57,436 nt of DNA from Candidatus Saccharimonadia bacterium. GTDB taxonomy: Bacteria; Patescibacteriota; Saccharimonadia; UBA4664. The DNA lies in the NCBI GenBank assembly GCA_038245115.1, contig JBBRSS010000006.1:1-57436 (forward strand), written 5' to 3'. Positions within the stretch are counted from its first letter, which is position 1. The number at the start of each line of letters is the position of its first letter. Of the stretch, positions 1-57,436 are shown one piece after another. The notes below the pieces were generated by a model. The model saw nothing but the letters and a program-made list of their open reading frames with translations, did no database searches and had not been told where the DNA came from. Both the position numbers and the translations under genes were made by a program.

Positions 1-50
1 ATTTTGGTAATAATTGCTTGTTTCTTAGTCGCGTCGATTTGGTTACTCAT
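1..50 (-). CDS. N-terminal 16 codons of an unidentified gene continuing off the left edge
   Basis: Minus-strand ATG at 50-48 with GGGAG Shine-Dalgarno 5 nt upstream (rc of 56-60). Reads MSNQIDATKKQAIITK. Confidence 0.3.
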   Translation of the reverse strand, partial: MSNQIDATKKQAIITK

Positions 51-206
51 GGTGGCTCCCTCACTTATTAGCTTAAGTCATGAGGGCTAGCTTCGGTGCG
101 AGCACTCAGACTATGTGCTTAATATATCGGGGACCTGACACACCCATTAGATGGTGCACCTGACGAGGAGCATACTGGGTCGTCGAGCCAAGCTAGTGAG
201 ATAGAA

Positions 207-1196
207 GTGAGCCGCTTGGTCAAACTCATGGATAAGCTACATGCCGAGGAGCAATTTAGCAGTCTGGAGAATCGGAAGGAGTTTATTAAAAATCTTACCT
301 TTGAAGATCTCCAGAATTGGCTGATTAGGGTCAATGGCATGGTACGGGAACTCCCGGCTGCTCAGCGAACACTCGACGGGAGTGGGGTGGTTGAGGTGAG
401 TAATAACTTCGGCTACGCTGCAGCGGAATATGTTCCACCAGCAAAAGGGGATCGGCAAGAACTATTGTCTGAGGCATTTAACGCTGCTCATGGGCTAGAG
501 CCCGAAAAAGCGGCTACGTTGCTAGGGTTATCGATTAATACGATTCACCCGTTTATGGACGGTAACGGCCGCACAAGCAGGTTTGTATACACTATGTTAG
601 CTCATGGGTACGATGGTTCCCAGGAAGATAAGCAACTGTTAAATGATGTACTGGAGAATGGCGAGGGGCGGAAGGTAGTTGACCTTGACCCAACACGTGC
701 AAAGCTCTCCGAGCGCTGGTCCCAAAATCGTGTTGCAAAGGTTGCCAATGAGCACGGGTATCAAGGCAAACTGCCGAATTATTCTTATCTCGGGTCTGCA
801 TACGAAGCGGGGGATGTGGGAACTTATTGTCCGGATACGTTGCTGGTAGGTGAGCACGTGTCAGCCGATGCACGGGCTAAGCTACATGCCGTATTGATGG
901 AGAAAGATTTCAACATGCCGAATCTTTTTGCTCACTGTTTCGAGGAGGACCGTAAGCCAGAGGATTTCATGAGGTCTTTTGAGGATGGGAGAATGATTAT
1001 TGAGAACGGGAAACTAATAGGTCAAATGACCGAGGAAGAGATAGCTCGCCTAAGAATGGGCCAAGATGAGATTAAGAAAGAATACGTTCAGGGTTTGGTG
1101 CGGGTTTTTGCCAACCCAGAAAATGCTGAACTGGCAGATAGCTTGGTCACATTCTATCGTCCACAAGCTGGAGATGATCTGCCGCCATCGCACTAG
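207..1196 (+). CDS. Fic/DOC family protein (putative AMPylase)
   Basis: 329-aa ORF (GTG 207, alternative ATG 228). Canonical Fic motif HPFMDGNGRTSR (HxFx[D/E]GNGRxxR). Confidence 0.85.
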   Translation: MSRLVKLMDKLHAEEQFSSLENRKEFIKNLTFEDLQNWLIRVNGMVRELPAAQRTLDGSGVVEVSNNFGYAAAEYVPPAKGDRQELLSEAFNAAHGLEPEKAATLLGLSINTIHPFMDGNGRTSRFVYTMLAHGYDGSQEDKQLLNDVLENGEGRKVVDLDPTRAKLSERWSQNRVAKVANEHGYQGKLPNYSYLGSAYEAGDVGTYCPDTLLVGEHVSADARAKLHAVLMEKDFNMPNLFAHCFEEDRKPEDFMRSFEDGRMIIENGKLIGQMTEEEIARLRMGQDEIKKEYVQGLVRVFANPENAELADSLVTFYRPQAGDDLPPSH

Positions 1197-1599
1197 AGTA
1201 GCCCCGCTTGCCTTGGTCGGGGTTCGGCATCTTTAACCTCAGCTTGAACGGTAGGTTTGTGGCCCCTTAGCTTTTGTAGCAAATTCCGTACGGTTAAATT
1301 TGTGCGATATGCACAAAGACAACGAGTTTTATCCCGTGCATCATTGAGGTTGCGATTCTGGAGTCGGCGATAACTGAACACCCATAGTGGAGTTTGGTAG
1401 GTGCTGCTTTAGGGTTAGCAAGTTAACATGTCGGATTGTAAATAACTCTTTTGCGTTTGTGCTTGATGCGGGAGATCATGTTCTGCTTGGGGACGTTATC
1501 TAGCTTATATTTGGGATAATAATCTGGATTGCGGCCCCAATATTGGGAACGCCTGGTGAAAGCCAGCCCTTCGAGTGTCTCAGGAAAGGGGACCTCGAT

Positions 1600-2319
1600 A
1601 TGATTGATCGACATCGGAGTGGTATGAGCCGCTTGAGCGGAATGACGCCGTTTCGGGCGGTTATTTCGCTGATGGCAGTCATTGGACTCGTTGCAGGGTC
1701 TGTTGCTGTGTCGAGTGCATCGATGGCGTCGGGTAGCGTATCGGCGCAGGCGGCGGTCGCAAAGACCGTGCCGTTGGTCACCAAGCTGACTGTGCAGCAG
1801 CCATCGTGCAGGGTGGCTGCGCCGAAGTTCGTTGTTCGGACATCATCTGATTTGAGCCTCGGTTACGCCAAGTCCCGAAGCGAGATCATCTGGCCGACGA
1901 AGTTTGGCGATGTGCCGGCCGGGACCTACTCGGTTGCGCTGCCCGCGATGAGTCGGGGTGCCAGTGCGACTTGGTGGCTTGTGGTTCAGGTTCTTGATGA
2001 TCACCCGAGGTTCTACGGGCCATACAAGTTCCATCGGCTGAGCAATACAAACTGCTTGGTGCGTGCTATTCAGCCGACCCGGACGGTGGCTAGCCCGAAG
2101 GCGTGGGTCCACCTGGAGGGCGACGCCAGCATCGGTATCACCCATTCCAAGACCAGTGCGATCCACTGGGTGAAGTTTGAGAAGCCGGCGGGCTGGTATC
2201 TGATCACGTTCCCGGCTATGAGTCGGGGTACCGCTGCTCGGTGGTACATCGTGCTGAGGTTCCTGGACGACAGTGCGAAGCGGCTTGACCTTGGGCCACT
2301 GGTGTACCACCGGCCCTGA
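1600..2319 (+). CDS. Secreted or membrane-anchored hypothetical protein built from two ~95-aa internal repeats
   Basis: ATG 1600 follows the AGGAAAGGGGA RBS. Hydrophobic N-terminus AVISLMAVIGLVAGSVAV. Repeats: PAGTYSVALPAMSRGASATWWLVVQVLDD and PAGWYLITFPAMSRGTAARWYIVLRFLDD. Visibly GC-rich. Confidence 0.7.
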   Translation: MIDRHRSGMSRLSGMTPFRAVISLMAVIGLVAGSVAVSSASMASGSVSAQAAVAKTVPLVTKLTVQQPSCRVAAPKFVVRTSSDLSLGYAKSRSEIIWPTKFGDVPAGTYSVALPAMSRGASATWWLVVQVLDDHPRFYGPYKFHRLSNTNCLVRAIQPTRTVASPKAWVHLEGDASIGITHSKTSAIHWVKFEKPAGWYLITFPAMSRGTAARWYIVLRFLDDSAKRLDLGPLVYHRP

Positions 2320-2630
2320 GGCGTGCGTGAAGACGGAGATCACCAGTCCGGCTCTTTGTAGGGCCGGGTAGGCGATCAGCCGAGGGAGCGTGAGCGTTCG
2401 CTCACGGTGCATGCCATCTAGGTGTGCGCTCACGCTCTTGGCTGTCATTAGCCGTCTTACTCTTGTGCAATCCGGCATGTTACACCTCATTTGGTAATTA
2501 TATAGTTTGGGCTTGCGAGAGAAAATAACGCTAGGTAGGTTGACTGGGTTGTAGCACAGCGGCGGGATGCGTGTGCTAACATAAGCACAATAAACAGCGG
2601 TACGGTTGTGCTCATAAACGGAAATTATCA

Positions 2631-4937
2631 ATGCCTCAAGTGACCAAGCAAGACTGGCGAGAGGCAAATCGCAAACTGCGGCTACCGGAGAAGGCAGCAT
2701 TCATTACGCTGAGTGCGCTTATTATTATTGCGGCAATAGTTCCAGGGCTGTTCTTGGTGACAGCGCCAAAGGCGTCGGCTTTGGGTAATGTCGGTCCTGC
2801 GCCAGGAGATTTTCAGGGTCGGCGAATGACTTTTGTGGTGGATAACACGCCATATGTGGGCGCCACTGTTACGACGGTTATGACCTACTTCAGAAATAAA
2901 AATGGTAATGCAGTAACGATTTCTAGCGCCGGGCTGACAGATTCGCCGAATTACGACACTTTCTATTCTGCCGTTGCGGGAAATCCAATCGTCACTCGTT
3001 ATGATTTGTTTGATGTCCAGACCGGTGCGTTGCTGGATACTTGTAACGCGAATAAAAATACGGCCACGTGTGTTCTGAACTTTAACTTTCCCGCCGCAAC
3101 AGGCGTAGATATTCGTACGGGATATTTTGGGGCCCAACTGCGGGCGACGCTAACTCCAAGGGCTGGCGAGGTATACCAGAACGGTTTTTGGGTCACTCTG
3201 AGTGCAGGAAACGTAGTTGGGTTCGACTCGACAAGTTTGGCCACGACCTTTGCAATGCAAGAAAATATAGTAGCTAAAAGATATACGGACTGGACGCTGA
3301 AGTTTGGGGCAGATTGCACGGTGCTACCTCCGGCGGGGAAGTTGGTGCCGTTTATTTGGTACGATCCGGATAATGGCGACCCAGGGGTTCAACCGCAAAA
3401 GTCGTCTTTTAGGATAATTGACGTGACGGGTGCAGCGAAGGTGGTTAGTTTGGTGCTGCCTGGCGGGAACGATTTTACGACCGGAGCTTCGCCGGCTTCA
3501 TTGAACTCCGCGACCAATAGGGTGACTCCGGGGAATAACTCCAAGACAAACGGCCATGTGTTTTTTACTGCGTTGCCGGGTCACATCTATCAGGTGGAGT
3601 GGGATCATGTTTATTCTAATAACACGCTACAGTTCCAGCTACCGTTCGATAGTATTTATTTTATGACAAAAGGCTGCGCAATTAAGCCTTATACGATCAC
3701 GCCGACTCTGAGCACCGCACTTAATCATCTCGAGCCTGGGACTGCCGGCATTGTCAACGCAGTCGCCACGGCAAATATGGGGCCGACGGCACCATACTCG
3801 ATGAATGTTGCGGCGTCGGGGACGGCCAGTGTGCCCGCCCCGGCATACGCGCCGGCGCCTTCGTGGGCTATGGGAGCTTTTGCCGGGGCGGGGGCCCAGA
3901 CTAGATCCTTCAGCGTCACAATTGCTAACACCGTGCCTGATGGTACGACTATATGTTTTACAAACACAATAAATCCAGCTAAATGGACCCAGGCGGGGGG
4001 TTTTACGGCTCTGACATCGGCGCCATTATGCCTGCCGGTCTATCGAACGCGCTATCCGGCAGTTGAGGGCTTCAAGGGTGATATTCATGCCGGAGGCGGA
4101 ATGTGTGTGCCCGAAACCAATGTCCTAGCCGGCCTGGGCTCGCCTGGTCGGGTGAGCGGCAATATTAACGGCGGATCGTTTGGGCAATACGTGGTATCGG
4201 CCTCAACCACCATCAATAGTTTTGGCTCGGCGGGCTCGGTGGGCAATACGGCCCTAACAAGGCTTAATTTTGGCTCGGCGGGAGCATATACCCAAGTGTG
4301 CCGACCGAATTTGCTATTGGCGGCGAACGACTACCGAAATAACGGGGGAACGGGAATTACTACCAGATCCGTAGCCTCGGTGCCGCTGTTTGATGTTACG
4401 AACCAAGGAGGAATATGGTATTTCGACGGCGGGGGGGATTTGAGTATCACCGGGACGGTTGGAGCATCGTTGAGCATCGTAAAGACCGGCCCCGGCTTAG
4501 TGAAGATAGTTCCGTCGGCATCAACTCCGACCGGGATCGTCCGAAGCGCCGCAGCATACCCGGCACATTCGTCTCCGGGAGTGGAAGGTATTCCGTCGCT
4601 GGGCGTGATAACTGCAGGAGACATTGTGATTCCGGCGGCTGTTAGAAATGTCGATGCGTACCTGTTTGCCAATGGGCTGATTGATACCTGCGAGGAAGGT
4701 CAATCGGCGGTGGCAGCCACAATAAAACTATGCGCGAATACTCTGGCCGTAAACGGGTTCTTAATGGCGAATAAGATTGCCTTTCGCAGGTTGGGGCCGC
4801 CCAATACTAAAGGGATAGTCCCGGCGGAGATTGTTACGTTATCACCGCAGATATATTTGAACCCGCCAAAGTTCTTTGACTCCTCTGTCGACGGTACATT
4901 TATCGAGGGGTTGGGCGAGAAGCAGCCACTGTATTAG
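2631..4937 (+). CDS. Large secreted/anchored protein, pilus-operon paralog A (no family recognised)
   Basis: 768-aa ORF with an N-terminal TM anchor (AAFITLSALIIIAAIVPGLFLV). From about aa 352 onward it is homologous to ORF 5567-7453 (GDIHAGGG, GGSFGQYVVSAST, VDAYLFANG.IDTCEEGQSAV, LSPQIYLNPPKFFDSSVDG, GEKQPL[YF] end). Confidence 0.85.
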   Translation: MPQVTKQDWREANRKLRLPEKAAFITLSALIIIAAIVPGLFLVTAPKASALGNVGPAPGDFQGRRMTFVVDNTPYVGATVTTVMTYFRNKNGNAVTISSAGLTDSPNYDTFYSAVAGNPIVTRYDLFDVQTGALLDTCNANKNTATCVLNFNFPAATGVDIRTGYFGAQLRATLTPRAGEVYQNGFWVTLSAGNVVGFDSTSLATTFAMQENIVAKRYTDWTLKFGADCTVLPPAGKLVPFIWYDPDNGDPGVQPQKSSFRIIDVTGAAKVVSLVLPGGNDFTTGASPASLNSATNRVTPGNNSKTNGHVFFTALPGHIYQVEWDHVYSNNTLQFQLPFDSIYFMTKGCAIKPYTITPTLSTALNHLEPGTAGIVNAVATANMGPTAPYSMNVAASGTASVPAPAYAPAPSWAMGAFAGAGAQTRSFSVTIANTVPDGTTICFTNTINPAKWTQAGGFTALTSAPLCLPVYRTRYPAVEGFKGDIHAGGGMCVPETNVLAGLGSPGRVSGNINGGSFGQYVVSASTTINSFGSAGSVGNTALTRLNFGSAGAYTQVCRPNLLLAANDYRNNGGTGITTRSVASVPLFDVTNQGGIWYFDGGGDLSITGTVGASLSIVKTGPGLVKIVPSASTPTGIVRSAAAYPAHSSPGVEGIPSLGVITAGDIVIPAAVRNVDAYLFANGLIDTCEEGQSAVAATIKLCANTLAVNGFLMANKIAFRRLGPPNTKGIVPAEIVTLSPQIYLNPPKFFDSSVDGTFIEGLGEKQPLY

Positions 4938-5048
4938 ACCTGACGGGCGTGTTTGAGATTGAGATAATAGTAGTGGTAGAGGCTGTTTTGTCAAAACAAT
5001 CATAACCGGATTGACGCAAAGCTATTTCCTGTACACAATAGCTATAGC

Positions 5049-5570
5049 ATGCCGCAAATATATGTAGAAAAGAGAATACTGGATTGGCAGCGCATTACTG
5101 GTGTGGCGATTGCGGTATTAATTGTGACTGCGATAGTGGTCTTTGCTGCCGTTTTAAACGCTCAGAAACCCGATACGAAGGCTGCGACGAAAGCAATCAT
5201 CTTAAATGCCCAAGACAAAGCATTTTCGAATGACTATGATGGAGCGATAACGTTGCTGAAGGCTCAACTAAAGTCGGCTTCAACGGACGAGGAAAAGCTG
5301 AGCATTCATACTGCCATAGGCTCGAATTACGAATCCAAGAAGGATTTTCAGTCGGCGTTGGCAGAGTTTAAGCAGTCTCAGGCGATCGCACACACCTACG
5401 GTACTGATATGTCGGTGGCCCGAGCGGCGGAGGAGGCGGCCGATAATGCTACGGCACTGGCGAACTATCGACTTTGCTATCAGGGGATTAAGGACGGCAC
5501 CTATAAGGGTCATTATGGTGACCTAAGCGAAGTGCAGGTTGCCATCACGAGGGTAGGGGGGACGCCATGA
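5049..5570 (+). CDS. Membrane-anchored helical-repeat (TPR-like) protein
   Basis: 173-aa ORF with an N-terminal TM (ITGVAIAVLIVTAIVVFAAVL) followed by an Ala/Leu/Lys-rich helical region. Its stop overlaps the next start (ATGATG at 5567). The TPR assignment is by eye only. Confidence 0.6.
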   Translation: MPQIYVEKRILDWQRITGVAIAVLIVTAIVVFAAVLNAQKPDTKAATKAIILNAQDKAFSNDYDGAITLLKAQLKSASTDEEKLSIHTAIGSNYESKKDFQSALAEFKQSQAIAHTYGTDMSVARAAEEAADNATALANYRLCYQGIKDGTYKGHYGDLSEVQVAITRVGGTP

Positions 5571-7453
5571 TGCGAAAACGCTTAGCAGCTATTTTGATGG
5601 TTTTCTCGGCGATATTGCCGCTATTGCAATCGGCCCCTGCTTCGGCGGCACCATATTATGCTCGCGCAGAGCATCGTGGTTACTTCACTAATGTTCTTGA
5701 CGAATGGGGGGGTAGTGTTCTGACGAATGGTATTCACCCTAGTCCGGCGCCGCTGTTGAATGGGAAGCTATGCACTGCGTCATTTATTGAGCAAATTATT
5801 GCATTTACGCAACAGAGTGCGGATTTAGAGTCTCTATATGGGGCGAAGTTCATTATTTTGACGATGCTTGGCGAGCCAGCCGGAGTCGATATGAACCTGG
5901 CGCATAGTTTGGCGGAACAGGCAAGATGGATTCAGCTGGTGACAATGTATTCGGACAACGGCTGGATTTCGTGGGGGCCGGCCTGCAAGGGCGTGAACGC
6001 AACCTATCAGTACAATACTTACTGGCAGGGTAACAATGGCGGTCAGCCCGGAGTGCAGCCTAATCCTTATGATGATGCTTGGTTTAATGACCCCGGCGGT
6101 TCGACGCCCGATGCAATCATTTTCCATAATCCGGCTAAGCCGACGGATTTCTATATGATCCGTGAGGAATGCGGCAATCCGATTGGTGATTTTCAGCCGA
6201 TTGGCTCGTCTATAGCCCCGTTTGCGATTACGCCTTCGGTAACTGTGACTGGGAGTGCTGGGAGCCCGACTCATCTTGAGCAGGGGCAACTTTACGCGAT
6301 TAACGCAATCGCAACTAATGGCGGTTCTGCGACACCAGATTTTACGATGAATGCCACCCCGACAGCTCCAGCCCCGCCAAAAGTTAGCGCGTTATCGCCG
6401 TTGAATATTTATTCCGGGCCAACTTCCTGGTCGGAAACGGGTTTCCCGGGGGCAGGGGGTACCCAGGTGGAGAGTTATAACTTAACAATATCTACCACTG
6501 TGCCCGATGGGTCGTGGATATGTTTTAGCAATACTATCAATCCGGCTTCATGGACGGCGGCCGCTGGATATGCGCCGGCGACTTCGCCACCGTTATGTCT
6601 TGAGGTATACAGCACGCGTTTCCCGACCGTCCAAGGTTTCAACGGCGATATCCACGCCGGCGGGGGGCTATGCTTGCCGGGGTCAAATACTCTAGGTACT
6701 CCGAGCTATCCCGGGTTTGTTTCCGGGAATTCAAACGGCGGGTCGTTCGGCCAGTATGTAGTATCGGCTTCAACTAGCATTAATCACTTTGGTTCGGCCG
6801 GGTCGCCGGGTAATACTGCTTTGACGACTCTGAATCTTGGTGCGGCTGGGGCGTACACTCAGGTGTGCCGACCGGATTTGCTGGATGCGGCAATCTCAAA
6901 ACGGCCGGCGGGCGCTCCGACGGTGTCGTCGCCGGTTGATGTGTCTGGGTTGAGCGGGGTGTATTACTTTGACGGGCCAGGAGACCTAAACGTATCCGGG
7001 ACGGTGGGGGCCTCGGTGACGATTGTGAAGACAAGCCCTATTGGGGTTGTTCGGGTTAACGGCAACATAACTCGGAATAATAGTTTTAGCTACGCGGCTC
7101 ACGGCGTGCCTTCGCTGGGGATAATAACAGATGGCAATATCGTAATTGCGGCTGGCGTGAAGCAAGTAGATGCGTACTTGTTTGCAAACGGGGAGATTGA
7201 TACGTGCGAGGAAGGTCAATCGGCAGTGCCAGCCACAAGGAAGCAGTGTTCGAACACCCTGGCAGTAAACGGTTTCCTGATGTCGAACAAAATCTCGTTT
7301 CGCAGGCTCGGGCCGGCGAACGTTTCCGGAGTTCAGACGGCCGAGAAGGTGACGTTATCGCCGCAAATTTATCTGAACCCGCCAAAGTTCTTTGACAGTT
7401 CTGTCGATGGCGGTTTTCTCGAAGGCCAGGGCGAGAAGCAGCCGTTGTTTTAG
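5567..7453 (+). CDS. Large secreted protein, pilus-operon paralog B
   Basis: 628-aa ORF with a Sec-type signal peptide (LAAILMVFSAILPLLQSAPASAAP). From about aa 218 to the end it is homologous to paralog A, with DNA runs such as tgcgaggaaggtcaatcggc shared. Confidence 0.85.
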   Translation: MMRKRLAAILMVFSAILPLLQSAPASAAPYYARAEHRGYFTNVLDEWGGSVLTNGIHPSPAPLLNGKLCTASFIEQIIAFTQQSADLESLYGAKFIILTMLGEPAGVDMNLAHSLAEQARWIQLVTMYSDNGWISWGPACKGVNATYQYNTYWQGNNGGQPGVQPNPYDDAWFNDPGGSTPDAIIFHNPAKPTDFYMIREECGNPIGDFQPIGSSIAPFAITPSVTVTGSAGSPTHLEQGQLYAINAIATNGGSATPDFTMNATPTAPAPPKVSALSPLNIYSGPTSWSETGFPGAGGTQVESYNLTISTTVPDGSWICFSNTINPASWTAAAGYAPATSPPLCLEVYSTRFPTVQGFNGDIHAGGGLCLPGSNTLGTPSYPGFVSGNSNGGSFGQYVVSASTSINHFGSAGSPGNTALTTLNLGAAGAYTQVCRPDLLDAAISKRPAGAPTVSSPVDVSGLSGVYYFDGPGDLNVSGTVGASVTIVKTSPIGVVRVNGNITRNNSFSYAAHGVPSLGIITDGNIVIAAGVKQVDAYLFANGEIDTCEEGQSAVPATRKQCSNTLAVNGFLMSNKISFRRLGPANVSGVQTAEKVTLSPQIYLNPPKFFDSSVDGGFLEGQGEKQPLF

Positions 7454-7511
7454 CAATAATTGGAGTGATTATGTGTTTGAATTCCAAAATGGTTATGGTA
7501 GAGTTTAAGTA

Positions 7512-8552
7512 ATGGGACTATTTGTTAAGGAAACTGAATTCTTCGGTCTGGATATCGGCTCAACCGCCATCCGGTTGGTCCAACTTCGCCGTGGTGGCGA
7601 CCACCCCGCTTTGGTGGCTTACGGTGCTATACCGGTGCCGGCTAACTTGGCGGCGAGTGATTCGAGCCTAGATCAGGATAAGATGGCGGAGTTGATTCGC
7701 CAGTTGGTGCGAGAGAACCAGATTAGTCTCAAGAATGTGGTGGCGGGTCTATCGGCCACGAAAGTGTACGCGACCGTTATTACCACGCCGAAGCTCGAGA
7801 ACGCCCAGCTGGCCAAGGCGATTCGTTACCAGGCTGAGCAGTATATTCCGATGGCGATTGATCAAGTGAAGTTGGATTGGGCCGTGATAGACCAGAGCAA
7901 GGACGGCAAGCAGCTTGAAGTGTTGCTGGTGGCGGCGCCGAATTCGGCGGTTGATAAGTATGTGAGTATCCTGGAGAAGGCCGGCCTTGAGCCTTTGGGG
8001 CTGGAGCCAACTGCGACGGCTGTGGCACGAGCTTTGATACCCAAGAATAATCTCGCAGTTGTTATTTTGGATTTTGGATCGTTAGACTCGGATATTTCGA
8101 TTGTATGGAATAATGCACCGCGGTTGATTCGGTCCGTTTCGGCTGGCGGGCTGACTTTGGTGCGGTCGGTGGCGCAGAATCTGGGTCTGGATGAAGTGCA
8201 GGCAAATCAATTTACTTATAAGTTTGGGCTTACTCAGTCTAAACTCGAAGGCCAAGTATTTAAGGCTCTCAAACCAACGCTTGATAACCTGGTGGGTGAA
8301 GTTGAGAAATCGGTGAAGTATTTTGTGGGGCGTTATCCCGACGTCAAGATTGAAAAGCTAGTCGTGTCCGGTAGTCCCGCCGCCCTGCCAGAGCTTGGGC
8401 CGTTCTTGGCCAACTCTACTGGCTTACCGGTTGAATTTGGCAATGCCTGGGTGAACGTGTCGTATCCTTCGGGGTTGCAAGATAAGTTGATGGGGCTTTC
8501 CTCGGAATATGCGGCGGCGGTTGGTCTGGCGGGTCGGGGATACATGGAATGA
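7512..8552 (+). CDS. pilM: Type IV pilus assembly protein PilM (actin-like ATPase fold)
   Basis: 346 aa. N-terminal FGLDIGSTAIRLVQL is typical of PilM. It is immediately followed by PilN/PilO-like genes. Confidence 0.85.
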   Translation: MGLFVKETEFFGLDIGSTAIRLVQLRRGGDHPALVAYGAIPVPANLAASDSSLDQDKMAELIRQLVRENQISLKNVVAGLSATKVYATVITTPKLENAQLAKAIRYQAEQYIPMAIDQVKLDWAVIDQSKDGKQLEVLLVAAPNSAVDKYVSILEKAGLEPLGLEPTATAVARALIPKNNLAVVILDFGSLDSDISIVWNNAPRLIRSVSAGGLTLVRSVAQNLGLDEVQANQFTYKFGLTQSKLEGQVFKALKPTLDNLVGEVEKSVKYFVGRYPDVKIEKLVVSGSPAALPELGPFLANSTGLPVEFGNAWVNVSYPSGLQDKLMGLSSEYAAAVGLAGRGYME

Positions 8553-9139
8553 GTATCCTGATAAACCTACTCCCGGATCTGCGTCAGGCAAAACTGTTGG
8601 AAAAACGCCGCCGTCAACTGGTGAGTGGCGTGTCGGTAGTTATTTGGAGCGTCTGCGGGGGTGTGATCGTATTGCTCTCGATTTATTGGGGCGGCCAAGA
8701 GGCTATTATTAAGAATAAGAGCGCGAATATCGTTCGGGACACCAAACAGCTCAGGGAAGTTCCGGGTATTTACGATGCCTTAACAGCTCAGCAGCATTTG
8801 GCTTCATTGCCGAGTCTCTATGCTAAGCGAGTGTATATTTCGAAATTTTTAAGTGCCTACACGGCGTCAAATCCGGCCGATGTAGCGTTAACTACCATGG
8901 CGCTTGATGCTACTAATCTGCTAAAGGTGAGCGGTACGGCAAATTCGTATGCCGCGGTGGCCAAGCTGGCCAGGGCCCTCGAACAGTCGAATTTGACAGT
9001 TGGATCTAATGCTGCGGTGAAAAATATTCCCTACTTTACCAATGTTCATATCGGCGGAGTAAATTCGGGTGCAACTGGGAAAGTAAACTTTACGCTCGAT
9101 GTTGTAGTTGGGCCGGGAGCGGTAACAAATGGCAACTAA
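8549..9139 (+). CDS. pilN: PilN-like pilus assembly protein
   Basis: 196 aa. INLLPDLRQAKLLEKRRRQL followed by a single TM. 4-nt overlap (ATGA) with pilM. Confidence 0.7.
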   Translation: MSILINLLPDLRQAKLLEKRRRQLVSGVSVVIWSVCGGVIVLLSIYWGGQEAIIKNKSANIVRDTKQLREVPGIYDALTAQQHLASLPSLYAKRVYISKFLSAYTASNPADVALTTMALDATNLLKVSGTANSYAAVAKLARALEQSNLTVGSNAAVKNIPYFTNVHIGGVNSGATGKVNFTLDVVVGPGAVTNGN

Positions 9140-9746
9140 GCAAGATAAACTAGCCGGAAACAATTTGTATATCGTGCTGTTATTGGTGACGTTACTGGCT
9201 CTGGGCTCAACGGCCTTGATAGGTAAGGCGCTGGTGAGCAAGATTGTGCGTGATACAAAAGTTGTGACGGCCAAGGATAAGGCCGAAAAACAACTCACTG
9301 AGAATTTGACTACCGCACCAAAGCTAGTGGACGCATATAATGCGATGACTTCCGAGAAGAGTGTACTGGCGGACGCACTTCCGACAAGTTCAGATCTGCC
9401 ATCATTACTGGTGACGTATGAGAATATGGCGGCGCAGGCAGGCATTAAACTGACTAGTGTAAGTACGGTTGCCTACGGAACGCCGGTTGTTCCAGTAAAA
9501 ACTACGTCATCGACAAGCGGCATTGTTACGCCGGCTCCAAAAACCTATACCACCAGTTATAATTTTACGGGCAGTTATGTATCGCTAACTAAATTATTCG
9601 CTGCAGTTGAACTGAACGCTCGTCCGATGCGAATCACGGGCGTGAATTTAAACGGTAGCGGTACGGCATTGAATGGCGATATCACCGTTGAAACATATTT
9701 CCAGGATAAGGCCGAACTACCAATTGGGACGGAGATAATAAAATGA
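9129..9746 (+). CDS. pilO: PilO-like pilus assembly protein
   Basis: 205 aa with an N-terminal TM followed by a coiled region. The call rests on its position after pilN, which it overlaps. Confidence 0.6.
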   Translation: MATKQDKLAGNNLYIVLLLVTLLALGSTALIGKALVSKIVRDTKVVTAKDKAEKQLTENLTTAPKLVDAYNAMTSEKSVLADALPTSSDLPSLLVTYENMAAQAGIKLTSVSTVAYGTPVVPVKTTSSTSGIVTPAPKTYTTSYNFTGSYVSLTKLFAAVELNARPMRITGVNLNGSGTALNGDITVETYFQDKAELPIGTEIIK

Positions 9747-9994
9747 AAAAGAAAGATTTGATATATTTGATAGTCGCTGTGACGATATTCCTTGTAACGG
9801 GATATGTTGGGTATACGCAGTTGATACCAAAGAAGGCTTCGGCTAGCGTAGTCACGGTGGAGGTAGTCGGATCAATCCCGGATCATTTGGATGAGGCCGG
9901 ATTGGCGGCTCTGAGTGACAGAACTAAAGTTCAGGATTTCAATTCGCCGGTAGACTTAACTGGCCTGGGCAACGCAGCAGTATTTGGGCGATAG
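9743..9994 (+). CDS. Small single-pass membrane protein in the pilus operon
   Basis: 83 aa with TM LIYLIVAVTIFLVTGYVGY. 4-nt overlap with the pilO-like gene. Confidence 0.55.
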   Translation: MKKKDLIYLIVAVTIFLVTGYVGYTQLIPKKASASVVTVEVVGSIPDHLDEAGLAALSDRTKVQDFNSPVDLTGLGNAAVFGR

Positions 9995-10023
9995 TCGAAA
10001 ACGGGGAGATGAGGGCATGACAA

Positions 10024-11796
10024 ATGCTATCGGTTGAAAGCCAGCATAGAATAGAGGAATTGATTCTCGAGGGTAAGCTGCTTACGTCCGGGAATTTGGA
10101 GACGGCTAAAGTTGACGCGCTCAAGGCTTCGAAGCCGTTGATTGCCTATATTGCTGAGAAAAATTTGGTGGGAGAGGAAGATCTGACGCGCATCTCCGCT
10201 GAGGCTACAGGTGTGCCATACGCCAACTTACGAACCTTAACCGTGCCTGACGATGTTATGAGGCTGCTACCGAAGGAGACCGCTGAATCTTATATGGCGG
10301 TACCGTTCGGGATGCAGAACGGTCGGTTGGCAGTGGCTATGCTCGACCCGACAAACATTCAGGCCGTGGATTTTTTGGGGCGCAAATTGGGGCGTACACT
10401 GACGGTGTATTTGGCATCGCGCGGGTCGATCGACCATGTGCTAGGGCAGGCACACGCAGATGTTTCGGCTGATTTGGCGGTGGCTATGGATATTGCGAAT
10501 GTCGAAGATCATCCCAAGGTGGCTTTGAAGAACCCCAAAGCAATGCAGAATTTAGTGCAGGATGCGCCAATTACCAGGGCACTGAATGCGATACTGGATT
10601 ACGCAGCTCAGAGCCGCGCTTCGGATATTCACGTGGAGCCGCGCGAGCACGAGCTAAAGATTCGCTATCGTATTGATGGTATTTTGCAAGAAACTATGAC
10701 TTTGCCGAAGAGTATTGAGCCGGCCCTGATATCTCGAATAAAAATTTTGTCCAATCTGCGTATTGATGAACACCGCATCCCTCAGGATGGTCAGTTTCAG
10801 ATTAGCTCCAGCGGCCGGGAGATTGACCTGCGTATTGCTATTTCGCCGGTGGTCTGGGGTGAGCAGGTGGTTATTCGGTTGTTAGATAAGACGGGCACCG
10901 TGTTGACCCTGGAGGCTTTGGGCTTCCGAGGTCGAGCGGCTCGGCTGATTTCGGCGGGTATCCACCGACCGCACGGCATGACGCTGTCGACTGGTCCTAC
11001 CGGTTCGGGTAAGTCGACCACGCTGTACGCGGTTGTCCAGGAGCTTAAGGATGTTTCTATCAACATTGTGACGCTTGAAGACCCGGTGGAGTACAAGATG
11101 GACGGGATTAATCAGATTCAAGTAAATGCGGATGTGGGGCTGACGTTTGCTTCGGGGTTGCGCAGCATTTTGCGCCAAGATCCTAACGTGGTGCTGGTGG
11201 GGGAAATTCGGGACAAAGAGACGGCTGATCTGGCTGTACAGGCCGCACTGACCGGCCATGTGGTGTTGAGTACCATTCACACCAACTCAGCGGCCGGCGT
11301 GTTGCCGCGGTTGCTGGATATGGGGATTGAGCCATTCTTGATTGCCTCAACCGTGAATACTGTTATTGGGCAACGGTTGGTTCGCAAACTTTGCGGCAAG
11401 TGCAAGCAATCTTATGAGTCGAATCCTGCCGAAACAAAATCGCTTAAGACTACCCTAGAGAACGTGCTGCCAAAAACGAATGCCGAGACGGAGAAGGTCA
11501 AGAAGGATGTTGGCTACGATGTGGTTCCGACGGCAGATCAGGATACGTTTAAGCTCTATAAGGCGGTGGGCTGCAGCGAGTGCGTGAAGGGGTATAAGGG
11601 TCGAATAGGTATTTATGAAGTGTTTGCCATGACGCCCGATATGGAGAAGCTACTGCTGTCTCATTCGACGACGAGCGAGGTCCAAGGTCAGGCAGCGAAA
11701 GACGGCATGCTCACAATGAAGCAGGACGGGTATTTCAAGGTCTTGAATGCACTCACGACAATAGAAGAAGTGGCGCGGGTCGCCGCAGATTTCTAA
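10024..11796 (+). CDS. pilB: Type IV pilus extension ATPase PilB (GspE family)
   Basis: 590 aa. Walker A GPTGSGKST, a GspE-type core (LRQDPNVVLVGEIRD) and a C-terminal Cys cluster CGKC...CSEC. Confidence 0.9.
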   Translation: MLSVESQHRIEELILEGKLLTSGNLETAKVDALKASKPLIAYIAEKNLVGEEDLTRISAEATGVPYANLRTLTVPDDVMRLLPKETAESYMAVPFGMQNGRLAVAMLDPTNIQAVDFLGRKLGRTLTVYLASRGSIDHVLGQAHADVSADLAVAMDIANVEDHPKVALKNPKAMQNLVQDAPITRALNAILDYAAQSRASDIHVEPREHELKIRYRIDGILQETMTLPKSIEPALISRIKILSNLRIDEHRIPQDGQFQISSSGREIDLRIAISPVVWGEQVVIRLLDKTGTVLTLEALGFRGRAARLISAGIHRPHGMTLSTGPTGSGKSTTLYAVVQELKDVSINIVTLEDPVEYKMDGINQIQVNADVGLTFASGLRSILRQDPNVVLVGEIRDKETADLAVQAALTGHVVLSTIHTNSAAGVLPRLLDMGIEPFLIASTVNTVIGQRLVRKLCGKCKQSYESNPAETKSLKTTLENVLPKTNAETEKVKKDVGYDVVPTADQDTFKLYKAVGCSECVKGYKGRIGIYEVFAMTPDMEKLLLSHSTTSEVQGQAAKDGMLTMKQDGYFKVLNALTTIEEVARVAADF

Positions 11797-11891
11797 AAAA
11801 ACCGACGGTGTGCATTCTCAAGCTTCTTGTGCTTTAATAGTGATATCAGTAGAGGTGAAAGTTGGAGAGAAGCGCGCTCAAAATCGAAACA

Positions 11892-12932
11892 ATGCTCGAG
11901 CAGGTGAGTCGGGCAGAAGCCTCGGATCTTCACCTGCAAGTTGGACTAGCCCCAATGCTACGGGTGGACGGGGGTTTAGTGCCCATCGAAGACACTCCAA
12001 AATTGGAGCCTTCGGACGTGGAGAAGCTAGTCTTTTCCATCCTGGATGACGATCAGAAAGAGATTTTGTTAAAAGATAAAGAAGTGGATTTTTCCTTTGC
12101 ATTCGGCAATTATGGACGTTTTCGGGTAAATGCCTTTCATGAGCGCGGCAATTTGGCGGCGGCATTTCGGCTGATACCGTCGAAAATTCGGACGCTAGAA
12201 GACTTGGTGATGCCGAAGGTGCTGCAGGAGTTCACCAAGTTCCCGCGCGGCTTGGTGCTGGTGACCGGCCCGACTGGCTCCGGTAAAAGTACGACGCTGG
12301 CGGCGATGGTCGACAAGATCAACTCCGAGCAGAGTAAGCACATTTTGACCATTGAAGACCCGATTGAGTACGCGCACACCTCCAAGAAATCGATCGTGGT
12401 TCAGCGTGAAATTCATTACGATACCTACTCTTTCTCGGCGGCTTTGCGCTCGAGTTTGCGCCAAGATCCGGATGTAGTGCTCATTGGTGAGATGCGAGAT
12501 CTGGAAACTATTGCGGCGGCTGTGACGATTGCTGAAACCGGCCACCTGGTGCTGGCGACGCTGCACACTAACAGCGCGGCACAGTCTATCGACCGTATGG
12601 TGGACGTGTTCCCGCCGCATCAACAGCAGCAGATTCGGGTGCAGCTGGCTGGTATGCTGCAGGGCATTGTGAGTCAGCGATTGGTGCCGGGCATCGGCGG
12701 TGGTCGGGTGGTGGCGGCCGAGATTCTGGTGGTTACTGGCGCTGTACGTAACATTATTCGCGAGGGCAAGACTCACCAGCTGGACGCAGTTATTCAGACC
12801 GGGGCTGAGTATGGGATGCAGAGTATGGACCGTCAGCTGATTCAGCTGGTGCAAGAGGGCAAGATTACCTACGATGAAGCCAAGAATTTTGCGGTAGATC
12901 TGCAAGAGATGGAAAGGTTGATGCGCGGGTAG
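11892..12932 (+). CDS. pilT: Twitching-motility retraction ATPase PilT
   Basis: ATG 11892 gives MLEQVSRAEASDLHLQVG. Walker A GPTGSGKST, LRQDPDVVLIGEMRD, and a size of ~346 aa. The ORF track starts at TTG 11862. Confidence 0.9.
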   Translation: MLEQVSRAEASDLHLQVGLAPMLRVDGGLVPIEDTPKLEPSDVEKLVFSILDDDQKEILLKDKEVDFSFAFGNYGRFRVNAFHERGNLAAAFRLIPSKIRTLEDLVMPKVLQEFTKFPRGLVLVTGPTGSGKSTTLAAMVDKINSEQSKHILTIEDPIEYAHTSKKSIVVQREIHYDTYSFSAALRSSLRQDPDVVLIGEMRDLETIAAAVTIAETGHLVLATLHTNSAAQSIDRMVDVFPPHQQQQIRVQLAGMLQGIVSQRLVPGIGGGRVVAAEILVVTGAVRNIIREGKTHQLDAVIQTGAEYGMQSMDRQLIQLVQEGKITYDEAKNFAVDLQEMERLMRG

Positions 12933-12935
12933 CTT

Positions 12936-14162
12936 ATGCAAACTTTTAACTATACTGCCCACAAAACTGACAACGGCGAGCTGATTAAGGCTGAGGTACA
13001 GGCCGAGAGTGAGCGGGCGGCAGCGAAGTTGCTGATGGCGCAAGGCTTGTTCCCGATTGATATTTCATCCAAGGCGGCCGAGAGTTTCTTGGAAAAAAAC
13101 GGCATCGGATCCAGAGTGGGCGCCAAAGACCGGGTGATATTCACGCGCCAGCTCTCAACATTGATTAATGCCGGGCTACCGTTGACCCAGTCGCTCCATA
13201 CGGTTTCAGACCAGATTACCAACAAGACTCTCAATCATATTGTCGGTGAGGTTGTGACGAGCGTGGAGGCCGGAACAAGCCTGAGCCAATCGTTTGCCAA
13301 GTATCCTAAGGTCTTTAGTGATATATACGTGAGTTTGGTCGCGGCCGGGGAAACATCCGGTTCGCTCGATAAAGCGCTGGAGCGCATTGCTAACCAGCAA
13401 GAAAAAGACGCAGCTATCGTGGGCAAGATTCGCAGCGCGCTGATTTACCCGGTGATTGTGTTGGGCGTGATTATGCTGGTTCTGGTGTTTATGCTTACGA
13501 CGGTGCTGCCTCAGGTAGGGGGACTGTACCACGATCTGCATAAGCCGCTGCCGTTCCTGACTCAGATACTAATGGTTATTTCGACCTTCATTATGAATTT
13601 TTGGTATCTATGTATCCTTGGTGCCATTGGTTTGGTATATTCGCTCCGAAATTATGTTAAGACTGAAAACGGCCGGTCTATCGCGGATCAGTTTAAGCTG
13701 AATGTGCCGATATTTGGTCGGATTTACCGAAAAGTATACATGGCGCGGTTCTCGCGCACCCTTGGCACAATGTTGCAGAGTGGTATCCCAATGCTCGAGG
13801 CGCTGCGGATCGTGAAGGACGCTATTGATAACGTGCATGTGGAGAAAGTTATCGCAAAGTCGATGGAAGAGGTGAAGGGGGGCAAGGCGCTGTCGACTTC
13901 ACTCGAGGGCGAGGCGGCCTTCACGACGCTGGTGCCGCAGATGATTAAGATTGGTGAACAGTCGGGCGCGATCGACTCGATGCTCGACCGGGTGGCGACC
14001 TACTATGAGGACGAAGTAGACGAAGAGGTGAAGAACATCTCGACTACTATAGAGCCGATAATGATGGTGGTATTGGGCGTAACGGTGGGCGGCGTGATAG
14101 CGGCCATTCTGATGCCGGTGTACTCGTTGGTGGGTAGCGGTAGTATTGATAATCTGAAATAA
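12936..14162 (+). CDS. pilC: Type IV pilus platform protein PilC (GspF family)
   Basis: 408 aa, polytopic, with the duplicated GspF-type domain pattern. Sits between pilT and the pilin gene. Confidence 0.9.
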   Translation: MQTFNYTAHKTDNGELIKAEVQAESERAAAKLLMAQGLFPIDISSKAAESFLEKNGIGSRVGAKDRVIFTRQLSTLINAGLPLTQSLHTVSDQITNKTLNHIVGEVVTSVEAGTSLSQSFAKYPKVFSDIYVSLVAAGETSGSLDKALERIANQQEKDAAIVGKIRSALIYPVIVLGVIMLVLVFMLTTVLPQVGGLYHDLHKPLPFLTQILMVISTFIMNFWYLCILGAIGLVYSLRNYVKTENGRSIADQFKLNVPIFGRIYRKVYMARFSRTLGTMLQSGIPMLEALRIVKDAIDNVHVEKVIAKSMEEVKGGKALSTSLEGEAAFTTLVPQMIKIGEQSGAIDSMLDRVATYYEDEVDEEVKNISTTIEPIMMVVLGVTVGGVIAAILMPVYSLVGSGSIDNLK

Positions 14163-14171
14163 CGAAATAAG

Positions 14172-14201
14172 TTGACACTGGCATAGCATAAGCGCGATAC
14201 T
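14172..14201 (+). promoter_or_regulatory. Candidate sigma70-type promoter of the major pilin gene
   Basis: TTGACA (14172-14177), 18-nt spacer, GATACT (14196-14201), about 35-50 nt upstream of the pilin start. Confidence 0.4.
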
Positions 14202-14234
14202 AGATCCAAGTTGTAATAATTCAACGTCAAATAA

Positions 14235-14732
14235 TTGAAAGGTGAGTTTAAGGTGAGTAACCTCCTCAAGAAAGAAAAGGGATTTACCCTTATAGAAATA
14301 GTTCTCGTCTTGGCCATCGCGGGGCTTCTGCTCGTGATTGTGTTCTTGGCAGTATCCGGAGCTCAGAAGAGCCGTCGCGACACGCAGCGCAAGAATGATC
14401 TGAGCACGGTTGCAGCTCAGCTCGAAAGCTTTGCTTCGAACAACAATGGTAAGTATCCGGAAGATGCTACGCTACCTACGGCGACGACATTTGCAGCCTT
14501 TGCTACGGCATATAAGCTTAATTTGGTTACAGGCAATTTGAAAGATGCTCTAAGCGGTAATGTTTATACGTTTGCCGACGGGGCAACTCCGACCGTTCCG
14601 TCTGCGACCACATCGGCCGGGGTAAGCTATGTCCTCGGTAGTGACTGTGACGGAGTGGCGTCCGGAACTCGGGTGTATGCCGTCTACATCGGCCTCGAGC
14701 AAGGTGCGAAGAATTGCCGAACCAACAAGTAA
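14235..14732 (+). CDS. pilA: Major type IV pilin (prepilin)
   Basis: Class III leader and N-methylation motif KEKG|FTLIEIVLVLAIAGLLL. C-terminal Cys pair (GSDCDG...AKNCRTNK). The likely true start is GTG 14253, after the GAAAGGTGAG RBS. Confidence 0.9.
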   Translation: MKGEFKVSNLLKKEKGFTLIEIVLVLAIAGLLLVIVFLAVSGAQKSRRDTQRKNDLSTVAAQLESFASNNNGKYPEDATLPTATTFAAFATAYKLNLVTGNLKDALSGNVYTFADGATPTVPSATTSAGVSYVLGSDCDGVASGTRVYAVYIGLEQGAKNCRTNK

Positions 14733-14750
14733 ATCCGGTTTGACCGAAAA

Positions 14751-14775
14751 AAGAGGCCCTCGGGCCTCTTTTTTT
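14751..14775 (+). terminator. Rho-independent terminator/attenuator after the pilin gene
   Basis: 8-bp stem aagaggcc/ggcctctt with loop ctcg, followed by a T-run. Confidence 0.75.
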
Positions 14776-14790
14776 GTGTATAATCTGGTT

Positions 14791-15606
14791 ATGGTTAATG
14801 ACGCACAAATGGTGGTGGCAGTAATGTACGGGGTGATCGGAGGGCTGTTTGGCCTAATGTTCGGCTCGGCGATTAACGCGATGGTGTGGCGACTGAAGGT
14901 GGGCCGCAGTTGGGTGAAGGGGCGGAGTGTTTGCCCGGATTGCGACCATACGCTGGCGGCTAAGGATTTGGTGCCGGTGCTGTCGTGGATGGTGCTGCGT
15001 GGCAAGTGCCGATATTGTCGGGCGCCTATTCAGGACACTCCGGTGGCTGAGCTGGTGACAGCAGGGGTGTTTGCGGTGTCGGTGGCAGTTATTATGCCTA
15101 CCGCAACAGTTGGGTACGTTAAGCTGGGCTTTTGGTTGGTCTTGGTGGTGCTAATGCTGGTGCTCGCCGTATACGATGCGCGTTGGTTGGAACTGCCAGA
15201 TAGCATAATGAAGCCGCTGGTGGCGGTGGCTTTGGTCTACGCGGCTACGATGGCCTGGTTGACCCACTCACCGCAGGTCCTTTTGGGATCGCTGGAGGCA
15301 GCCGTGGTGGCCGGTGGCGCCTTTGCTTTGCTGGTGGCCGTGTCGAAGGGCCGGGCGATGGGCGGGGGAGACGTGAAGCTGGCTTTTGCTATGGGGCTTA
15401 TTTTGGGGGTGCAAGGGACAGCCGTGGGAATGTTGGTGGCGTTTAATACGGCAGCAGTCGTGGGAGTAGTACTTATTGCCACGAAGAAGAAGGGGTTTAA
15501 GAATCAGATTCCCTTTGGGCCGTATTTAGTGGGGGGTACAGTTGTGGCGTTTTTATTCGCCAGGTCAATTGCGGGCTGGTATTTGCGACTAAATGGCTTG
15601 CAGTAA
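14791..15606 (+). CDS. pilD: Prepilin peptidase / N-methyltransferase PilD (A24 family)
   Basis: ATG 14791. Cys motif CPDCDH...CRYCRAPI, active-site GGGDVKL, polytopic. The upstream ORF extension to 14629 overlaps the pilin gene and the terminator. Confidence 0.9.
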   Translation: MVNDAQMVVAVMYGVIGGLFGLMFGSAINAMVWRLKVGRSWVKGRSVCPDCDHTLAAKDLVPVLSWMVLRGKCRYCRAPIQDTPVAELVTAGVFAVSVAVIMPTATVGYVKLGFWLVLVVLMLVLAVYDARWLELPDSIMKPLVAVALVYAATMAWLTHSPQVLLGSLEAAVVAGGAFALLVAVSKGRAMGGGDVKLAFAMGLILGVQGTAVGMLVAFNTAAVVGVVLIATKKKGFKNQIPFGPYLVGGTVVAFLFARSIAGWYLRLNGLQ

Positions 15607-15642
15607 GCGGGCGAAGTTGATTGTGATATATTGAAAGTACTT

Positions 15643-16317
15643 ATGTCTAGAAAACATACATTGAGGAGTCAGTCGGGGTTCACCTTGGTTGAAATAATAT
15701 TGGTACTGGCTATTAGCTCCACGATGCTAACGATTGCTTTTGTGGGGCAGCGTCAGCTGCGAAGCAGAGCGCAGTTCGATGCGGCAATTGAGAAGGTGGT
15801 GTCCAGTATCTCGAACGCCCAAAATCAGGCGACGGCGGGCGTGAACACGCAAGGATCGGGGGATGGGCTGGCGGCCGGTATGTGCCCGACGGGACCATCG
15901 CCAACAGTTGCGAATCCGGTTGTGTTCGCGGGTACGACCTGGACTATAGATGGGAAGGCTAGCGCTCCATCTGTTGCGACAATTTCAATTGACTATTACA
16001 AGGCGATACCGGGGCTGAGCCCGGCTTCCGCTTGCATCTTTGATAGTCAGTCAATCGGGTTGCCTAGTGATGTTTCGCTAGTTGGTGCCGCAGCAAGACG
16101 GGTGGCCGGGCTGGTATTTATGAGGACGAATAATGGATCGCTTGATGTGTGCCCATTGCAGTTGCCGACGGTACCGGCTTTCCAGGCACAATCGAGGCAG
16201 GCATTCGTCGGGAGTGCTTGCCCGAATGCAGCGCTCACTTTTACTCTGCAAGACACTGAAGGCCATATTTCGGATATTCAGGTAGATCCCAGCGGCTTAG
16301 CGAAGAGGTTGAATTAG
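15643..16317 (+). CDS. Minor pilin / pseudopilin
   Basis: ATG 15643 gives MSRKHTLRSQSG|FTLVEIILVLAISS, a prepilin leader plus hydrophobic helix. Confidence 0.8.
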   Translation: MSRKHTLRSQSGFTLVEIILVLAISSTMLTIAFVGQRQLRSRAQFDAAIEKVVSSISNAQNQATAGVNTQGSGDGLAAGMCPTGPSPTVANPVVFAGTTWTIDGKASAPSVATISIDYYKAIPGLSPASACIFDSQSIGLPSDVSLVGAAARRVAGLVFMRTNNGSLDVCPLQLPTVPAFQAQSRQAFVGSACPNAALTFTLQDTEGHISDIQVDPSGLAKRLN

Positions 16318-16318
16318 C

Positions 16319-16897
16319 GTGAGTAGATTGAGTGATACTTTGAAAGCAGTTATGGCGCCAGAGGGTGGGTTTACGTTGATTGAGCTGTTGGTGGCGATGT
16401 CAATATTTAGTTTTATGCTCCTGATAGTATCGAGCGGTTTTATAAATATCGTGCATATTCATGATCAAGCGGTGGCGGCCAATACAGTTCAGGATAATGC
16501 GCGCACAACAATGGATGAGCTGGTGAGAGGGGTTCGAACTTCGAACGCGGTCTTGCCGAGTGCGGCGAATACTTTGTGCCTGTCGAATTCGATTAACGGG
16601 ATCTATACGCTGTATTACGTCACTGGCGGAGTTATGAGGCGGGCCGATTCGCCAACTTGCACGGCGCCAGGTTTGAACGTTCAAGATATTACCTCGAGCA
16701 TAGTCAACGTGGTTGATTTTACGGTGGTGGTAGATGCAACCAGCAGGCCCAAGCAGCAGGTGAATTTATCGATAACGGTGACCCCGGTGAACGGCACCGC
16801 CCAGTTAGTATCGGGCAAGTGGGTCTGTGGCCCCAACAACTCGGATCGGACATTTTGCTCAATAATAACGCTTAATTCTGGGGCGGTATCACGATGA
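16319..16897 (+). CDS. Minor pilin (PilW/PilV-like)
   Basis: PEGG|FTLIELLVAMSIFSFMLL prepilin motif. 192 aa. Confidence 0.8.
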   Translation: MSRLSDTLKAVMAPEGGFTLIELLVAMSIFSFMLLIVSSGFINIVHIHDQAVAANTVQDNARTTMDELVRGVRTSNAVLPSAANTLCLSNSINGIYTLYYVTGGVMRRADSPTCTAPGLNVQDITSSIVNVVDFTVVVDATSRPKQQVNLSITVTPVNGTAQLVSGKWVCGPNNSDRTFCSIITLNSGAVSR

Positions 16898-17892
16898 ATA
16901 ATCAACGCGGATTTGTGTCACTTTTTACAGCTATTATGCTGAGTCTCTTGTTGCTGGTAATTACCGTTAGTATGATTTCGCTCGAGGTGCTGCAGCTGCG
17001 CAAGTCGGAGGATTCGGAGCAGACGATGCGGGCATACTACGCGGCCGAGGCGGGGATTGAGGATGCGACGGCCAAGGTGCTCAATGGTACCTGGACGCCA
17101 GCAATGGGCGATCGAACTTGTGCGACTTCCGGCGCGAGGAATCCAACCTACGACACGACAGGGGCGGCGGGCTGGACTTGTCAGCAAATTATTTTTTCGG
17201 GAAATCCGACCGGTAATGTGGAGGCTGATGCGGCCAAAACTATCGATCCCGGAACAGGGGTTGCTTATAACAGGGTCGTGATCGAATGGAATCAGGCTGG
17301 TGGGTTAAACCCGACGGTGCCGGCCGGCGGGATGCCGAATGCTGCTGCGTATGCGGCAGGTGGTTATCCTCCGGTAATGGAGGCGGCGATTGTGCAGTAT
17401 CCGAACGGGCTGTTTAATTCTCTAAACCCCGCTTTGCAGTTGACTAACGCCGTGATTGTGCCGCGCGGGGCGGCTGGGGGGGTAGTAGACTATAGCCAGA
17501 CTCCTACAGGTCAGCAATTTAGTGGCAATTGCAGGGCTACTACTGCTCCAAGGGCTATCGTATCCGGCCTCAACAGCGTATATAACTGTTACGCCGAGAT
17601 AACCAATTTGAACCCGGCAAACCATTATCTGTTTCGGTTAAGGCCGCGGTATGGGGCTACTTCGTATAAGATGACATTTTTCTCTGGGGCATCAATTGTG
17701 AGCGTACCGGATGGTACGGCAACGATTGATGTGACCGCTATGGCGGGGCAGACCTCGCGCCGGGTTATTTCCAAAGTGCCAATGACTGGCGGGGCGGCCA
17801 GCGGGTTGAATTACGTTATGTATTCGGATAATGATGTCTGCAAGAACTTCGATGTTATCGGCGGCTTGCCTGGGCCGGGTTGTCCTTACTAG
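16894..17892 (+). CDS. PilX-like minor pilin/pilus-associated protein
   Basis: N-terminus QRGFVSLFTAIMLSLLLLVITVSMISLEV...YYAAEAGIEDA resembles the PilX N-terminal domain. 332 aa. 4-nt overlap with the previous gene. Confidence 0.7.
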   Translation: MNNQRGFVSLFTAIMLSLLLLVITVSMISLEVLQLRKSEDSEQTMRAYYAAEAGIEDATAKVLNGTWTPAMGDRTCATSGARNPTYDTTGAAGWTCQQIIFSGNPTGNVEADAAKTIDPGTGVAYNRVVIEWNQAGGLNPTVPAGGMPNAAAYAAGGYPPVMEAAIVQYPNGLFNSLNPALQLTNAVIVPRGAAGGVVDYSQTPTGQQFSGNCRATTAPRAIVSGLNSVYNCYAEITNLNPANHYLFRLRPRYGATSYKMTFFSGASIVSVPDGTATIDVTAMAGQTSRRVISKVPMTGGAASGLNYVMYSDNDVCKNFDVIGGLPGPGCPY

Positions 17893-18405
17893 ATGCGCGG
17901 CAAATATATATCATTTGGAGAACGAGGCGATACCCTTATTGAGGTGACGATGGCTTTGGCCATTTTGTCTTCGGTGTTGTTGTCTTCGACCGTGATTGCT
18001 ACCCGGGCATCAACGCTGGGTCAGGTGGCGGCTGAAAGGACAAGATTGGCAGGTGAGGCCCAGGAACATGTTGAGTCTATGCATGGTTTTCGGGATAACC
18101 ATACCTGGGCAGAATTCTTGGATGGGCAGACCTCGCCATCGTATCAAGGCGTGTTGAGTGCCCGGAGCTCGATTGGGTGCAGAGTTACCTCTCCGTGTAT
18201 GCACATGGGGCTTAACCCGGCTTCGCACTTACCGTTGGGTGGCGGAGTGGCAGGTTCGGTTCCGGCTTCGTATATCGAGATCGCGATCGATCCAGATCCG
18301 GCGTCGACCCCGCCCCAGTTTGTGGACGTAACAGTCAGCTATGGGTTCGATAACCGTGGCGGGGGGGGCGCAAAGTACCGGGCATATCAAGACGCGGTTT
18401 ACTAA
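17893..18405 (+). CDS. Pilin-like protein, probably the 5' part of a frameshift-split modular pilin
   Basis: GERG|DTLIEVTMALAILSSVLL prepilin-type leader. The ORF stops 37 nt after a G8 run (18361-18368). Confidence 0.7.
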   Translation: MRGKYISFGERGDTLIEVTMALAILSSVLLSSTVIATRASTLGQVAAERTRLAGEAQEHVESMHGFRDNHTWAEFLDGQTSPSYQGVLSARSSIGCRVTSPCMHMGLNPASHLPLGGGVAGSVPASYIEIAIDPDPASTPPQFVDVTVSYGFDNRGGGGAKYRAYQDAVY

Positions 18406-19063
18406 TTTAGGGTTTGCAGTAGCTACCCTGCCACCACCACCGCCCCCGCCTCCGCCTCCGCCCCCGCCTCCGCCTCCGCCTCCGCCACCTGCCTGTACTA
18501 ATGGCCGAAGCGATATCGTATTGGTATTGGATGCATCGAGTAGTATGAATTTACCTTGGGATACGACAACTCGGGCGAATAAGCTCAGGAGCGTGGCGGC
18601 ACAGTTCGTGGATCAGGTTACGATTTCGGTGCTTGGTAATCACGGAGCCGCGCTCCAGTTTGAGCAGGTAGTTACGCTGTTGTCGCCGATGACTTCAAAT
18701 CAGGCTGCGCTCAAGGCAGCAATTGGAAGTTATACAACTGGGTTTAACACTCAGATCACTAAGGCTTTACAGGCGGCAAACGGGCTATTCGGGGGGCGTC
18801 CGCTAGCGCCGAAGGTTGTAGTGCTGGTATCTGATGGTGAGCCTAGCGCGGGCGATACGGTTGCGGCGGTGAAGAACCAGGCAAGCATTATGGCTGCGGC
18901 GGGCGTGAGAATATATACGGTTATGATCGGGGACCCAACACCCAACGCCTTAGATGTAATGAGCAACATACCGGCCAATGGCGGCACGTATGCCAACGCG
19001 CTAAGTGAGGCTCAGCTAGATGCGATGATGGCAAATATTGCGGCCATTGAGGCTTGTGACTAG
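18341..19063 (+). CDS. PolyPro-linker + von Willebrand factor A (vWA) domain protein, probably the 3' part of the split modular pilin
   Basis: 20 consecutive Pro codons, then DIVLVLDASSSMN (MIDAS DxSxS) and VVVLVSDGEPS. No signal peptide or TM of its own. It is in the +1 frame relative to ORF 17893-18405 and overlaps it by 65 nt. Confidence 0.75.
   Translation: MGSITVAGGAQSTGHIKTRFTNLGFAVATLPPPPPPPPPPPPPPPPPPPPACTNGRSDIVLVLDASSSMNLPWDTTTRANKLRSVAAQFVDQVTISVLGNHGAALQFEQVVTLLSPMTSNQAALKAAIGSYTTGFNTQITKALQAANGLFGGRPLAPKVVVLVSDGEPSAGDTVAAVKNQASIMAAAGVRIYTVMIGDPTPNALDVMSNIPANGGTYANALSEAQLDAMMANIAAIEACD
18361..18368 (+). repeat. G8 homopolymer at the junction of two overlapping reading frames
   Basis: The sequence ggc gggggggg cg was read directly. 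G7 or G10 would fuse ORF 17893 to ORF 18341. Confidence 0.9.
18431..18490 (+). repeat. Imperfect (CCN)20 repeat encoding 20 prolines
   Basis: cca cca cca ccg ccc ccg cct ccg cct ccg ccc ccg cct ccg cct ccg cct ccg cca cct. Confidence 0.95.
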
Positions 19064-20007
19064 TCGGGCTGGCGGGAAGATGGTTGGGACCTGTGGCTAT
19101 GGAATTTTTCGTGGACAGCTTTGAGCTGCGGGTCGGTGATGTGGGTGTAAATTTGCGTGGTGGAAATGTTGGCGTGGCCGAGTAGGCCTTGGACGCTGCG
19201 GATGTCGGCGCCATTGATGAGCAGATCGGTGGCAAAGCTGTGGCGTAGGGTGTGGGGGGTGACGTCTTTGGTGATTCCGGCCGCTATGGCATAACGTTTC
19301 ACCAGCCGCTGGACGCTGCGAACCGTGAGGCGGGTGTACATGCCGCCCTCGGCGCTATCTTGGGAGCCTGAGTAATGGATAAAGAGGGGCTTACCATCGT
19401 CGTGGCGGCTTTTGAGGTACAGATCGATCCAGTCGGCGGCGGTGGGGGAGATGAAGATGGGGCGGTCTTTTTGGCCCTTGCCGCGGACCATGAATTCGCG
19501 CCGGTCGAGGTTGATGTGGGTGGTATCGAGGTTGACCAGCTCGGACACGCGCAGGCCGCCGGAGAACAGTAGCTCGATGATGGCGCGGTCGCGCAGGCCG
19601 ATGGGGTTGGTGGTGTCGATGGCATCGAGAAGGCGCTCGACTTCTTCGGTTTCTAGGAAGGTTACTTGCGGGCGGACGGTTTTGGCGAGTTCGATTTTGG
19701 CGCTGTCGAGGGCGGCGATGTCGCGCTTGGCCAGGTACTTGAGGAAACTTCTTAGAGCTATGAGGTGGTAATTTTGGGTGGTTTTGGTGAGTTCGTTGCC
19801 GGAAACGTCTTTGATACGGTTGAGGTGTAGGCGCCATTGGCGGACCATTTCGGCGTTGAGCTTGGCGATGTCGCAGTCGTCGGTAAATTCGACCAGCCGC
19901 TGGAGGTAGTGGTCGTAGTTGCTGATGGTCTTGGGCGAGCGGTTCTGTTCGATCTCCAGGTGCTCCAGGAAGTCGGTGACGAGCTCGGATAGGTGTAGTT
20001 CGGCCAT
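19060..20007 (-). CDS. Tyrosine site-specific recombinase (XerC/XerD-like)
   Basis: 315 aa. N-terminal SAM-like core-binding region (FLEHLEIEQNRSPKTISNY). C-terminal HTLRHSFATDLL...GLLGHANISTTQIYTH (R-H-R-Y family motifs). Confidence 0.9.
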   Translation of the reverse strand: MAELHLSELVTDFLEHLEIEQNRSPKTISNYDHYLQRLVEFTDDCDIAKLNAEMVRQWRLHLNRIKDVSGNELTKTTQNYHLIALRSFLKYLAKRDIAALDSAKIELAKTVRPQVTFLETEEVERLLDAIDTTNPIGLRDRAIIELLFSGGLRVSELVNLDTTHINLDRREFMVRGKGQKDRPIFISPTAADWIDLYLKSRHDDGKPLFIHYSGSQDSAEGGMYTRLTVRSVQRLVKRYAIAAGITKDVTPHTLRHSFATDLLINGADIRSVQGLLGHANISTTQIYTHITDPQLKAVHEKFHSHRSQPSSRQPD

Positions 20008-20027
20008 ATGGTGTGTTTGGTTACCCC

Positions 20028-20456
20028 TTATGCTTCTATGCTACCACGTCGCACAATCTGGGAGGGTAATTTTGTGGTGGTGCGCAGGAGTAGGCGCTGA
20101 ATGTCGGTGGGGGTTTTGTCGTTGAGAAAGCCTTTGCTTTTACCGATTTCGACGGCGTGTTGTTGGCGCAATAATTCTTCTTGTAAGCAGATCGAGCCGT
20201 GGGCTGAAATGGTGTAGTGGAGGCGTTCTTTGCCCGATTTACCTGCTGGGTGGCGGCCCGAGAGCTCAATGAGGGCTTCGTCGTGGAGGTGATCGATTAA
20301 TGCGTAGAGCCGGCTGTTGGTAAGGCTAATGCTGCCGAGTGAGCAGTTATATACGGCGCCCTTGATGGCGTAACCATGTAGCTCGTTGCCGGATAGCGCG
20401 AGTAGTACGTAGAATGCTTGAACTGAAATTGGTGGCGGCGGTGAATCTGGGTACAT
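20028..20456 (-). CDS. PadR-family winged-helix transcriptional regulator
   Basis: FYVLLALSGNELHGYAIKGAV...LTNSRLYALIDHLHDEALIE matches the PadR wHTH pattern. 142 aa. Confidence 0.7.
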   Translation of the reverse strand: MYPDSPPPPISVQAFYVLLALSGNELHGYAIKGAVYNCSLGSISLTNSRLYALIDHLHDEALIELSGRHPAGKSGKERLHYTISAHGSICLQEELLRQQHAVEIGKSKGFLNDKTPTDIQRLLLRTTTKLPSQIVRRGSIEA

Positions 20457-20489
20457 ACGGGCGCATCCGGGTAATGTAGTGATCGGATT

Positions 20490-20533
20490 TTAGTCTCTTT
20501 TGAAGACTAATTTTAAAAAGACTAATTTCGGGG
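20490..20533. promoter_or_regulatory. 43-bp conserved module, copy 1: palindrome TTAGTCT-N7-AGACTAA plus a third AGACTAA half-site
   Basis: ttagtctcttttgaagactaattttaaaaagactaatttcgggg, 34 bp upstream of the PadR start. Near-identical copy at 41682-41725. Confidence 0.6.
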
Positions 20534-20551
20534 AAGAGTTAAGCCGTGGGC

Positions 20552-20878
20552 TTACTCTTGGAGCGCTTGGAAAATCCAAACTAGACCGATCAGGATTAAC
20601 CCGACCATCATGTAAAGAATCCATTTTTTCTTCAAGATTATTGGAATGGACAGCATACAAATGGTCCCAATAACGATGAAGGGAAGACCGGATAACATGA
20701 TCAATACAAATATGTTTGTTCCGTCGACTGAGCCCATACCCACGCTGAAGGAGTTGAATATATATGCCAATATACCGATTACGATAAGGAATATCCCCAA
20801 AAGTCCTAAAGTTATGGAGAGTCGTAGCCGAGACCCTGCCTGTTTAGTTAGCTTATGGTCCGAGGGGGTAAATATCAT
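20552..20878 (-). CDS. Small polytopic membrane protein
   Basis: 108 aa with 3 strongly hydrophobic segments. AT-richer codon usage. Hairpin aagagttaagcc/ggcttactctt lies just downstream (20533-20563). Confidence 0.6.
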   Translation of the reverse strand: MIFTPSDHKLTKQAGSRLRLSITLGLLGIFLIVIGILAYIFNSFSVGMGSVDGTNIFVLIMLSGLPFIVIGTICMLSIPIILKKKWILYMMVGLILIGLVWIFQALQE

Positions 20879-20935
20879 TTGGTATCCTTATGGTTATTTA
20901 AGCATGCTTTTCGCCTTAAGTTAAGCGAATATTGC

Positions 20936-22180
20936 TCATGCATTCAACGCGGGTAGGTGTCGCCAGTGCTTGATCGTCCAATTGGCTGCAATGCTTGTCC
21001 AGCCTTTATTTACATAGAGTAGATGTGCGCACTTTTCGCCTTTCAGTTTGCACCTAGCTGCATTTATAGTCGAGTAGTTGCAAATTGGATCATTATTTGT
21101 GCAGTAACTTTTAACGTTGGGAACCCAAATGTTCTCGATGACTCGCATGTCGGGGACAACGAGTTGATATATACCTGAGAGGTTCTTATCGTAATTGCCC
21201 TCATCAACAGCAGGTTGGTTGGGATTGAACCGAGGATCGCCGATGAGTATCAACGCAGCAATGTGCCCTTTCTCTGTGGTGGTTAGGTAGGCGAATTCAT
21301 CGCCAGCTACTTGGGCACCTTGGCTGTAACCAGCCAAGATTACGTAGGTGTGAGGGCAGTCGACGATGAATTTGGTGAGAAAGGCATCGAGAGAGTCGCG
21401 GCCTTTGGCCATGCTTTTTTCGTACTCACTCAGGTAGTTAATGCCGTCATAGCCAACTGCGATTGCCGGGTAGTCAATTGGGGTGCTTTTGGTGCCGGAG
21501 ACCTTTTTCTCGATGATGTCTTTGATATTCCCCACGGTGTTGCCGTAGCCTCCCGCATCGTTCTTGGTTTCACCGGAGCCTCGCACCCCCACAAATTGGA
21601 GTTTGGGGCAGTTGATGGGCTTTGGCGGAGGCGTTGGGCTGGGAGAGGGCGTGGGCACGGGGGTAGGGATCGGAGTGGGAGTAGGAGTTGGTGTTGGGTC
21701 TGGTGGCGTGGCGTACCAGGAGGGGTCATTGATGAGTAGGGGCTTCGACCAGTCAGAGGGGATACCGCTCTGAAGATCTGCCCGGACCATTAGGTAAAGG
21801 GTGACGTTTGGGTCTTGCTCGCTGATGTCGATGAGAATATGCAAAGGGCTGGCAATGGGTGTGATCGTCGGATCATACGAGATTACATTCACGTTCATTG
21901 TGTCGTCCGGGGTTGGGGCAGTACTGGAGAGGGCGTAGCCATACTCGAACGAGTTCGCGAAGTAGCCACTTTCCCAGCCCGGGGGCGTGGTGGCGGTGAT
22001 GGCTCGCTGGGTAATGACGGGCGGTTGGGCGGCATCAAGGCTGAGCACGGGTCCGGGAGCGATCATGTACATGGCGTTGGCCGAGGGTAGGTCGCTTACG
22101 AGGGTGGTGAGCAAGATTAGGATGGAGGGGATAATTAATAGTTTCTTGGAACTGCGGCGGCGGAAGATGCGGGTAAGCAT
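20936..22180 (-). CDS. Secreted cutinase-like serine esterase with an N-terminal extra domain and a Pro/Thr linker
   Basis: Signal peptide, linker PDPTPTPTPTPIPTPVPTPSPSPTPPPKP, then a cutinase-type nucleophile elbow LAGYSQGAQV with Cys pairs. Confidence 0.7.
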   Translation of the reverse strand: MLTRIFRRRSSKKLLIIPSILILLTTLVSDLPSANAMYMIAPGPVLSLDAAQPPVITQRAITATTPPGWESGYFANSFEYGYALSSTAPTPDDTMNVNVISYDPTITPIASPLHILIDISEQDPNVTLYLMVRADLQSGIPSDWSKPLLINDPSWYATPPDPTPTPTPTPIPTPVPTPSPSPTPPPKPINCPKLQFVGVRGSGETKNDAGGYGNTVGNIKDIIEKKVSGTKSTPIDYPAIAVGYDGINYLSEYEKSMAKGRDSLDAFLTKFIVDCPHTYVILAGYSQGAQVAGDEFAYLTTTEKGHIAALILIGDPRFNPNQPAVDEGNYDKNLSGIYQLVVPDMRVIENIWVPNVKSYCTNNDPICNYSTINAARCKLKGEKCAHLLYVNKGWTSIAANWTIKHWRHLPALNA

Positions 22181-22253
22181 AGCTTTAATGGCTTTGTGTC
22201 CTTAAAAAGTGGTTATTGCACGAATTTAGAGAATATACTGAGAAAAAGCTGAG

Positions 22254-24206
22254 ATGTCAAATTCTGATACAATGATCGATATGGATGAGGTACACCAAAC
22301 AGGTTTGATGAGGCCAATAATCACTAAGGCTTTGGTGGTGTGCCTGGCCATTGCAGTGGCGCCGTGGCTGAGTGGGGGGCAGGAGCCGCTAAGTATGCTC
22401 ATTAGTGGGTTTGCGCTATTGCTGGGGTCGCTGTTGGTATGGCGTCAGCCGGAGTCTAAGGTGCTGGCGCGCGGGCCGTTGGTAGTGTGTTTTGGCTTGC
22501 TGATAGGTTTTGCGCTGCTGTCGCTGTTGTGGACGGCAAATAGGTATTCGAGCGCTATTTGGATAGTAGAGTGGGTAATGGCGGGGTTGGCATTTCGCCT
22601 GGCTTACGCGGTAAGTGGAACTGCGTTGGGGCGAAAGTGGGTAGTTTGGGCATATTTGATATCGGCGGGGTTATTTAGCTTATTTGCGATTTGGATTTAT
22701 CTCACAAGTGAGTATGGCAGGCTCACCGGCACGTTTTATTGGGCCAATCCGGCCGCGGCTTATTTGATCCCGGCGATTGTGATTGCAGTCGACATGATGC
22801 GCCGATCAACCGGACGCATGCAGTGGGCGTGTTTGGGCCTGGCATCGTTCTTTATGACATCGTTTTGGATGACTGATTCACGGGCAGCAACCGCTGTATT
22901 GTTCGTTATTTTGGGATTGTATTTGCTTATAGCAAAGCTTTCTAGGCGTTTTTGGATACTTTTTGTGTTCAGCGGTGTTCTTGCGTTTGGGCTTAGCTTT
23001 GGACTGGTGCGTTTGAGCACTGTAACGGTGCAACATAGTGTAAAAGTGGCACCGGGTTCACGGTTTAGTGAGGCGGCGAAGGGTGAGTCTAAGAGTGGGA
23101 GCGACAGGCTGTATTATCTGGGCAGCGCCTTTGAGATGTGGTTTGCGAACCCGGTCGGTGGCGTGGGCGCGGGGGCGTATGGTGATGTGCACCCTCAGTA
23201 TCAGAAGCGTGTGGTGAGTGCATCAACCAGTGCGCATAATGTGTATGTCCAGGTGTTGGCAGAATTGGGGTTAGTGGGAGCCGTGCTGTTGGCATCAATA
23301 CTGCTGATAATTTTATTGGGATCGTTGCGAGGGCTGGTGGCGAATCCCGAACTGGTGCCGGCGGCATTGGGCACGCTGGGCCTCTTGATGCACTTTGGGC
23401 TCGATATTGATGCGCGATATCCAGCACTATTGGGCTTGGTGGGTATGTTTATAGGTCTAATTTATGCTCAAAGACCTCGAAAGTGGGTAGCGTTGGGCTG
23501 GAAATGGCCGGCGCTGGCGGCAGTGGTGTTGGTGCCAATTGTGAGTTTGTATTTTAGTGAAACTTGGGCGACTCGGGGAGGCACTGCCCAGACAGATGGA
23601 GATTATGAGATGGCGGCTGAGGACTACGGGCGGGCGCATACAGGGTTGGTGTATAACCCGGATACCGTGGGTGCGGAGGGGATCAATTTATACGTACTGG
23701 GGAGTCTGGGGGGCTCTGATGCAGCCGCGAATCTAACATTGGCCTTAGACCGGGCTCGTATGGCGCAGCTGCAGGACCGGGCCGATGGGCAGCATTGGCA
23801 GCTGGAAGGTCGCATCTTGGCCTACAAAAAGGACTATAAGGGGGCAGAGGCAGCATTTCGCCGGGCGCTGGTGCTGGATCGGTTTAATCACCCCGACTAT
23901 GCCCTGGATTTGGCCGGAGCGCTGGTGAATGAGCACAAATCGGCCGAAGCTTTGGGGGAGGTGGGCTCGATGTTGGCGCAATATCCGCCATCGGTGGCGA
24001 ATAACCGAGCGGCGGATGAAACGTTGGCACCGACGCTGGCGAATTTGGAGACTTTAGCCGGTAATGTTTATCTGAGCGAAGGCAGAGTGGCAGAGGCGGG
24101 CGCGGCGGCTGAGCGGGCGCTGAAATTGGATGCGAAGAGTCTGAGGGGGCGGGCGTTGAAGCATCAGGTGGAGCTGATCATTGCCCCGGCACAAACATCG
24201 CAGTAG
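22254..24206 (+). CDS. O-antigen ligase/polymerase-like (Wzy_C) membrane protein fused to C-terminal TPR repeats
   Basis: 650 aa, ~10 TM. DSRAATAVLF...SAHNVYVQVLAELGLVGAVLL is typical of the WaaL/Wzy_C family. C-terminal Ala-rich TPR-like repeats. Confidence 0.7.
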   Translation: MSNSDTMIDMDEVHQTGLMRPIITKALVVCLAIAVAPWLSGGQEPLSMLISGFALLLGSLLVWRQPESKVLARGPLVVCFGLLIGFALLSLLWTANRYSSAIWIVEWVMAGLAFRLAYAVSGTALGRKWVVWAYLISAGLFSLFAIWIYLTSEYGRLTGTFYWANPAAAYLIPAIVIAVDMMRRSTGRMQWACLGLASFFMTSFWMTDSRAATAVLFVILGLYLLIAKLSRRFWILFVFSGVLAFGLSFGLVRLSTVTVQHSVKVAPGSRFSEAAKGESKSGSDRLYYLGSAFEMWFANPVGGVGAGAYGDVHPQYQKRVVSASTSAHNVYVQVLAELGLVGAVLLASILLIILLGSLRGLVANPELVPAALGTLGLLMHFGLDIDARYPALLGLVGMFIGLIYAQRPRKWVALGWKWPALAAVVLVPIVSLYFSETWATRGGTAQTDGDYEMAAEDYGRAHTGLVYNPDTVGAEGINLYVLGSLGGSDAAANLTLALDRARMAQLQDRADGQHWQLEGRILAYKKDYKGAEAAFRRALVLDRFNHPDYALDLAGALVNEHKSAEALGEVGSMLAQYPPSVANNRAADETLAPTLANLETLAGNVYLSEGRVAEAGAAAERALKLDAKSLRGRALKHQVELIIAPAQTSQ

Positions 24207-24230
24207 CCGAAGCGTGAGCGTACAGCTATA

Positions 24231-25025
24231 ATGCTGGTTATGCAGTTGATTGATTCGATTATTTTGGGCATTGTCCAAGGACTAACAGAATTTATTCCAG
24301 TATCATCGTCGGGCCATTTGATTTTGGTGGGACATTATTTGAATTTCCAATATTCCGGTTTGGCGTTTGATACGGCACTGGATGTGGGCACGCTGATTGC
24401 GCTATATGCATTCTTTGCGCGTGATTTCTGGGAGATCGGGCGGGATTTTATACTCGGCGGTCCGAAGCGAAAGCTGGGTTTGTATTTGGTTTTGGCTACT
24501 ATTCCGGGCGTTATTGCGGGAATTTTGGTGCAACATTACGCCGAAACAATTTTCCGGGACGGTCGGCTGGTGGCGATAAATCTGATTTGGGTGGGTATTG
24601 TGATGTATCTGGTGGACAGATACGCTGCGAACAAGTTCAATCTTAGTAATATTACGATGCCTCGTGTACTGACCGTGGGAGTGGCTCAGGCATTGGCTTT
24701 GGTGCCGGGGGTATCGCGCTCGGGAATCACGATTACAACCAGCCGGGCGCTGGGCTTTGACCGCGTGAGCGCCACCAGGCTGTCATTCTTGCTGTCGGCG
24801 CCGATTATTACCGGGGCTACGCTCAAGGTATTGGTTGACCCCACTAATATGCAGCAGATGAACACGGCGCCGTGGCTGTATGTGGCCGGAATTGTGTCGG
24901 CGGCCGTGAGCGGTTTCTTGGCGATCAAATTCTTGCTGAAATATTTGTCGAAGCACGGCTTGGCGGTATTTGCTGCTTACCGGGTCGTGGTGGGCACATT
25001 GCTCTTAATGGTGGGGATTAGATGA
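24231..25025 (+). CDS. uppP: Undecaprenyl-diphosphate phosphatase
   Basis: GIVQGLTEFIPVSSSGHL and PGVSRSGITI motifs of BacA/UppP. 264 aa. Confidence 0.9.
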   Translation: MLVMQLIDSIILGIVQGLTEFIPVSSSGHLILVGHYLNFQYSGLAFDTALDVGTLIALYAFFARDFWEIGRDFILGGPKRKLGLYLVLATIPGVIAGILVQHYAETIFRDGRLVAINLIWVGIVMYLVDRYAANKFNLSNITMPRVLTVGVAQALALVPGVSRSGITITTSRALGFDRVSATRLSFLLSAPIITGATLKVLVDPTNMQQMNTAPWLYVAGIVSAAVSGFLAIKFLLKYLSKHGLAVFAAYRVVVGTLLLMVGIR

Positions 25026-25621
25026 TGAATTATACTCAGATAGCTAGCGATCTACTATCGCAATTGGGGTACGCCGGAATGGCGGTCGGACTAGTATTGG
25101 ATAGTTTTGGAATACCGATTCCGTCAGAAGTATTATTGGCGATTGGTGGGGCGCTGGCGGCTACCGGTCGGTTTGATGTGTGGGTGGTGTTTATTCTTGG
25201 AACTACGGCGCAGTTGGTGGGCGGACTGATCGGTTATACGATAGGAAAATATGGCGGGCACCCGATACTGGAGCGTTACGGGAGATACGTGTTTATTACT
25301 AAGAAAGATCTTGATCGCACGCATGCGGCGTTTGAGAAATATGGTGCTTTGATGACTATGCTCGGCAGGTGTCTGCCGGTGGTACGGGGGCTGATAGCCT
25401 ATCCGGCTGGGATCGCGGGGATGAACCTCGGCAAGTTTGTGTTGTACACCACTATCGGCTCGGCGGTGTGGTCGGCACTGTTTGTGTGGATCGGTTATAC
25501 GGTAGGCGATAATCTGGGGAGTATAGCTGGGTACATGCATAACTTATCCTTGCTAGTGGTCGTTGCGGCTGTTGCGGCAGCGATCTGGTATTATGTGCAT
25601 CGTAGGAGAAGCAGCAATTGA
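25022..25621 (+). CDS. DedA-family membrane protein
   Basis: 199 aa. DSFGIPIPSEVLL and GRCLPVVRGLIAYPAGI are typical of DedA/SNARE-associated proteins. ATGA overlap with uppP. Confidence 0.8.
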   Translation: MMNYTQIASDLLSQLGYAGMAVGLVLDSFGIPIPSEVLLAIGGALAATGRFDVWVVFILGTTAQLVGGLIGYTIGKYGGHPILERYGRYVFITKKDLDRTHAAFEKYGALMTMLGRCLPVVRGLIAYPAGIAGMNLGKFVLYTTIGSAVWSALFVWIGYTVGDNLGSIAGYMHNLSLLVVVAAVAAAIWYYVHRRRSSN

Positions 25622-26916
25622 AAGTAAATCAGACCACGCTAGATAACGGATTAAGAATTGTAACGGCCGGCTTGGCCGATGCGCGCAGTGTGACGGTAAA
25701 TATTGTAGTCGGTACAGGTTCAAGGTTTGAGGAATATGCCACGAACGGTGGAGTGTCGCACTTTTTGGAACACCTGCTGTTTAAGGGGTCCAAGAAGTAT
25801 CCGACTGCGCAGGCGATAGCCGAGGCGGTTGATGCGGTGGGTGGGTATAACAATGCTTATACGACCGAAGATGTAACCTCGTTTTATATTAAAGTGCCGG
25901 CACGTTACGGCACATTGGCGCTGGATATATTGAGCGATATGGTGAAGAGTCCGCTGCTGGACGCCACCGAGCTCGATCGTGAGCGTGACGTAGTTATTGA
26001 AGAAATGAATGTGTTTCGGGATGATCCGTCGCGGTTTATTGGCACGTTGGTGCCGAGTTTGATTTTCCCGGATAATCCGTTGGGTCGGGACATTATTGGC
26101 TCAGAAGAGGTGATTAAGACGGTGTCGCGGGACGAGATAGTGAAGTATTTATCACAACGATATCGCCCGAATAACTTGGTTGTAGCAGTAGCTGGCGCGG
26201 TGGATCATGAAGATGTGGTGGCCCAGATGCGCGCTAGCCTGGGCAGCCTGGAGTCGGCAGAGCTGGCGCCGATCGTGTCCGTGGATGCTGAGTTGGGCGA
26301 TGAACTGGCGGTGACCCATGCCAAGCCGACGGCGCAGGCGCACTTTATGGTGGCGTCGCGCGGGTATGCCTATGAGGATCCGGATGAGCCGGCGGCCAGG
26401 TTGGTGGCGGCGATTTTGGGCCGGGGCATGAGCTCGCGGTTGTTCACGAATGTGCGGGAACGGCAGGGCCTAGCTTACACGGTGTTTGCCGAAGTGAATC
26501 CGTTTGTGGATACGGGGTTGTTTGAAGCTTACGCGGGTGTTAATCTCGATAAGATCGAGCGGGCGCTCGATTCGGTGCTGCACGAGCTGGAGGTGATTCG
26601 GACTGAAACGGTGGGTGTGACCGAGCTTGATAAAGCCAAGCAGCAATTGATTGCCGGGCTTGAGATGAGCCTGGAGAGCAACGGCAGCATTGCGGACCGC
26701 ATCGGGACGCAGCTAGCGCTGCTGGGGACTGTGAAGTCGATCGAGGAGACAATTGAGCGTATCGAGGCGGTGACCGCGAGTGATGTGCGCCGGGTGGCCG
26801 AGGCTATGCTTAATCCCGCGAGACTGAGATTTGCGATTATTGCCCCCGAGCCCGAAGCGGCCAAGCAGCATTTTATTGAATATGTTAATAAGACCAAGGA
26901 GAAAGCAGAGCTATGA
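25618..26916 (+). CDS. M16-family zinc peptidase (pitrilysin-like)
   Basis: HFLEHLLFKGS (HxxEH zinc motif). 432 aa. TTG start overlapping the dedA stop. Confidence 0.85.
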   Translation: MKVNQTTLDNGLRIVTAGLADARSVTVNIVVGTGSRFEEYATNGGVSHFLEHLLFKGSKKYPTAQAIAEAVDAVGGYNNAYTTEDVTSFYIKVPARYGTLALDILSDMVKSPLLDATELDRERDVVIEEMNVFRDDPSRFIGTLVPSLIFPDNPLGRDIIGSEEVIKTVSRDEIVKYLSQRYRPNNLVVAVAGAVDHEDVVAQMRASLGSLESAELAPIVSVDAELGDELAVTHAKPTAQAHFMVASRGYAYEDPDEPAARLVAAILGRGMSSRLFTNVRERQGLAYTVFAEVNPFVDTGLFEAYAGVNLDKIERALDSVLHELEVIRTETVGVTELDKAKQQLIAGLEMSLESNGSIADRIGTQLALLGTVKSIEETIERIEAVTASDVRRVAEAMLNPARLRFAIIAPEPEAAKQHFIEYVNKTKEKAEL

Positions 26917-27542
26917 GCAACATTGATCATCCGGTAATTAAGGGTATCCGAGAGCAGCGGACATTTTGCATGATAAAGCCCGATGGCGTGGCTCGCGGCT
27001 TGGTAGGGGAAATTGTGCTGCGTATTGAGAAGGCCGGCCTAAAAGTAGTGGCAATGAAGATGATGAGCGCCACCGAGGAGCAGGTCGTGGCGCATTACCC
27101 AATGAGCGATCAGGCTTGGGTTGATCGGCTGGGAGACAAGGGATTGAGTACTTTTAAGGAATTGGAGCTGGATCCGGTGGAGCACTTGGGATCAAGCGAC
27201 AGGAGCGTGGTCGGCAAAAGCGTCGCCCGGAGTTTAGTTGGCTACATGACCAGTGGTCCGATAGTTGCGATGGTGGTTGAGGGGCTCCAGTCTATCGACA
27301 TGGTGCGTAAATTGGCCGGCAATACACTGCCTGCAAAGGCAACCGTGGGAACTATTCGTGGTGATTTCTCGGTAGATACCCCCGCTATTGCAAACGTTCA
27401 AGGCCGAGCGCTACACAATTTGTTCCATGCCAGTGAGAATCCCGAAGAGGCAGCAAACGAAATTAAGCTTTGGTTTAAAGATAATGAGGTCCAGTCGTAC
27501 AAGCGAGTGGCCGAGGACTTAATGTTCACCAAGACGTACTAA
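26913..27542 (+). CDS. ndk: Nucleoside diphosphate kinase with an internal insertion
   Basis: RTFCMIKPDGV, GTIRGDF and NLFHASEN (catalytic His). 209 aa, versus ~140-150 aa for typical Ndk (from general knowledge), with extra sequence between HYP and YMTSGPIVAMVVEG. Confidence 0.85.
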   Translation: MSNIDHPVIKGIREQRTFCMIKPDGVARGLVGEIVLRIEKAGLKVVAMKMMSATEEQVVAHYPMSDQAWVDRLGDKGLSTFKELELDPVEHLGSSDRSVVGKSVARSLVGYMTSGPIVAMVVEGLQSIDMVRKLAGNTLPAKATVGTIRGDFSVDTPAIANVQGRALHNLFHASENPEEAANEIKLWFKDNEVQSYKRVAEDLMFTKTY

Positions 27543-27565
27543 CGCGTCTTGAGTTGATTGCTGAG

Positions 27566-28141
27566 ATGGAAGAATACGAAGTTAAATATTTGAATATCGA
27601 CCACAAGGTGATTGAGCATAAAGTCTTGTCGCTTGGTGGGGAGAAGGTGTTTGACCGGATATATCACCGGGCGGTATTTGACTACCCGGATTTGCGCCTG
27701 GATAAGCAAAAATCTTGGGTGCGAGTTCGCGATGAGGGTGATAAAGTGACGCTTGGTTATAAGCAGCGAATCGATAGCCCCGATAATGGTGATTCCGCAA
27801 ACGACGGCGGAATGATCGAAGAAGAAGTTGTCGTGAGCGACTTTGAGACAACCTGTACGATTTTGCGCCAGATTGGGCTGGTGGATAAATTCTTCTTTGA
27901 GAACCGTCGGGTCAGGTATCTGTTGGACGGCGTGGAAGTTGACGTGGATTATTGGCCTCAATTGGAGCCGTATCTGGAGATCGAGGGAAAATCGTGGGCG
28001 GAAGTGGACGAGACGATCGCAAAGCTCGAGCTTGATCCCGGTGACAAGAAAATATTTTCTACGACGCAGGTTTATAAAATGGCCGGTATTAATGATAAAG
28101 ATTATAGTCGGATTACATTTACCGAAATGGTGAAGAAATAG
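27566..28141 (+). CDS. CYTH-domain protein (CyaB/thiamine-triphosphatase-like)
   Basis: N-terminal MEEYEVKYL (the ExExK signature of CYTH). ~191 aa. The ORF track start is TTG 27554. Confidence 0.7.
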   Translation: MEEYEVKYLNIDHKVIEHKVLSLGGEKVFDRIYHRAVFDYPDLRLDKQKSWVRVRDEGDKVTLGYKQRIDSPDNGDSANDGGMIEEEVVVSDFETTCTILRQIGLVDKFFFENRRVRYLLDGVEVDVDYWPQLEPYLEIEGKSWAEVDETIAKLELDPGDKKIFSTTQVYKMAGINDKDYSRITFTEMVKK

Positions 28142-28340
28142 AGGGTCAGCTCTTTCTTAAATAGACCAAGTTTGAGTTCAAGAATACCGCTACCGCGAAA
28201 GGTAATATACACCTAAGCGTTAGCGGTATAGCTTTATCCAAACATAAGGACTATGATTTTGTATTATTAGCTCTCTGACAATCTAGTTCTTTCCGTTAGA
28301 AGAGCTGAACCGCGACCCGAGAAAGAGAAGGAGACACCCC

Positions 28341-28967
28341 ATGTTCAATGGTCAATGGGAGGATGCCTCCCGGGCACTTTCCGAAGTCAAAACCGTCATT
28401 GGTCCCGACGGTGTACTGCCCAAGGTCCGCCCCGCACTTGGCTCTGAGCACTCTTGCGAGCATGTTCACTCCGATTTTGGCCAATACAACCCAAAGGAGC
28501 TAACGCCTATCCAGGCTGCTTTCGTTCGGCTTCCGTGCTTCATGGTGAGCCTGAGCGACCGAGGCGGTAGGTATGGCTTGACTCCCGAGGAGCACATCTG
28601 GCTTCATCGGCATGTCGGATCGCCTCCGATGCCGTCACAAGACGACATGATGGAGGCTATGCGTACCCACACGGAGGCTCTCGAAGCCAATGTGAGGTGC
28701 CCGAATTGCCTTACCACCAACGAGTACAGGGAGACTTATCTCAAGGTGTCGCTGCCTATGACGCCACTCGAGAAGGTCAAGAGTCTCCTTGGCTTTACGA
28801 CCATCAGAGAAACAGAGATGTTTCTGGCCGATCTCGGCATAAGTGCCGAAGACGCCGTGCTGATCCTCAAGAAGCTTCCGTCCATCGAGGGCTTGAAGCT
28901 TTGGCTGGCATCTGAGTTGAGTCGTTCCTCGACTCTACCCAGCCCTTCTCAGGACACATTGTTCTGA
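28341..28967 (+). CDS. Hypothetical protein (orphan)
   Basis: ATG preceded by a strong RBS GAAGGAGAC. 208 aa of balanced composition. No motif recognised apart from a CPNC pair. Confidence 0.6.
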   Translation: MFNGQWEDASRALSEVKTVIGPDGVLPKVRPALGSEHSCEHVHSDFGQYNPKELTPIQAAFVRLPCFMVSLSDRGGRYGLTPEEHIWLHRHVGSPPMPSQDDMMEAMRTHTEALEANVRCPNCLTTNEYRETYLKVSLPMTPLEKVKSLLGFTTIRETEMFLADLGISAEDAVLILKKLPSIEGLKLWLASELSRSSTLPSPSQDTLF

Positions 28968-29019
28968 CATTCTCGATCTAATTCATCCCTTATGCCCTAG
29001 GGCAGATTGGAGAGTTTCT

Positions 29020-29060
29020 GAGCCTCGTAGTGGTGTGCAATTTGCATCGCTACGAGGCTC
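29020..29060 (+). terminator. Strong hairpin downstream of ORF 28341-28967
   Basis: 11-bp stem gagcctcgtag/ctacgaggctc with an inner tgcaa-t-ttgca palindrome. Weak T tract. Confidence 0.4.
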
Positions 29061-29255
29061 TCTTGGTGCAAATTTATATTCGGAGAGTAGCAATTATTTC
29101 GCGTAAACGGTAGCTGCGAATCTAGTGCTTGCCGGATTATTGATGGTGCCCCAGTCGGCAATGTCGCTGCGCGACCTGCTTCGCAGCCGAACCGGCCTGG
29201 TTCGATTCCTATGATATTCATTAAAAAAGAGCCACATAAAGTGACTCGTTTTTAA

Positions 29256-29331
29256 TGGTGCCCCAGGAGGGAATCGAACCCCCGACGCTCTCCTTAGGAC
29301 GGAGACGCTCTATCCACTGAGCTACTGAGGC
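29256..29331 (-). tRNA. tRNA-Arg (anticodon CCU), copy 1
   Basis: rc = GCCTCAG TA GCTC AGTGGATA GAGC G TCTCC GTCCTAA GGAGA GCGTC GGGGG TTCGATT CCCTC CTGGGGC A CCA. The full cloverleaf was folded by hand. Confidence 0.9.
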
Positions 29332-29370
29332 AGGCACAACAGATTATAGCCTGTGATGTACAATTAAACC

Positions 29371-29763
29371 ATGAGCGGATCGAAATCAGCTAACGAAAAA
29401 CAGTTTCCGGGGCAGCACGATGGCGAGGTGGTGCAGTTGGTGTTTCGGCAGCATCCGCTGGTGATGCGCAAGGTGCTGGTTATTGGCTTGCTGGTGAAAA
29501 TTATGCTCGGTGTGGTGGTTTTGGTGCTGGCAGGGTGGTTTTACCGATGGATGGGCTGGTACTACTCTCTATGTCTAGTAACAGATCGGCGCATTCTCGT
29601 AATAAAGCAAAAAGGGTTCTTTAACCTCACGGTCGATGAGTGGCAACTCGACGGCATATCGAACGTGAATTACCACATTGGTGCGGCATCATTAAACAGG
29701 TTAGAACGATACTTCGGAGTTATAACGCCACCACTGGCTAAGCGGCTAGCTTTTCTTGTATAA
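29371..29763 (+). CDS. bPH (YdbS-like PH-domain) membrane protein, shortened paralog of ORF 31536-32075 (possibly decaying)
   Basis: N-terminus FPGQHDGEVVQLVFRQHPLVMRK and core WYYSLCLVTDRRILVIKQKGFF..DEWQL..ISNVNYHI match the paralog. It lacks ~24 aa of the TM region. The C-terminus is unrelated and overlaps the murB-like gene. Confidence 0.55.
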   Translation: MSGSKSANEKQFPGQHDGEVVQLVFRQHPLVMRKVLVIGLLVKIMLGVVVLVLAGWFYRWMGWYYSLCLVTDRRILVIKQKGFFNLTVDEWQLDGISNVNYHIGAASLNRLERYFGVITPPLAKRLAFLV

Positions 29764-30760
29764 ATTCTTCGATCGTATACGACCCTTTGCGCCCAATGAT
29801 GTCTACTTCCATGCGAGGATTAAAATTGTAGGCAAATTTTAGTGACCGTAGTGTTACATTAAGTAGTAGTGCTACGTCGCGATCGGTCGTTGTGGTGGTC
29901 GTTCGGAGAAACGCCATTCTTGGCGTGAATGAAGCGCCATTGATATTGAGATCCGTTAATTTTTGACTGGGGTGGCCTACGACTGGGCAGTTGACGACAA
30001 GGTCGCGTACCAAAGTTTTTTCTTTTATTATGTTCTGAAGACGCTCAGGCAATAGAGCACTAGCAAAAAAGGATCCAGCAGTACCCCCGCCCTCCTCGTC
30101 ACTAATTTTTCTAGCTGCATAGCGATCCTGGATTTTTTGCTTGATCTTGTCCGGCGCGCCCTTCGGCGGTAGTAGCTCAATCATTCTGATCAAGTATCTA
30201 GAGCTCGCTTTAGTTTCATCTTTGAGTCTATTGGATCGCCAACTAAAGAAGCTCTCATTATGCTCAAGATCCAATGTTTTTACAGTGCCATTCGTAAAAT
30301 CAAAAACCTCAATACTCTTAGTGATTTCTCCAATATTCCGCTTCCACACGGATGAACCGGCATTGCCATAGACGGCTCCACCGACAGTTCCTGGTATACC
30401 GGCTAGTACGCTCATATCATAGCCGTATTCAGCGGCTTGATTTACGATATGATCTAGTGAAACGCCCGGCGCGGAAACTATTTTTTCATCATCAATAATG
30501 GCGTCAGCATCAGGGTAATCAATTTTTACGACTATACCATCAAAGTAATCACCGCTGATCAGTAGATTAGTGCCTGCGCCGATTATCTTAATTGGTAGCG
30601 ATTCTTTCTTGGATTCCTGATAGATTGCCTGCCAGAATTCCAGCGTGTCATCTTCGATATTATCAATCACGTAGACAAGGCAAGCGCTACCGACGCTGGC
30701 TTTCTTATAATTTGAAAAATGAATATTGCCAGATAATTTCGTATTGTGAAGTGCTATCAT
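29738..30760 (-). CDS. murB: UDP-N-acetylenolpyruvoylglucosamine reductase-like protein (divergent MurB)
   Basis: 340 aa. IIGAGTNLLIS, LAGIPGTVGGAVYGNAGS and GTAGSFFAS resemble the MurB FAD-binding and catalytic-Ser motifs. Clearly lower GC than the surroundings. Confidence 0.7.
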   Translation of the reverse strand: MIALHNTKLSGNIHFSNYKKASVGSACLVYVIDNIEDDTLEFWQAIYQESKKESLPIKIIGAGTNLLISGDYFDGIVVKIDYPDADAIIDDEKIVSAPGVSLDHIVNQAAEYGYDMSVLAGIPGTVGGAVYGNAGSSVWKRNIGEITKSIEVFDFTNGTVKTLDLEHNESFFSWRSNRLKDETKASSRYLIRMIELLPPKGAPDKIKQKIQDRYAARKISDEEGGGTAGSFFASALLPERLQNIIKEKTLVRDLVVNCPVVGHPSQKLTDLNINGASFTPRMAFLRTTTTTTDRDVALLLNVTLRSLKFAYNFNPRMEVDIIGRKGSYTIEEFIQEKLAA

Positions 30761-30800
30761 GGGATTTACTTTCAGTCTGTTACGTCTGATTGCTCTAAGC

Positions 30801-30875
30801 TGGTGCCCAGGAGGGAATCGAACCCCCGACGCTCTCCTTAGGACGGAGACGCTCTATCCACTGAGCTACTGAGGC
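30801..30875 (-). tRNA. tRNA-Arg (anticodon CCU), copy 2, with a 1-nt deletion in the 3' acceptor strand
   Basis: Identical to copy 1 except the plus strand reads tggtgccc-agg instead of tggtgccccagg. The 3' acceptor strand is CTGGGC, one G short, so the acceptor stem cannot pair fully. Confidence 0.75.
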
Positions 30876-30904
30876 GTGGTTTATATTATAACTGAAGATT
30901 GGGT

Positions 30905-30944
30905 ACGGAACCTGAGTGGCGGCGTGATGCCACCCAGGTTCCGT
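30905..30944 (-). terminator. GC-rich nested hairpin downstream of ORF 30998-31363
   Basis: 10-bp stem acggaacctg/caggttccgt enclosing gtggc/gccac. Confidence 0.45.
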
Positions 30945-30997
30945 CAGGTTGCCCTGAAGTTGGAAGGTCTGGAGGTGCCGGAGTTGGGCGGTTGTGC

Positions 30998-31363
30998 CTA
31001 GGCGGCGGCGTCCTCGAGTACCGAGTCGAGCTCGCCCCTTCTGGCTGCTGCCAGGAAGTCATCGAGCGCATGGGCGGTGATTTTGACCTGGCGGTCCGGG
31101 TCGAAGCGTACGTACAGGACGAAGCCCCCCGAGGGAACCGGTTCGATCTGGATGGCTCCGCTGAAGTTGTGGGTGACCAACCGTTTGATCTGTTCGATGA
31201 GCTCCAACAGGTAGGTGTGGTCGATTGCCAGTAGCGTGCCGGAGTTGTCGCCGATACCGACGAGGCGGTCGCCGATGGCGTGGACGGCATCGGTTAGAGG
31301 GTGTTGTTCATCGCAATCGATTATCGATTCGACCGCGGTCGTATGGCTCTGTGCAGTGCACAT
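30998..31363 (-). CDS. Hypothetical protein (orphan, GC-rich)
   Basis: 121 aa. It has the most protein-like composition of three overlapping ORFs here, and a hairpin follows its stop. Confidence 0.5.
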   Translation of the reverse strand: MCTAQSHTTAVESIIDCDEQHPLTDAVHAIGDRLVGIGDNSGTLLAIDHTYLLELIEQIKRLVTHNFSGAIQIEPVPSGGFVLYVRFDPDRQVKITAHALDDFLAAARRGELDSVLEDAAA

Positions 31364-31535
31364 TGTAGGTCTCTCTACTGCTTGATTGTCGGTCGTGCAC
31401 GGTGCGCGACAGGTTCCGTGGAACTCAAGACAGCCTCAGGAGATGACGCGATGCGTATATCCCGAGAGGCTGCCTTGAACATTAGAGTAAATGTTAAGTT
31501 GCACCTGTAACTCACCCCAATGATACAATCTAAGC

Positions 31536-32075
31536 ATGAGCAATAACAAATCGAAATCGGTGGCGGCGAAGGAATTCCCGGGGCAACACGATGGCGAAGT
31601 CGTAGAGTTGGTGTTTCGGCAGCATCCGTTGGTGATGCGTAAGACGCTGATAGGGGGATTGCTGGTCATTTTGCTGGCGGTATTGCCGCTGGATTTCCCT
31701 CAGGTTTACACTGTAGAGGGGCTGCCGGGGACGCTGGTAAAGGTGATGTGGGTGCTGGTGGCACTAGTGATTTTTCGATGGTTTTACCGCTGGGTGGGTT
31801 GGTACTACACCATATACATTGTGACCGACCGCAGGCTGCTGGTGATTAAGCAAAAAGGCTTTTTTGACCGCAAGGTGGATGAGTGGCAGCTCAACGTGAT
31901 TTCGAACGTTAATTATCATATTGCCGGGTTTCAAGCTGTATTGTTTGGCTTCGGCGATATAACGGCGCGGACGTATATTGGTGATTTGGAACTCAAGACA
32001 ATTCACAAGCCCGCGGAGATTCATGCGCAGCTGCTGGATGCAGTACGCAGGGGCGGCGGTGGGTCGACACAGTGA
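31536..32075 (+). CDS. bPH (YdbS-like PH-domain) membrane protein, full-length paralog
   Basis: 179 aa. Two TM segments, then YYTIYIVTDRRLLVIKQKGFFDRKVDEWQLNVISNVNYHIAGFQAVLFGFGDITARTYIG, a pattern typical of bacterial PH (bPH_2) proteins. Confidence 0.75.
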   Translation: MSNNKSKSVAAKEFPGQHDGEVVELVFRQHPLVMRKTLIGGLLVILLAVLPLDFPQVYTVEGLPGTLVKVMWVLVALVIFRWFYRWVGWYYTIYIVTDRRLLVIKQKGFFDRKVDEWQLNVISNVNYHIAGFQAVLFGFGDITARTYIGDLELKTIHKPAEIHAQLLDAVRRGGGGSTQ

Positions 32076-32114
32076 GTGAGATACGTTAGCATTATATCCA
32101 TATAATTACCGAAC

Positions 32115-33311
32115 TTGCTGGATGGGCGGGTTCAAGATGAGGAGTTTGTTTTGCCGAGTAATAATGACGAAGTCGCTAAAGACGAAGCTAAGCCCAAGGA
32201 TCCGGTGAAAAAGCCCAAAGCGCCCGCCAAATCGGCAGATGCCCCGAAGGTGAAGAAGACCGAAAAAGTCGAAAAGATTAACAAAGATGAAAAGGTTGAT
32301 GCCGCGCCGGTCGTGGAAGCTAAGGCCGAAGAGTCGGCAACGGTGGTCGACAAGTCTGAAGACACTGTGAGCGGCGCTGTAGCGCCCGTGAAGGCCCGCG
32401 ATATCCGTGGCCTAGCGGTGAAGGTGGCTGCCGTGGCAGTGAGTTTGGTCGTGGTGGTGGTGGTGATTTTCGGGGTACTGGTATATGCATACCGTAGTGA
32501 AAATCCGGCCGTGAAGGCGGTGGCAAAGGTGGTGCCATATCCGGTCGAACGGGTGAACGGCCATTTTGTGACGTATAACTCGTATTTGTTCGAAGTGGAT
32601 GCCAATAAGCGCGCGTACCAAAACAATGCCAAGCTCAACAATCAACCGGCGGTTGACTTTAATTCGGCCGATGGCAAGAAGTTGGTTGTTCAGATTAAAG
32701 AGCACGCACTCGAGAAATTGGCGAGCGACTCGCTGACGGCTCAAATTGCCTCGTCCAAGAAGGTGAAGGTGACCAACAAAGAGGTAGATGATTTGATTAA
32801 TCAGCTCTACCAGCGCTACGGTGGCAAAGATACGTTACTGAAGACTCTCAAGCAGATTTATGGTTGGGACATCGGGGATCTTAAGCAGGTGGTTTACAAG
32901 CAGCTACTGTCGAAGAACTTGGAAGACAAGGTAACTTCCGACCCAGCCGTGACGGCCGCCGCCAAGACCAAGGCGCAGAACGTACTCAAAGACATCAAGG
33001 GCGGGCAGGACTTCACTGAGGCGGCCAAGAAGAGCTCACAGGCCTCCGATGCGGCCAGTGGCGGTGATTTGGGCTTCTTCACCAAGGGACAGCTCCCAGA
33101 CGAGCTACAAAAGGCGGCCGAGGCCTTGCAGCCAGGCCAAGTGTCTGACCCAATTAAGGATCAGTACGGATTTGAGATCATCAAGGTCATCGAGAAAAAG
33201 GATGACGGTTCGATCCACGCTCAACACATTTTGATCAAGACAGTCGATTTCACCGAGTACTTCGCCGGTGAGCTCAAGAAGGCTAAGATCAACAAGTACA
33301 TCAAGGCCTAG
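32115..33311 (+). CDS. Membrane-anchored parvulin-type peptidyl-prolyl isomerase (PrsA/SurA-like)
   Basis: Lys-rich N-terminus, TM VAAVAVSLVVVVVVIFGVLVYAY, and a C-terminal PpiC domain (GGDLGFFTKGQLPDELQKAA...DQYGFEIIKV). The start is uncertain (TTG 32115, or TTG 32151 after GAGGAG). Confidence 0.8.
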   Translation: MLDGRVQDEEFVLPSNNDEVAKDEAKPKDPVKKPKAPAKSADAPKVKKTEKVEKINKDEKVDAAPVVEAKAEESATVVDKSEDTVSGAVAPVKARDIRGLAVKVAAVAVSLVVVVVVIFGVLVYAYRSENPAVKAVAKVVPYPVERVNGHFVTYNSYLFEVDANKRAYQNNAKLNNQPAVDFNSADGKKLVVQIKEHALEKLASDSLTAQIASSKKVKVTNKEVDDLINQLYQRYGGKDTLLKTLKQIYGWDIGDLKQVVYKQLLSKNLEDKVTSDPAVTAAAKTKAQNVLKDIKGGQDFTEAAKKSSQASDAASGGDLGFFTKGQLPDELQKAAEALQPGQVSDPIKDQYGFEIIKVIEKKDDGSIHAQHILIKTVDFTEYFAGELKKAKINKYIKA

Positions 33312-33403
33312 GCTTATTCCCCGGGCAAGATAGGGCGGCATGACGTCGCCAAGTCTTGCTCGGGGTGCCATTAGATGGTAGGATTACGAGGTTTTAAACC
33401 TAT

Positions 33404-33479
33404 GGGCTCGTAGTGAAGTGGTTATCACGCCTCCCTGTCACGGAGGAGATCGCCGGTTCGAAACCGGTCGAGCCCGCCA
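33404..33479 (+). tRNA. tRNA-Asp (anticodon GUC)
   Basis: GGGCTCG TA GTGA AGTGGTTA TCAC G CCTCC CTGTCAC GGAGG AGATC GCCGG TTCGAAA CCGGT CGAGCCC G CCA. Confidence 0.9.
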
Positions 33480-33487
33480 TGAAAAGT

Positions 33488-33511
33488 GCGTCACGTAAGT
33501 GGCGCTTTTTT
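33488..33511 (+). terminator. Rho-independent terminator after tRNA-Asp
   Basis: Stem gcgtcac/gtggcgc (one G-U pair), loop gtaa, then TTTTTT. Confidence 0.65.
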
Positions 33512-33576
33512 CATGCTGAGGTCTCGGTTGAGAACGTCGCGGTTCGGCGGAGCCAAGCTCGGAAGACGAAGCCGCT

Positions 33577-33594
33577 AACCGGTCGAGCCCGCCA
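33577..33594 (+). repeat. 18-bp direct repeat of the tRNA-Asp 3' end (att-like scar)
   Basis: aaccggtcgagcccgcca at 33577-33594 is identical to 33462-33479 (the last 18 nt of tRNA-Asp). Confidence 0.85.
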
Positions 33595-33628
33595 ATATGT
33601 ATATTTATCAATAATTATGTTATAAGTT

Positions 33629-33659
33629 ATCAATCACTCAAGGGAGTGATTGATTTTTG
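33629..33659 (+). terminator. Orphan terminator-like hairpin in the AT-rich spacer
   Basis: 10-bp stem atcaatcact/agtgattgat, loop caaggg, then TTTTTGTTT. No ORF lies upstream of it. Confidence 0.4.
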
Positions 33660-33718
33660 TTTGAAGCGCGGTTTTAGCGCTTCGGTCACCCATCGGTATC
33701 TTCATTTGAGGAGGAATT

Positions 33719-34216
33719 ATGGGCACTGACGATACGGGTACGACAGTTCTAGATCATGCTGGGTATACCCAGCGCGCTGATCTGGACGACTTGGAATCTG
33801 GCCAGGGATTCGATTGGGATGCGGAACTGCCCTGTACGAGCTGCCAATGCGAAGAGCAGCAGCATAGGGGAGAGGTCGAGGTGAAGCCGCTACGTGATGA
33901 CGAGGAGCTTGAGCGGGTCTTGATTCACGTCCCGTTTTCTCTAACGCGGGCCAACATCTCATCTGGTTTTCGTCCGAATGCTGGGCCAAACTTCATATCG
34001 GAGATTGGCATGCGCCTGGCAAGCCAGCTCACTTCGATGAGAGGAACCGAAGGCTTTGAGTTTTCGGAATACCACATCACCCTTAGGCTCGCTCGAATGG
34101 CTAGCAGAGAGGGCGTGCTCCAGGCGTTTGAATCTGCGCTTAGGTATGTTGGTTGCCCGGATTTCCATTTATATGAGGCAGCAAAGTGGCCAACAGGGTT
34201 TAGGGCTAACCCCTGA
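33719..34216 (+). CDS. Hypothetical protein (islet gene 1)
   Basis: ATG preceded by TGAGGAGGAATT (a strong SD). 165 aa. Followed by hairpin element E1. Confidence 0.6.
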   Translation: MGTDDTGTTVLDHAGYTQRADLDDLESGQGFDWDAELPCTSCQCEEQQHRGEVEVKPLRDDEELERVLIHVPFSLTRANISSGFRPNAGPNFISEIGMRLASQLTSMRGTEGFEFSEYHITLRLARMASREGVLQAFESALRYVGCPDFHLYEAAKWPTGFRANP

Positions 34217-34282
34217 ACTTGCACCGAGATCTGCGTTCGAGACTGACGCGCGACACTCCAGACTAGTTGTGTGACCCCAATT

Positions 34283-34343
34283 CACCCCCTCGGGGCATTA
34301 CTCATCTCTTTGAGATCGGAATGCCCAGGAGGGGGTTATTTCG
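34283..34343 (+). repeat. Hairpin element E1 (terminator-like), paralog of E2
   Basis: Arms CCCCCTCGGGGCAT ... ATGCCCAGGAGGGGG, 22-nt loop, T-rich tail. The arms are identical to those at 35368-35420. Confidence 0.7.
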
Positions 34344-34463
34344 TATCTATTTATACGGAGTAGTTCCAGGCTCCACTTGTTCTGGTCCGCTAACGATTAT
34401 TGTATTTCAAAATTGACCTCGATACCGTGCGCCTCGATTGTCTCGATCTTCGATTCTGAGCTA

Positions 34464-34492
34464 TTGCTTTTATATACATATTGTTTTACAAT
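34464..34492 (+). promoter_or_regulatory. Candidate promoter for islet genes 2-3
   Basis: TTGCTT (34464-34469), 17-nt AT-rich spacer, TACAAT (34487-34492), 37 nt upstream of ATG 34529. Confidence 0.45.
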
Positions 34493-34528
34493 ATTGCGGA
34501 CCGCAAAATCGAGAGATTCGAGGTAGCA

Positions 34529-35065
34529 ATGTTTAGAGCCAAAAACCGCGATAATGTGCTCGCGTATTCGTCTTTCTCTATCCCCGCTGGCGGGGGTCCC
34601 TACGACGTGCACTTGAGCGAGCCGCGTGAACCTGCGTGGCTTCTCGACAGGCAACTCAATCTGACTTTGCTCGGGCGGCGATACGCTCGCGGATCAGCTC
34701 GAGACCTGAGGGGGATTGCACTCATCACGCGCATGGTGGAGTTTTTGGCCTTCCAGTTCGGAAGACCGGGGCCTCAGGGCGTGGTGGTCAAGCCGGAAGT
34801 CTTTGCTGATCTGTGGTATAGCGGAGACGTGCCGTTCGAGAAGCTCCAAACCTTTCGCCCGGGCAATTGCGGCGAAGACATCATGGTGCTGGAGTCCAGC
34901 TTCAGGATTTCGGGCCTTCGAGTGTCCGTGCTGGACGGGAAGGTGTTTAGTATGCTTGGCGAAGACTTCGGTGAGGTCGGCTTGTACACGGAGACAAACC
35001 CTCGGATCCGAGGGGCTTCGATGGGCCTGAGAGGGCAGATCTACATGGCCGGGTCGGTCTCATAG
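34529..35065 (+). CDS. Hypothetical protein (islet gene 2)
   Basis: ATG 34529 after a GAGGT RBS. 178 aa. No motif recognised. The ORF track starts at an upstream alternative start codon (34481). Confidence 0.55.
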   Translation: MFRAKNRDNVLAYSSFSIPAGGGPYDVHLSEPREPAWLLDRQLNLTLLGRRYARGSARDLRGIALITRMVEFLAFQFGRPGPQGVVVKPEVFADLWYSGDVPFEKLQTFRPGNCGEDIMVLESSFRISGLRVSVLDGKVFSMLGEDFGEVGLYTETNPRIRGASMGLRGQIYMAGSVS

Positions 35066-35139
35066 CCCTGTTGGGCGATAAAGAACGATGCAAAGAGCAT
35101 AGGGCTCATGCCGCTATATTCACACTCGAAAGGGAAACG

Positions 35140-35340
35140 ATGGCAACTCGTAGCATTACTGTGAATGGCATCACTATCGTGATTGAGCTTGAGGAAGGGG
35201 AGAGTGTCAAAGTCGTACGCGGCACATCAGGCACTCGCACTTCCGAGTCCGAGACGACGGCTTTCTCTCCAGGGCGGATGGGCGGTCCCTTGGACGCCGC
35301 CGAGAAGATCGTCGGAACAATCAAGAAGCTCTTGTCCTAG
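35140..35340 (+). CDS. Small hypothetical protein (islet gene 3)
   Basis: ATG 35140 after AAGGGAAA. 66 aa (MATRSITVNGITIVIELEEGESVKVV...). Followed by element E2. Confidence 0.45.
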   Translation: MATRSITVNGITIVIELEEGESVKVVRGTSGTRTSESETTAFSPGRMGGPLDAAEKIVGTIKKLLS

Positions 35341-35365
35341 CGTTCGCGTATAGTGTAGCAGCCAC

Positions 35366-35432
35366 CGGCCCCCTCGGGGCATCCACCGTTTCATTGATTC
35401 GGAGATGCCCAGGAGGGGGCATTTTCATTTTT
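35366..35432 (+). repeat. Hairpin element E2 (terminator-like), paralog of E1
   Basis: CCCCCTCGGGGCAT-22 nt-ATGCCCAGGAGGGGG followed by CATTTTCATTTTT. Confidence 0.7.
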
Positions 35433-35531
35433 ACGCATAGTGAAATTGGTTTAAATCTCATACTTTCAGACTCGTTTATAGCTATTTTATATACCGCGAC
35501 CGACACGGGTTGTTTTTGTTATACTGAGCCC

Positions 35532-36176
35532 ATGAAATATACGGCCGTCTTATTCGATATGAATGGTGTAATTGTTGATGATGAGCCGCTGCACTTATTG
35601 GCCTTTCAAAGGGTGCTAGCGGATATGGGGCAGGAACTTACGCACGATGATTATAAGAAATTCTTTGCAGGTAAGACCGATTCGGATGGGTTTAAAGCGT
35701 ATTTGACGCACAATAACCTCGATTTTGAGCTTGGTAAACTGATGGGGAAGAAGGCTCAAGCATATATGGACCTGGCAGAGGGGGTTATTAAACCATACCC
35801 CGGAGTTGTTGAATTTATTAAAAGCCTTTCTGGCTACGGTATCCGGTTGGCTTTGGTTACTAGCTCGCTTAGGGTAGAAGCAGAAACGGTTTTGCGTGCG
35901 TTTGAGTTAGCCGATTTGTTTGATGTTGTAGTGACAGCTGATGATATTACCAACGGAAAGCCTGATCCTGAGGGCTATTTGAGGGGCGCAACTGGTCTTG
36001 GTGTGGTTCCGGCGCTATGCGTGGTGGTCGAAGACGCACCGAGTGGTTTGGCGGCCGCTAAAGCGGCTGGGATGCGCTGCGCAGCCGTGCTTAACACTCA
36101 CTCTGAGGTAGAGCTGGTAGGTGCTGAGTTAAAGTTAGACGAGTTAAAACCGGGATGCTTAGACGGGCTTGTCTAG
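35532..36176 (+). CDS. HAD-superfamily hydrolase (beta-phosphoglucomutase-like subfamily)
   Basis: ATG 35532 gives MKYTAVLFDMNGVIVDDEPLH (motif I), LALVTSS (motif II) and K...VVEDAPSG (motifs III/IV). Confidence 0.8.
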   Translation: MKYTAVLFDMNGVIVDDEPLHLLAFQRVLADMGQELTHDDYKKFFAGKTDSDGFKAYLTHNNLDFELGKLMGKKAQAYMDLAEGVIKPYPGVVEFIKSLSGYGIRLALVTSSLRVEAETVLRAFELADLFDVVVTADDITNGKPDPEGYLRGATGLGVVPALCVVVEDAPSGLAAAKAAGMRCAAVLNTHSEVELVGAELKLDELKPGCLDGLV

Positions 36177-36398
36177 GCGGTAAACTTGAACTTGATTTGC
36201 TAAAGCTGAGTAATATTGCTGGCAAGATGACTAAATAGAGATGAGATATCCATGGAATTATATATGGATGCGTGAAGCTGCGGTTGGTTGGGTTTGGCGT
36301 GCTCGGCGTGGATAGGCAGCGGAACATTTGGCTGATGTATTTGGCTATTATTTATGAGAAAGTAGGGCTCTATTAAGGGTAACGTGGGAGTTGATGCG

Positions 36399-37109
36399 AT
36401 GGCAGATTATGATTTTTCCGGGCTGAAGGCGGTATATATTAATGCGACGTTGGAGAGGTCGCCGGAGGTAAGCAATACCGACGGTTTGCTCGAGAAGAGC
36501 CGGGCGATTATGGAAAAGCACGGGGTGAAGACCGAGGTGATTCGGGCGGTGGATCATGACGTAGCGACCGGCGTGTGGACTGATATGCGGGAGCATGGTT
36601 GGAAGACCGATGAATGGCCGGAAATATCAAAAAAAGTCATGGCGGCGGACATTTTGGTGTTATGCGGGCCGATCTGGCTGGGTGATAACAGCTCAGTAAT
36701 GAAGCGAGTAGTGGAGCGATTGTATGGTGGGTCGAGCGATCTGAATGCGGCGGGACAGTACGCGTATTATGGCCGAGTAGGCGGATGCATTATTACGGGT
36801 AACGAAGATGGCGTGAAGCATTGCGCAATGAACTTGCTGTATAGTTTACAACATTTGGGGTATACAATTCCCCCTCAAGCAGACGCTGGGTGGATAGGTG
36901 AAGCAGGCCCCGGCCCCTCATATTTGGACGCGGGGTCGGGCGGGCCCGAGAATGACTTTACTAATCGCAACACTACATTTATGGCTTGGAACCTCATGCA
37001 TATGGCAAAGTTGCTTAAGGATAGTGGCGGCATACCGGCTTACGGAAACCAGCGCAGCGAGTGGGACGCCGGGGCACGGTTCGATTTTGAGAACCCGGAG
37101 TATCGATAG
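36399..37109 (+). CDS. Flavodoxin-fold NAD(P)H-dependent FMN reductase-like protein
   Basis: ATG 36399. ADILVLCGPIWLGDNSSVMKRVVERLY is typical of the FMN-reductase/flavodoxin-like fold. 236 aa. Confidence 0.55.
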   Translation: MADYDFSGLKAVYINATLERSPEVSNTDGLLEKSRAIMEKHGVKTEVIRAVDHDVATGVWTDMREHGWKTDEWPEISKKVMAADILVLCGPIWLGDNSSVMKRVVERLYGGSSDLNAAGQYAYYGRVGGCIITGNEDGVKHCAMNLLYSLQHLGYTIPPQADAGWIGEAGPGPSYLDAGSGGPENDFTNRNTTFMAWNLMHMAKLLKDSGGIPAYGNQRSEWDAGARFDFENPEYR

Positions 37110-37204
37110 GGCTTTGAACGGAGCTGTATCAATTAGTAGTTCACAGAAATCTTATCCGAAACTGCCTGCTATATGATAGGATCGAATAATTGACGAGGTT
37201 GATT

Positions 37205-37636
37205 ATGGCTGGCGTGGTGATTGAACGATTGAACGAAGTGACTCCCGAAGCCGTTGAGCAAATTGGGGTTTTGCTGCCGCAATTGACGCCGTATTCTCAG
37301 AAGCTGACGTTGGAGCGGTTGGAGCGGGCGTTAACTATGCCGGGGGCATTGTATGTGGCGCGGGCCGAGGGGCGGATTGTGGGGACTGTGCAGCGCGTGG
37401 ATGTGAGTCATTTGGTAAGGACAAAGTGTTGGATCGAGGATTTTGTGGTGGATGAGGCTTTGCGAGGGCAGGGAATTGCGACGCGGCTGATAGAGACGGC
37501 GATAGCGGAGGCGCCGACCGAGGCGAGTTCGATTAATTTGACCTCGAATCCGACGCGTGTCGGCTCGCACCGGTTGTATGCCAAAATGGGCTTTGAGCGG
37601 CGCGAGGATACTAATATGTGGCGGCTGGGGCTTTAG
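37205..37636 (+). CDS. GNAT-family N-acetyltransferase
   Basis: IEDFVVDEALRGQGIATRLIETAI (acetyl-CoA motif A Q/RxxGxA). ~143 aa. Confidence 0.8.
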   Translation: MAGVVIERLNEVTPEAVEQIGVLLPQLTPYSQKLTLERLERALTMPGALYVARAEGRIVGTVQRVDVSHLVRTKCWIEDFVVDEALRGQGIATRLIETAIAEAPTEASSINLTSNPTRVGSHRLYAKMGFERREDTNMWRLGL

Positions 37637-38280
37637 CTGGCGGCATTGGCGGCGAGGACGAGCGAGCGGTCGGTGAAGTATTGGGTATAGTAAGTTTCGA
37701 GCTGGGGCGGTAGATGTTTGTACTCGGTACCGAGTAATGAGTGTGCTTCGTCGCGGCGATCTTCGAGATTAGTTTCGGACCGGAGCTCATCAGTGATGTC
37801 GGCCGCATTGTCGGACATGGCTTGGTCTAGAAGTGGGGCGAGGTTGGCTTTTTGACTAGGCGAAAGGCGACGATAGGCGAGGTGGAGCATTTCGTGGGCG
37901 CCGGTGACAACGGTTTGGCCGGGTTTGGTGAAGTCATCGAGAATAAAGGTTTGGCCGCTAGAATTGAGGCAGCCGAGCCGTTCGATATCGCACTGGGCAA
38001 TGATGGTTTCTCGATTGGCGAACTGCGGGTTGGTGCGATAAAAAAGGGTGCGGCCGAGGTCGGTGAGGCCGGCCGCGGTGCCAATTTGGATGGTTTTGGC
38101 GGTAGGCTGGTAGCTTAGAAAGAAGACTTTGTCGCCGATGGTTTGGCGATTGGCGGCGGCAAAAATGAGCAAACTGGTGACGGCAAAGAGAAAGATGAAA
38201 TCGAATGTCCGGCTGGTGCGAAAGGTTGCCATAATTTGCTCTGAGCATAACATGCGAGGAATATTTCTGAGCATAAGCAT
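37633..38280 (-). CDS. Membrane-anchored hypothetical protein with an HExxH motif
   Basis: TM FDFIFLFAVTSLLIFAAA, and GAHEMLHLAY, a possible zinc-metalloprotease motif. The start is ambiguous (38280 or 38232). 4-nt convergent overlap with the GNAT gene. Confidence 0.55.
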   Translation of the reverse strand: MLMLRNIPRMLCSEQIMATFRTSRTFDFIFLFAVTSLLIFAAANRQTIGDKVFFLSYQPTAKTIQIGTAAGLTDLGRTLFYRTNPQFANRETIIAQCDIERLGCLNSSGQTFILDDFTKPGQTVVTGAHEMLHLAYRRLSPSQKANLAPLLDQAMSDNAADITDELRSETNLEDRRDEAHSLLGTEYKHLPPQLETYYTQYFTDRSLVLAANAAS

Positions 38281-38305
38281 TAATCTGAGAATGTGATATT
38301 ATTGA

Positions 38306-38716
38306 GTGAGTAATAGGTATCATACGAGCGTGGATCAACCAAGACCAAATCGAAGAATGACAGATATGGGGCCGCGAAGAATGGACGGGTTTGCTCGACC
38401 AGCACGTCCGGCTGGAGCTCCGCCGGTGCAAAGTCCGACTGAGCGCCCGGTAGCACAGCCTCAAAGGCCGCAAGAGCCGATGCGACCGGCACCGCAACCT
38501 CGCCCAGCAGCACAGCCTCGTCCCGTGGGGCCATCGGCACAGCAAACGCGGTCGGTAGATAACCGAGCGGAAGCGTTAGAACAACCGGCTAAATCTGTTC
38601 CTGCCAAACGCGGCGGGGGATGGAAGGTGGCGCTGCAATTTGTGATTGGGTTACTTGTAATAGTGGGCGTAGCTGCGGCTATTGTGCTTCTGTATATCAA
38701 GTATTACCAACCGTAG
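38306..38716 (+). CDS. Proline/arginine-rich protein with a C-terminal TM helix
   Basis: 136 aa. PARPAGAPPVQSPTERPVAQPQRPQEPMRPAPQPRPAAQPRP, then WKVALQFVIGLLVIVGVAAAIVLLYI. GTG start (alternative ATG 38358). Confidence 0.55.
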   Translation: MSNRYHTSVDQPRPNRRMTDMGPRRMDGFARPARPAGAPPVQSPTERPVAQPQRPQEPMRPAPQPRPAAQPRPVGPSAQQTRSVDNRAEALEQPAKSVPAKRGGGWKVALQFVIGLLVIVGVAAAIVLLYIKYYQP

Positions 38717-38725
38717 GCATATAGC

Positions 38726-39166
38726 GTGCAGAGGGTAGCAGCAACGTTCGGTGGTCTGTTGGTATTGGCTATATTGGCTGGCGGGCTAACGGAGGCTACG
38801 ATGGCGCTTGGCGGCCGGGGCGGCCTGACAAATGATAATTTATTGCGGCCATTGAACTTGGGCGCAACACCGTTGTCTAGTGCAACGCCAAGTGTTTCGC
38901 CAAAACCGACCCCCAGTCCAAGCCCTACGCCGGCTGCAACTGTGGCACCGACCCCGGTACCAACGGTGGCCGTTGCGCCTACAGCCACAACCAATTCATA
39001 TCCGATTGTGCATATGCGGGCTAGTAAATCGCTCTATGCGTCTGTTGTTATGGACATTAATGGCGGTAGCGTCGTACAGCTTCTGCCAGATAGTGATGCA
39101 TCTTGGCAACAGGTGAAATACAACGGTTTGACCGGATATATTTTCAAACAATATTTAACTTACTAA
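38726..39166 (+). CDS. Secreted SH3b-domain protein
   Basis: N-terminal hydrophobic segment, a PT/PS linker, then VHMRASKSLYASVVMDINGGSVVQLL...WQQVKYNGLTGYIFKQYL (bacterial SH3 pattern). Confidence 0.65.
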   Translation: MQRVAATFGGLLVLAILAGGLTEATMALGGRGGLTNDNLLRPLNLGATPLSSATPSVSPKPTPSPSPTPAATVAPTPVPTVAVAPTATTNSYPIVHMRASKSLYASVVMDINGGSVVQLLPDSDASWQQVKYNGLTGYIFKQYLTY

Positions 39167-39273
39167 GTTAGATTTGATTAGACAAAACTTTGGCCATTGA
39201 AGACCTTAAGCTTTGTGACAAGTGCCGAAGCTTGGAAGCTGGGTATCGGACATACTGACCTCACAACTAATGA

Positions 39274-39465
39274 GTGAGGGTTGATACCGTGGGCCGATCA
39301 AGAATTCGAAAGATCAAATCGCAAAACATGCAGGTGCAGCAACAGGATCTGTATGACGTGTTTTATATGAGTCCGGATGAAGCCAAGCGGGCTCTTGAGC
39401 AGAAATATGAATTTCTGGCAGAGCGGTACGAGCGCAAGTTCCCGAAGCACAAGGGTTTTGCTTAG
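39274..39465 (+). CDS. Small hypothetical protein
   Basis: 63-aa ORF (GTG start, alternative ATG 39328). Followed by a hairpin terminator. No homology recognised. Confidence 0.3.
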   Translation: MRVDTVGRSRIRKIKSQNMQVQQQDLYDVFYMSPDEAKRALEQKYEFLAERYERKFPKHKGFA

Positions 39466-39500
39466 TACGGCAGAGTAGTTACGATTCAAAAATAGTCCTG

Positions 39501-39535
39501 ATAGCTAGCGGTAAAGGCTAGCTATTGGGTTTTTT
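39501..39535. terminator. Bidirectional terminator between the small ORF and the dehydrogenase gene
   Basis: 9-bp stem atagctagc/gctagctat with T-runs on both strands. Confidence 0.6.
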
Positions 39536-40754
39536 ATTTTTGGGGCGTATCTGAGGTAATCATGGTGAGGGCATTCATGAAGGCGGCTTCTTTGAATGTG
39601 ACGTCCGATCGCTTGGCGGTGTCATACATTGTTTTTATAGCCGGGATGAGATAGCGCTCGAGCTCGGAATTTACTTTGGTTTCGGTCCAGCGCTCGGCGG
39701 CTAGGTTTTGCACCCATTCGAGGTAGCTCACGATGACCCCCCCGGCATTGGCGATGATGTCGGGCAGAATAATGGTCTCGCGGGCGGTGAGGGAGTCGCT
39801 GGCGGCTTCGTTGATCGGGCCGTTGGCCAGTTCCACAATAATTTTGGCCTTCACGCGGGATTGGTTGGACTCGGTAATGGTGTCGCCAAGGGCGGCCAGT
39901 ACTAGCACGTCGACGTCTTGGGCGATAATGTCGTCGGGGGCTATTTGGGCGACGTTGGGGGCTTGGTAATTGGTGAACCGGCCGTGATCCTGTTTGAGCC
40001 GGGCGAGCTCGACGGGGTCGAGGCCATCGGGGTTGGTGAGCCCGGCAGTGGTATCGCTGGCGGCCACGAGTTTCCACTGGGGGTAATCGGATTTGGCGAC
40101 GGTGCTGAAGAATGAGCCAACGTTGCCAAATCCTTGAACGGCAACAGTGAGCGGGCGATCGGTCTGGCCGGAGAGGCGTAGGTACTCGGCAAGAGTAATA
40201 ACGCCGCCGCGGCCGGTGGCGGCGTCGCGGCCCAGGCTGCCACCGGCGCCGAGGCTTTTGCCGGTGAAGCTGGCTTTGGTAGTGTCGCCGGTGAGGCGTT
40301 CGAATTCGTCGACCATCCAGTCGATGATGGCTGGGTTGGTGTTTACATCCGGCGCCGGGACGTCTTTGTGGGGGCCGATGTGGGGCGACAGGTGCCGAGC
40401 GTAGGCGCGGCTGAGCTCTTCGAGCTCGGCGGGGGAGAGGTGACGGGGGTCGACGGTGATGCCGCCTTTGCCGCCGCCGAGCGGCAGACCCACGGCGGCC
40501 GTCTTGAGGCTCATGAGGGTGGCCAGGGCTCGGACTTCTTCCAGATTAACTTCCGGGTGGAACCGAATGCCGCCCTTATACGGCCCATGATGATCATTGT
40601 GTTGCACACGGTAGGCTTTGAAGCGCTTGCCGTTTTTGAGCTCAATTTCGAATATATGCTCGGAATTTGGCTCCAGAAAATCGTTAATAATAGCGTCATC
40701 CAGGCCCAGTTGGTGCCCGGCGCGTAGAATTAGGGAGGTGGCTGTGTTTAACAT
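39534..40754 (-). CDS. Glu/Leu/Phe/Val dehydrogenase family, most likely glutamate dehydrogenase
   Basis: 406 aa. YKGGIRFHP, LPLGGGKGGI (catalytic Lys region) and the Rossmann motif VQGFGNVG. Confidence 0.85.
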   Translation of the reverse strand: MLNTATSLILRAGHQLGLDDAIINDFLEPNSEHIFEIELKNGKRFKAYRVQHNDHHGPYKGGIRFHPEVNLEEVRALATLMSLKTAAVGLPLGGGKGGITVDPRHLSPAELEELSRAYARHLSPHIGPHKDVPAPDVNTNPAIIDWMVDEFERLTGDTTKASFTGKSLGAGGSLGRDAATGRGGVITLAEYLRLSGQTDRPLTVAVQGFGNVGSFFSTVAKSDYPQWKLVAASDTTAGLTNPDGLDPVELARLKQDHGRFTNYQAPNVAQIAPDDIIAQDVDVLVLAALGDTITESNQSRVKAKIIVELANGPINEAASDSLTARETIILPDIIANAGGVIVSYLEWVQNLAAERWTETKVNSELERYLIPAIKTMYDTAKRSDVTFKEAAFMNALTMITSDTPQK

Positions 40755-40823
40755 GGTATCAGGATAGCACTTGCGCTAGGCTCTGGAAATCTGACCCAGA
40801 ATTTGCTAATCTATCCTGGTTAC

Positions 40824-40899
40824 GCCGATGTAGCTCAGTTGGTAGAGCGGCGCTTTCGTAAAGCGTAGGTCATGGGTTCGAATCCCTTCATCGGCTCCA
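40824..40899 (+). tRNA. tRNA-Thr (anticodon CGU)
   Basis: GCCGATG TA GCTC AGTTGGTA GAGC G GCGCT TTCGTAA AGCGT AGGTC ATGGG TTCGAAT CCCTT CATCGGC T CCA. Confidence 0.9.
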
Positions 40900-40911
40900 G
40901 TTTTTATATTC

Positions 40912-40985
40912 GCGGGTATAGTTTAGGGGTAAAACGCGACCTTCCCAAGGTTGAGTCGAGGGTTCGATTCCCTCTACCCGCTCCA
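40912..40985 (+). tRNA. tRNA-Gly (anticodon CCC)
   Basis: GCGGGTA TA GTTT AGGGGTA AAAC G CGACC TTCCCAA GGTTG AGTC GAGGG TTCGATT CCCTC TACCCGC T CCA. Confidence 0.9.
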
Positions 40986-40996
40986 ATGGATTAATA

Positions 40997-41020
40997 CTTC
41001 CCTTATGGGGAGTTTTTGTT
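40997..41020 (+). terminator. Rho-independent terminator after tRNA-Gly
   Basis: Stem cttccc/ggggag, loop ttat, then TTTTTGTTTT. Confidence 0.6.
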
Positions 41021-41518
41021 TTGAGCCTGTTGTTATCTTTGGCGAGATACGATATACCAGATCTGAGATATCCGACTCCCGAAGGGAAGCATGATGATCT
41101 GGTTCCTAGTTACAATGTTGGCGGTAATCTGATGCCGTCGGCCAAGCGTGGTTCGCGGAGGCGGATGGTGGGTGTGGCACTCAGTGCTGAGGACATCAAG
41201 CCCGTTGTTGAGTTTTCTTACAAGTTTCTCCTGCTTGTTCAGCTGAACGAGTACGTTTCGGGGAGGGGCGAGGCGCCGACATTGCCAGACCCAGTGGCTA
41301 ATAAGTTCTTATGTACGGCGGAAGGAAAGAAGGCAGCCGAACGTTCGGGGTCCATTTACTCTGAAGCCTTCGACCTGCTTTGTGAGTTTTACGCATCAAT
41401 GTTCGAGTCTCCGCCCAGTAAGCGCGATTTGAATGAAGTGATTGATGCAGCAGATAGGGTGTTGAATGGGCTTATTCGACGCCTGAATTGCATGGCAGTC
41501 CAGCCGAAGGCTGATTAG
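41021..41518 (+). CDS. Hypothetical protein (orphan); start uncertain
   Basis: 165-aa ORF from TTG 41021, which directly abuts the terminator T-tract. ATG 41132 is the more plausible start. No motif recognised. Confidence 0.4.
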   Translation: MSLLLSLARYDIPDLRYPTPEGKHDDLVPSYNVGGNLMPSAKRGSRRRMVGVALSAEDIKPVVEFSYKFLLLVQLNEYVSGRGEAPTLPDPVANKFLCTAEGKKAAERSGSIYSEAFDLLCEFYASMFESPPSKRDLNEVIDAADRVLNGLIRRLNCMAVQPKAD

Positions 41519-41681
41519 CTATCCAGGTGTCTGACATGGTCATCTACAACCCAACCGGACAATTGAGCAATCGCTGACTGGCCAAATGACTTAGGCCCCG
41601 GTAACCAACCCGGCGTGTTTCTCCGGCGATAACGGAGAATAAACATTTTGATAGGGCTCCGGGGATAGTAATTATCGCAAA

Positions 41682-41725
41682 TTAGTCTCTTTTGAAGACT
41701 AATCCAAAAGAGACTAATTTCGGGT
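41682..41725. promoter_or_regulatory. 43-bp conserved module, copy 2
   Basis: ttagtctcttttgaagactaatccaaaagagactaatttcgggt. 39 of 43 nt match 20490-20532, in the same orientation. Confidence 0.6.
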
Positions 41726-41757
41726 GGGGTATCCAGGGTGGGCTTAACCTCAGGGGG

Positions 41758-41766
41758 TGCTATAAT
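41758..41766 (+). promoter_or_regulatory. Extended -10 promoter element (TGcTATAAT)
   Basis: tgctataat at 41758-41766. ATG 41774 follows 7 nt later, so the transcript may be leaderless or have a very short leader. Confidence 0.4.
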
Positions 41767-41773
41767 TCCATTC

Positions 41774-42178
41774 ATGAAAGGCATCCAGCCATTGGGCTCG
41801 TTTCGGCGAGCTGTTCGAGAACTTACCAGCGATGTGCTTAGCCAGCGCTTTTTTCATGATCGGCTGTCGATGGCAGTATTGATTGCGGCGGTGGGCGTGA
41901 ACGCGGTGAGTTTGGTGAGTTTGGTTCTGCGGCTGCGCCCAACGGATGGCGAGGTGCCGGTGCACTTTTCGAGTTTTACCTGGTTCGACAGATTGGGCCC
42001 CTGGTATTTTCCGTTTGAGATTGCGGTAGTGTCGATAGGAATCACGGTGATTAATGCGGTGTTTGCGTATCATAGTTTTAACCGGAGCCGGCTGGCGAGC
42101 TTCTTTTTACTGATGACGGCGACAGTAGTGAGTGTATTTGGGTTTATTATTGCGCAAGCGTTTGGGGCGGTGCGATGA
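41774..42178 (+). CDS. Small polytopic membrane protein (first gene of the GT2/WecA operon)
   Basis: ATG 41774 (the ORF track starts at GTG 41738). 3 TM segments. ATGA overlap with the GT2 gene. Confidence 0.6.
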   Translation: MKGIQPLGSFRRAVRELTSDVLSQRFFHDRLSMAVLIAAVGVNAVSLVSLVLRLRPTDGEVPVHFSSFTWFDRLGPWYFPFEIAVVSIGITVINAVFAYHSFNRSRLASFFLLMTATVVSVFGFIIAQAFGAVR

Positions 42179-43869
42179 GTAGCTCCGAAGTGGTCGTGAG
42201 CAAGAATAGGTATTACGACCAGCATTGGTTCACGCGGGCGATGGAGATATTGCCCGGAAGTGTAACTTGGCTGACTTTGTTGTTGCCGATTTTACTGAGC
42301 GTGATGATGCCGATAGCTGTGGCGTATTTCATTATTGCTTATGATTTGTATTGGACGATTAAGTCGTTTCGGATGAGCGGCAACTTGATTCGAGGGTACC
42401 GGCGACTGCATGTGGCCCAGAGTATTGATTGGAATGGGCGGCTTGAGCAGCTACGGCATTTAGACAAGAGCTTACGGCAGTGTGATGATGCGTTGGCAGA
42501 CATGCGGGTGGCACACCCCGGGGTTGAAAATATTTGGAGCCTAGCGGGAAGGAAATTGAAGTCGCAGTATCGCGGTCTGTTGGGTGAAAAAGCGCGGGTG
42601 GCAGATTTGGCGGTGCGGGCCAATGAGATTATGAACCCGACCGAACTTTATCACGCGGTAGTTTTGGCCACATACAACGAATCGATGGATATTTTGTACC
42701 CGTCCGTAAAGACGCTGACGGAAGTAGATTTTCCGTTGAAGCAGATCATGCTGGTGGTAGCCTACGAGGAGAGGGGGGGTCCAGAGACAGAAGCCAACGC
42801 GCATTCGTTGGTGGCGGAGTTTGGTGATAAGTTTGCGATGGCAATTGCCGTGAAGCATCCGGACGGAATGGCGGGTGAGGTGCGCGGTAAAGGTGGCAAC
42901 ATTAGTTACGCCGGTCGGGTACTGACCCAGCAGGTGCGCGAGCGCGGTATTGATCCGGAGCGGGTTATTGTAACTACGTTTGACTCTGATCACCGGGCGG
43001 CAACAAATTACTTTAGTTACTTGTCGTACCTGTACGCTACCGATGTTAATCGGGTGCAACGAAGCTTTCAGCCGATTCCGATGTTCTATAACAATATTTG
43101 GGACGTGCCGGCGCCGATGCGGGTGATTGCCACCGGCAACTCGTTTTGGATGCTCATGGAGACGATGCGGCCGCATCGATTGCGTAATTTTGCAGCACAT
43201 GCGCAGTCGCTGGCGGCGCTGATAGCAACCGATTACTGGAGCGTGACTTCGATCGTGGAGGACGGGCATCAGTTTTGGCGCACATATTTTGTATTTGATG
43301 GCAAACACGAGGTGGTGCCGATATTTACTCCGGTGTACCAAGATGCGGTGCTGGCCGGGACTTATCTGAAGACATTTAAGGTGCAATTTTTGCAGCTGCG
43401 TCGATGGGCGTGGGGGGTGAGCGATTTCCCGTTTGTGGTCCGTAATTCTTTGGCCAACAAAAAGATTCCTTGGGGCAATAAATTGGTGCAAACTGGTCGG
43501 TTGTTTGAATCGCATTTTTCCTGGGCGACAGCGCCGTTGATTTTGACATTCGTGGGTTGGTTGCCGCTGTATCTGAACAAGGGGTTTGCCTACCAATCGT
43601 TGGCGCATAATTTGCCGATTATTACTTCGAGAATCTTAACTTTGGCCTCAATATCGATTGTGGTGAGCATATGCCTAAGCTTAATTTCGTTGCCGCCCAA
43701 GCCGGAGAGGTACCGCAAAACGCGGTTTATCGGCATGCTGGCTCAGTGGGTACTCCTGCCGGTGACTAGTATCTGTTTTGGTGCCCTGGCGGCCCTAAAT
43801 TCGCAAACGCGGTTGATGTTTGGTAAATATCTGGAATTTTATGTGACCGAGAAAGCAACCAAGAAATAA
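42175..43869 (+). CDS. Processive family-2 glycosyltransferase (cellulose/chitin-synthase-like membrane synthase)
   Basis: 564 aa. VLATYNES, TTFDSDH (DxD-like) and FLQLRRWAWG (QxxRW), with TM helices at both ends. Confidence 0.8.
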   Translation: MSSSEVVVSKNRYYDQHWFTRAMEILPGSVTWLTLLLPILLSVMMPIAVAYFIIAYDLYWTIKSFRMSGNLIRGYRRLHVAQSIDWNGRLEQLRHLDKSLRQCDDALADMRVAHPGVENIWSLAGRKLKSQYRGLLGEKARVADLAVRANEIMNPTELYHAVVLATYNESMDILYPSVKTLTEVDFPLKQIMLVVAYEERGGPETEANAHSLVAEFGDKFAMAIAVKHPDGMAGEVRGKGGNISYAGRVLTQQVRERGIDPERVIVTTFDSDHRAATNYFSYLSYLYATDVNRVQRSFQPIPMFYNNIWDVPAPMRVIATGNSFWMLMETMRPHRLRNFAAHAQSLAALIATDYWSVTSIVEDGHQFWRTYFVFDGKHEVVPIFTPVYQDAVLAGTYLKTFKVQFLQLRRWAWGVSDFPFVVRNSLANKKIPWGNKLVQTGRLFESHFSWATAPLILTFVGWLPLYLNKGFAYQSLAHNLPIITSRILTLASISIVVSICLSLISLPPKPERYRKTRFIGMLAQWVLLPVTSICFGALAALNSQTRLMFGKYLEFYVTEKATKK

Positions 43870-44924
43870 TGATGTACTTGCTCGGGTTTGGGTTAGCCTT
43901 CGTATTGAGCGCAGGTTTGACGCCTTGGGTGCGGCGGTATGCCTTGGCACACGGAATTGTGGACCGGCCATCGACGAATCGCAAGATTCATACTCGTGAG
44001 GTGGCTTATTTGGGCGGGGTGGCAATATTTGCCGCGTTCGTGATAGCGGTGATGATATTCTTGCCGATGTCGCGCCAACTGGCGAGTTTGCTGTTGGGCT
44101 GTTTGATTCTGGTGGCGGTGGGGGTGGTGGATGATGTCCGAGATCTGTCGCCAGGGGTGAAGCTGGCGGGCCAGTTTGTGGCGGCGGGAGTGGCCCTGGC
44201 CGGGGGGATCGGGATTACCACGATTACTAATCCGTTTGGTGGGGTGATTGATCTGAGCTGGGGACGGATGAACTTTGAGCTGTTGGGCGCGCAGTTTCAC
44301 ATTACGCCGGTAGCGAATATTTTGAGCTTGTTGTGGATGGTGGGGCTGGCGAACACCATTAATTTTCTGGACGGGCTCGACGGTTTGGCGTGCGGCGTAT
44401 CCGGGATTGCTGCGCTGGTGATGTTCATGGTGGCGGTAGGGCCAAACGTGAATCAGCCGGCGGTGGCGCTGTTGGCAATTATTTTGGCGGGCTCGGCTTT
44501 GGGATTTTTGCCGCACAATTTTTACCCGGCCAAGATATTTATGGGCGATTCCGGGGCGTATTTTTTGGGGCTGACACTGGCAATGCTGTCGATTTACTCT
44601 GGGGCTAAGCTGGCCACGGCCGCTCTGGTACTGGGTTTTCCGATTCTTGATGCCGTTTGGGCAGCGGTGCGGAGAATTTTGAGAGGAGTGTCGCCGTTTT
44701 CGGCTGATCGTCAGCATTTTCATCATTTATTGCTTGATGCGGGGCTGAACCAGCGACAAGCGGTATTGGTGGTGTACTCGGTGGTAGCGGTATTTGGAAT
44801 GGTGGCGCTAACTTCGAGCACGACAATAAAATTAATTGGCTTTGCGGTTTTGGTATGCGTGATGATATTGGCTATGGGCGGGTTGTTTTTGCGGGATCTG
44901 TCGAAACGCCGAAAAAAGTCTTAG
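43869..44924 (+). CDS. Polyprenyl-phosphate N-acetylhexosamine-1-phosphate transferase (MraY/WecA family, GT4)
   Basis: NTINFLDGLDGLA and FMGDSGAYFLG motifs. 351 aa, polytopic. Its start overlaps the GT2 stop by 1 nt (TAATG, shared A at 43869). Confidence 0.85.
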   Translation: MMYLLGFGLAFVLSAGLTPWVRRYALAHGIVDRPSTNRKIHTREVAYLGGVAIFAAFVIAVMIFLPMSRQLASLLLGCLILVAVGVVDDVRDLSPGVKLAGQFVAAGVALAGGIGITTITNPFGGVIDLSWGRMNFELLGAQFHITPVANILSLLWMVGLANTINFLDGLDGLACGVSGIAALVMFMVAVGPNVNQPAVALLAIILAGSALGFLPHNFYPAKIFMGDSGAYFLGLTLAMLSIYSGAKLATAALVLGFPILDAVWAAVRRILRGVSPFSADRQHFHHLLLDAGLNQRQAVLVVYSVVAVFGMVALTSSTTIKLIGFAVLVCVMILAMGGLFLRDLSKRRKKS

Positions 44925-44988
44925 GGAGAAACGAGCTTACCTCCTATGTTTGCTCGGGCGCAGGCGCGGGTGCTAAGATGAGGCAGTA

Positions 44989-45333
44989 ATGAGGGGATAC
45001 CTAATGCAGCCGAAGTACTTACAAGAATTGATCCGCAATCTGCAAGAGTTCTACAAGTGCCCCTCGTGTGAGACGAATTATCATTTTGATGATATACGTT
45101 TTTTGGGCGATATAGATCTATATTGCTTCGTGCAGTTGTCGTGCCATAATTGCTCGTTGCCCGTACTGGCAACGGTATCGGTGAACGGTAAGAACGGGGG
45201 TAAGCGCAAGTCTGATTTGCGCCAGAGCGAAGAAGCCAAATTCGCCTCCAAGGGAGCCATTACAGCAAGCGAGATCGCAGAGTTTCACCGCTGGGTGTCA
45301 AAGTCTAAGACTTTCGTGAAAAAAGGTAAATAA
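44989..45333 (+). CDS. Zinc-ribbon-like hypothetical protein
   Basis: CPSCETNYHF...CHNCSLPV (two CxxC pairs). 114 aa (alternative start ATG 45004). Confidence 0.5.
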   Translation: MRGYLMQPKYLQELIRNLQEFYKCPSCETNYHFDDIRFLGDIDLYCFVQLSCHNCSLPVLATVSVNGKNGGKRKSDLRQSEEAKFASKGAITASEIAEFHRWVSKSKTFVKKGK

Positions 45334-45362
45334 CAAGTTAATTTCGGATAAAGGATGTAACG

Positions 45363-46049
45363 ATGGATATGATTGAGCTGGTTGCCGAAAAACGCACCGA
45401 CACAGGTAAGAAAAATAAGCTACTGCGCGCCGCTGGCAAAGTGCCGGCCGTGGTTTATGGCAATGGGGTGGCTTCGGAGTCACTCGAGCTAGACGGCAAA
45501 ACGATTGAGAAGATTTACCGGACGGCCGGCGGTAACAAGATTGTGGCGCTCAAGGTTGGCGCGGGCAAGGCGAGGAACGTACTTATTCACGACGTACAGC
45601 ACAGCAGTGCGCGCGGTGAAATAACTCACGTGGACTTTTATATTGTGCGTATGGACGAAGTGCTTACGGCCGAAGTGCCATTGCACTACGCGGGCGAATC
45701 GAACGCCGTGTTCCAGGGTGAAGGTACATTGATGAAGGGCTTCGAGATGATCGAGGTAGAATGTCTGCCGGGCGACCTGCCGCAGTCGATTGAGGTTGAT
45801 ATTGCCGTACTGGATGACTTTGAGAAGGTAATTACGCTGGCCGATTTGAATTTGCCCAAGGGCGTGAAGTTTGTGGAAGAAGATTTGACGGTACTGGTAG
45901 CGAAAGTGGAGCCGCCGCGGTCTGACGAAGAAATGGCTGAGCTGGATGAAGCCGTTGAGGGCGGAGTACCGGAGAGCGCCATGGAAGAGGACCCGATTGT
46001 GGTGTCGGAAGAGAACGAAGGTGACAAGGATCGCCGCGAGAAGAAATAG
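45363..46049 (+). CDS. rplY: 50S ribosomal protein L25 / general stress protein Ctc form
   Basis: LVAEKRTDTGKKNKLLRAAGKVPAVVYGNG...ITHVDFY plus an acidic C-terminal tail. 228 aa. Confidence 0.85.
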   Translation: MDMIELVAEKRTDTGKKNKLLRAAGKVPAVVYGNGVASESLELDGKTIEKIYRTAGGNKIVALKVGAGKARNVLIHDVQHSSARGEITHVDFYIVRMDEVLTAEVPLHYAGESNAVFQGEGTLMKGFEMIEVECLPGDLPQSIEVDIAVLDDFEKVITLADLNLPKGVKFVEEDLTVLVAKVEPPRSDEEMAELDEAVEGGVPESAMEEDPIVVSEENEGDKDRREKK

Positions 46050-46067
46050 TTAATTTCTCAATTTGAA

Positions 46068-46096
46068 TAAAAACGGGCTTTCGGGCTCGTTTTTAT
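46068..46096 (+). terminator. Rho-independent terminator after rplY
   Basis: aacgggc-tttcgg-gctcgtt stem (one G-U pair), then TTTTTATTT. Confidence 0.6.
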
Positions 46097-46157
46097 TTGG
46101 TATAATCGGGTTTGCCTCGAGAGTCGGGGGAGTTTACTCGACCGAGAGGGGTCGGCA

Positions 46158-46685
46158 ATGAATAATCCGCAACATGGTCGCAGAAGTGGCAGCCTTGTTA
46201 GCAAGATATTTAACACTGCCTCTGAATCGCACGACGGCTGGCTTCAGGCCATTTCAACCCTGAATCCTCGGTTTCGGGAATGGCGGTTGGACAGGTCGGG
46301 GCTGAGGCAGGAGCTTCGTGACTTACCCGAGGAGCAGCGGATTGTTCACCGGAGCTTGTGGCAAGAGCGTGCAGTTTGGCTTGAGCTGGCCATAATCACC
46401 CTAGGGGAAGTTCTCGGGTGGTGGGCTGGTTTTGGGTGGTTGGCGCGTCTCTGGTTGGTGGCAGTTTTTGCTGGCTTTCTGGTGGTTGAGCCCGCAAACA
46501 CAATGATCGAGTGGCTGATTGACCAGTATCAGGCAATCATTGAGGGAGGGCTGGAGGACAATGTTTTTGTGAAGCTCATCAAGCATGTGGCTTCGGCACC
46601 AACCTTAGTCCTCAACTTGGTGGGGTTGGCTGGCTGGATATTCTTTATGATCTGGCCGAGTACATACTTGGTAATGCTGAGGTGA
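46158..46685 (+). CDS. Hypothetical membrane protein
   Basis: 175 aa. Trp-rich TM region (VLGWWAGFGWLARLWLVAVFAGFLVV) and a C-terminal TM. Confidence 0.55.
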   Translation: MNNPQHGRRSGSLVSKIFNTASESHDGWLQAISTLNPRFREWRLDRSGLRQELRDLPEEQRIVHRSLWQERAVWLELAIITLGEVLGWWAGFGWLARLWLVAVFAGFLVVEPANTMIEWLIDQYQAIIEGGLEDNVFVKLIKHVASAPTLVLNLVGLAGWIFFMIWPSTYLVMLR

Positions 46686-46710
46686 GGCGTCTTGCCTGCT
46701 TCTGCCCGTG

Positions 46711-46749
46711 GCCTGCCCCGTGTGCTCAGCTGAGTACTGCGGGGCAGGC
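46711..46749. terminator. Bidirectional hairpin between convergent genes
   Basis: 10-bp stem gcctgccccg/cggggcaggc. Confidence 0.55.
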
Positions 46750-46751
46750 CC

Positions 46752-47195
46752 TTAGTAATTTTTGAGCTGGCGTTTGAGCTCGGATTTGGAGCGTAGGTCG
46801 GCGTGGGAGGCGAGATAGCGCAGGAAAGCTGAGGTATCGAAATGCTTGAGCGTGGTGAGAATTATGGTAGCGATTTGATCCGGAGTAATAATGGGGGCTT
46901 TGAGGTCGAGGAGCTTGCTTTCGACGGTGTCGGTGACGGCATCGACGGTGGTTGAGCTCGACTTGGCGGGTTCGAAGGCAGCTGCGATGGTGGAGTATAG
47001 CCTAGCGCGGCTGTACGGTCGTTGTGAGCCGTCTTGAGCCCTAATATGGATGAATCCTAGGTCCACGGCTTCGTACGTCGTGAAAGCCTCGTGGCAGCTG
47101 AGGCAGCGCCGCCGCCGCCAGAGTTGGGTGGCAAATTTGGTGGCACGAGTGTTGTAGACTTCGGTCTGGTTGGATCGGCAAAACGGACATTTCAT
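46752..47195 (-). CDS. nrdR: Transcriptional repressor NrdR
   Basis: MKCPFCRSNQTEVYNTR...RRRRCLSCHEAFTTYE zinc ribbon plus an ATP-cone. 147 aa. Confidence 0.9.
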   Translation of the reverse strand: MKCPFCRSNQTEVYNTRATKFATQLWRRRRCLSCHEAFTTYEAVDLGFIHIRAQDGSQRPYSRARLYSTIAAAFEPAKSSSTTVDAVTDTVESKLLDLKAPIITPDQIATIILTTLKHFDTSAFLRYLASHADLRSKSELKRQLKNY

Positions 47196-47356
47196 GACTA
47201 CATGTTGTCATATGACTGTTAATAATGCCAGGGGATAACTATTCGGAAATTGGGGAAAAGTATCATTAGGGCTTGTTGGTATCGAGAAGTCCTACTACAA
47301 TACGGCCTTATAGAAGCGTCGAAAATGGTTATACAGAATATTTATTTGGGAGAGCT

Positions 47357-47911
47357 ATGTTAGACACGACTGGTCTGGTAATTGTGATGGTTGGTCCGCC
47401 GAATGCCGGCAAGGGGACTCAGGTAGAGCTATTGGCGGAGCACTTGCAGGCTGTACATTTTTCGGTTGGAGACCTATTGAGGACGGAAAATAATCCCGAC
47501 ATTATGGGTTATTTGAATGAGGGCGGGTTAGTTCCCTCGGATCATATTCGTGAGCTGTTGTTGCAGGCGATTTCCAACGTGCCATTGGAGCAGCCGATTG
47601 TGTTTGATGGAGCTAAGAAGCTGGCTGAGGCGCAATGGTTGGTGGACTTTTTACCAACCGTTGGCCGGCGTCTAGAGCGTGTTATTTCGCTGGTTCTAGA
47701 TGAGGCTGAAGCTCGCAAGCGCAGTGCCAAGAGGGCTAGCGGTAGGCCGGATGATGCTCCTGAGCTGCAGGGCAAGCGGTGGAGGATGTACCATGAGGGT
47801 GTAGTGCCGGCATTGGATTTTTATCGTAGCCGGGGATTGTTAGTTGAGGTCGATGCATTGGGATCGGTGGATGAAGTCGCTGAGCGGGTTTGGCAAGTCT
47901 TGGCGGCATGA
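47357..47911 (+). CDS. adk: Adenylate kinase (short, LID-less type)
   Basis: ATG 47357 gives MLDTTGLVIVMVGPPNAGKGTQVELLAEHL (P-loop GxPxxGKGT). 184 aa. Confidence 0.75.
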   Translation: MLDTTGLVIVMVGPPNAGKGTQVELLAEHLQAVHFSVGDLLRTENNPDIMGYLNEGGLVPSDHIRELLLQAISNVPLEQPIVFDGAKKLAEAQWLVDFLPTVGRRLERVISLVLDEAEARKRSAKRASGRPDDAPELQGKRWRMYHEGVVPALDFYRSRGLLVEVDALGSVDEVAERVWQVLAA

Positions 47912-48492
47912 GTGGCCGGCGGATCGGGTTGCTCACGGGTACGTTTGACCCTATACATCTGGGGCACATTGCTATGGCTAGGGCGGCGCAGGGTGCCTGT
48001 GAGCTTGATGAGGTGTGGTTCCTGGTAAACCCCGCTCCGGCGCACAAGAGCGGCGTGACGGCGCTTCAGGACCGCGTGGCGATGGCGCGGTTGGCGGTGG
48101 CGGGCGAACCGGCGATGAGGGTGGGGGTGCCGGATGGCGATGCGGAGCTGGCGACGCACACGATGGCCGAGTTTGGGCGGCTGATGGATAGGTATCCGGA
48201 TACGGAGTTTGTCTTTATTGTGGGAATTGATGTGCTGGGGTCGCTTCAGGGCTGGGAAGACGCCGAGCGGGTGCGCGAGCTGAGCTTTGCTGTGGCGCGG
48301 CGGCGGGGGTTTTCGGAGATAGCGCTGGATAAGCGTTTGCGGGTGCAATGGTTTGATCTGGCCGAGCATGCCGAGGCGTCTTCGCGTCGGGTGCAGGCTG
48401 ATTTGCGGGCTGGTGAGCGGCCGGTCGAGCTTGATGATGGGGTGCTTGAGTATGTTCGGGAGCGGGGGTTGTACGGGGCGAAGGCGAGCTAG
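47908..48492 (+). CDS. nadD: Nicotinate-nucleotide adenylyltransferase
   Basis: IGLLTGTFDPIHLGHIAMA ((H/T)xGH motif). ATGA overlap with adk. Confidence 0.8.
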   Translation: MSGRRIGLLTGTFDPIHLGHIAMARAAQGACELDEVWFLVNPAPAHKSGVTALQDRVAMARLAVAGEPAMRVGVPDGDAELATHTMAEFGRLMDRYPDTEFVFIVGIDVLGSLQGWEDAERVRELSFAVARRRGFSEIALDKRLRVQWFDLAEHAEASSRRVQADLRAGERPVELDDGVLEYVRERGLYGAKAS

Positions 48493-48633
48493 GCTGAAAT
48501 GTGTACGATTGTGATGTATTTTTTACTACGAAAACAGCTAATTTTTCGGGTAGTGACGCCCGAACTTATTGCGGTTAAGGCCGAGGGTAGCTAGTAGCTA
48601 GAAATTACTCCCTTTTTGGGTAGTATTTTTTAG

Positions 48634-48647
48634 AGACTAATTTCGTG
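48634..48647. promoter_or_regulatory. Partial copy of the conserved module (AGACTAATTTCG)
   Basis: agactaatttcgtg at 48634-48647. A more degenerate copy (cagctaatttttcgggt) lies at 48533-48549. Confidence 0.4.
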
Positions 48648-48745
48648 TAAGTAGTAATCCCCGGGTGGCGGCGTGGGGGAATTTTTGCTTGTGCTTGCGT
48701 TCGGTATACGTTCGGTATAGTATCGAGAGCGAAGGGGCTCGAACT

Positions 48746-49006
48746 ATGCGCGAAGAATGCGACGAGACGGTGAGCGTGCTGGCATCATTTGCGCCGGGGC
48801 CGCGGGGCGCGATGCGCGTGATCCCGCACGTGATGAAGTGGCGAGGCAGGCGCTGGAAGCTGACTACTATGGGGCTGTATCACCCGGAGCGGCGGGGTGC
48901 TAAGCGCGTGCATATTTTTAGCTTTTCGGCGGACGAGACGGCGTTTCGGGTGGAGCTGGATCCGGACACGCTGGAGTGGAAGCTCAAGGAGGTGTTTTAT
49001 GGGTAA
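48746..49006 (+). CDS. Small hypothetical protein upstream of the Y-family polymerase
   Basis: ATG 48746 (the ORF track starts at GTG 48665). 86 aa, GC-rich. No motif recognised. Confidence 0.5.
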   Translation: MREECDETVSVLASFAPGPRGAMRVIPHVMKWRGRRWKLTTMGLYHPERRGAKRVHIFSFSADETAFRVELDPDTLEWKLKEVFYG

Positions 49007-49010
49007 TAAA

Positions 49011-49126
49011 AACCCTTTAGCTTGCGCCTTTCTGCGTCGAAGCTTGCGCTCCGCACTCGGCGTACGTCTGAGTACGCCTCGTTTGCGGTGCTCGCTTCTC
49101 CTTGAAATCCATCAAGCTAACGGGTT
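49011..49126 (+). other. ~116-nt nested imperfect hairpin (possible structured RNA or REP-like element)
   Basis: Outer stem aaccctttagcttg/caagctaacgggtt, middle pairings gaagc/gcttc and ccgca/tgcgg, apical stem ggcgtac/gtacgcc. Confidence 0.4.
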
Positions 49127-49143
49127 CTTAAGGCAGGTGTCTT

Positions 49144-50427
49144 ATGGAGCTTAAAATCAACCCGGAGCCGGCCGAGGTGATGCACATTGATCTGAATTCG
49201 GCGTTTGCTATGACGGAGCAGCAGGCGAATCCGTTGCTGCGGGGGCGGCCGGTGGGGGTCACGAACCGGCTGAATGATTACGCCATTTGCATAGCGGCGT
49301 CGTATGAGGCTAAGCGGCTGGGGATCAATTTGGGCACGCGTAACGGCGAGGCGCGGCAGGTGGCGCCGGATTTTGTGATGTGCGAGAGCGACGCGGCCAA
49401 GTATCAGCACGTGAATAAGCAGATGCAGGCGATATTTGCGAGCTATTCGCCGAGTTTTGCGATGAAGTCGATCGACGAGGGAATTATAGATTTTCGGGGG
49501 ATGCGGGGATTGCTGAAAGGGCGATCGTTGGAGGATGTGGGGCGGGAGATTAAGCAACGGATACGCGAGGAGGTGGGGGAGTACATGAGCGTGAACGTGG
49601 GGATCGGGCAGAACCGGTGGCTGGCCAAGGTGGCGGCGGGGTTTATGAAGCCGGACGGTCTGTACCAGATAGACGGGAGCAATTTGGAGGCGGTGTACGG
49701 CTTCATGAATTTGGTGGAGCTGCCGTACATTAAGCGGCGGATGGAGCGGCGGCTCAACGATGCGGGGATATTTACGACGCTGGAATTTTACCGGGCTTCT
49801 GAGGCGGTGCTGAGCAAACAGGTGTTTCGGAGCGTGAACGGGCATCATTGGTACCTGAAGCTGCGGGGGTATGAGACCGAGGTGGAGTATGGCATTCGCA
49901 CGGTGGGGCGAAGCTATGTGCTGGAGCACCGGACGTCTGATCCCGAGGAGATGGCGACGCTGCTGTATAAGGCTTGCGCCAAGGTGGCGCGGCGGCTGCA
50001 TCACAATAATCTGGCGGCGCGGGGGTTTATGCTGTGGCTTGGCTACGTTAGGGAGCCGGAATGGGGGGCGCATCGGGGTTGGAATGGGCCGCGGGGGTGG
50101 CACGAGCGCAAGATGTACCAGACGAGTGCCCATCGTGCCGACCAGCTGTATGGCCGGGCGATGGAGTTGTATAGGCACGCGCGCGAGCAGTGGCCCGACC
50201 GGGTGGTGAGTTCGCTGGCGATGACGGCTTATGAGGTAGAGCCGGTGAAGTCGGATCAGCTGTATTTGTGGGAGAGCGAGGATGCTAGGCAGGACCGCCT
50301 GGAAGATGCACTGAACACACTAAATGATCGATACGGCGAATTGCGTGTGATGCCGGCAGCCGTGATGAAGAGTAAGAACCCTATGGTAGATAAGATCCCG
50401 TTTGGGACGGTGAGGTATTTTGAATAA
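49144..50427 (+). CDS. dinB: Y-family DNA polymerase (DinB/Pol IV-like)
   Basis: MHIDLNSAFAMTEQ (the DxxxFxA region), the catalytic MKSIDEGIID (SIDE) motif, and NRWLAKVAAG. 427 aa. Confidence 0.85.
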   Translation: MELKINPEPAEVMHIDLNSAFAMTEQQANPLLRGRPVGVTNRLNDYAICIAASYEAKRLGINLGTRNGEARQVAPDFVMCESDAAKYQHVNKQMQAIFASYSPSFAMKSIDEGIIDFRGMRGLLKGRSLEDVGREIKQRIREEVGEYMSVNVGIGQNRWLAKVAAGFMKPDGLYQIDGSNLEAVYGFMNLVELPYIKRRMERRLNDAGIFTTLEFYRASEAVLSKQVFRSVNGHHWYLKLRGYETEVEYGIRTVGRSYVLEHRTSDPEEMATLLYKACAKVARRLHHNNLAARGFMLWLGYVREPEWGAHRGWNGPRGWHERKMYQTSAHRADQLYGRAMELYRHAREQWPDRVVSSLAMTAYEVEPVKSDQLYLWESEDARQDRLEDALNTLNDRYGELRVMPAAVMKSKNPMVDKIPFGTVRYFE

Positions 50428-50431
50428 AAAA

Positions 50432-50456
50432 GCAGCCCCAATGTACCTGGGGCTGC
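50432..50456. terminator. Hairpin terminator between convergent dinB and the four-helix-bundle gene
   Basis: 9-bp stem gcagcccca/tggggctgc. The A6 on the left gives a U-tract for the minus-strand transcript. Confidence 0.6.
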
Positions 50457-50478
50457 TCGAGGTTTGTTGTGGAATTTA

Positions 50479-50889
50479 CTACGATGCCATGGCGGCAACC
50501 AGCTCTTCTTTGGCAGAAACCTCGGCTTTTTCTTGTTTATCGCGGAGCTTTATCTTGAGCCATTTGGTGAGTCCCCAAGATTGCTTAATGATGCCAGTGT
50601 ACTCGGTGATGAGCGCATCGGTGGCGCCGAGGGTACGGGCTTCCTCGAGATATTCTTGGGTAGCTTCGGCGTGACGCCGCATGGCGCTGAGTTCGTCGAG
50701 CTTGAGGTGGTAACTGAACAGTCGGTGGGTCCCCATGATGTGGTGAGAGACGGCGGCGCTTGAGCGACGCAGGTCGTTGCCGAGACCATAGAACTGATCG
50801 GCAGGGAACTGCTTTACTAGCTCGTAGACTTGATCTTCGGCCGCGCGGGCGGACTTGTAGATACGTAGTTGTTCGATTGATTCGGCCAT
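50479..50889 (-). CDS. Four-helix-bundle protein (23S rRNA IVS protein / Avd-like family)
   Basis: LRIYKSARAAEDQVYELVKQFPADQFYGLGNDLRRSSAAVSHHI matches the family pattern (IYK.A..L...IY.L...FP..E.Y.L..QLRRAA.S). Confidence 0.7.
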   Translation of the reverse strand: MAESIEQLRIYKSARAAEDQVYELVKQFPADQFYGLGNDLRRSSAAVSHHIMGTHRLFSYHLKLDELSAMRRHAEATQEYLEEARTLGATDALITEYTGIIKQSWGLTKWLKIKLRDKQEKAEVSAKEELVAAMAS

Positions 50890-50967
50890 GAAACACTCCT
50901 TTATGTAAAACTCTATATCTCCCTCAGGACATCAATATACCGAACAGGAACCGAACAGTCAAGTACC

Positions 50968-50988
50968 AAAAAAGCCGCAAGTTGCGAC
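50968..50988 (-). terminator. Minus-strand terminator after the small acidic ORF
   Basis: rc reads GTCGC-AACTT-GCGGC followed by TTTTTT. Confidence 0.4.
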
Positions 50989-51012
50989 TGAGTGGGGATC
51001 TTGCTATGGGGG

Positions 51013-51246
51013 CTAATCTTGCTGGGTTGGCGGAAGAGCTTGATCTTGGTCGGGAGGGGGTTTGGGGCGATTTGCTTCGGCAAGGGAGTCGATGGCGATA
51101 AGTGATACTTGCTCTTCGCTGAGGCCCAGAGGGGCTTCATTAGTTTGATTTTCGTATTCGTCTTGGATTTCGATGTCGTTTAAATTATCTGTCGGTGGAA
51201 GCTGGAGGAAGAAGTCCTCGTAGCTAGTGGAAAACTTTTTTTTCAT
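51013..51246 (-). CDS. Small acidic hypothetical protein
   Basis: ATG 51246 gives MKKKFSTSYEDFFLQLPPTDNLNDIEIQDEYENQ... (77 aa). The longer ORF to 51432 is less plausible. Confidence 0.35.
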   Translation of the reverse strand: MKKKFSTSYEDFFLQLPPTDNLNDIEIQDEYENQTNEAPLGLSEEQVSLIAIDSLAEANRPKPPPDQDQALPPTQQD

Positions 51247-51443
51247 TTCTACCTCAATTATGAATGTATGTCGCTCACGAAGATTTGCGTACCCAACTAT
51301 CACAAGATACTCCGGCCGGAGAATGGAGCAAAGGCGATGACTTACAAGATTTATGGTCAAAATTGAGGGCAGGTTTGTGAAATGATCTGATTCGGTTTGG
51401 CTAGATGGTCTGTGAACACCAAAACGACTCACCGAGATATTGC

Positions 51444-52625
51444 TTAGGCTGGCACTTGATCCTGGTAAAACATGAGGCCCAATTTGATTTGCAGCGCATC
51501 GTCGAAGTGGCGCGGGTCGAGCCCGATAAGTTTTTTGGTTTTATCGAGACGGTAAATGAGAGTGTTGCGGTGAATGTGGAGCTTGCCGGCGGCGTCGGTG
51601 AGGTTGAGTCCGGAAGCCAGGAAGGTTTGCACGGTTTTGAACAACTGCTCGTCGCGCAGCAAGGGGGAGAGAATTTGGTGCGCCAGCTCGGCCTTACGCT
51701 CTTGGCTGGTGCTGGCTAGAGTAATGAACATGCCGACCTGTTTGATGTGGTAGACTCGCCCGGTACCCCAAACTTTGCTGCCGACTTCGAGGGCGAGTTT
51801 GGCATCTTGGTAGCTTTTGCGTAGGCCGGCGAGTTCGGGATAATATTGGCCGACGCCGATAGTTATTGGTTGGTCTAGCTTGAGGCCGGTCATAATACTT
51901 TGTACGGTTCGGGCATGTTCGCCCAGTTGGCGAAGGGTATTGATGGTAGTTAGTGATTCGCCGGTGAGCGCTTTGAGTAACACTAATTGGTCGTGGCCGA
52001 GGTAGGCTACGAGGTTTTCCTGCAGGTTGTTGAAGCCGGCTCGTAGGCTGATGTTGTGGGTTTCGGCGACCGAGTCTATCTGGAGCTGCTGCTCTTCGGA
52101 GGATAGTTGAGTATGCTTGGCACGAATGGAAGTTTCGAAACCGTCCAGGTGGATGAGGATGGCGGCTTGGGGCATGCGGAGATTGAGCTGGAGGATGTCG
52201 GCTTGGTGATGGACGTCGACTGAGTTGATGCTGGGGGCAGTGAGGAGTTCACGGAGGAAATCGGCGCGGACGCGTTCGGCTGACTGGATCTTATCGAGCA
52301 AGAAGTGCTGGTAGACAATGACTTCGGCGAGACCTTGCAGGAGAGTGATGGCTTCTTGAGTGATCGTGCCGGTATCGAGGGGTAGGCCGAAGACTGCGAC
52401 GGTGCGCTCGTCGTAAACAAAGGGCCACCATTTGGTCTGGCGGTCGTTGAAGTCGGAGGTTGTGGCACGGCCGGTTTGTGCTGCCGAGAGGGCTTCGGAC
52501 ACGAAGCTGCGGTTAGGCACGCCGGCAAGGATTTGGCCGGAAAGATCGGCGATAAGTAAGTCGCGTTTGAGCACCTGATTGGCTTTGTCGGAAATCTGCC
52601 GGGCGAGGGCGGTGTTTAATACCAT
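51444..52625 (-). CDS. CdaR/PucR-family transcriptional regulator (paralog 2)
   Basis: N-terminal diacid-recognition-like LARQISDKANQVLKRDLLIADLSGQILAG. C-terminal PucR HTH AGKLHIHRNTLIYRLDKTKKLIGLDP. Confidence 0.8.
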   Translation of the reverse strand: MVLNTALARQISDKANQVLKRDLLIADLSGQILAGVPNRSFVSEALSAAQTGRATTSDFNDRQTKWWPFVYDERTVAVFGLPLDTGTITQEAITLLQGLAEVIVYQHFLLDKIQSAERVRADFLRELLTAPSINSVDVHHQADILQLNLRMPQAAILIHLDGFETSIRAKHTQLSSEEQQLQIDSVAETHNISLRAGFNNLQENLVAYLGHDQLVLLKALTGESLTTINTLRQLGEHARTVQSIMTGLKLDQPITIGVGQYYPELAGLRKSYQDAKLALEVGSKVWGTGRVYHIKQVGMFITLASTSQERKAELAHQILSPLLRDEQLFKTVQTFLASGLNLTDAAGKLHIHRNTLIYRLDKTKKLIGLDPRHFDDALQIKLGLMFYQDQVPA

Positions 52626-52627
52626 AA

Positions 52628-53755
52628 TTATCGCTCCACGAATCGGCTATATAGGATAGCTAACTTTATTTGAATGGCATCATCAAAAACACGCGGATCG
52701 AGGCCTAAGGTTTCGGTAATGCGGTCGAGCCGGTAAACGAGCGTGTTGCGGTGGATCTTGAGGGTTTCGGCGGTACGGGTGAGGGACATGTCGAAGCTAA
52801 AGAAGGCTTCCAGGGTTTGGATGATTTCGTGATTTTCGCCGACGCGGTCGAGCAGTTCACGGGAGAAATAGATGTTGTTCTCATCGACACCGGAAAGCAG
52901 AGGAGCGACTACGCCGAAATCGTCGATATGGTAGATGCGATCGACGTCCCAGGTTTGAGCGCCCAGCTCGATGGCGGAGGTGGCTTCGTGGTAGCTTTGG
53001 CGCAGACCTTCGAGACCGGGGTGGTAATTGCCAACGCCGACGGTAGTTGGTGGTTTGAGCTCGCTCTTGAGAATGCTATAGATCACACTGAGGCTTTTCT
53101 TGAAGCTTTCGAGGGCGGCGGTCAGCTCGTGCTCATGATCGCTGGAACCGACCAAGTCTTTGAGAATACAAAATGAGGTGCCACCGAGGTAGCTCACTAC
53201 GTTTTCGCGGCTGGAGGTGTAAAAGGAGTTGAGGGCACGATTGATGCCGAACTTGTAGCGGGTGAGGCGGATTTCTCGGTCGCCGGTGGGGTCTTGGAAG
53301 CGGGCGGTGAGAGTGGGGTCGTCGATTTGGATTACGATGGCGATGCGCGGGCGGTCGAGTTCGATGTCGAACAAGCGAGCTTCGGCGGCTAGCAATGACC
53401 ATTCGGGCTGGGGCTGATTTAGCAGATCGTAAATAAATTTATCGAGGCGTTCATCTTGGTGAGGGATTTGCTCGAGAACTAGCGATTGATGCATTACGAG
53501 CTCGGCAATTGAGCGGATGAGCGGCGAAATCTCGTCGTGGTTGGGCATTTCCGTGTCAAGAACAATGTATCCAACGATGCTGCCGCCATAGGAAAATGGA
53601 ATAGCCCAGGGGATGGCGCTAATAGTCACGTTTTCTGGTTTTAGAGCCGAAGTTTGAGATAAGGCTTGCCCATTGGCATCGGTGAGGCGCAGGTTCTGGT
53701 TGACCAGTGCACTCACTTTGGCGCAGATTTTGTCGGCGATTTGCTGACTTAGCAT
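52628..53755 (-). CDS. CdaR/PucR-family transcriptional regulator (paralog 1)
   Basis: Same architecture: QQIADKICAKVSALVNQNLRLTDANGQAL ... TAETLKIHRNTLVYRLDRITETLGLDP. Confidence 0.8.
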   Translation of the reverse strand: MLSQQIADKICAKVSALVNQNLRLTDANGQALSQTSALKPENVTISAIPWAIPFSYGGSIVGYIVLDTEMPNHDEISPLIRSIAELVMHQSLVLEQIPHQDERLDKFIYDLLNQPQPEWSLLAAEARLFDIELDRPRIAIVIQIDDPTLTARFQDPTGDREIRLTRYKFGINRALNSFYTSSRENVVSYLGGTSFCILKDLVGSSDHEHELTAALESFKKSLSVIYSILKSELKPPTTVGVGNYHPGLEGLRQSYHEATSAIELGAQTWDVDRIYHIDDFGVVAPLLSGVDENNIYFSRELLDRVGENHEIIQTLEAFFSFDMSLTRTAETLKIHRNTLVYRLDRITETLGLDPRVFDDAIQIKLAILYSRFVER

Positions 53756-53864
53756 GCTCCGTTACCTCTTACGTTGGCAGATAGTACAATTAGTGTATGT
53801 TTTTCGAGGGTAAGGCTGCAAGCATAACTGGGTTATGAAAAAGCCCCTCAAAAGTGTGATTTTT

Positions 53865-53883
53865 TTGATAGCTACTTGATAGC
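53865..53883. repeat. Direct repeat TTGATAGC-tac-TTGATAGC upstream of the CdaR pair
   Basis: ttgatagctacttgatagc, with 11-bp periodicity, ~110 bp upstream of the start at 53755. Confidence 0.5.
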
Positions 53884-53933
53884 CAAAATAATTGATTGAG
53901 CTTAAGCACGCCGAGATGATTGAATAATGACTT

Positions 53934-54010
<77 letters not shown>

Positions 54011-54063
54011 TTAAGACCATCGAAATTGTAGCTTATTTTGATGAATGCGGAAAGGTTGGGCAT

Positions 54064-54093
54064 CCGACGGGGGCAAGAATCTGCCCCCGTCGG
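54064..54093 (-). terminator. 12-bp GC hairpin downstream of the Gam-like gene (no clear U-tract)
   Basis: ccgacgggggca-agaatc-tgcccccgtcgg. Confidence 0.4.
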
Positions 54094-54104
54094 TTGCGGG
54101 GTGG

Positions 54105-54683
54105 TCAGGGCTTGCGGAGCCCCTTTGGCTTGCGGACAGGGTTGGTGTAGGTGCGCAGGACCTCGGTGAGGCGCGACGGTTTTGGTGCCGACGTGGACTT
54201 GAGGAGCTCACTGTCGATTCGGAAGTAGTCTTCGAGGACAACTTGCAGCCCCTCGATGTCGGCGAACAGACGCCGTTCGGCCGCGATGGTGTCGCGGTTG
54301 AGCGTGACAGTGACCGTGAGGAAGCGGGACCCCTTGTCGGCGACCTGTCGGATGACGGCCTGTTCCTCGCCGGTGATCTCGACTCTCCATTTGCTACTTA
54401 GATAAGCATCGAGCACGGCCGGGGGGAGCTTGATGGCGCGACCGATGCCGTAGCGATGCAGATTGCGCCTGTACCACTTCATGAGCGCTGTCTTGCTCTC
54501 GCGGATGATTTCGCGGTGAGGTTCGGTGGCCCTGCGGTGCTGAGCCTTGGCGGCGGTCATAGCGGCCTGCAGTGGTCTGGTGACCTCGGCGAGATTGCCG
54601 TCGTGTGCCCGGATGGCCAGTTCGGCCTGGATAATCTCTTCCGTCAGCTTGGTGGCTTCGTCGATGCCGTGAGGTGTGCGCAT
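54105..54683 (-). CDS. Phage Mu Gam-like host-nuclease-inhibitor family protein (tentative)
   Basis: ATG 54683. N-terminal coiled coil, then KWYRRN..AIKLPPAVLDAYLSSKWRVEITGEEQAVIRQVADKGSRFLTVTVTLNRDTI..IEGLQVVLEDYFRI. This aligns by eye with the Mu Gam layout as I recall it (GWCEANR..VSWRVRPPSVSIRGMDAVMETLERLGLQRFIRTKQEINKEAI..GITVKSGIEDFSI). Confidence 0.5.
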   Translation of the reverse strand: MRTPHGIDEATKLTEEIIQAELAIRAHDGNLAEVTRPLQAAMTAAKAQHRRATEPHREIIRESKTALMKWYRRNLHRYGIGRAIKLPPAVLDAYLSSKWRVEITGEEQAVIRQVADKGSRFLTVTVTLNRDTIAAERRLFADIEGLQVVLEDYFRIDSELLKSTSAPKPSRLTEVLRTYTNPVRKPKGLRKP

Positions 54684-54866
54684 GGTGTGTCCTTCCCGGG
54701 ACTGTGGGGCTGGGTGGTCGAAGAACGACAGCTTGGGACTGCAGACAGGAATTATTACATATATTGGGACGAAATTCATCGATAGAGAGCTTGAAGGCGG
54801 TCGCGACATCCCGGCGAGAGGATTTTCGACCGCCTTGAGCGGACTATAGGACAGGGTTGGTTGGTC

Positions 54867-56003
54867 TTATTGAAGAGCAGTGACGCCGATGAGTACACCG
54901 TACCCGCTGGGCCCGTCGAGGCCGCGGCTGGCGGCGCAGACAAGTTGCACCAGGCAGGCGCCGTTGCTGCCGACGCGGACGTCGTACATATTCCTGGTTG
55001 AGTGAGGCCGGACGTTGTTGGTGCCGGCGAGGGCGTAGGCTGCGGCCATTATTGGTGAGGCGAGGCTGGTGCCGCCGATCTGCGAGAAGCTGCCTTGGTA
55101 GTACAGAGCAACTCCGGTAGCCGGGTCTGCTACGGCCGAGAGATCGTTTTGGTACTTCATGGTGCCGCACATTGTTCTGGCTTGGTCGGCTGGCTTGGTG
55201 GTGAAGGCCGAGCAGCCGCCGCCGGTGCCGGACCAGACGGTTTCGGAGAGACGAGATCCGGTGGAGTTCAGGATGGCGGTGGTGCCGCCCACCGACACAA
55301 CTTTGGGGGCGGTGCCGGGGAAGGTGGCGCCGGTGCCGCTGTCGCCGGAGGCAGCAACGTAGCGCACGCCGGGGGCGCTGAGGTGTTGCGCGGCGAAGTC
55401 ACCCTCAGACGACCATTCACCCGAGCCCCAGCTCATATTAACTACCTTGGCACCGAGGCGCACAAGGGTGTCGAGAGTGTTTCCTAGGCTACCGGTTCCA
55501 TCGTATGTGGGGGCGTTGGCTTCGGAGACAATGATGCGCGAGGAAGGGGATAGCCCGGCCGCGTAGACATCGAGGGTTTCTTCGAGGCCCCAACTGGAGT
55601 CGAAGGCGGGGTAGGTCTTGCCGCCGAAGGCGTCGACTACTTGGAGGCAGGCGCGTTGGGTTGCTGTTTGGCATGAAACTAGAGGGGCTAAGCCCGATTT
55701 TTGGCGGCTGGTATTGACCTCGGCGAGAAGGTTCGGATTGTGGCCGACAACCGAGATGCCGATAGTGGAGGCGTTCGGGTTGGTGGGCAGCTTGTAGACC
55801 GCCTTAATCTGCTGCAACGTGAGCGCACTGGCGTTGCCGGTTGGCACGGCGTGAGCTTTCGCTCGCACGAACGAATGCACGATTGGCGCAGTTGAGTGCG
55901 CGGGCGCCGCAATTGCGTTGGCGTTGCCGCCGGGCAGGGTGGCGGTGAAGACAATGCTGGTAATAAGGGCAAGGGATGAGAGCAATTTGTTGTGGGAATT
56001 CAC
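54867..56003 (-). CDS. Secreted S53 (sedolisin/kumamolisin-like) serine peptidase lacking an obvious propeptide
   Basis: Signal peptide. LTLQQIKAVYKLP...TIGISVVG, LEETLDV (Glu/Asp), YVAASGDSGTG, GGTSLASPIMAAAYAL (the nucleophile Ser). Confidence 0.75.
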   Translation of the reverse strand: MNSHNKLLSSLALITSIVFTATLPGGNANAIAAPAHSTAPIVHSFVRAKAHAVPTGNASALTLQQIKAVYKLPTNPNASTIGISVVGHNPNLLAEVNTSRQKSGLAPLVSCQTATQRACLQVVDAFGGKTYPAFDSSWGLEETLDVYAAGLSPSSRIIVSEANAPTYDGTGSLGNTLDTLVRLGAKVVNMSWGSGEWSSEGDFAAQHLSAPGVRYVAASGDSGTGATFPGTAPKVVSVGGTTAILNSTGSRLSETVWSGTGGGCSAFTTKPADQARTMCGTMKYQNDLSAVADPATGVALYYQGSFSQIGGTSLASPIMAAAYALAGTNNVRPHSTRNMYDVRVGSNGACLVQLVCAASRGLDGPSGYGVLIGVTALQ

Positions 56004-56168
56004 GAGGGCTGCTTTCTGCTCGGCATTCGAGCAATTATGGCCTGAACACGATTAATTGCGATATAATAGCATTAATTGCCAAAATAGTCAAGGGTAAGCG
56101 CAAAAGTAATGGCTACGCTCATTGATTTCATTCGAGACTTACGGTATATTACGACCTTGTATAGGTAC

Positions 56169-56245
56169 GGGTCCTTAGCTCAGTTGGCTAGAGCGCCTCA
56201 TTGACGTTGAGGAGGTCAGAGGTTCGAATCCTCTAGGACCCACCA
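56169..56245 (+). tRNA. tRNA-Val (anticodon GAC)
   Basis: GGGTCCT TA GCTC AGTTGGCTA GAGC G CCTCA TTGACGT TGAGG AGGTC AGAGG TTCGAAT CCTCT AGGACCC A CCA. Confidence 0.9.
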
Positions 56246-56258
56246 GTAATTATTTTCG

Positions 56259-56282
56259 TACCGCCCTTCGGGGCGGTTTTTG
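56259..56282 (+). terminator. Rho-independent terminator after tRNA-Val(GAC)
   Basis: Stem accgccc/gggcggt, loop ttcg, then TTTTT. Confidence 0.7.
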
Positions 56283-56313
56283 GTATGATGGGTTTATAAC
56301 AAGGGGTGCCGCA

Positions 56314-56511
56314 ATGGCCGAAGCCGAGAACAAACGAATGCAAGAAGCGCTTCAACGCGCAAAGGCGCCGAAGCGACCAACAGGGCTGGGCGGTAAGGCC
56401 GAGCCTTATGAAGCGGCGGACGATGCGCCTGCTCAGGATGACGATGGCTGGAAGCGCCCCGAGCGCGTAGAGCACACCTCCGAGAAAGAACACCCTCCGG
56501 GGAAGGAATAG
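56314..56511 (+). CDS. Small charged hypothetical protein
   Basis: ATG after AAGGGG. 65 aa, rich in Lys/Glu/Asp/Pro and Ala. Confidence 0.4.
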   Translation: MAEAENKRMQEALQRAKAPKRPTGLGGKAEPYEAADDAPAQDDDGWKRPERVEHTSEKEHPPGKE

Positions 56512-56518
56512 AGGGGTT

Positions 56519-56734
56519 ATGGGAGTAGACGGGTCAGAGTCAGGGCTGAGCGAAGAGGGGATAGCTGCAGACAGGAAGGAGCGGCTTCAGGCGCTATCAG
56601 ACGCGCTGCTTCAGAGGGGGACGCCGCCGGAAGTTAAGCCCCCGATGCTGTTTGGCGATGCTGGTCTCGATATCGTTGAGCAGGGTGAAGCTGATAAGGC
56701 CGAGACGGTCACAGGGATTGATGCCCAAAATTAG
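56519..56734 (+). CDS. Hypothetical protein, 5' part of an ORF interrupted by an in-frame TAG
   Basis: 71 aa. It is in the same frame as ORF 56786-57256, and only the TAG at 56732-56734 separates the two open stretches. Confidence 0.45.
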   Translation: MGVDGSESGLSEEGIAADRKERLQALSDALLQRGTPPEVKPPMLFGDAGLDIVEQGEADKAETVTGIDAQN

Positions 56735-56785
56735 GCCGAGGCTCGCGAGAGAGCTGCCAGGCTTGCGACGGAGCGGGCGGCCGCG

Positions 56786-57256
56786 TTGGAAGGCAAGACC
56801 CCGCAGGAGCGGGCGAATATGAAAGTTCAGTGGAGGGTTGATGACAATCAAGCGGCTGCAGACGAGTTGAATGCGGGTGCGTCTGGTGCTCGTCAGAAAG
56901 AGACGTCTCCTGTTGTTGTAGATCCGGGATCCAGCGCGGCGATAGATAGATTAGCTCAAGCTGCTAAGGAGCTTCGAGATGATGCGACTGCTAAGGCGAA
57001 GACTGAGGCCTTTAGTTTGGATAGGGCCGCGCGTAGGGCGGCAGCGGCGCAAGGAGCAATCCGCCCGCGCCAAGTTTTGGGTGCATTAGATCAAATAAAG
57101 TTGGAAACGAAAAATCCAGCCCTGGAACCTGGTGCGCCGGATCGTGAGGAGACAGTTAGAGGTGAATGGTCGCAGGAGAAATTGATTCAAACGCCAGAGG
57201 AAGCGCGTAGGATTGCCGAAGAGTTGGCCGGAGATAAGGGCTCTCCATCAGAGTGA
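56786..57256 (+). CDS. Hypothetical charged/Ala-rich protein, 3' part of the TAG-interrupted ORF
   Basis: 156 aa from TTG 56786 (alternative ATG 56819). The frame stays open and coding-like (AEARERAARLATERAAAL) back to the TAG. Confidence 0.45.
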   Translation: MEGKTPQERANMKVQWRVDDNQAAADELNAGASGARQKETSPVVVDPGSSAAIDRLAQAAKELRDDATAKAKTEAFSLDRAARRAAAAQGAIRPRQVLGALDQIKLETKNPALEPGAPDREETVRGEWSQEKLIQTPEEARRIAEELAGDKGSPSE

Positions 57257-57354
57257 TGATCATTTTATATCCTGTGAAAGACAATTTGCTCGGGGAAGTC
57301 TTTTCCAATTGAATAATAAGCATGAACAGCACACGCCGTAGCGATTAATTATTG

Positions 57355-57436
57355 TTACTGTTCATTGCTCCACGGCAGTACTTTGCCCCATATCGGCAGC
57401 TTGTCTTTAGCCTGCTCCATGAGTACAGCGAACTCC
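57355..57436 (-). CDS. C-terminal 26 codons of an unidentified gene entering from the right edge
   Basis: The minus strand reads ...EFAVLMEQAKDKLPIWGKVLPWSNEQ, then TAA (57357-57355). Confidence 0.3.
   Translation of the reverse strand, partial: EFAVLMEQAKDKLPIWGKVLPWSNEQ

Follow-up and report, generated by a model that had tools for sequence, protein, structure and literature searches.

Candidate modular surface proteins with exchangeable heads beside the type IV pilus operon of an uncultured Saccharibacterium

In an uncultured Saccharibacterium, a type IV pilus (T4P) operon is headed by two adjacent genes, ORF A and ORF B, whose products are built from a signal peptide, a variable head, an Ig-like spacer, a beta-solenoid and a C-terminal tail. 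We give about an even chance to the reading that both are Sec-exported modular surface proteins with exchangeable heads, working with a retractile (pilT-containing) pilus. They are good candidates for pilus-coupled proteins contacting the hosts of these parasitic bacteria; we infer both the adhesin or host-contact function and the physical association with the pilus.

Two paralogues with a common module and unrelated heads

ORF A (2631–4937, + strand; 768 aa) and ORF B (5567–7453, + strand; 628 aa) hold the only two copies of the module in the window, the whole 57-kb stretch of DNA analysed. As the initial annotation had described from these coordinates, their C-terminal parts align: A344–768 and B209–628 share 56% identity and 69% positives over ~441 aa (BLASTP, E=1e-149). 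The motifs quoted there were all found (DIHAGGG, QYVVSAS, VDAYLFANG, NGFLM, PQIYLNPPKFFDSSVDG and GEKQPLF/Y), and many of them are invariant among homologues. ORF B has the canonical architecture of the family, and ORF A carries a minority ‘A-type’ head. Spacing upstream of pilM is essentially as claimed, with 111 nt between A and a small ORF, a 4-nt overlap between the stop of that ORF and the start of B, and 58 nt between B and pilM.

ORF B begins with a Sec-type signal peptide (aa 1–27; 5567–5647, + strand; ...APASA↓AP), in which Ala27 is invariant in a 15-sequence alignment. The export signal of A (aa 1–50; 2631–2780, + strand) has a basic n-region and a hydrophobic segment followed by APKASA↓LG. 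This segment had been taken for a transmembrane (TM) anchor; it is indeed hydrophobic, but on inspection of the sequence the AxA-type signal-peptidase motif points to a signal that may be cleaved and whose n-region is long. Neither protein has a pilin-type N-terminus, a point against pilus coupling.

The A-type head (aa ~51–345; 2781–3665, + strand) belongs to no recognisable family, with no match in Pfam, NCBIfam or PDB sequences. It clusters with the heads of 22 other representatives, and that of the ORF A orthologue (P0003, from the MAG UBA6017) is 86% identical. The B-type head is a ~170-aa alpha/beta domain (5657–6205, + strand; HMM match E=1e-69). Across 81 such heads Cys202 and Asn204 are invariant, within C-[AG]-N-P-x-G; Asp169 is conserved in 96% and Q154 in 74%; Cys202 is the sole cysteine in 19; and there is no conserved histidine. 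The two heads are unrelated, because BLASTP similarity between A and B is significant only over the C-terminal segment, with no second segment outside it; profile–profile comparison of the head types (E=0.11) aligned only the last hairpin and a cysteine. That alternative heads sit on a conserved C-terminal module holds well beyond this pair, with at least nine head classes among the best 150 of 2,387 family representatives. One head contains PA14, a glycan-binding domain, and it is the only one with a recognisable binding domain, which speaks against swappable binding heads. Hints of adhesion or host contact are the Ig-like DUF11/CARDB spacers, the PA14 head and fast evolution relative to PilM.

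Ig-like beta-sandwich spacers were located by HMM match in A (3720–3995, + strand; a local match) and B (6218–6565, + strand), and the equivalent region in other members matches DUF11, CARDB or DUF7507. A fold search with the whole of B returned only weak Ig-like matches, for example to sortase pilins and C3 MG domains.

The conserved ~280-aa module is confidently predicted to be a beta-solenoid with short helices only (AlphaFold2, 107-sequence alignment; pLDDT 92.3, pTM 0.90). Including its tail it spans 4020–4934 in A (+ strand; HMM match E=1e-111) and 6590–7450 in B (+ strand; AlphaFold2 and conservation). Charged residues D361, R435, D535, R580 and E593 are invariant or near-invariant, and family members differ at His363 of DIHAGGG. 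Four conserved cysteines (369, 434, 547 and 561 in B) and the export signals fit an extracellular location. Foldseek found no significant relative of the module among solved structures. Its best matches were DUF3494 ice-binding proteins (4nu2 and 5uyt, E 0.015–0.04; BFVD DUF3494, E 0.02), at TM 0.2–0.34 and rmsd 9–13 Å. The top TM-score among solved structures went to ComZ (TMq 0.33–0.40), a non-significant match (E 0.08–0.2). Two of the three non-significant neighbours (DUF3494 proteins, ComZ and, faintly, tapirins) are T4P-associated.

The tail (4845–4934 in A, + strand, PQIYLNPPKFFDSSVDGTFIEGLGEKQPLY, from tail statistics; 7361–7450 in B) is the most conserved segment of the module, yet it is modelled with lower confidence, the last ~20 residues having pLDDT 69 and 54. 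It is strictly C-terminal and runs from E-x-V-x-L-x-P-Q-I-Y-L-N-P-P through about 22 aa to G-E-x-x-P-L-F-COOH; the distance from NPP to the C-terminus is 22 aa in 86 of 105 members, and the most divergent subgroup keeps the end as ELPPRF-COOH. In a natural variant (locus L018), the B-type head is followed by nothing but a Pro/Thr linker and the tail. The earlier idea of a shared stalk or docking module fits this confident solenoid, the fixed and most conserved tail and the linker-only variant.

A lineage-specific cassette upstream of pilM

The view that A and B belong to no known family also held, in that sequence, profile and fold searches gave no named family and neither protein matches Pfam or NCBIfam. 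A profile search recovered a large unnamed family, restricted to Saccharimonadia (CPR/Patescibacteria), with 2,387 representatives at E<=1e-3.

Between A and B lies a small partner gene (5049–5570, + strand) encoding 173 aa (MPQI...), with a short basic N-terminus, one TM helix and about three TPR repeats, predicted to face outward. The initial annotation had called this a TPR-like membrane protein; it is single-pass. Taken by itself, the window copy gives only a weak TPR assignment (TPR_12, E=0.017), but for its family the assignment is firm: 15 of 17 orthologues match Pfam TPR models, and the profile matches natural TPR proteins at ~1e-24 and reaches 1e-82 among engineered consensus TPR proteins. 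Every B-type copy with upstream sequence has the partner upstream, and across the family a translationally coupled gene for a TPR membrane protein nearly always comes before the large-protein gene. The real unit, overlooked earlier along with the lineage-specific nature of the cassette arrangement and the few cassettes lying away from pilM, is this pair, which at one locus (L013) has been duplicated as one. Partners diverge strongly (mean identity 32%), and their divergence correlates about equally with that of the head and the module (Mantel rho 0.34 and 0.29). Their alignment has no obvious conserved peptide-clamp or concave-face residues; both points weigh against the pilus-coupled reading, and the equal tracking singles out neither part as what the partner binds.

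Downstream, the whole pilus machinery block (7512–15606, + strand) has counterparts in relatives that are 75–96% identical. From the ORF list and Pfam labels in syntenic relatives it comprises, all on the + strand, pilM (7512–8552), pilN (8549–9139), pilO (9129–9746), pilB (10024–11796), pilT (11862–12932), pilC (12936–14162), a pilin (14235–14732) and the pilD ORF (14629–15606), with an 83-aa ORF (9743–9994; ORF list) following pilO. A minor-pilin cluster (15631–19063, + strand; N_methyl, PilX_N and VWA matches) comes next, and the tail might dock onto its products. The cluster ends in a vWA-domain ORF, so that a conventional tip-adhesin candidate is already present in the locus, which weighs against pilus coupling of A and B.

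The proposed link to pilus genes extends to relatives: in 23 distinct loci the gene immediately before pilM encodes the module, at PilM identities down to 57%, on the same strand, with 45–220-nt gaps and no convincing terminator. Tandem cassettes occur in five loci besides the window. Four cassettes (L018, L022, L024 and L027) do not adjoin pilM, an observation against coupling. Cultivated Southlakia epibionticum has no cassette between ychF and pilM; because the T4P genes of that organism are essential, the cassette is accessory rather than core pilus machinery.

The large protein evolves much faster than the pilus machinery. Identities average 36% in the head and 49% in the module but 82% in PilM, and its dN relative to the UBA6017 orthologue (0.10–0.32) exceeds the 0.04 of PilM and PilB. 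Purifying selection on the C-terminal module is strong (A versus B, pN 0.08–0.2 at saturated pS). Gene conversion between A and B had been suggested from runs of 20 identical nucleotides. The longest exact match is close to this (23 nt, at 4858 and 7374) and pS dips modestly in the last ~90 codons (0.58–0.62), but synonymous differences are otherwise near saturation (pS 0.74–0.83), and in the L013 tandem pair they are saturated throughout; conversion is at most patchy.

Known pilus-associated proteins and rival explanations

TcpF (Vibrio cholerae TCP) and CofJ (ETEC CFA/III) are non-pilin, Sec-exported proteins encoded in type IVb pilus operons, with a flexible terminal peptide whose key aromatic residues serve docking on the tip minor pilin; TcpF also has an Ig-like domain (PMC9565799). 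They set a precedent for docking by a terminal peptide in a secreted protein encoded in the operon (PMC9565799), and the conserved, lower-confidence terminal peptide of the present family likewise ends in an aromatic residue. There is, however, no sequence or fold similarity, and A and B greatly exceed them in size and add a beta-solenoid as putative stalk, exchangeable heads and the pairing with a TPR protein. It also counts against the TcpF/CofJ model that their peptides are N-terminal and their type IVb systems have a secretin, whereas the putative dock here is C-terminal and the pilus is T4a-like (PilMNO, PilT), in a monoderm-like CPR bacterium that has no outer-membrane secretin.

The tapirins of Caldicellulosiruptor are non-pilin surface proteins with T4P-adjacent genes, a triangular beta-helix and no other known relatives (bioRxiv 10.1101/359786). 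A and B are also non-pilin neighbours of a pilus locus with a beta-helix, although the fold scores (6n2b, 6n2c, 4wa0) are negligible (TM about 0.1). In polarity the two are opposites: tapirins conserve the N-terminus and vary the cellulose-binding beta-helix, and A and B conserve the beta-helix and vary the N-terminal head; tapirins also lack the TPR partner and conserved C-terminal tail. ComZ, the tip pilin of the Thermus thermophilus competence pilus (PDB 6QVI), has an irregular triangular beta-solenoid whose nearest relative is FfIBP (PMC6561018). It resembles A and B in T4P association and solenoid, and with FfIBP it heads the match list of the module; unlike A and B, which have Sec signals and no pilin domain, it is a pilin with the solenoid inserted in a pseudopilin fold. 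The module thus shares the general beta-solenoid class of DUF3494 ice-binding proteins, but neither A nor B has a Pfam DUF3494 match, and the face-packing alpha-helix of FfIBP (PMC6561018) contrasts with the short helices of the module model.

The T4a tip adhesins PilY1/PilC, like S. sanguinis PilB and other modular pilins, are large T4P-presented adhesion modules in which the part that docks on the pilus is conserved and the binding part is variable or modular, as we propose for A and B. PilY1/PilC differ in having a C-terminal beta-propeller and in being encoded within the minor-pilin operon, and modular pilins have a class III signal; A and B show none of these features, and the vWA-domain ORF fits this class of proteins better than A and B do.

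The large proteins could instead be pilus-independent envelope adhesins or S-layer-like proteins, tethered by the TPR protein, with pilM adjacency reflecting co-regulation or a permissive ychF/pilM site. TPR domains commonly bind terminal peptides, the large protein has no pilin signal, the constant unit is the TPR–large-protein pair without pilM, four cassettes are located elsewhere, and the ychF/pilM junction is a variable spot, empty in S. epibionticum. We nevertheless think this unlikely, as pilM adjacency is kept in 23 loci over deep divergence with short same-strand gaps that hold no convincing terminator, and a TPR–tail lock fits poorly with divergent partners and a nearly invariant tail. 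A structural pilus accessory, in which a pilotin-like TPR protein and a beta-rich collar spanning the wall or S-layer replace PilF/PilQ in a monoderm envelope, would suit the position at the head of the pilMNO operon, a TPR partner reminiscent of PilF/Tgl pilotins, the purifying selection on the module and the secretin-like pattern of conserved C-terminal and variable N-terminal parts. It is made very improbable by absence from S. epibionticum despite essential T4P genes, no secretin domain in Pfam, the single-chain solenoid predicted, interchangeable unrelated heads, tandem copies, occasional non-pilus locations and evolution far faster than that of PilM and PilB.

We also doubt strongly that these are secreted enzymes, whether through a beta-helix acting on host or own envelope polysaccharide or through a B-type head acting as a Cys-dependent enzyme or thioester-like covalent binder, which would open or grip the host wall for the pilus. 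Right-handed beta-helices typify lyases and hydrolases of polysaccharides (pectate and alginate lyases, tailspikes), the module has its conserved charged residues, and the B-type head its fully conserved, often unpaired cysteine with the near-constant D169 and the less constant Q154. PL6 and pectate lyases do appear among low-ranked fold matches, but at TM about 0.12–0.23 and E>1; no lyase, hydrolase or thioester family was matched in Pfam/NCBIfam, His363 is variable, the B-type head has no conserved histidine, and unrelated heads on one module argue for heads as specificity determinants. Barely credible, to our minds, is a ComZ-like receptor whose solenoid binds extracellular DNA for pilus-mediated uptake in naturally competent, nucleotide-auxotrophic bacteria. 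Saccharibacteria are competent, the gene is T4P-linked, ComZ gave the top TM-score and FfIBP (4NU2) is the nearest neighbour common to the ComZ solenoid and the module; against this, the ComZ match is not significant, the large protein is not a pilin, the gene is missing at this locus in competent S. epibionticum, and head diversity is hard to explain.

If A and B do work with the pilus, the exchangeable N-terminal head would bind a ligand or host surface, and the Ig-like spacer and probably disulfide-stabilised beta-solenoid would form a rigid stalk. The C-terminal tail peptide would serve to dock the protein on a conserved partner, the likeliest being the pilus tip/minor-pilin complex or the pilus envelope machinery, in a manner resembling the TcpF/CofJ terminal peptide, which docks on the tip minor pilin in type IVb systems. 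The TPR protein may keep the large protein at the membrane, or act there as its chaperone, until hand-over. If this is true, carrying both A and B, whose heads are unrelated, would equip one pilus system with two binding specificities.

Paired genes upstream of pilM

ORF A (2631-4937, + strand, 768 aa) and ORF B (5567-7453, + strand, 628 aa) flank a small ORF (5049-5570, + strand, 173 aa), with 111 nt between ORF A and the small ORF, a 4-nt overlap between the small ORF and ORF B, and 58 nt between ORF B and pilM, which starts at 7512. BLASTP aligned residues 344-768 of A with residues 209-628 of B at 56% identity (E=1e-149) and found no significant similarity between the two elsewhere, confirming the pair with a common C-terminal part (hereafter, the module) proposed upstream of pilM in the initial annotation. 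No further copy of the module or of its terminal motif was found in the window. Sequence and profile searches with the whole proteins, their N-terminal heads and the module gave no match in Pfam, NCBIfam or PDB. The earlier view that they belong to no known family was thus borne out, with no characterised homologue in searches of Pfam, NCBIfam, PDB and BFVD.

By inspection, both N-termini are Sec-type with AxA sites. The segment of ORF A previously described as a transmembrane anchor is indeed hydrophobic, but APKASA|LG lies behind it, so that it may serve as a signal that is cleaved off and not as an anchor. Neither protein matched N_methyl or pilin models, which the true pilins of the window do match, and both lack a class III signal peptide with an N-methylation motif and hydrophobic alpha1-N helix.

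A word-indexed protein search retrieved 15 relatives (16 with the alignment as query), all unnamed or ‘hypothetical protein’. This was a severe underestimate, because 1.84 billion cluster representatives, searched exhaustively with a profile, yielded 2,387 proteins at E<=1e-3, 312 of them at E<=1e-30. The family is therefore large, diverse and recognised by no profile database, and deserves its own entry in one. In a pattern scan of GTDB species genomes, relatives occurred solely in MAGs labelled Saccharimonadia, Saccharimonadales, Patescibacteria or unclassified bacterium. The pilus genes beside the cassette (a module gene with its small partner gene) were 75-96% identical between the window and relative MAGs.

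Among 33 fetched loci (L001-L033, some redundant), the last module copy was directly followed by pilM-pilN-pilO-(83 aa)-pilB-pilT-pilC-pilin-pilD at 23 distinct loci, the most divergent being L019, with PilM 57% identical; the suggested link to pilus genes thus holds in relatives. Another cassette follows before the contig end in L029 and L032, unrelated genes lie downstream in L018, L022, L024 and L027, and no pilM was found in L033 within the ~0.9 kb of downstream sequence that this locus holds. Tandem cassettes were seen in the window and in L009, L013, L018, L029 and L032. The cultivated oral Southlakia epibionticum ML1 is otherwise syntenic (S18, EF-P, TlyA, YchF on the opposite strand, an 11-nt gap, pilM), with no cassette between YchF and pilM. 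From this linkage to pilM, and from the cassette's absence in S. epibionticum despite the essentiality of type IV pilus genes there, gene content indicates that the cassette is a lineage-specific accessory of a pilT-containing pilus locus and not core machinery. Papers on TM7x and TM7i pili make no mention of such a gene. Promoter and terminator scans gave counts at or below shuffled expectation and carried no information on co-transcription. In four relatives, 1-3 kb of extra sequence lies between pilB and pilT (L009 18703-20939, L010 8083-9277, L014 15468-19672 and L015 13420-15164), and pilB looks split or frameshifted in L014 and L015; possible causes are insertion, pseudogene formation and misassembly of the MAGs.

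The cassette region is preceded at the left window edge by a gene for a Fic-domain protein (207-1196; Pfam Fic E=1.5e-10) and by a 258-aa ORF (1543-2319) that has a signal-anchor-like N-terminus, two internal repeats (…WWLVVQVLDDHPRFYGPYKF… and …ARWYIVLRFLDDSAKRLDLGPLVY…) and no family match. A 298-aa homologue of the latter is found at the corresponding place ahead of the A-type cassette in the MAG UBA6017 (L005 8228-9124). Directly after the pilus locus, within 19060-24206, the - strand encodes a tyrosine recombinase of the XerC/D or phage-integrase type and a secreted cutinase-like hydrolase (20936-22180); a Wzy_C O-antigen-ligase-like membrane protein with fused TPR repeats is encoded at 22254-24206. 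Every 2-kb bin has a positive GC skew (0.06-0.32), cumulative skew climbs monotonically across the window, and the + strand carries most of the larger ORFs; the contig therefore seems to sit on a single replichore, with its genes strongly co-oriented.

Exchangeable heads, a beta-solenoid module and a conserved tail

Local HMMs built from the first alignment and run on 158 retrieved proteins revealed a canonical order, to which ORF B conforms: signal peptide, B-type head of ~170 aa, Ig-like domain of ~130 aa and, at the protein end, a module of ~280 aa. The largest alternative head class, A-type, has 23 members including ORF A, and the remaining non-B-type heads form seven smaller groups or singletons, so that at least nine head classes occur on one module. 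When 53 members with non-canonical or extended heads were scanned with Pfam, only the spacer was recognised (DUF11 in 7 of the 53, also CARDB and DUF7507), plus one PA14 head. Distant homology of the A-type to the B-type head was not supported, hhalign giving E=0.11 and aligning only the last hairpin and a Cys. A-type heads retain a Cys at the equivalent position just ahead of the Ig-like domain.

Cys202 and Asn204 (ORF B numbering) were kept in all 81 B-type heads within a C-[AG]-N-P-x-G motif (ORF B residues 202-207), with Asp169 conserved in 96% and Gln154 in 74%. Cys202 is the sole Cys of the head in 19 of these sequences and so is not a structural disulfide partner, and the conserved motif of this extracellular domain may take part in reactive or covalent chemistry. 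Thioester-domain (TED) adhesins have a Cys motif followed by a Gln motif, whereas Gln154 lies N-terminal to Cys202 and is less well conserved; TED and TQxA profiles gave no Pfam or NCBIfam match at E<=1.

An AlphaFold2 model of full-length B from 15 sequences (pLDDT 69) gave only weak Ig-like matches in a PDB fold search (sortase pilins and complement MG domains). This was uninformative about head and module, and the module was therefore modelled separately. With a 107-sequence alignment, it was predicted as an almost all-beta solenoid (pLDDT 92.3, pTM 0.90). In PDB and BFVD, Foldseek gave no match to it at E<=1e-3. Heading the list were DUF3494 ice-binding beta-helices (E 0.015-0.04, TM 0.2-0.34), with neither a Pfam DUF3494 match nor a significant fold match to place the module in that family. 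Also near the top were the beta-solenoid of ComZ, a Thermus competence pilin (6qvi; E 0.08-0.2, probability 0.33-0.77, TMq 0.32-0.40), and, with fainter scores that do not make the module a tapirin, 6n2b, 6n2c and 4wa0 (TM 0.11-0.13, E 0.24-4.9). The nearest reported relative of the ComZ solenoid is itself FfIBP (4NU2) (PMC6561018), and tapirins are triangular beta-helices linked to type IV pilus loci (bioRxiv 10.1101/359786). With ComZ and tapirins as fold neighbours, the modelled module falls within a broad fold class that includes two pilus-associated proteins, a likeness that does not establish homology. Its four conserved Cys residues (B369, 434, 547 and 561) fit extracellular disulfides.

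Conservation in the family peaks in the last ~30 residues, where the 107-sequence alignment shows no variation at P606 and E623 and very little at Y602, N604 and P605; this tail is also the segment of lowest model confidence in the module (69 and 54). The motif [YF]xNPP was present in 105 of 121 complete modules and lay 22 residues from the C-terminus in 86 of those 105 (range 21-24), the proteins ending P-L-F (n=69), P-L-Y (n=22) or P-L-N (n=14). A divergent subgroup keeps the same logic with a different tail (...PE-x-[YF]-L..., ~20 aa, then ELPPRF-COOH). In the tandem cassette of L018 (9405-13685), which lies away from pilM, the upstream large gene (9950-11908) is a full-length copy with a stop just before the tail (…LHRLGS*), and the second gene (12549-13685, 378 aa) lacks both Ig-like domain and beta-solenoid and encodes a B-type head (CGN motif included) joined by a Pro/Thr-rich linker to the tail. 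As a conserved, strictly C-terminal segment of lower model confidence that is able to function without the stalk, the tail is best read as a predicted docking or sorting peptide. A and B end in hydrophilic ...GEKQPLF-COOH with no LPxTG-, PEP- or GlyGly-type motif, transmembrane helix and basic tail; because no hydrophobic segment lies behind it, this peptide is not a sortase- or exosortase-type signal. The stalk or docking module with alternative heads envisaged in the initial annotation stood as a structural description (at least nine head classes, solenoid and tail), while its function we infer.

A TPR membrane partner and domain-wise divergence

The small ORF encodes a basic N-terminus (MPQ[IV]...), one transmembrane helix and ~3 TPR repeats. 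The window copy alone was sub-threshold in Pfam TPR families, which were matched by 15 of 17 partner orthologues (best 1.9e-8), and the partner family profile matched natural TPR proteins in PDB at ~1e-24 and engineered consensus TPRs down to 1e-82. By these profile matches the family is a TPR family, and by the positive-inside rule its TPR domain would face outward. A TPR partner lies upstream of every B-type copy for which there is upstream sequence, usually with a 4-nt overlap, and also precedes the A-type gene in UBA6017. In the window, ORF A lacks a separate partner, the single TPR gene sitting between A and B; in L001 and L009 a third head type is preceded by a different small protein (transmembrane helix plus beta). 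An MPQ[IV] N-terminus with basic residues and a transmembrane helix is common to ORF A (2631-2660) and nearly all small partners (5049-5075 in the window; L001-L028), which hints at a common targeting signal or a common origin of the A N-terminal segment and the partner anchors.

Over 14 cassettes, mean identity rose from 32% in the TPR partner and 36% in the head to 49% in the module, against 82% in PilM. Partner divergence correlated with that of the head (Mantel rho 0.34, p=0.01) and of the module (rho 0.29, p=0.03), values so similar that the correlation does not settle the partner's binding target. A first correlation had suggested that the partner tracks the head, but Mantel tests with global alignments did not separate head from module, and the tail is no more than a candidate for what the partner binds specifically.

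For per-domain dN/dS, proposed in the initial annotation, synonymous sites were saturated (pS 0.72-0.89 between the window and its nearest relative), which left only dN and local dips in pS as usable measures. Between the window and UBA6017, dN was ~0.04 for PilM and PilB; in ORF A, the head reached 0.10, and the Ig-like domain and module 0.22-0.32. The A head is ~87% identical to its UBA6017 orthologue, whereas several A module blocks are nearer to B in the same genome (82, 82 and 77% versus 62, 67 and 57%). Synonymous sites between A and B are near saturation, except in the last ~90 codons (pS 0.58-0.62), and their longest exact DNA match is 23 nt. One stretch of the L009 pair has pS as low as 0.38-0.42; along the whole L013 pair, pS is saturated. 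Gene conversion was therefore rejected as the main cause of module similarity; the earlier suggestion of conversion between A and B survives, at most, in a weak and patchy form supported by the local dips. Taken together, these comparisons show mosaicism and perhaps patchy conversion, with purifying selection as the main force that keeps the modules similar.

Candidate roles at the pilus

How the ultrasmall, episymbiotic Saccharibacteria recognise and bind the bacteria that host them is an open question, for which type IV pili and unidentified adhesins are indicated (PMC11623550, PMC10633639, PMC9894109); neither these papers nor other searchable literature on Saccharibacteria pili mention the present family. 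By analogy, the closest mechanistic precedent is TcpF/CofJ, operon-encoded, Sec-exported proteins in which a flexible terminal peptide hooks the tip minor pilin (PMC9565799). A and B likewise lie in a pilus operon (same strand, 58-nt gap to pilM, conserved synteny) with a Sec signal by inspection, but their conserved, lower-confidence peptide is C-terminal, and binding by it is a prediction by analogy. TcpF/CofJ belong to a type IVb system, whereas the window locus is T4a-like (pilMNO, pilT), and there was no PDB sequence match or fold match to suggest homology. PilY1/PilC differ in having a C-terminal beta-propeller (Neisseria_PilC) and a gene in the minor-pilin operon, in contrast to the Pfam-negative, modelled beta-solenoid encoded upstream of pilM. 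Tapirin genes also adjoin type IV pilus loci, but tapirins have a conserved N-terminal part and a variable C-terminal binding helix, a polarity reversed in A and B.

We give an even chance to A and B being surface or host-contact proteins functionally coupled to the pilus. This reading draws on the export signal and the conserved Cys; on hypervariable, exchangeable heads joined through an Ig-like spacer and a rigid beta-solenoid to an invariant terminal peptide; and on an obligatory TPR membrane partner with tight but dispensable linkage to a retractile pilus operon. The same partner, and the loci in which unrelated genes follow the cassette, would suit a pilus-independent envelope adhesin tethered by the TPR protein, which we think unlikely given the 23 pilM-linked loci. 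A secreted enzyme would agree with the invariant Cys202 of the B-type head, and is improbable: the 81 B-type heads have no conserved His, and no enzyme family was matched. Position beside pilM could indicate a machinery or collar component of the pilus; this is very improbable for a lineage-specific accessory, and no Pfam secretin match was found in the large protein, the module of which is modelled as a single-chain beta-solenoid, as would not be expected of a secretin and pilotin. Least credible, and barely so, is a ComZ-like DNA receptor: its solenoid is among the nearer fold neighbours of the module, but modular pilins (ComZ, S. sanguinis PilB) carry class III signals, and A and B are Sec-type with no pilin match.

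Against a tip-adhesin role stands a conventional candidate already at the locus. At the end of the minor-pilin cluster, a pilin-like ORF (17893-18405; N-terminus ...ERG|DTLIEV...) ends just past a G8 homopolymer (~18363-18370) and is overlapped in another frame by an ORF (18341-19063) that encodes a vWA domain (Pfam E=2.9e-18) and a 20-proline run (~18431-18490). Altering the G8 tract by 1 nt would join the two into a modular vWA pilin; either the tract is a site of slipped-strand phase variation, or the assembly is in error here.

Within the pilus-coupled reading, the terminal peptide could mark proteins for loading onto, or secretion by, a type IVa pilus, here that of a monoderm CPR bacterium. 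The pilus would pick up interchangeable host-recognition proteins, supplied as head cassettes with TPR holders, and its tip would be where they are presented or released. Host range in environmental Saccharimonadia would on this view be set by the cassette upstream of pilM, which would diversify through swapped heads and tandem duplication. We hold this whole proposal tentatively and consider it rather doubtful. If true, it would extend the TcpF/CofJ principle beyond the type IVb pili of enteric pathogens, to another pilus class, terminus and phylum.

Judged by sequence, what is new is a family with neither homology to any characterised pilus-associated protein nor a profile-database entry; in kind, it would presumably join the pilus-associated non-pilin surface or secreted proteins already known. 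It would add a third unrelated beta-solenoid protein associated with type IV pili, after ComZ and tapirins, and its sharply defined short tail motif is directly usable in binding assays. As a fast-evolving family tied genetically to a retractile pilus operon, it offers testable host-specificity candidates in environmental Saccharimonadia.

What the first reader, a model, noticed from the sequence alone, without database searches (positions are those of the whole stretch)
18331..18440. G8 tract sits exactly at the overlap of a pilin-like ORF and a signal-less polyPro-vWA ORF, suggesting a modular vWA tip pilin under frameshift control
Seen: ORF 17893-18405 starts with a prepilin-type leader (GERG|DTLIEV plus a hydrophobic helix). 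It terminates 37 nt after a run of eight G (18361-18368). ORF 18341-19063 is in the +1 frame and overlaps it by 65 nt. It encodes 20 prolines and a vWA domain with an intact MIDAS (DASSS), but it has no signal peptide or TM helix. By codon arithmetic, G7 or G10 (or a +1 ribosomal shift) reads ...FDNRGGG-AQSTGHIKTRFTNLGFAVATL-P20-vWA as a single ~387-aa protein. Established: Streptococcus sanguinis PilB is a bimodular type IV pilin carrying a grafted vWA adhesion module. Poly-G slippage phase-varies the Neisseria pilus adhesin gene pilC. Inference: the assembled state is the OFF or truncated form of a phase-variable pilus-tip adhesin, or it is a homopolymer assembly error.
Basis: partly seen in the sequence, partly recalled or inferred. 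Interest (0 to 1): 0.8.

Follow-up and report, generated by a model that had tools for sequence, protein, structure and literature searches.

The report
Frameshifted pilus-tip adhesin gene (pilin–vWA)
In a soil Saccharimonadia (TM7) genome, one extra G in a run of Gs splits a gene that relatives keep whole, a pilus subunit fused to a sticky vWA domain; this looks like an ordinary slippage mutation, and nothing shows it is an evolved on/off switch.

Summary
G8 lies at 18361-18368. ORF1 (17893-18405) has a prepilin leader. ORF2 (18341-19063) is in the +1 frame and encodes 20 prolines plus a vWA domain with DxSxS. G7 or G10 gives one 389/390-aa protein.

The fused reading is the ancestral gene. 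About 20 clusters of relatives encode pilin+linker+vWA as a single ORF. Syntenic loci place it after pilB-pilT-pilC-pilA-pilD and the minor pilins, and before xer, as in the window. The break is not at the domain boundary. It falls inside the pilin module, before its last conserved beta-strand (GHIKTRFTNL), which is read only in the +1 frame. The G8 allele therefore gives a pilin lacking that strand and leaves the vWA untranslated or unsecreted.

The tract comes from a conserved Gly-Gly-Gly motif. In 18 homologous genes the G run at this site is 2-6, and none is frameshifted. No evolved contingency tract and no programmed frameshift is supported.

A second assembly of run SRR19962014 is identical and also has G8, so an assembler artefact is unlikely. 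Only this one sample carries the organism, so tract heterogeneity could not be tested.

Best reading: a recent slipped-strand +1G null/OFF allele of a PilV/GspI-class modular pilin, reversible in principle. It is a new member of a known kind.

The parts
7512..14162 (+). Type IV pilus machinery genes upstream: pilM (7512-8552), two small membrane proteins in the pilN and pilO positions (8549-9139, 9129-9746), pilB ATPase (10024-11796), pilT ATPase (11862-12932), pilC platform (12936-14162)
   Evidence: NCBIfam PilM TIGR01175 at 1.9e-50. Pfam T2SSE at 7e-128 and 1.3e-49. T2SSF was called on the identical Logan contig. The pilN/pilO assignment rests on position only.
14235..17892 (+). Pilin genes and peptidase: putative major pilin (14235-14732), prepilin peptidase PilD (about 14677-15606), GspH-like minor pilin (15631-16317), GspJ-like minor pilin (16319-16897), PilX/GspK-position protein (16894-17892)
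   Evidence: N_methyl and TIGR02532 hits and Peptidase_A24. The same order is seen in the syntenic loci L002-L006.
17893..17928 (+). Prepilin leader MRGKYISFGERG, ending in Gly-1. Predicted PilD cleavage is G12|D13, with Glu at +5 (E17).
   Evidence: Read from the sequence. TIGR02532 scores 16.4 bits against a cut-off of 16.3. G12, D13, T14 and E17 are invariant in 39 family members.
17929..18360 (+). Pilin module in frame 1: alpha-1 helix (residues about 11-69) and beta-strands 1-4 (to residue 152), up to Arg155-Gly156
   Evidence: AF2 pLDDT 90.9 for the module. 36 of 39 family members hit the PilV model TIGR02523 and 22 of 39 hit GspI.
18361..18368 (+). G8 homopolymer, the site of the +1 nt frame break. 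It encodes the conserved Gly-Gly-Gly loop. G7 (GGC GGG GGG GCG) restores the ancestral frame.
   Evidence: The homologous site in 18 genes has G runs of 2-6.
18370..18405 (+). Out-of-frame tail of ORF1 (AKYRAYQDAVY, then TAA). It has no counterpart in homologs.
18374..18403 (+). Last beta-strand of the pilin module (STGHIKTRFT, fusion residues 161-170). It is readable only in the +1 (ORF2) frame.
   Evidence: It aligns with the conserved xNxIxTRLxNL of all homologs, including stand-alone pilins. AF2 models a strand at 161-170 with pLDDT about 90 or higher.
18431..18490 (+). Pro20 linker, partly encoded by a (CCGCCT)x7.8 tandem repeat at 18440-18486
   Evidence: AF2 pLDDT is below 50 for residues 175-203. 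Orthologs have variable Pro/Thr-rich linkers at this position.
18512..19063 (+). vWA module (fusion residues 207-389) with the DxSxS of the MIDAS at 18530-18544. Conserved Cys201 and the near-terminal Cys388 flank the module. Stop codon at 19061-19063.
   Evidence: Pfam VWA 2.9e-18. AF2 pLDDT is mostly above 90. Foldseek finds vWA structures down to 1.6e-12. PDB profile hits include the fimbrial and pilus adhesins Mfa5 and SpaC.
19060..20007 (-). Convergent Xer-type tyrosine recombinase. It is a conserved downstream neighbour in all related loci, used here as a synteny marker; it probably has no functional link to the pilin gene.
   Evidence: Pfam Phage_integrase 3e-44. Synteny.

Best explanation
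Positions 17893-19063 are one gene, the last gene of a type IV pilus operon in a Saccharimonadia (TM7/Patescibacteria) genome. Intact, it encodes a ~389-aa bimodular minor pilin. That protein has a prepilin leader (cleaved G|DTLIEV), a PilV/GspI-class pilin module, a rigid Pro20 spacer, and a vWA domain with a MIDAS motif. Such a protein would be incorporated through its pilin module into the minor-pilin complex at the pilus tip and would present the vWA module as an adhesin.

In this genome a conserved Gly-Gly-Gly loop happens to be spelled GGC GGG GGG G. Slipped-strand mispairing has added one G (G7 to G8). In the resulting allele, translation leaves the frame before the last beta-strand of the pilin module and stops 12 codons later. 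The vWA module is left without a leader, a Shine-Dalgarno-like sequence or a secretion signal. This is a null or OFF allele.

The downstream frame is still fully open and its motifs are intact, so the event is recent. A G7/G8 tract is intrinsically unstable, so the change is reversible in principle. The tract is an accident of codon choice, not a conserved switch.

Shown: gene identity, the position of the break, the absence of the tract and of the frameshift in relatives, and agreement of two assemblies. Inferred: tip location, adhesin role, slippage as the cause, and loss of function.
For: 1. Single-ORF homologs cover 95-100% of the G7 fusion (P0001-P0006, 36-47% identity). About 20 clusters at 50% identity contain full-length pilin-vWA proteins of 362-416 aa.

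2. Synteny is conserved: pilB-pilT-pilC-pilin-pilD-minor pilins-PilX-like-[pilin-vWA]-xer(-)-Wzy_C-BacA in L003-L006, and partly in L001 and L002. The window has the same order.

3. The alignment across the break is conserved: window YGFDNRGGG|AQSTGHIKTRFTNL against YGFLNAGGGPMNEGHIKLRFTNL and others. The same strand is present in 38 stand-alone pilins.

4. AF2 gives a helix at 11-69 and five strands, with strand 5 (161-170) after the break. PolyPro is disordered and the vWA module is confident.

5. The frame switch maps to 18362-18366.

6. At the homologous site, 18 genes have G runs of 2-6 and none is split.

7. The Logan assembly of SRR19962014 is identical over window 12894-19150, including G8.

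8. No other split genes were seen. Five other G7/C7 runs lie in ORFs that stay open, and the one other overlapping gene pair proved to be two distinct genes. The contig therefore does not look error-prone at homopolymers.

9. No Shine-Dalgarno-like sequence precedes the ORF2 ATG or GTG. The next ATG (18545) lies after the DxSxS.
Against: - No read-level data were available. The two assemblies probably derive from the same reads, so a systematic homopolymer miscall or a mixed G7/G8 population is not excluded.
- The vWA frame is perfectly preserved. This fits a very recent mutation, but it fits equally well a reversible switch kept by selection, or low-level recoding.
- In this operon the frameshifted gene is the only PilV/GspI-class pilin, whereas L003 has an additional stand-alone copy. 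A true null might therefore cripple pilus assembly, which would be costly for an episymbiont. That argues for some residual or switchable expression.
Confidence: 0.6

Rival explanations
1. This is a functional phase-variable (contingency) locus. The population switches reversibly between G7 (ON: pili tipped with vWA) and G8 (OFF) by slipped-strand mispairing, and selection uses this to vary adhesion or to escape hosts or phages that recognise the tip. The sampled consensus happens to be OFF.
For: - The tract is long enough for elevated indel rates. Reversible frameshifts at homopolymeric tracts are reported as phase variation in the Mycobacterium tuberculosis complex (listed: 10.1101/717272 for glpK, PMC10334774). 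From my own knowledge the glpK tract is 7 C.
- The downstream 233 codons are open and the motifs are intact.
- The gene encodes a surface adhesin, the classic target of such switches. Neisseria pilC poly-G is the precedent (established knowledge).
- The gene is the only PilV-class pilin in the operon, so permanent loss would be costly.
Against: - The tract is not conserved. G runs at the site are 2-6 in 18 homologs, and no other homolog is split.
- G/C runs are not enriched in the window.
- The Logan contig runs through the tract without a break, which is weak evidence against an abundant second allele.
- Only one sample carries the organism.
- No report of SSR phase variation in Saccharibacteria was found.
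Confidence: 0.2
2. This is a sequencing or assembly artefact. The organism has G7 and an intact gene, and the extra G is a homopolymer miscall carried into the consensus.
For: - The break is exactly one base in the longest G run of the contig.
- The rest of the gene is flawless.
- The two assemblies probably share the same reads, so they are not independent of a platform bias.
Against: - Two assemblers give an identical 6257-bp sequence with G8.
- Five other G7/C7 runs lie in ORFs that remain open, and no other split gene was seen in 57 kb.
- Exact agreement between the two assemblies suggests accurate reads. This is an inference; the platform was not checked.
Confidence: 0.13
3. This is recoding. 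The full-length protein is made from the G8 template, either by a +1 ribosomal slip of tRNA-Gly on GGG_GGG_G or by RNA polymerase slippage on the G run. ORF1 would then be the main product and pilin-vWA a minor one.
For: A +1 slip on any GGG codon re-pairs perfectly and gives exactly the G7 protein (codon arithmetic). The downstream frame is intact.
Against: - There is no stop or obvious stimulatory element next to the run.
- The frameshift is absent from every ortholog, so it is not a conserved programmed event.
- Spontaneous slippage would give about 1% or less (established knowledge).
Confidence: 0.05
4. These are two genuine separate genes: a short pilin and a cytoplasmic vWA protein.
For: Gene callers call both pieces: P0015 (151 aa) and P0159 (172 aa).
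Against: - ORF1 lacks the conserved last strand, which sits in the ORF2 frame.
- ORF2 has no Shine-Dalgarno-like sequence, leader or hydrophobic segment.
- The called 172-aa piece starts after the DxSxS.
- All relatives are fused.
Confidence: 0.02

Closest known systems
Streptococcus sanguinis PilB, a bimodular type IV minor pilin with a vWA module (Raynaud et al. 2021, PMC8179133)
   Same: - Both have an N-terminal pilin module followed by a C-terminal vWA module with a MIDAS motif in one polypeptide.
- Both are encoded in a type IV pilus operon of a monoderm-type machinery.
- PilB is predicted to sit at the pilus tip and act as an adhesin.
- That paper also shows that modular pilins are widespread: more than 1200 proteins and 264 architectures, including candidate-phyla bacteria.
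   Different: - No detectable homology between the pilin modules (Foldseek 7ba2 E 0.7). The window's module belongs to a Saccharimonadia PilV/GspI-class family with an invariant Asp at +1.
- The linker is a 20-Pro rod, whereas PilB has a short loop.
- A conserved Cys pair brackets the vWA module.
- The fusion is probably independent.
- In this genome the gene is frameshifted.
Neisseria pilC poly-G phase variation and other homopolymer contingency loci
   Same: A G run inside the coding region of a pilus-associated adhesin gene, whose length decides the reading frame.
   Different: - In Neisseria the tract is a conserved feature near the 5' end of the gene, and its length is demonstrably polymorphic (established knowledge).
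- Here the tract is in the middle of the pilin fold and arises from a Gly-Gly-Gly motif.
- It is absent from all 18 homologs examined.
- No polymorphism has been observed.
Mycobacterium tuberculosis complex homopolymer frameshifts such as glpK (10.1101/717272; PMC10334774)
   Same: A short, unremarkable homopolymer in an otherwise ordinary gene gains one base, giving a reversible null allele. By my own recollection of these papers the glpK change is 7 C to 8 C.
   Different: In M. tuberculosis the reversibility and the adaptive value were shown with thousands of genomes and with experiments. Here there is a single consensus sequence.
Pseudomonas aeruginosa / Myxococcus PilY1 (a vWA-bearing tip adhesin held by the PilVWX/FimU minor pilins) and TM7x PilX1/PilX2 (PMC11623550)
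   Same: - The functional logic is the same: an adhesion module displayed on the core minor-pilin tip complex.
- In the Saccharibacterium TM7x, minor pilins with extra C-terminal modules (beta-jelly-roll, beta-propeller) are proposed tip adhesins, and PilX2 is needed for host binding.
   Different: - PilY1 is not a pilin. In the window the vWA is covalently grafted onto the PilV/GspI-class pilin itself.
- The TM7x paper mentions no vWA pilin (zero occurrences of 'vWA' or 'von Willebrand').

Membership tests
Type IV pilin / class III signal-peptide protein | Short charged leader ending in Gly, then a ~20-residue hydrophobic segment with Glu at +5 | tested here: met
   The leader is MRGKYISFGERG|DTLIEVTMALAILSSVLLSSTVIA, with E17 at +5. 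TIGR02532 scores 16.4 bits against a cut-off of 16.3. Pfam N_methyl scores only 15.0 against a cut-off of 21.2. The +1 residue is Asp, which is unusual but invariant in the family.
Type IV pilin / class III signal-peptide protein | Lollipop fold: a long N-terminal alpha-helix packed on an antiparallel beta-sheet | tested here: inconclusive
   AF2 predicts a helix at 11-69 plus five strands with pLDDT 90.9, which fits the fold. Foldseek against the PDB gives no significant match: best E 0.05 to phage coat proteins, and pilins 7ba2 and 6qvf at E 0.7-0.9.
Type IV pilin / class III signal-peptide protein | Encoded alongside a prepilin peptidase and the pilus assembly machinery | tested here: met
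   PilM, PilB, PilT, PilC, PilD and three other pilin genes lie immediately upstream on the same strand.
Type IV pilin / class III signal-peptide protein | Cleaved by PilD and incorporated into pili | not testable with these tools
   Needs biochemistry or proteomics.
PilV/GspI class of core minor pilins | Sequence similarity to the PilV/GspI models, and the operon position between the GspH-like and GspJ-like genes | tested here: inconclusive
   36 of 39 family members hit TIGR02523 PilV (best E 1.6e-7) and 22 of 39 hit GspI, but all are below the curated cut-offs. The window protein itself scores E 0.069. Most relatives sit in the canonical position. The window copy sits after the PilX-like gene.
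Modular pilin with a vWA module (PilB-type architecture) | Pilin module and vWA module in one polypeptide | tested here: not met
   As assembled (G8), the two modules are in different frames. The feature is met only in the G7/G10 reading and in all orthologs. The gene is therefore a disrupted member.
Modular pilin with a vWA module (PilB-type architecture) | vWA fold with MIDAS residues | tested here: met
   Pfam VWA 2.9e-18. Foldseek finds vWA structures at 1e-12 to 1e-9. DxSxS is present as D213-A-S215-S-S217. The later MIDAS Thr and Asp were not mapped individually; candidate residues (NTQ, SDG) were seen by eye in the alignment. Metal binding was not tested.
Modular pilin with a vWA module (PilB-type architecture) | Homology to S. 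sanguinis PilB | tested here: not met
   PilB does not appear among the shown (best 60) sequence-profile hits in the PDB, and Foldseek gives only E 0.7 for the pilin module. The architecture is analogous, but this is not the same family.
Simple-sequence-repeat contingency (phase-variable) locus | A repeat tract whose length sets the reading frame | tested here: met
   G8 is out of frame. G7 and G10 are in frame.
Simple-sequence-repeat contingency (phase-variable) locus | The tract is conserved or recurrent in orthologs or paralogs, with frames differing between strains | tested here: not met
   G runs at the site are 2-6 in 18 homologous genes, and none is frameshifted.
Simple-sequence-repeat contingency (phase-variable) locus | Length polymorphism within a population | not testable with these tools
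The second assembly also shows G8.
Programmed ribosomal frameshift | A slippery site plus stimulator, with the frameshift conserved among orthologs | tested here: not met
   Orthologs are in frame. No adjacent stop or structure was noticed.

The most novel reading that the evidence does not exclude
The G7/G8 tract acts as a working ON/OFF switch for the vWA tip adhesin, which is also the only PilV-class core minor pilin of this operon, in an episymbiotic Patescibacterium. That would be the first contingency locus described in this superphylum. It would let a population toggle host attachment or piliation, for example to detach from a dying host or to evade phages that bind the pilus tip.
Probability: 0.15. 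Interest if true: 0.6.

Novelty: new member of a known kind. Interest (0 to 1): 0.3.

Why it matters
Type IV pili are how Saccharibacteria and other ultrasmall episymbionts find and hold their bacterial hosts, and the tip adhesins are largely unknown. This locus, together with about 20 related clusters, shows that soil Saccharimonadia graft a vWA adhesion domain directly onto a PilV/GspI-class core minor pilin through a proline-rich spacer. In diderm bacteria the separate protein PilY1 plays a comparable role. That gives a concrete candidate for host-binding studies.

The frameshift matters mainly for annotation. The two called fragments (151 aa and 172 aa) should be merged and flagged as one disrupted gene. 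It would become biologically interesting only if reads show a mixed tract length.

Tried and rejected
- **Same-species search, protein look-ups.** Exact look-ups of ORF1, ORF2 and the G7 and G10 fusions were not in the collection. Only the neighbouring PilX-like protein was, from one Logan contig.
- **Same-species search, metagenomes.** A scan with the fusion as a single query found no relative.
- **Same-species search, flanking genes.** Exact look-ups of Xer, PilT and PilC found nothing, or only the same Logan contig.
- **vWA-only protein search.** It returned only the window's own fragment, so it gave no evidence of split genes elsewhere.
- **P0013.** This stand-alone 243-aa vWA hit looked like a possible second split gene. 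It lies in an unrelated, non-pilus context and was rejected.
- **P0121 and P0127.** These short hits start at profile positions 113 and 130. They begin with Val (no Met start) and read in frame across the Gly-Gly-Gly site, so they look like contig-edge partials; their contigs were not checked.
- **Foldseek of the pilin module alone.** No significant PDB match.
- **Other frameshifts in the window as a sign of an error-prone assembly.** The overlapping pair 47273-47911 / 47890-48492 is two distinct genes, an adenylate kinase and a cytidylyltransferase.
- **Promoter and terminator scan.** Counts did not exceed the shuffled expectation, and nothing relevant lay near the junction.
- **Literature.** No paper links Saccharibacteria or Patescibacteria with homopolymer phase variation, and SRR19962014 is not cited in the library.
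Full report
**1. Observation**

The window is a complete 57,436-bp contig with 52.9% G+C.
- Positions 18361-18368 are eight G flanked by C.
- ORF1 (17893-18405, 170 aa) begins MRGKYISFGERGDTLIEVTMALAILSS... and stops 37 nt after the run.
- ORF2 (18341-19063, 240 aa) is in the +1 frame and overlaps ORF1 by 65 nt. It encodes exactly 20 consecutive prolines and a vWA domain (Pfam PF00092, E 2.9e-18) with DASSS.
- Removing one G or adding two gives one ORF of 389 or 390 aa. G9 does not.

The run itself is not statistically remarkable. One G/C run of 8 or more is observed, against 1.7-4 expected under Markov or shuffle models.

**2. Context**

The two ORFs close a type IV pilus operon on the + strand:
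- pilM (7512)
- two small membrane proteins in the pilN and pilO positions
- pilB (10024), pilT (11862) and pilC (12936)
- a probable major pilin (14235)
- the prepilin peptidase
- a GspH-like minor pilin (15631) and a GspJ-like minor pilin (16319)
- a PilX/GspK-position protein (16894)

A Xer-type recombinase converges on the 3' end, and an O-antigen-ligase-like (Wzy_C) gene follows further downstream; a 264-aa ORF at 24231-25025 sits where L003 has BacA but was not scanned. Relatives of the pilin module are all from Candidatus Saccharimonadia / Saccharibacteria MAGs, mostly from soil. The contig is therefore assigned to that class.

**3. The two ORFs are one gene**

- A search with the G7 fusion found single proteins of 362-416 aa covering 95-100% of it at 36-47% identity (P0001-P0006, P0010).
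- An exhaustive profile search found about 20 clusters at 50% identity of such full-length pilin-vWA proteins, plus 596- and 603-aa forms.
- In L003-L006 the 398-aa ortholog occupies exactly the window's position: pilB-pilT-pilC-pilin-pilD-minor pilins-PilX-like-[pilin-vWA]-xer(-)-Wzy_C-BacA.
- L001 and L002 carry two tandem copies.
- tblastn of the fusion against all 34 fetched loci shows the two halves in different frames only in the window and in L021, which is the same sample. The switch maps to 18362-18366.

**4. Where the break falls**

The break is not at the domain boundary. Alignments A1 and A2 show a conserved segment, Y-G-F-x-x-x-G-G-G-x(3-4)-[GN]-H-I-K-T-R-L-T-N-L, that straddles the tract. 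The part after Gly-Gly-Gly is encoded in the ORF2 frame (window: AQSTGHIKTRFTNL). It is present even in the 38 stand-alone pilins of the family that have no vWA.

AlphaFold2 models the module with mean pLDDT 90.9: a helix at 11-69 and five strands, the fifth (161-170) being this segment. The frameshift point, residues 156-158, lies in the loop before it.

In the full-length model, residues 175-203 (polyPro) are disordered and residues 207-389 form a confident vWA fold. Foldseek and profile searches match that fold to BatB, PTMP1, integrin I domains, and the pilus and fimbrial adhesins SpaC and Mfa5.

The G8 allele therefore encodes a pilin module that lacks its last strand and ends in 11 unrelated residues. 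ORF2 has no Shine-Dalgarno-like sequence before its ATG or GTG, no leader and no hydrophobic segment. The next ATG lies after the DxSxS. That ATG is where the gene caller placed the 172-aa fragment P0159. The caller's version of ORF1 is the 151-aa P0015.

**5. What kind of pilin**

- The leader ends in Gly12 and Glu is at +5.
- TIGR02532 is just above its cut-off (16.4 against 16.3 bits). Pfam N_methyl is below its cut-off.
- Across 39 family members, 36 hit the PilV model TIGR02523 (best E 1.6e-7) and 22 hit GspI, all below the curated cut-offs.
- JGI names several members PilV.
- In most Saccharimonadia loci the stand-alone gene sits between the GspH-like and GspJ-like genes, which is the canonical PilV position.

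I therefore read the module as the PilV/GspI-class core minor pilin. Foldseek of the module alone found nothing significant in the PDB, so structural membership stays inconclusive.

In the window the vWA-bearing copy is the only member of this class in the operon. L003 has an additional stand-alone copy.

**6. Is the frameshift a designed switch?**

- At the homologous Gly-Gly-Gly site, 18 distinct genes use GGC GGC GGC, GGT GGA GGC, GGG GGC GGA and similar spellings. The longest G run is 2-6 (3: six genes; 6: four; 5: four; 2: three; 4: one). None is 7 or longer and none is out of frame. The intact form of the window's gene would have G7 (GGC GGG GGG GCG), the extreme of this distribution.
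- No conserved tract, no recurrent frameshift and no conserved recoding signal exists.
- G/C runs are not enriched in the window.

This argues against an evolved contingency locus or a programmed frameshift. It does not argue against simple, mechanistically reversible slippage of the kind reported for homopolymeric tracts in the Mycobacterium tuberculosis complex (papers listed).

**7. Error or real?**

- A Logan contig assembled independently from run SRR19962014 (6612 bp) is identical to window 12894-19150 and also has G8.
- Five other G7/C7 runs in the window lie inside ORFs that stay open. No other split gene was seen, and the one suspicious overlapping pair is two different genes.

An assembler artefact is therefore unlikely. 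A platform-level miscall or a minority allele cannot be excluded, because both assemblies probably use the same reads. No other sample in the collections carries this organism.

**8. Mechanism proposed**

*Shown:* one ancestral gene, broken by +1 nt in a G run inside the pilin fold.

*Inferred:*
- Slipped-strand mispairing changed G7 to G8.
- The product is non-functional for vWA display and probably compromised as a pilin.
- The event is recent or reversible, because 233 downstream codons remain open with conserved motifs.
- When intact, the protein enters the tip complex through its pilin module, and the Pro20 segment projects the vWA/MIDAS module beyond the other minor pilins as an adhesin. 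A polyproline-II rod of this length would be about 6 nm.
- Cys201 and Cys388, conserved on either side of the vWA in fused homologs, may form a disulfide clamp.

**9. Comparison with known systems**

- The architecture is that of modular pilins as defined for S. sanguinis PilB (PMC8179133). The pilin modules are not detectably homologous and the linker differs, so this is an independent instance of a known design.
- In Saccharibacteria, minor pilins with other C-terminal modules are already proposed as tip adhesins (PMC11623550). A vWA version is not mentioned there.
- The frameshift resembles homopolymer phase variation (Neisseria pilC, the M. tuberculosis complex). It fails the conservation criterion, and the polymorphism criterion is untested.

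**10. Verdict**

- Best explanation (0.6): a genuine slippage-derived null/OFF allele of a PilV-class pilin-vWA gene, at an incidental tract.
- Rivals: functional phase variation (0.2), sequencing error (0.13), recoding (0.05), two genes (0.02).
- Novelty: a new member of a known kind.
- Interest: 0.3.

Noticed in passing
window 17893-17950; alignment A2: The whole pilin family has an invariant Asp at position +1 of the predicted prepilin cleavage site (R-G|D-T-L-I-E-V), where type IV pilins usually have Phe or another hydrophobic residue. This implies an unusual N-terminus, and possibly no N-methyl-Phe, for this PilV-class pilin in Saccharimonadia.
   Followed up: partly
window 15631-17892 compared with L003 5115-7944: The window's operon has no stand-alone PilV/GspI-class pilin between the GspH-like and GspJ-like genes, whereas the syntenic L003 has one (202 aa, P0047). 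The frameshifted pilin-vWA gene is therefore the only member of that class in this operon. The rest of the genome was not available.
   Followed up: partly
L001 1010-3448; L002 2095-4482 and 5535-6098: Related loci carry two tandem pilin-vWA paralogs. L002 has in addition a third pilin-module gene beyond the xer gene. This suggests diversification of tip adhesins by duplication.
   Followed up: no
P0007 (324 aa), P0009 (335 aa); L008 2980-4180; P0110 and P0140 (596 and 603 aa): The same pilin module is fused in other genomes to a different, Cys-rich C-terminal module with no Pfam match. The ~600-aa forms match the pilin-vWA profile in two stretches. L008 shows two overlapping ORFs after the module, which might be another split or a spurious ORF.
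   Followed up: no
window 18440-18486: The Pro20 linker is partly encoded by a (CCGCCT)x7.8 tandem repeat. This is a second slippage-prone sequence in the same gene. It would change linker length in frame. Orthologous linkers vary widely in length and composition.
   Followed up: partly
window 2631-4937 and 5567-7453: Two large proteins (768 and 628 aa) with an N-terminal hydrophobic segment or signal and no Pfam or NCBIfam match lie just upstream of pilM. Their C-terminal ~60 residues are nearly identical (…NKI[AS]FRRLGP.N…VTLSPQIYLNPPKFFDSSVDG…GEKQPL[YF]). Both contain a G7 run (4431, 5706).
   Followed up: no
window 20028-22180 (minus strand): Between xer and the Wzy_C gene the window has three genes that syntenic L003 lacks: a PadR-family regulator, a small membrane protein, and a secreted 414-aa cutinase-domain protein (PF01083, E 2.3e-23) with a Pro/Thr-rich linker. 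This is an unexpected enzyme for an episymbiont and could be an acquired island.
   Followed up: no
window 19060-19063: The stop codons of the vWA gene (TAG, + strand) and of the convergent xer gene overlap in the palindrome CTAG, so there is no intergenic space or terminator between the two convergent genes.
   Followed up: no

Follow-up and report, generated by a model that had tools for sequence, protein, structure and literature searches.

A putative PadR autoregulatory operator and its lineage-specific duplicate in Candidatus Saccharimonadia

I propose that the palindrome just upstream of padR in a contig from Candidatus Saccharimonadia is the site at which the PadR protein of this ultra-small bacterium regulates its own gene, and that a second copy of the palindrome, 21 kb away, belongs to a recent 93-nt duplicate of the same control region that PadR would also bind. 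Judged from sequences and their conservation, I put the probability of this reading as a whole at about 0.65. The first part of it taken alone is firmer: the original copy is very probably the operator and promoter of padR, putative though these functions are. The element is of an ordinary, known kind, an autoregulatory operator of the PadR family, with a non-canonical motif and in a poorly studied phylum, and its twist is that the operator has been duplicated.

The window, meaning the whole stretch of DNA analyzed (57,436 nt), contains seven tRNA genes as well as gdhA, ndk, uppP, nrdR, dinB, and the gene for ribosomal protein L25. This content fits a chromosome of Candidatus Saccharimonadia (TM7/CPR). 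The counts of motif copies given below cover these 57 kb, about 6% of the genome if its size is the roughly 1 Mb assumed for the group.

The control region of padR

The neighborhood of the first copy lies entirely on the minus strand, running from a cutinase-like gene through the gene for a 108-aa protein and the repeated module to padR and a gene for a Xer-like recombinase.

20936-22180, minus strand: cutinase-like gene
20552-20878, minus strand: gene for a 108-aa hydrophobic protein, adjoining padR upstream, with its stop codon inside module copy 1
20466-20557, minus strand: module copy 1, the native control region in the intergenic space that separates padR from the 108-aa membrane-protein gene
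20490-20525, minus strand: predicted operator of copy 1, comprising half-sites A, B, and C
20519-20525: half-site A, AGACTAA
20504-20510: half-site B, AGACTAA
20490-20496: half-site C, TTAGTCT, proximal to padR
20487-20516, minus strand: sigma-70-like promoter directed toward padR, from a consensus scan: TTAAAA (20516-20511), 18 nt, TAAAAT (20492-20487)
20028-20456, minus strand: padR, encoding a 142-aa regulator of the PadR family, predicted to be of the winged-helix type (Pfam PF03551)
19060-20007, minus strand: gene for a Xer-like tyrosine recombinase (Pfam Phage_integrase and SAM_1)

The two genes at the end of this series are as they were first described. PadR passes Pfam PF03551 over residues 17-92 (31.0 bits, gathering score 27), scores 27.7 bits against NCBIfam padR_acidobact, where the cutoff is 101.8, and can be aligned in sequence over residues 17-94 to a PadR protein in the PDB, 9qbc (E=0.008). 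The recombinase passes the cutoff of one NCBIfam family, XerA_Arch (238 bits, cutoff 220), and falls below those of XerD (252 bits, cutoff 330) and XerC (246 bits, cutoff 335). Its gene shares the strand of padR and begins 20 nt beyond it, so the two are probably co-transcribed. The linkage also holds up in the near clade: a Xer fragment directly follows padR in L021 (90% identical over 94 aa), and in L005 one follows beyond a 104-aa ORF (95% identical over 22 aa).

Module copy 1 takes in the tail and stop codon of the 108-aa gene, a hairpin, the three half-sites, a -10-like box, and part of the 5' UTR. Half-sites B and C make up a 7-7-7 palindrome, while A pairs with C in an outer inverted repeat of 36 bp. 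The -10 box, TAAAAT, overlaps half-site C. The promoter called here is on the minus strand; one had been read earlier on the plus strand, as TTGAAG, 17 nt, TAATTT, and those letters are indeed present, but they fail the consensus scan.

The original prediction left two readings of the palindrome side by side, (a) that it is an operator of PadR, serving autoregulation and possibly a small regulon, and (b) that it is a core site for the adjacent tyrosine recombinase. It is established that PadR proteins bind inverted repeats and regulate their own genes (PMC4534193; PMC3506622), and their canonical box is ATGT-N8-10-ACAT (PMC3506622). No pair of ATGT and ACAT at that spacing occurs in 20457-20551, where TTAGTCT-N7-AGACTAA is found instead. 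The element would therefore resemble a PadR operator in its working, with a different motif.

It is comparison that favors (a), through the position, span, and co-varying arms of the repeat in seven padR lineages, namely the window and six orthologues whose PadR proteins are 52-83% identical to that of the window. Their upstream DNA, read in the sense of padR, is as follows.

Window, PadR 100%: GAAATTAGTCT-TTTTAAAA-TTAGTCT-TCAAAAG-AGACTAAAAT
L019, PadR 83%: GAAATTAGTCT-TCAAAAG-AGACTAAAAC (two half-sites)
L003/4/5, PadR 76%: GAAATTACTCT-CATTTAAA-TTACTCT-TTAAATG-AGAGTAAAAT
L020, PadR 74%: GAAATTACTCT-TATTGGA-ATACTCT-TCTGAGA-AGAGTAAAAT
L021, PadR 61%: AAATTAGTGACATTT-N12-AAATGTCACTAAAAT
L006, PadR 54%: TTACTTAAATTT-N12-ATTTTTAAGTAAAAT
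L009, PadR 52%: TTACATAAATTT-N12-AAAATTTTAGTAAAAT

All seven have an inverted repeat shortly before the conserved MYP start. Measured across the outer arms it is 36 bp long in five of them; L020 has 35 bp and L019 has 21 bp. In every lineage except L019 the arm proximal to padR, followed by AAT, runs into a -10-like TAAAAT. That arm ends 11-13 nt short of the MYP start in five lineages; the distance is longer in L019 (23 nt) and in the window (33 nt). An autoregulatory operator is expected to look like this, as an inverted repeat overlapping the regulator's own core promoter and conserved among orthologues of the gene. L019, L003/4/5, and L020 carry DNA homologous to module copy 1 in the orthologous position, and L003/L005 have an 85-aa counterpart of the 108-aa protein gene.

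The letters of the arms vary together. The window has three half-sites of a G type (TTAGTCT/AGACTAA), and L003 and L020 have three of a C type (TTACTCT/AGAGTAA); the arms of L021 are TTAGTGA/TCACTAA. That the half-site in direct repeat should change together with those of the palindrome is predicted if one protein recognizes each half-site. In alignment A1, which holds 16 homologues of PadR, a predicted recognition helix with LTNSRLY goes with G-type arms and one with LTTSRLY goes with C-type arms, a correlation between residue and base that might stem from a single evolutionary event and so is only suggestive.

Nor does the association depend on the surroundings of the gene. In L006 and L009 the context is different, glmS and mannose-6-phosphate isomerase in the one case and PIG-L and a solute-binding protein in the other, with no recombinase within 10 kb, and the motif is still found with padR. 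It accompanies padR across three distinct gene neighborhoods.

From this pattern I infer the identity of the binding protein and how it might act. Copy 1 would serve as promoter and operator of a padR(-xer) transcription unit, with the winged-helix dimer of PadR binding half-sites of the form AAWTTAGTCT. One dimer would sit on the 7-7-7 palindrome (B and C), overlapping the -10 box, and a second would probably occupy the distal half-site A, so that 36 bp of DNA would be covered. PadR bound in this way would block RNA polymerase and repress its own gene, until some ligand or signal freed it from the operator. The more distant orthologues have no middle half-site, which leaves the geometry uncertain as between one dimer and two.

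A duplicate upstream of an envelope operon

The second copy of the module lies in a very different place, between a 165-aa ORF and a conserved operon on the plus strand.

41021-41518, plus strand: 165-aa ORF, flanking copy 2 on the left
41658-41750, minus strand: module copy 2, a duplicate of copy 1 inserted in this lineage only (93 nt)
41682-41717, minus strand: candidate operator of copy 2, with TTAGTCT at 41682-41688 and AGACTAA at 41696-41702 and at 41711-41717
41758-41766, plus strand: promoter of the 134-aa gene, an extended -10, TGCTATAAT (TGnTATAAT), conserved in all relatives
41774-44924, plus strand: conserved operon adjoining copy 2, encoding two membrane proteins, of 134 aa and 564 aa, and a GT4-family (Glycos_transf_4) transferase

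Neither the 134-aa protein nor those of the 165-aa and 108-aa ORFs has an informative match in Pfam, NCBIfam, or PHROG. The 564-aa membrane protein has no above-threshold match in Pfam, and a glycosyltransferase-like role for it is a reading of its amino acids.

The repetition was first described as a module of 43 bp, and within those bounds the description is accurate. The two copies have the same orientation and agree at 39 of 43 positions (20490-20532 against 41682-41724), the four mismatches falling at 20512-20514 and 20518. Exact plus-strand matches to the 22-mer TTAGTCTCTTTTGAAGACTAAT stand at 20490-20511 and 41682-41703; in shuffled sequences the 22-mer finds zero matches even when 3 mismatches are allowed. 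The 12-nt stretch AGACTAATTTCG is likewise exact at 20519 and 41711, and in each copy the third AGACTAA begins 15 nt after the second. It is the length that needs correcting. A repeat search gives 67 nt at 82% identity (20466-20532 against 41658-41724), and an ungapped alignment reaches 20557/41749 by way of a common GTGGGCTTA, with 67 of 92 positions identical, so that homology extends over about 92 nt (20466-20557 against 41658-41750). There are no further copies of the module within the 57-kb window.

That copy 2 is an insertion can be seen from its absence at the orthologous site in all relatives examined: L017 (from the same sample as L005), L018, L013/14, and L015/16, whose versions of the 134-aa protein are, respectively, 77%, 82%, 78%, and 76% identical to that of the window. 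In these relatives the flank runs directly into cagg(g/a)gtgYtataattc and then ATG, and only the window has the additional 41658-41750. L017 has the same left flank (…ggcgataacggagaatWaaca…tagggc), which makes the left boundary sharp.

What was inserted is almost the whole of the 95-nt intergenic region upstream of padR along with the last codons and stop of the 108-aa gene. Copy 2 contains the counterpart of that stop codon (GAGTAA in copy 1, GGTTAA in copy 2), which identifies copy 1 as the source. Its two ends match the limits of the native intergenic region. Short similarities are found at both junctions, GGGC on the left and, on the right, GGAGYGCT, where GGAGCGCT at copy 1 may be compared with GGAGTGCT at the empty site of L017. 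Neither terminal inverted repeats nor a target-site duplication can be seen at 41658/41750. The most economical origin for copy 2, inferred from these features, is a templated duplication mediated by microhomology, which would have placed an ectopic duplicate of the padR control region between the two short similarities.

Since then the flanks would have drifted and every half-site position been kept: 25 of 92 positions differ between the copies, and none of the 21 in the half-sites does (hypergeometric P=4.5e-4). The spacer CTTTTGA is identical as well. Changes in the spacer between A and B have even made the outer repeat of copy 2 perfect, with 16 nt at 41679-41694 inverted at 41705-41720 and the half-sites embedded within. 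It is likely, going by this pattern of change, that PadR binds copy 2. Were it to do so, the neighboring operon, or a divergent transcript from the minus strand, would come under the influence of PadR, and the envelope operon encoding the 134-aa, 564-aa, and GT4 proteins is a candidate new target. A more adventurous version, which I hold only tentatively, is that a regulon has here been caught early in gaining a member by copy and paste of its operator, selection having kept the half-sites and perfected the outer palindrome.

How might copy 2 act? The insertion ends 10 nt upstream of TATAAT, so that everything upstream of about -22 has been replaced. Measured from the start predicted for the plus-strand operon, the half-sites lie some 56-91 nt upstream and clear of the operon's core promoter, and simple occlusion would therefore not work. 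On the minus strand the -10-like box has changed from TAAAAT to TAATTT, and the scan calls no promoter there. A search with tblastn found no padR paralogue or pseudogene beside copy 2, and downstream on the minus strand there is only a doubtful 44-aa ORF (41515-41646). I considered that ORF as a gene driven from copy 2 and rejected it: L017 keeps its first 18 codons, but the conserved block exists there without the module and so provides no evidence for function.

These same facts lend something to a more skeptical account, in which only copy 1 works and copy 2 is a neutral accident of replication or repair that binds nothing of consequence or at most slightly titrates PadR. The insertion is confined to the lineage of the window, its minus-strand box has decayed, nothing convincing is encoded downstream on that strand, and the plus-strand operon has its core promoter clear of the sites. 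The half-sites would then be intact by chance or through a short patch of gene conversion, and the identical CTTTTGA could mark a recent conversion tract instead of selection. Against this, it is the half-sites that escaped divergence in a module where more than a quarter of positions changed, and drift is not expected to create a perfect 16-nt outer inverted repeat. I regard a neutral copy 2 as unlikely, though worth keeping in mind.

Other accounts of the palindrome

Much less probable is the idea that some other regulator, encoded elsewhere, binds these sites and that padR is merely one of its targets, or else that the module belongs to the small mobile elements of a non-autonomous kind. 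In favor of such accounts, 57 kb hold two to three sites, and only about 6% of the genome is visible if it is near the assumed 1 Mb. But the motif follows padR through three neighborhoods and co-varies with PadR. As for a mobile element, the module has neither terminal inverted repeats nor a target-site duplication, and its ends are the borders of the native intergenic region. A scan of the three-half-site pattern over 185,579 species genomes and the JGI metagenomes turned up no family of such elements. The window's own genome and the metagenome of L003 are missing from the matches, so the scan says little about copy number genome-wide. The one genome match, L002, is an AT-rich Bacilli MAG with the motif between convergent genes, lacking PadR; the metagenome matches, L011 and L012, also lack PadR and are as many as chance would give.

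Slightly weaker still is the notion that the element works as RNA, the palindrome forming a hairpin that serves as terminator or attenuator of the 108-aa gene or as part of a small RNA, with the third half-site providing an alternative pairing. Read in the minus-strand sense, the modules do fold better than shuffled sequences (z = -4.0 for copy 1, -5.0 for copy 2), the 8-bp hairpin has an energy of -7.1 kcal/mol, and in L003 and L021 the arms have changed in pairs and so stay complementary. The hairpin is nonetheless weak, AU-rich, and without a U-tract. The terminator scan is empty in both modules, its sole match near copy 1 (20587-20607, minus strand) lying inside the 108-aa gene, and scans with Rfam and for tRNAs find no match at either copy. 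The change of half-site A from G to C along with B and C is more simply explained by a protein that recognizes each half-site. Finally, if transcription starts after TAAAAT, then the palindrome is outside the padR mRNA altogether.

The account that fares worst is reading (b) of the original prediction, a core or dif-like site of the neighboring Xer, whose direct copies would excise or merge the 21-kb interval between them. It is very improbable. The resemblance is real enough: inverted arms surround a 7-bp asymmetric spacer that is identical in both copies, the copies are in direct orientation, and a Xer-type gene is close by, its adjacency to padR conserved in the near clade. The chromosome dimer resolution sites of XerS/difSL and XerC/D-dif likewise have inverted arms around a 6-8-bp center, and in Streptococcus and Lactococcus difSL adjoins xerS.

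The interval from 20.5 to 41.7 kb, however, is core chromosome, with five tRNA genes, gdhA, ndk, and uppP, and a check of synteny finds it continuous across both copy positions in relatives (L003 from padR to ndk; L013-L016 from a SurA-like gene to dinB). This counts against excision. The recombinase gene is outside it, and copy 2 is a 93-nt insertion, not the junction of an element. None of this looks like an integrated element bounded by att direct repeats, which would enclose accessory DNA and the integrase and leave empty sites in relatives. Nor does it look like dif, of which a single copy at the terminus is expected. Two full copies and one partial copy occur in 57 kb, and GC skew is positive in every 2-kb bin of the window with no switch at either copy, which places neither at a terminus. 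The arms differ (TTAGTCT, TTACTCT, TTAGTGA) between lineages whose Xer fragments are 90-95% identical (L021, L005), so the site is not conserved alongside Xer. The site is separated from xer by padR, and it stays with padR in L006 and L009, where no recombinase is near. The recombinase is thus a neighbor of the palindrome and unlikely to be a user of it.

Known PadR systems and a candidate third site

The nearest parallel to the autoregulatory operator proposed here is LmrR of Lactococcus lactis, which represses lmrCD and its own gene. Like the PadR of the window as predicted, it is a small winged-helix dimer of the PadR family, with an inverted-repeat operator in its own promoter and a related operator at a second, unlinked promoter. 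Several LmrR dimers have been reported on its own promoter (PMC4534193). The differences lie in the motif, which in the window is TTAGTCT-N7-AGACTAA plus a third half-site (36-bp span) and not ATGT-N8-10-ACAT, and in the second site, which in the window is demonstrably a recent duplicate of the first. Compared with PadR proteins of solved structure in general, the identity of the window protein is low (E=0.008).

PadR/padC of Bacillus subtilis and bcPadR1/2 of Bacillus cereus have in common with it the Pfam PadR domain and recognition helix alpha-3 (PMC3506622). They would be alike also in the fit of a dimer dyad to an operator dyad and in a link to genes of envelope stress or detoxification (PMC3506622). 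The window protein, at 142 aa, is intermediate in length between the subfamilies PadR-s1 and PadR-s2. The sequence and span of its operator differ from those in Bacillus, and its host belongs to the CPR/Patescibacteria.

Bacteria of the CPR have reduced genomes and few regulators, and to my knowledge little is known of transcriptional regulation in Saccharimonadia or elsewhere in the CPR. A full-text literature search for PadR with Saccharibacteria returned no title on a characterized PadR regulon, and no characterized operator for Saccharimonadia or the CPR was found. The locus offers a concrete and testable pairing of regulator and operator, with footprints in seven lineages, a non-canonical motif, and a 36-bp architecture. 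Copy 2 offers a clean natural example of how a binding site can be carried to another promoter when a control region is duplicated, as opposed to arising there through point mutation. If PadR binds it, the regulator would be linked to glycosyltransferase genes of the envelope and, by way of the padR-xer operon, to chromosomal Xer expression. No existing idea is overturned by a duplicated operator.

Two fainter resemblances to the module were described at the outset, at 48533-48549 and 48634. The first is present but weak, and I give it no weight. The match at the second is exact (AGACTAATTTCG at 48634, as at 20519 and 41711), but to call it a partial copy misses its partner, for it is the right arm of a third inverted repeat with a 36-bp span.

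48605-48640, plus strand: candidate third, weaker site, TTACTCC-N22-AGACTAA, 36-bp span

The generalized pattern TTASTC-N24-GASTAA has three matches in the window against 0.24 expected, and AGACTAATTTCG with up to 2 mismatches has 13 against 3.4 expected. The intergenic region that holds the third site is highly variable in L015 and L017, and for this reason the site is a candidate only; comparison with L015 indicates that its left arm may be the decayed stem of a terminator. The right arm with its flank, AGAGACTAATTTCG, is identical to copy 2. The site lies upstream of a terminator-like hairpin (48661-48686), between a cytidylyltransferase-like (CTP_transf_like) gene at 47890-48492, which synteny with L013-L017 leads me to call nadD-like, and an operon of an 86-aa ORF and dinB.

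Length of the padR leader

There is a regularity in the placing of padR, the PadR-family regulator gene, behind its promoter. The gap from the -10-like TAAAAT to the padR ATG is only about 8-10 nt in five orthologue lineages (L003, L020, L021, L006 and L009), and the inverted-repeat arm AGAGTAA stands 11-13 nt from the same ATG. The arrangement in one of them is:
L003, 9457-9473: TAAAAT/arm region before the padR ATG
So short a distance from TAAAAT implies that the padR mRNAs of these five lineages are, as a prediction, leaderless or nearly so. The leader is longer in the window (33 nt) and in L019 (23 nt), where the added length is a gain.

The three-half-site pattern (TTAGTCT-N7-AGACTAA and a third AGACTAA) found upstream of padR was sought in 185,579 species genomes, and the scan gave one exact match:
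L002, uncultured Bacilli MAG CAKOOW010000026.1, 5577-5612: TTAGTCT-AAACTTT-AGACTAA-TTTTTTTA-AGACTAA
The host genome is AT-rich, the match is flanked by two convergent genes, and there is no PadR gene near it. It is probably a coincidence, a bidirectional terminator-like hairpin.

Conserved regions near copy 2 and dinB

Next to the second copy of the pattern, 3' of tRNA-Gly, lies a segment of about 670 nt with a 165-aa ORF, found in the window (40986-41657) and, among the relatives compared, in L017 alone (613-1155). In L013-L016 the segment is absent, and tRNA-Gly is followed directly by the next promoter. The ORF proteins of the window and L017 are 41% identical. Far better conserved between the two than the ORF is a stretch of some 60 nt (41596-41657), in which the opening 18 codons of a mini-ORF on the minus strand could lie.

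Strong conservation is seen also in the promoter region 5' of an 86-aa ORF and dinB (Pol IV), at these positions:
Window, 48695-48745
L015, 16890-16945
L017, 7690-7745
The promoter reads TTGCGT-17-TAGTAT and contains a tandem 11-nt direct repeat, GTTCGGTATAC GTTCGGTATAG. The region is a candidate damage-response (SOS-type) operator.

Repeats and composition of the window

Further repeated elements occur:
34285-34349 and 35369-35433: copies of a 65-nt repeat, 71% identical
29256-29331 and 30802-30875: tRNA-Arg(CCT) genes
29371-29763 and 31536-32075: paralogous bPH_3-domain genes adjoining the tRNA genes
Both copies of the 65-nt repeat fold into a common long hairpin, CCCCCUC-GGGGCAU…AUGCCC-AGGAGGGGG (-34 and -37 kcal/mol, z about -5), with unlike inner stems and a U-rich tail on the 3' side. 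They look like large intrinsic terminators of common design, 3' of two plus-strand genes. The tRNA-Arg(CCT) genes, 1.5 kb apart with a FAD_binding_4 gene between them, have in common a 70-nt core that is 100% identical, and the bPH_3-domain paralogues are 71-77% identical in DNA. The arrangement resembles a local segmental duplication some 2.2 kb in size.

All 2-kb bins show a positive GC skew (0.06 to 0.32, positions 1-56000), which places the whole window inside one replichore. The strand richer in G is the plus strand, on which most genes lie.

One more gene is of note:
18341-19063: VWA-domain protein gene, convergent with xer (the Xer-like recombinase gene)
The 3' ends of the two genes overlap by 4 nt. 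A run of GCC/ACC-type triplets (18430-18489) forms a proline-rich tract close to the N-terminus of the VWA-domain protein.
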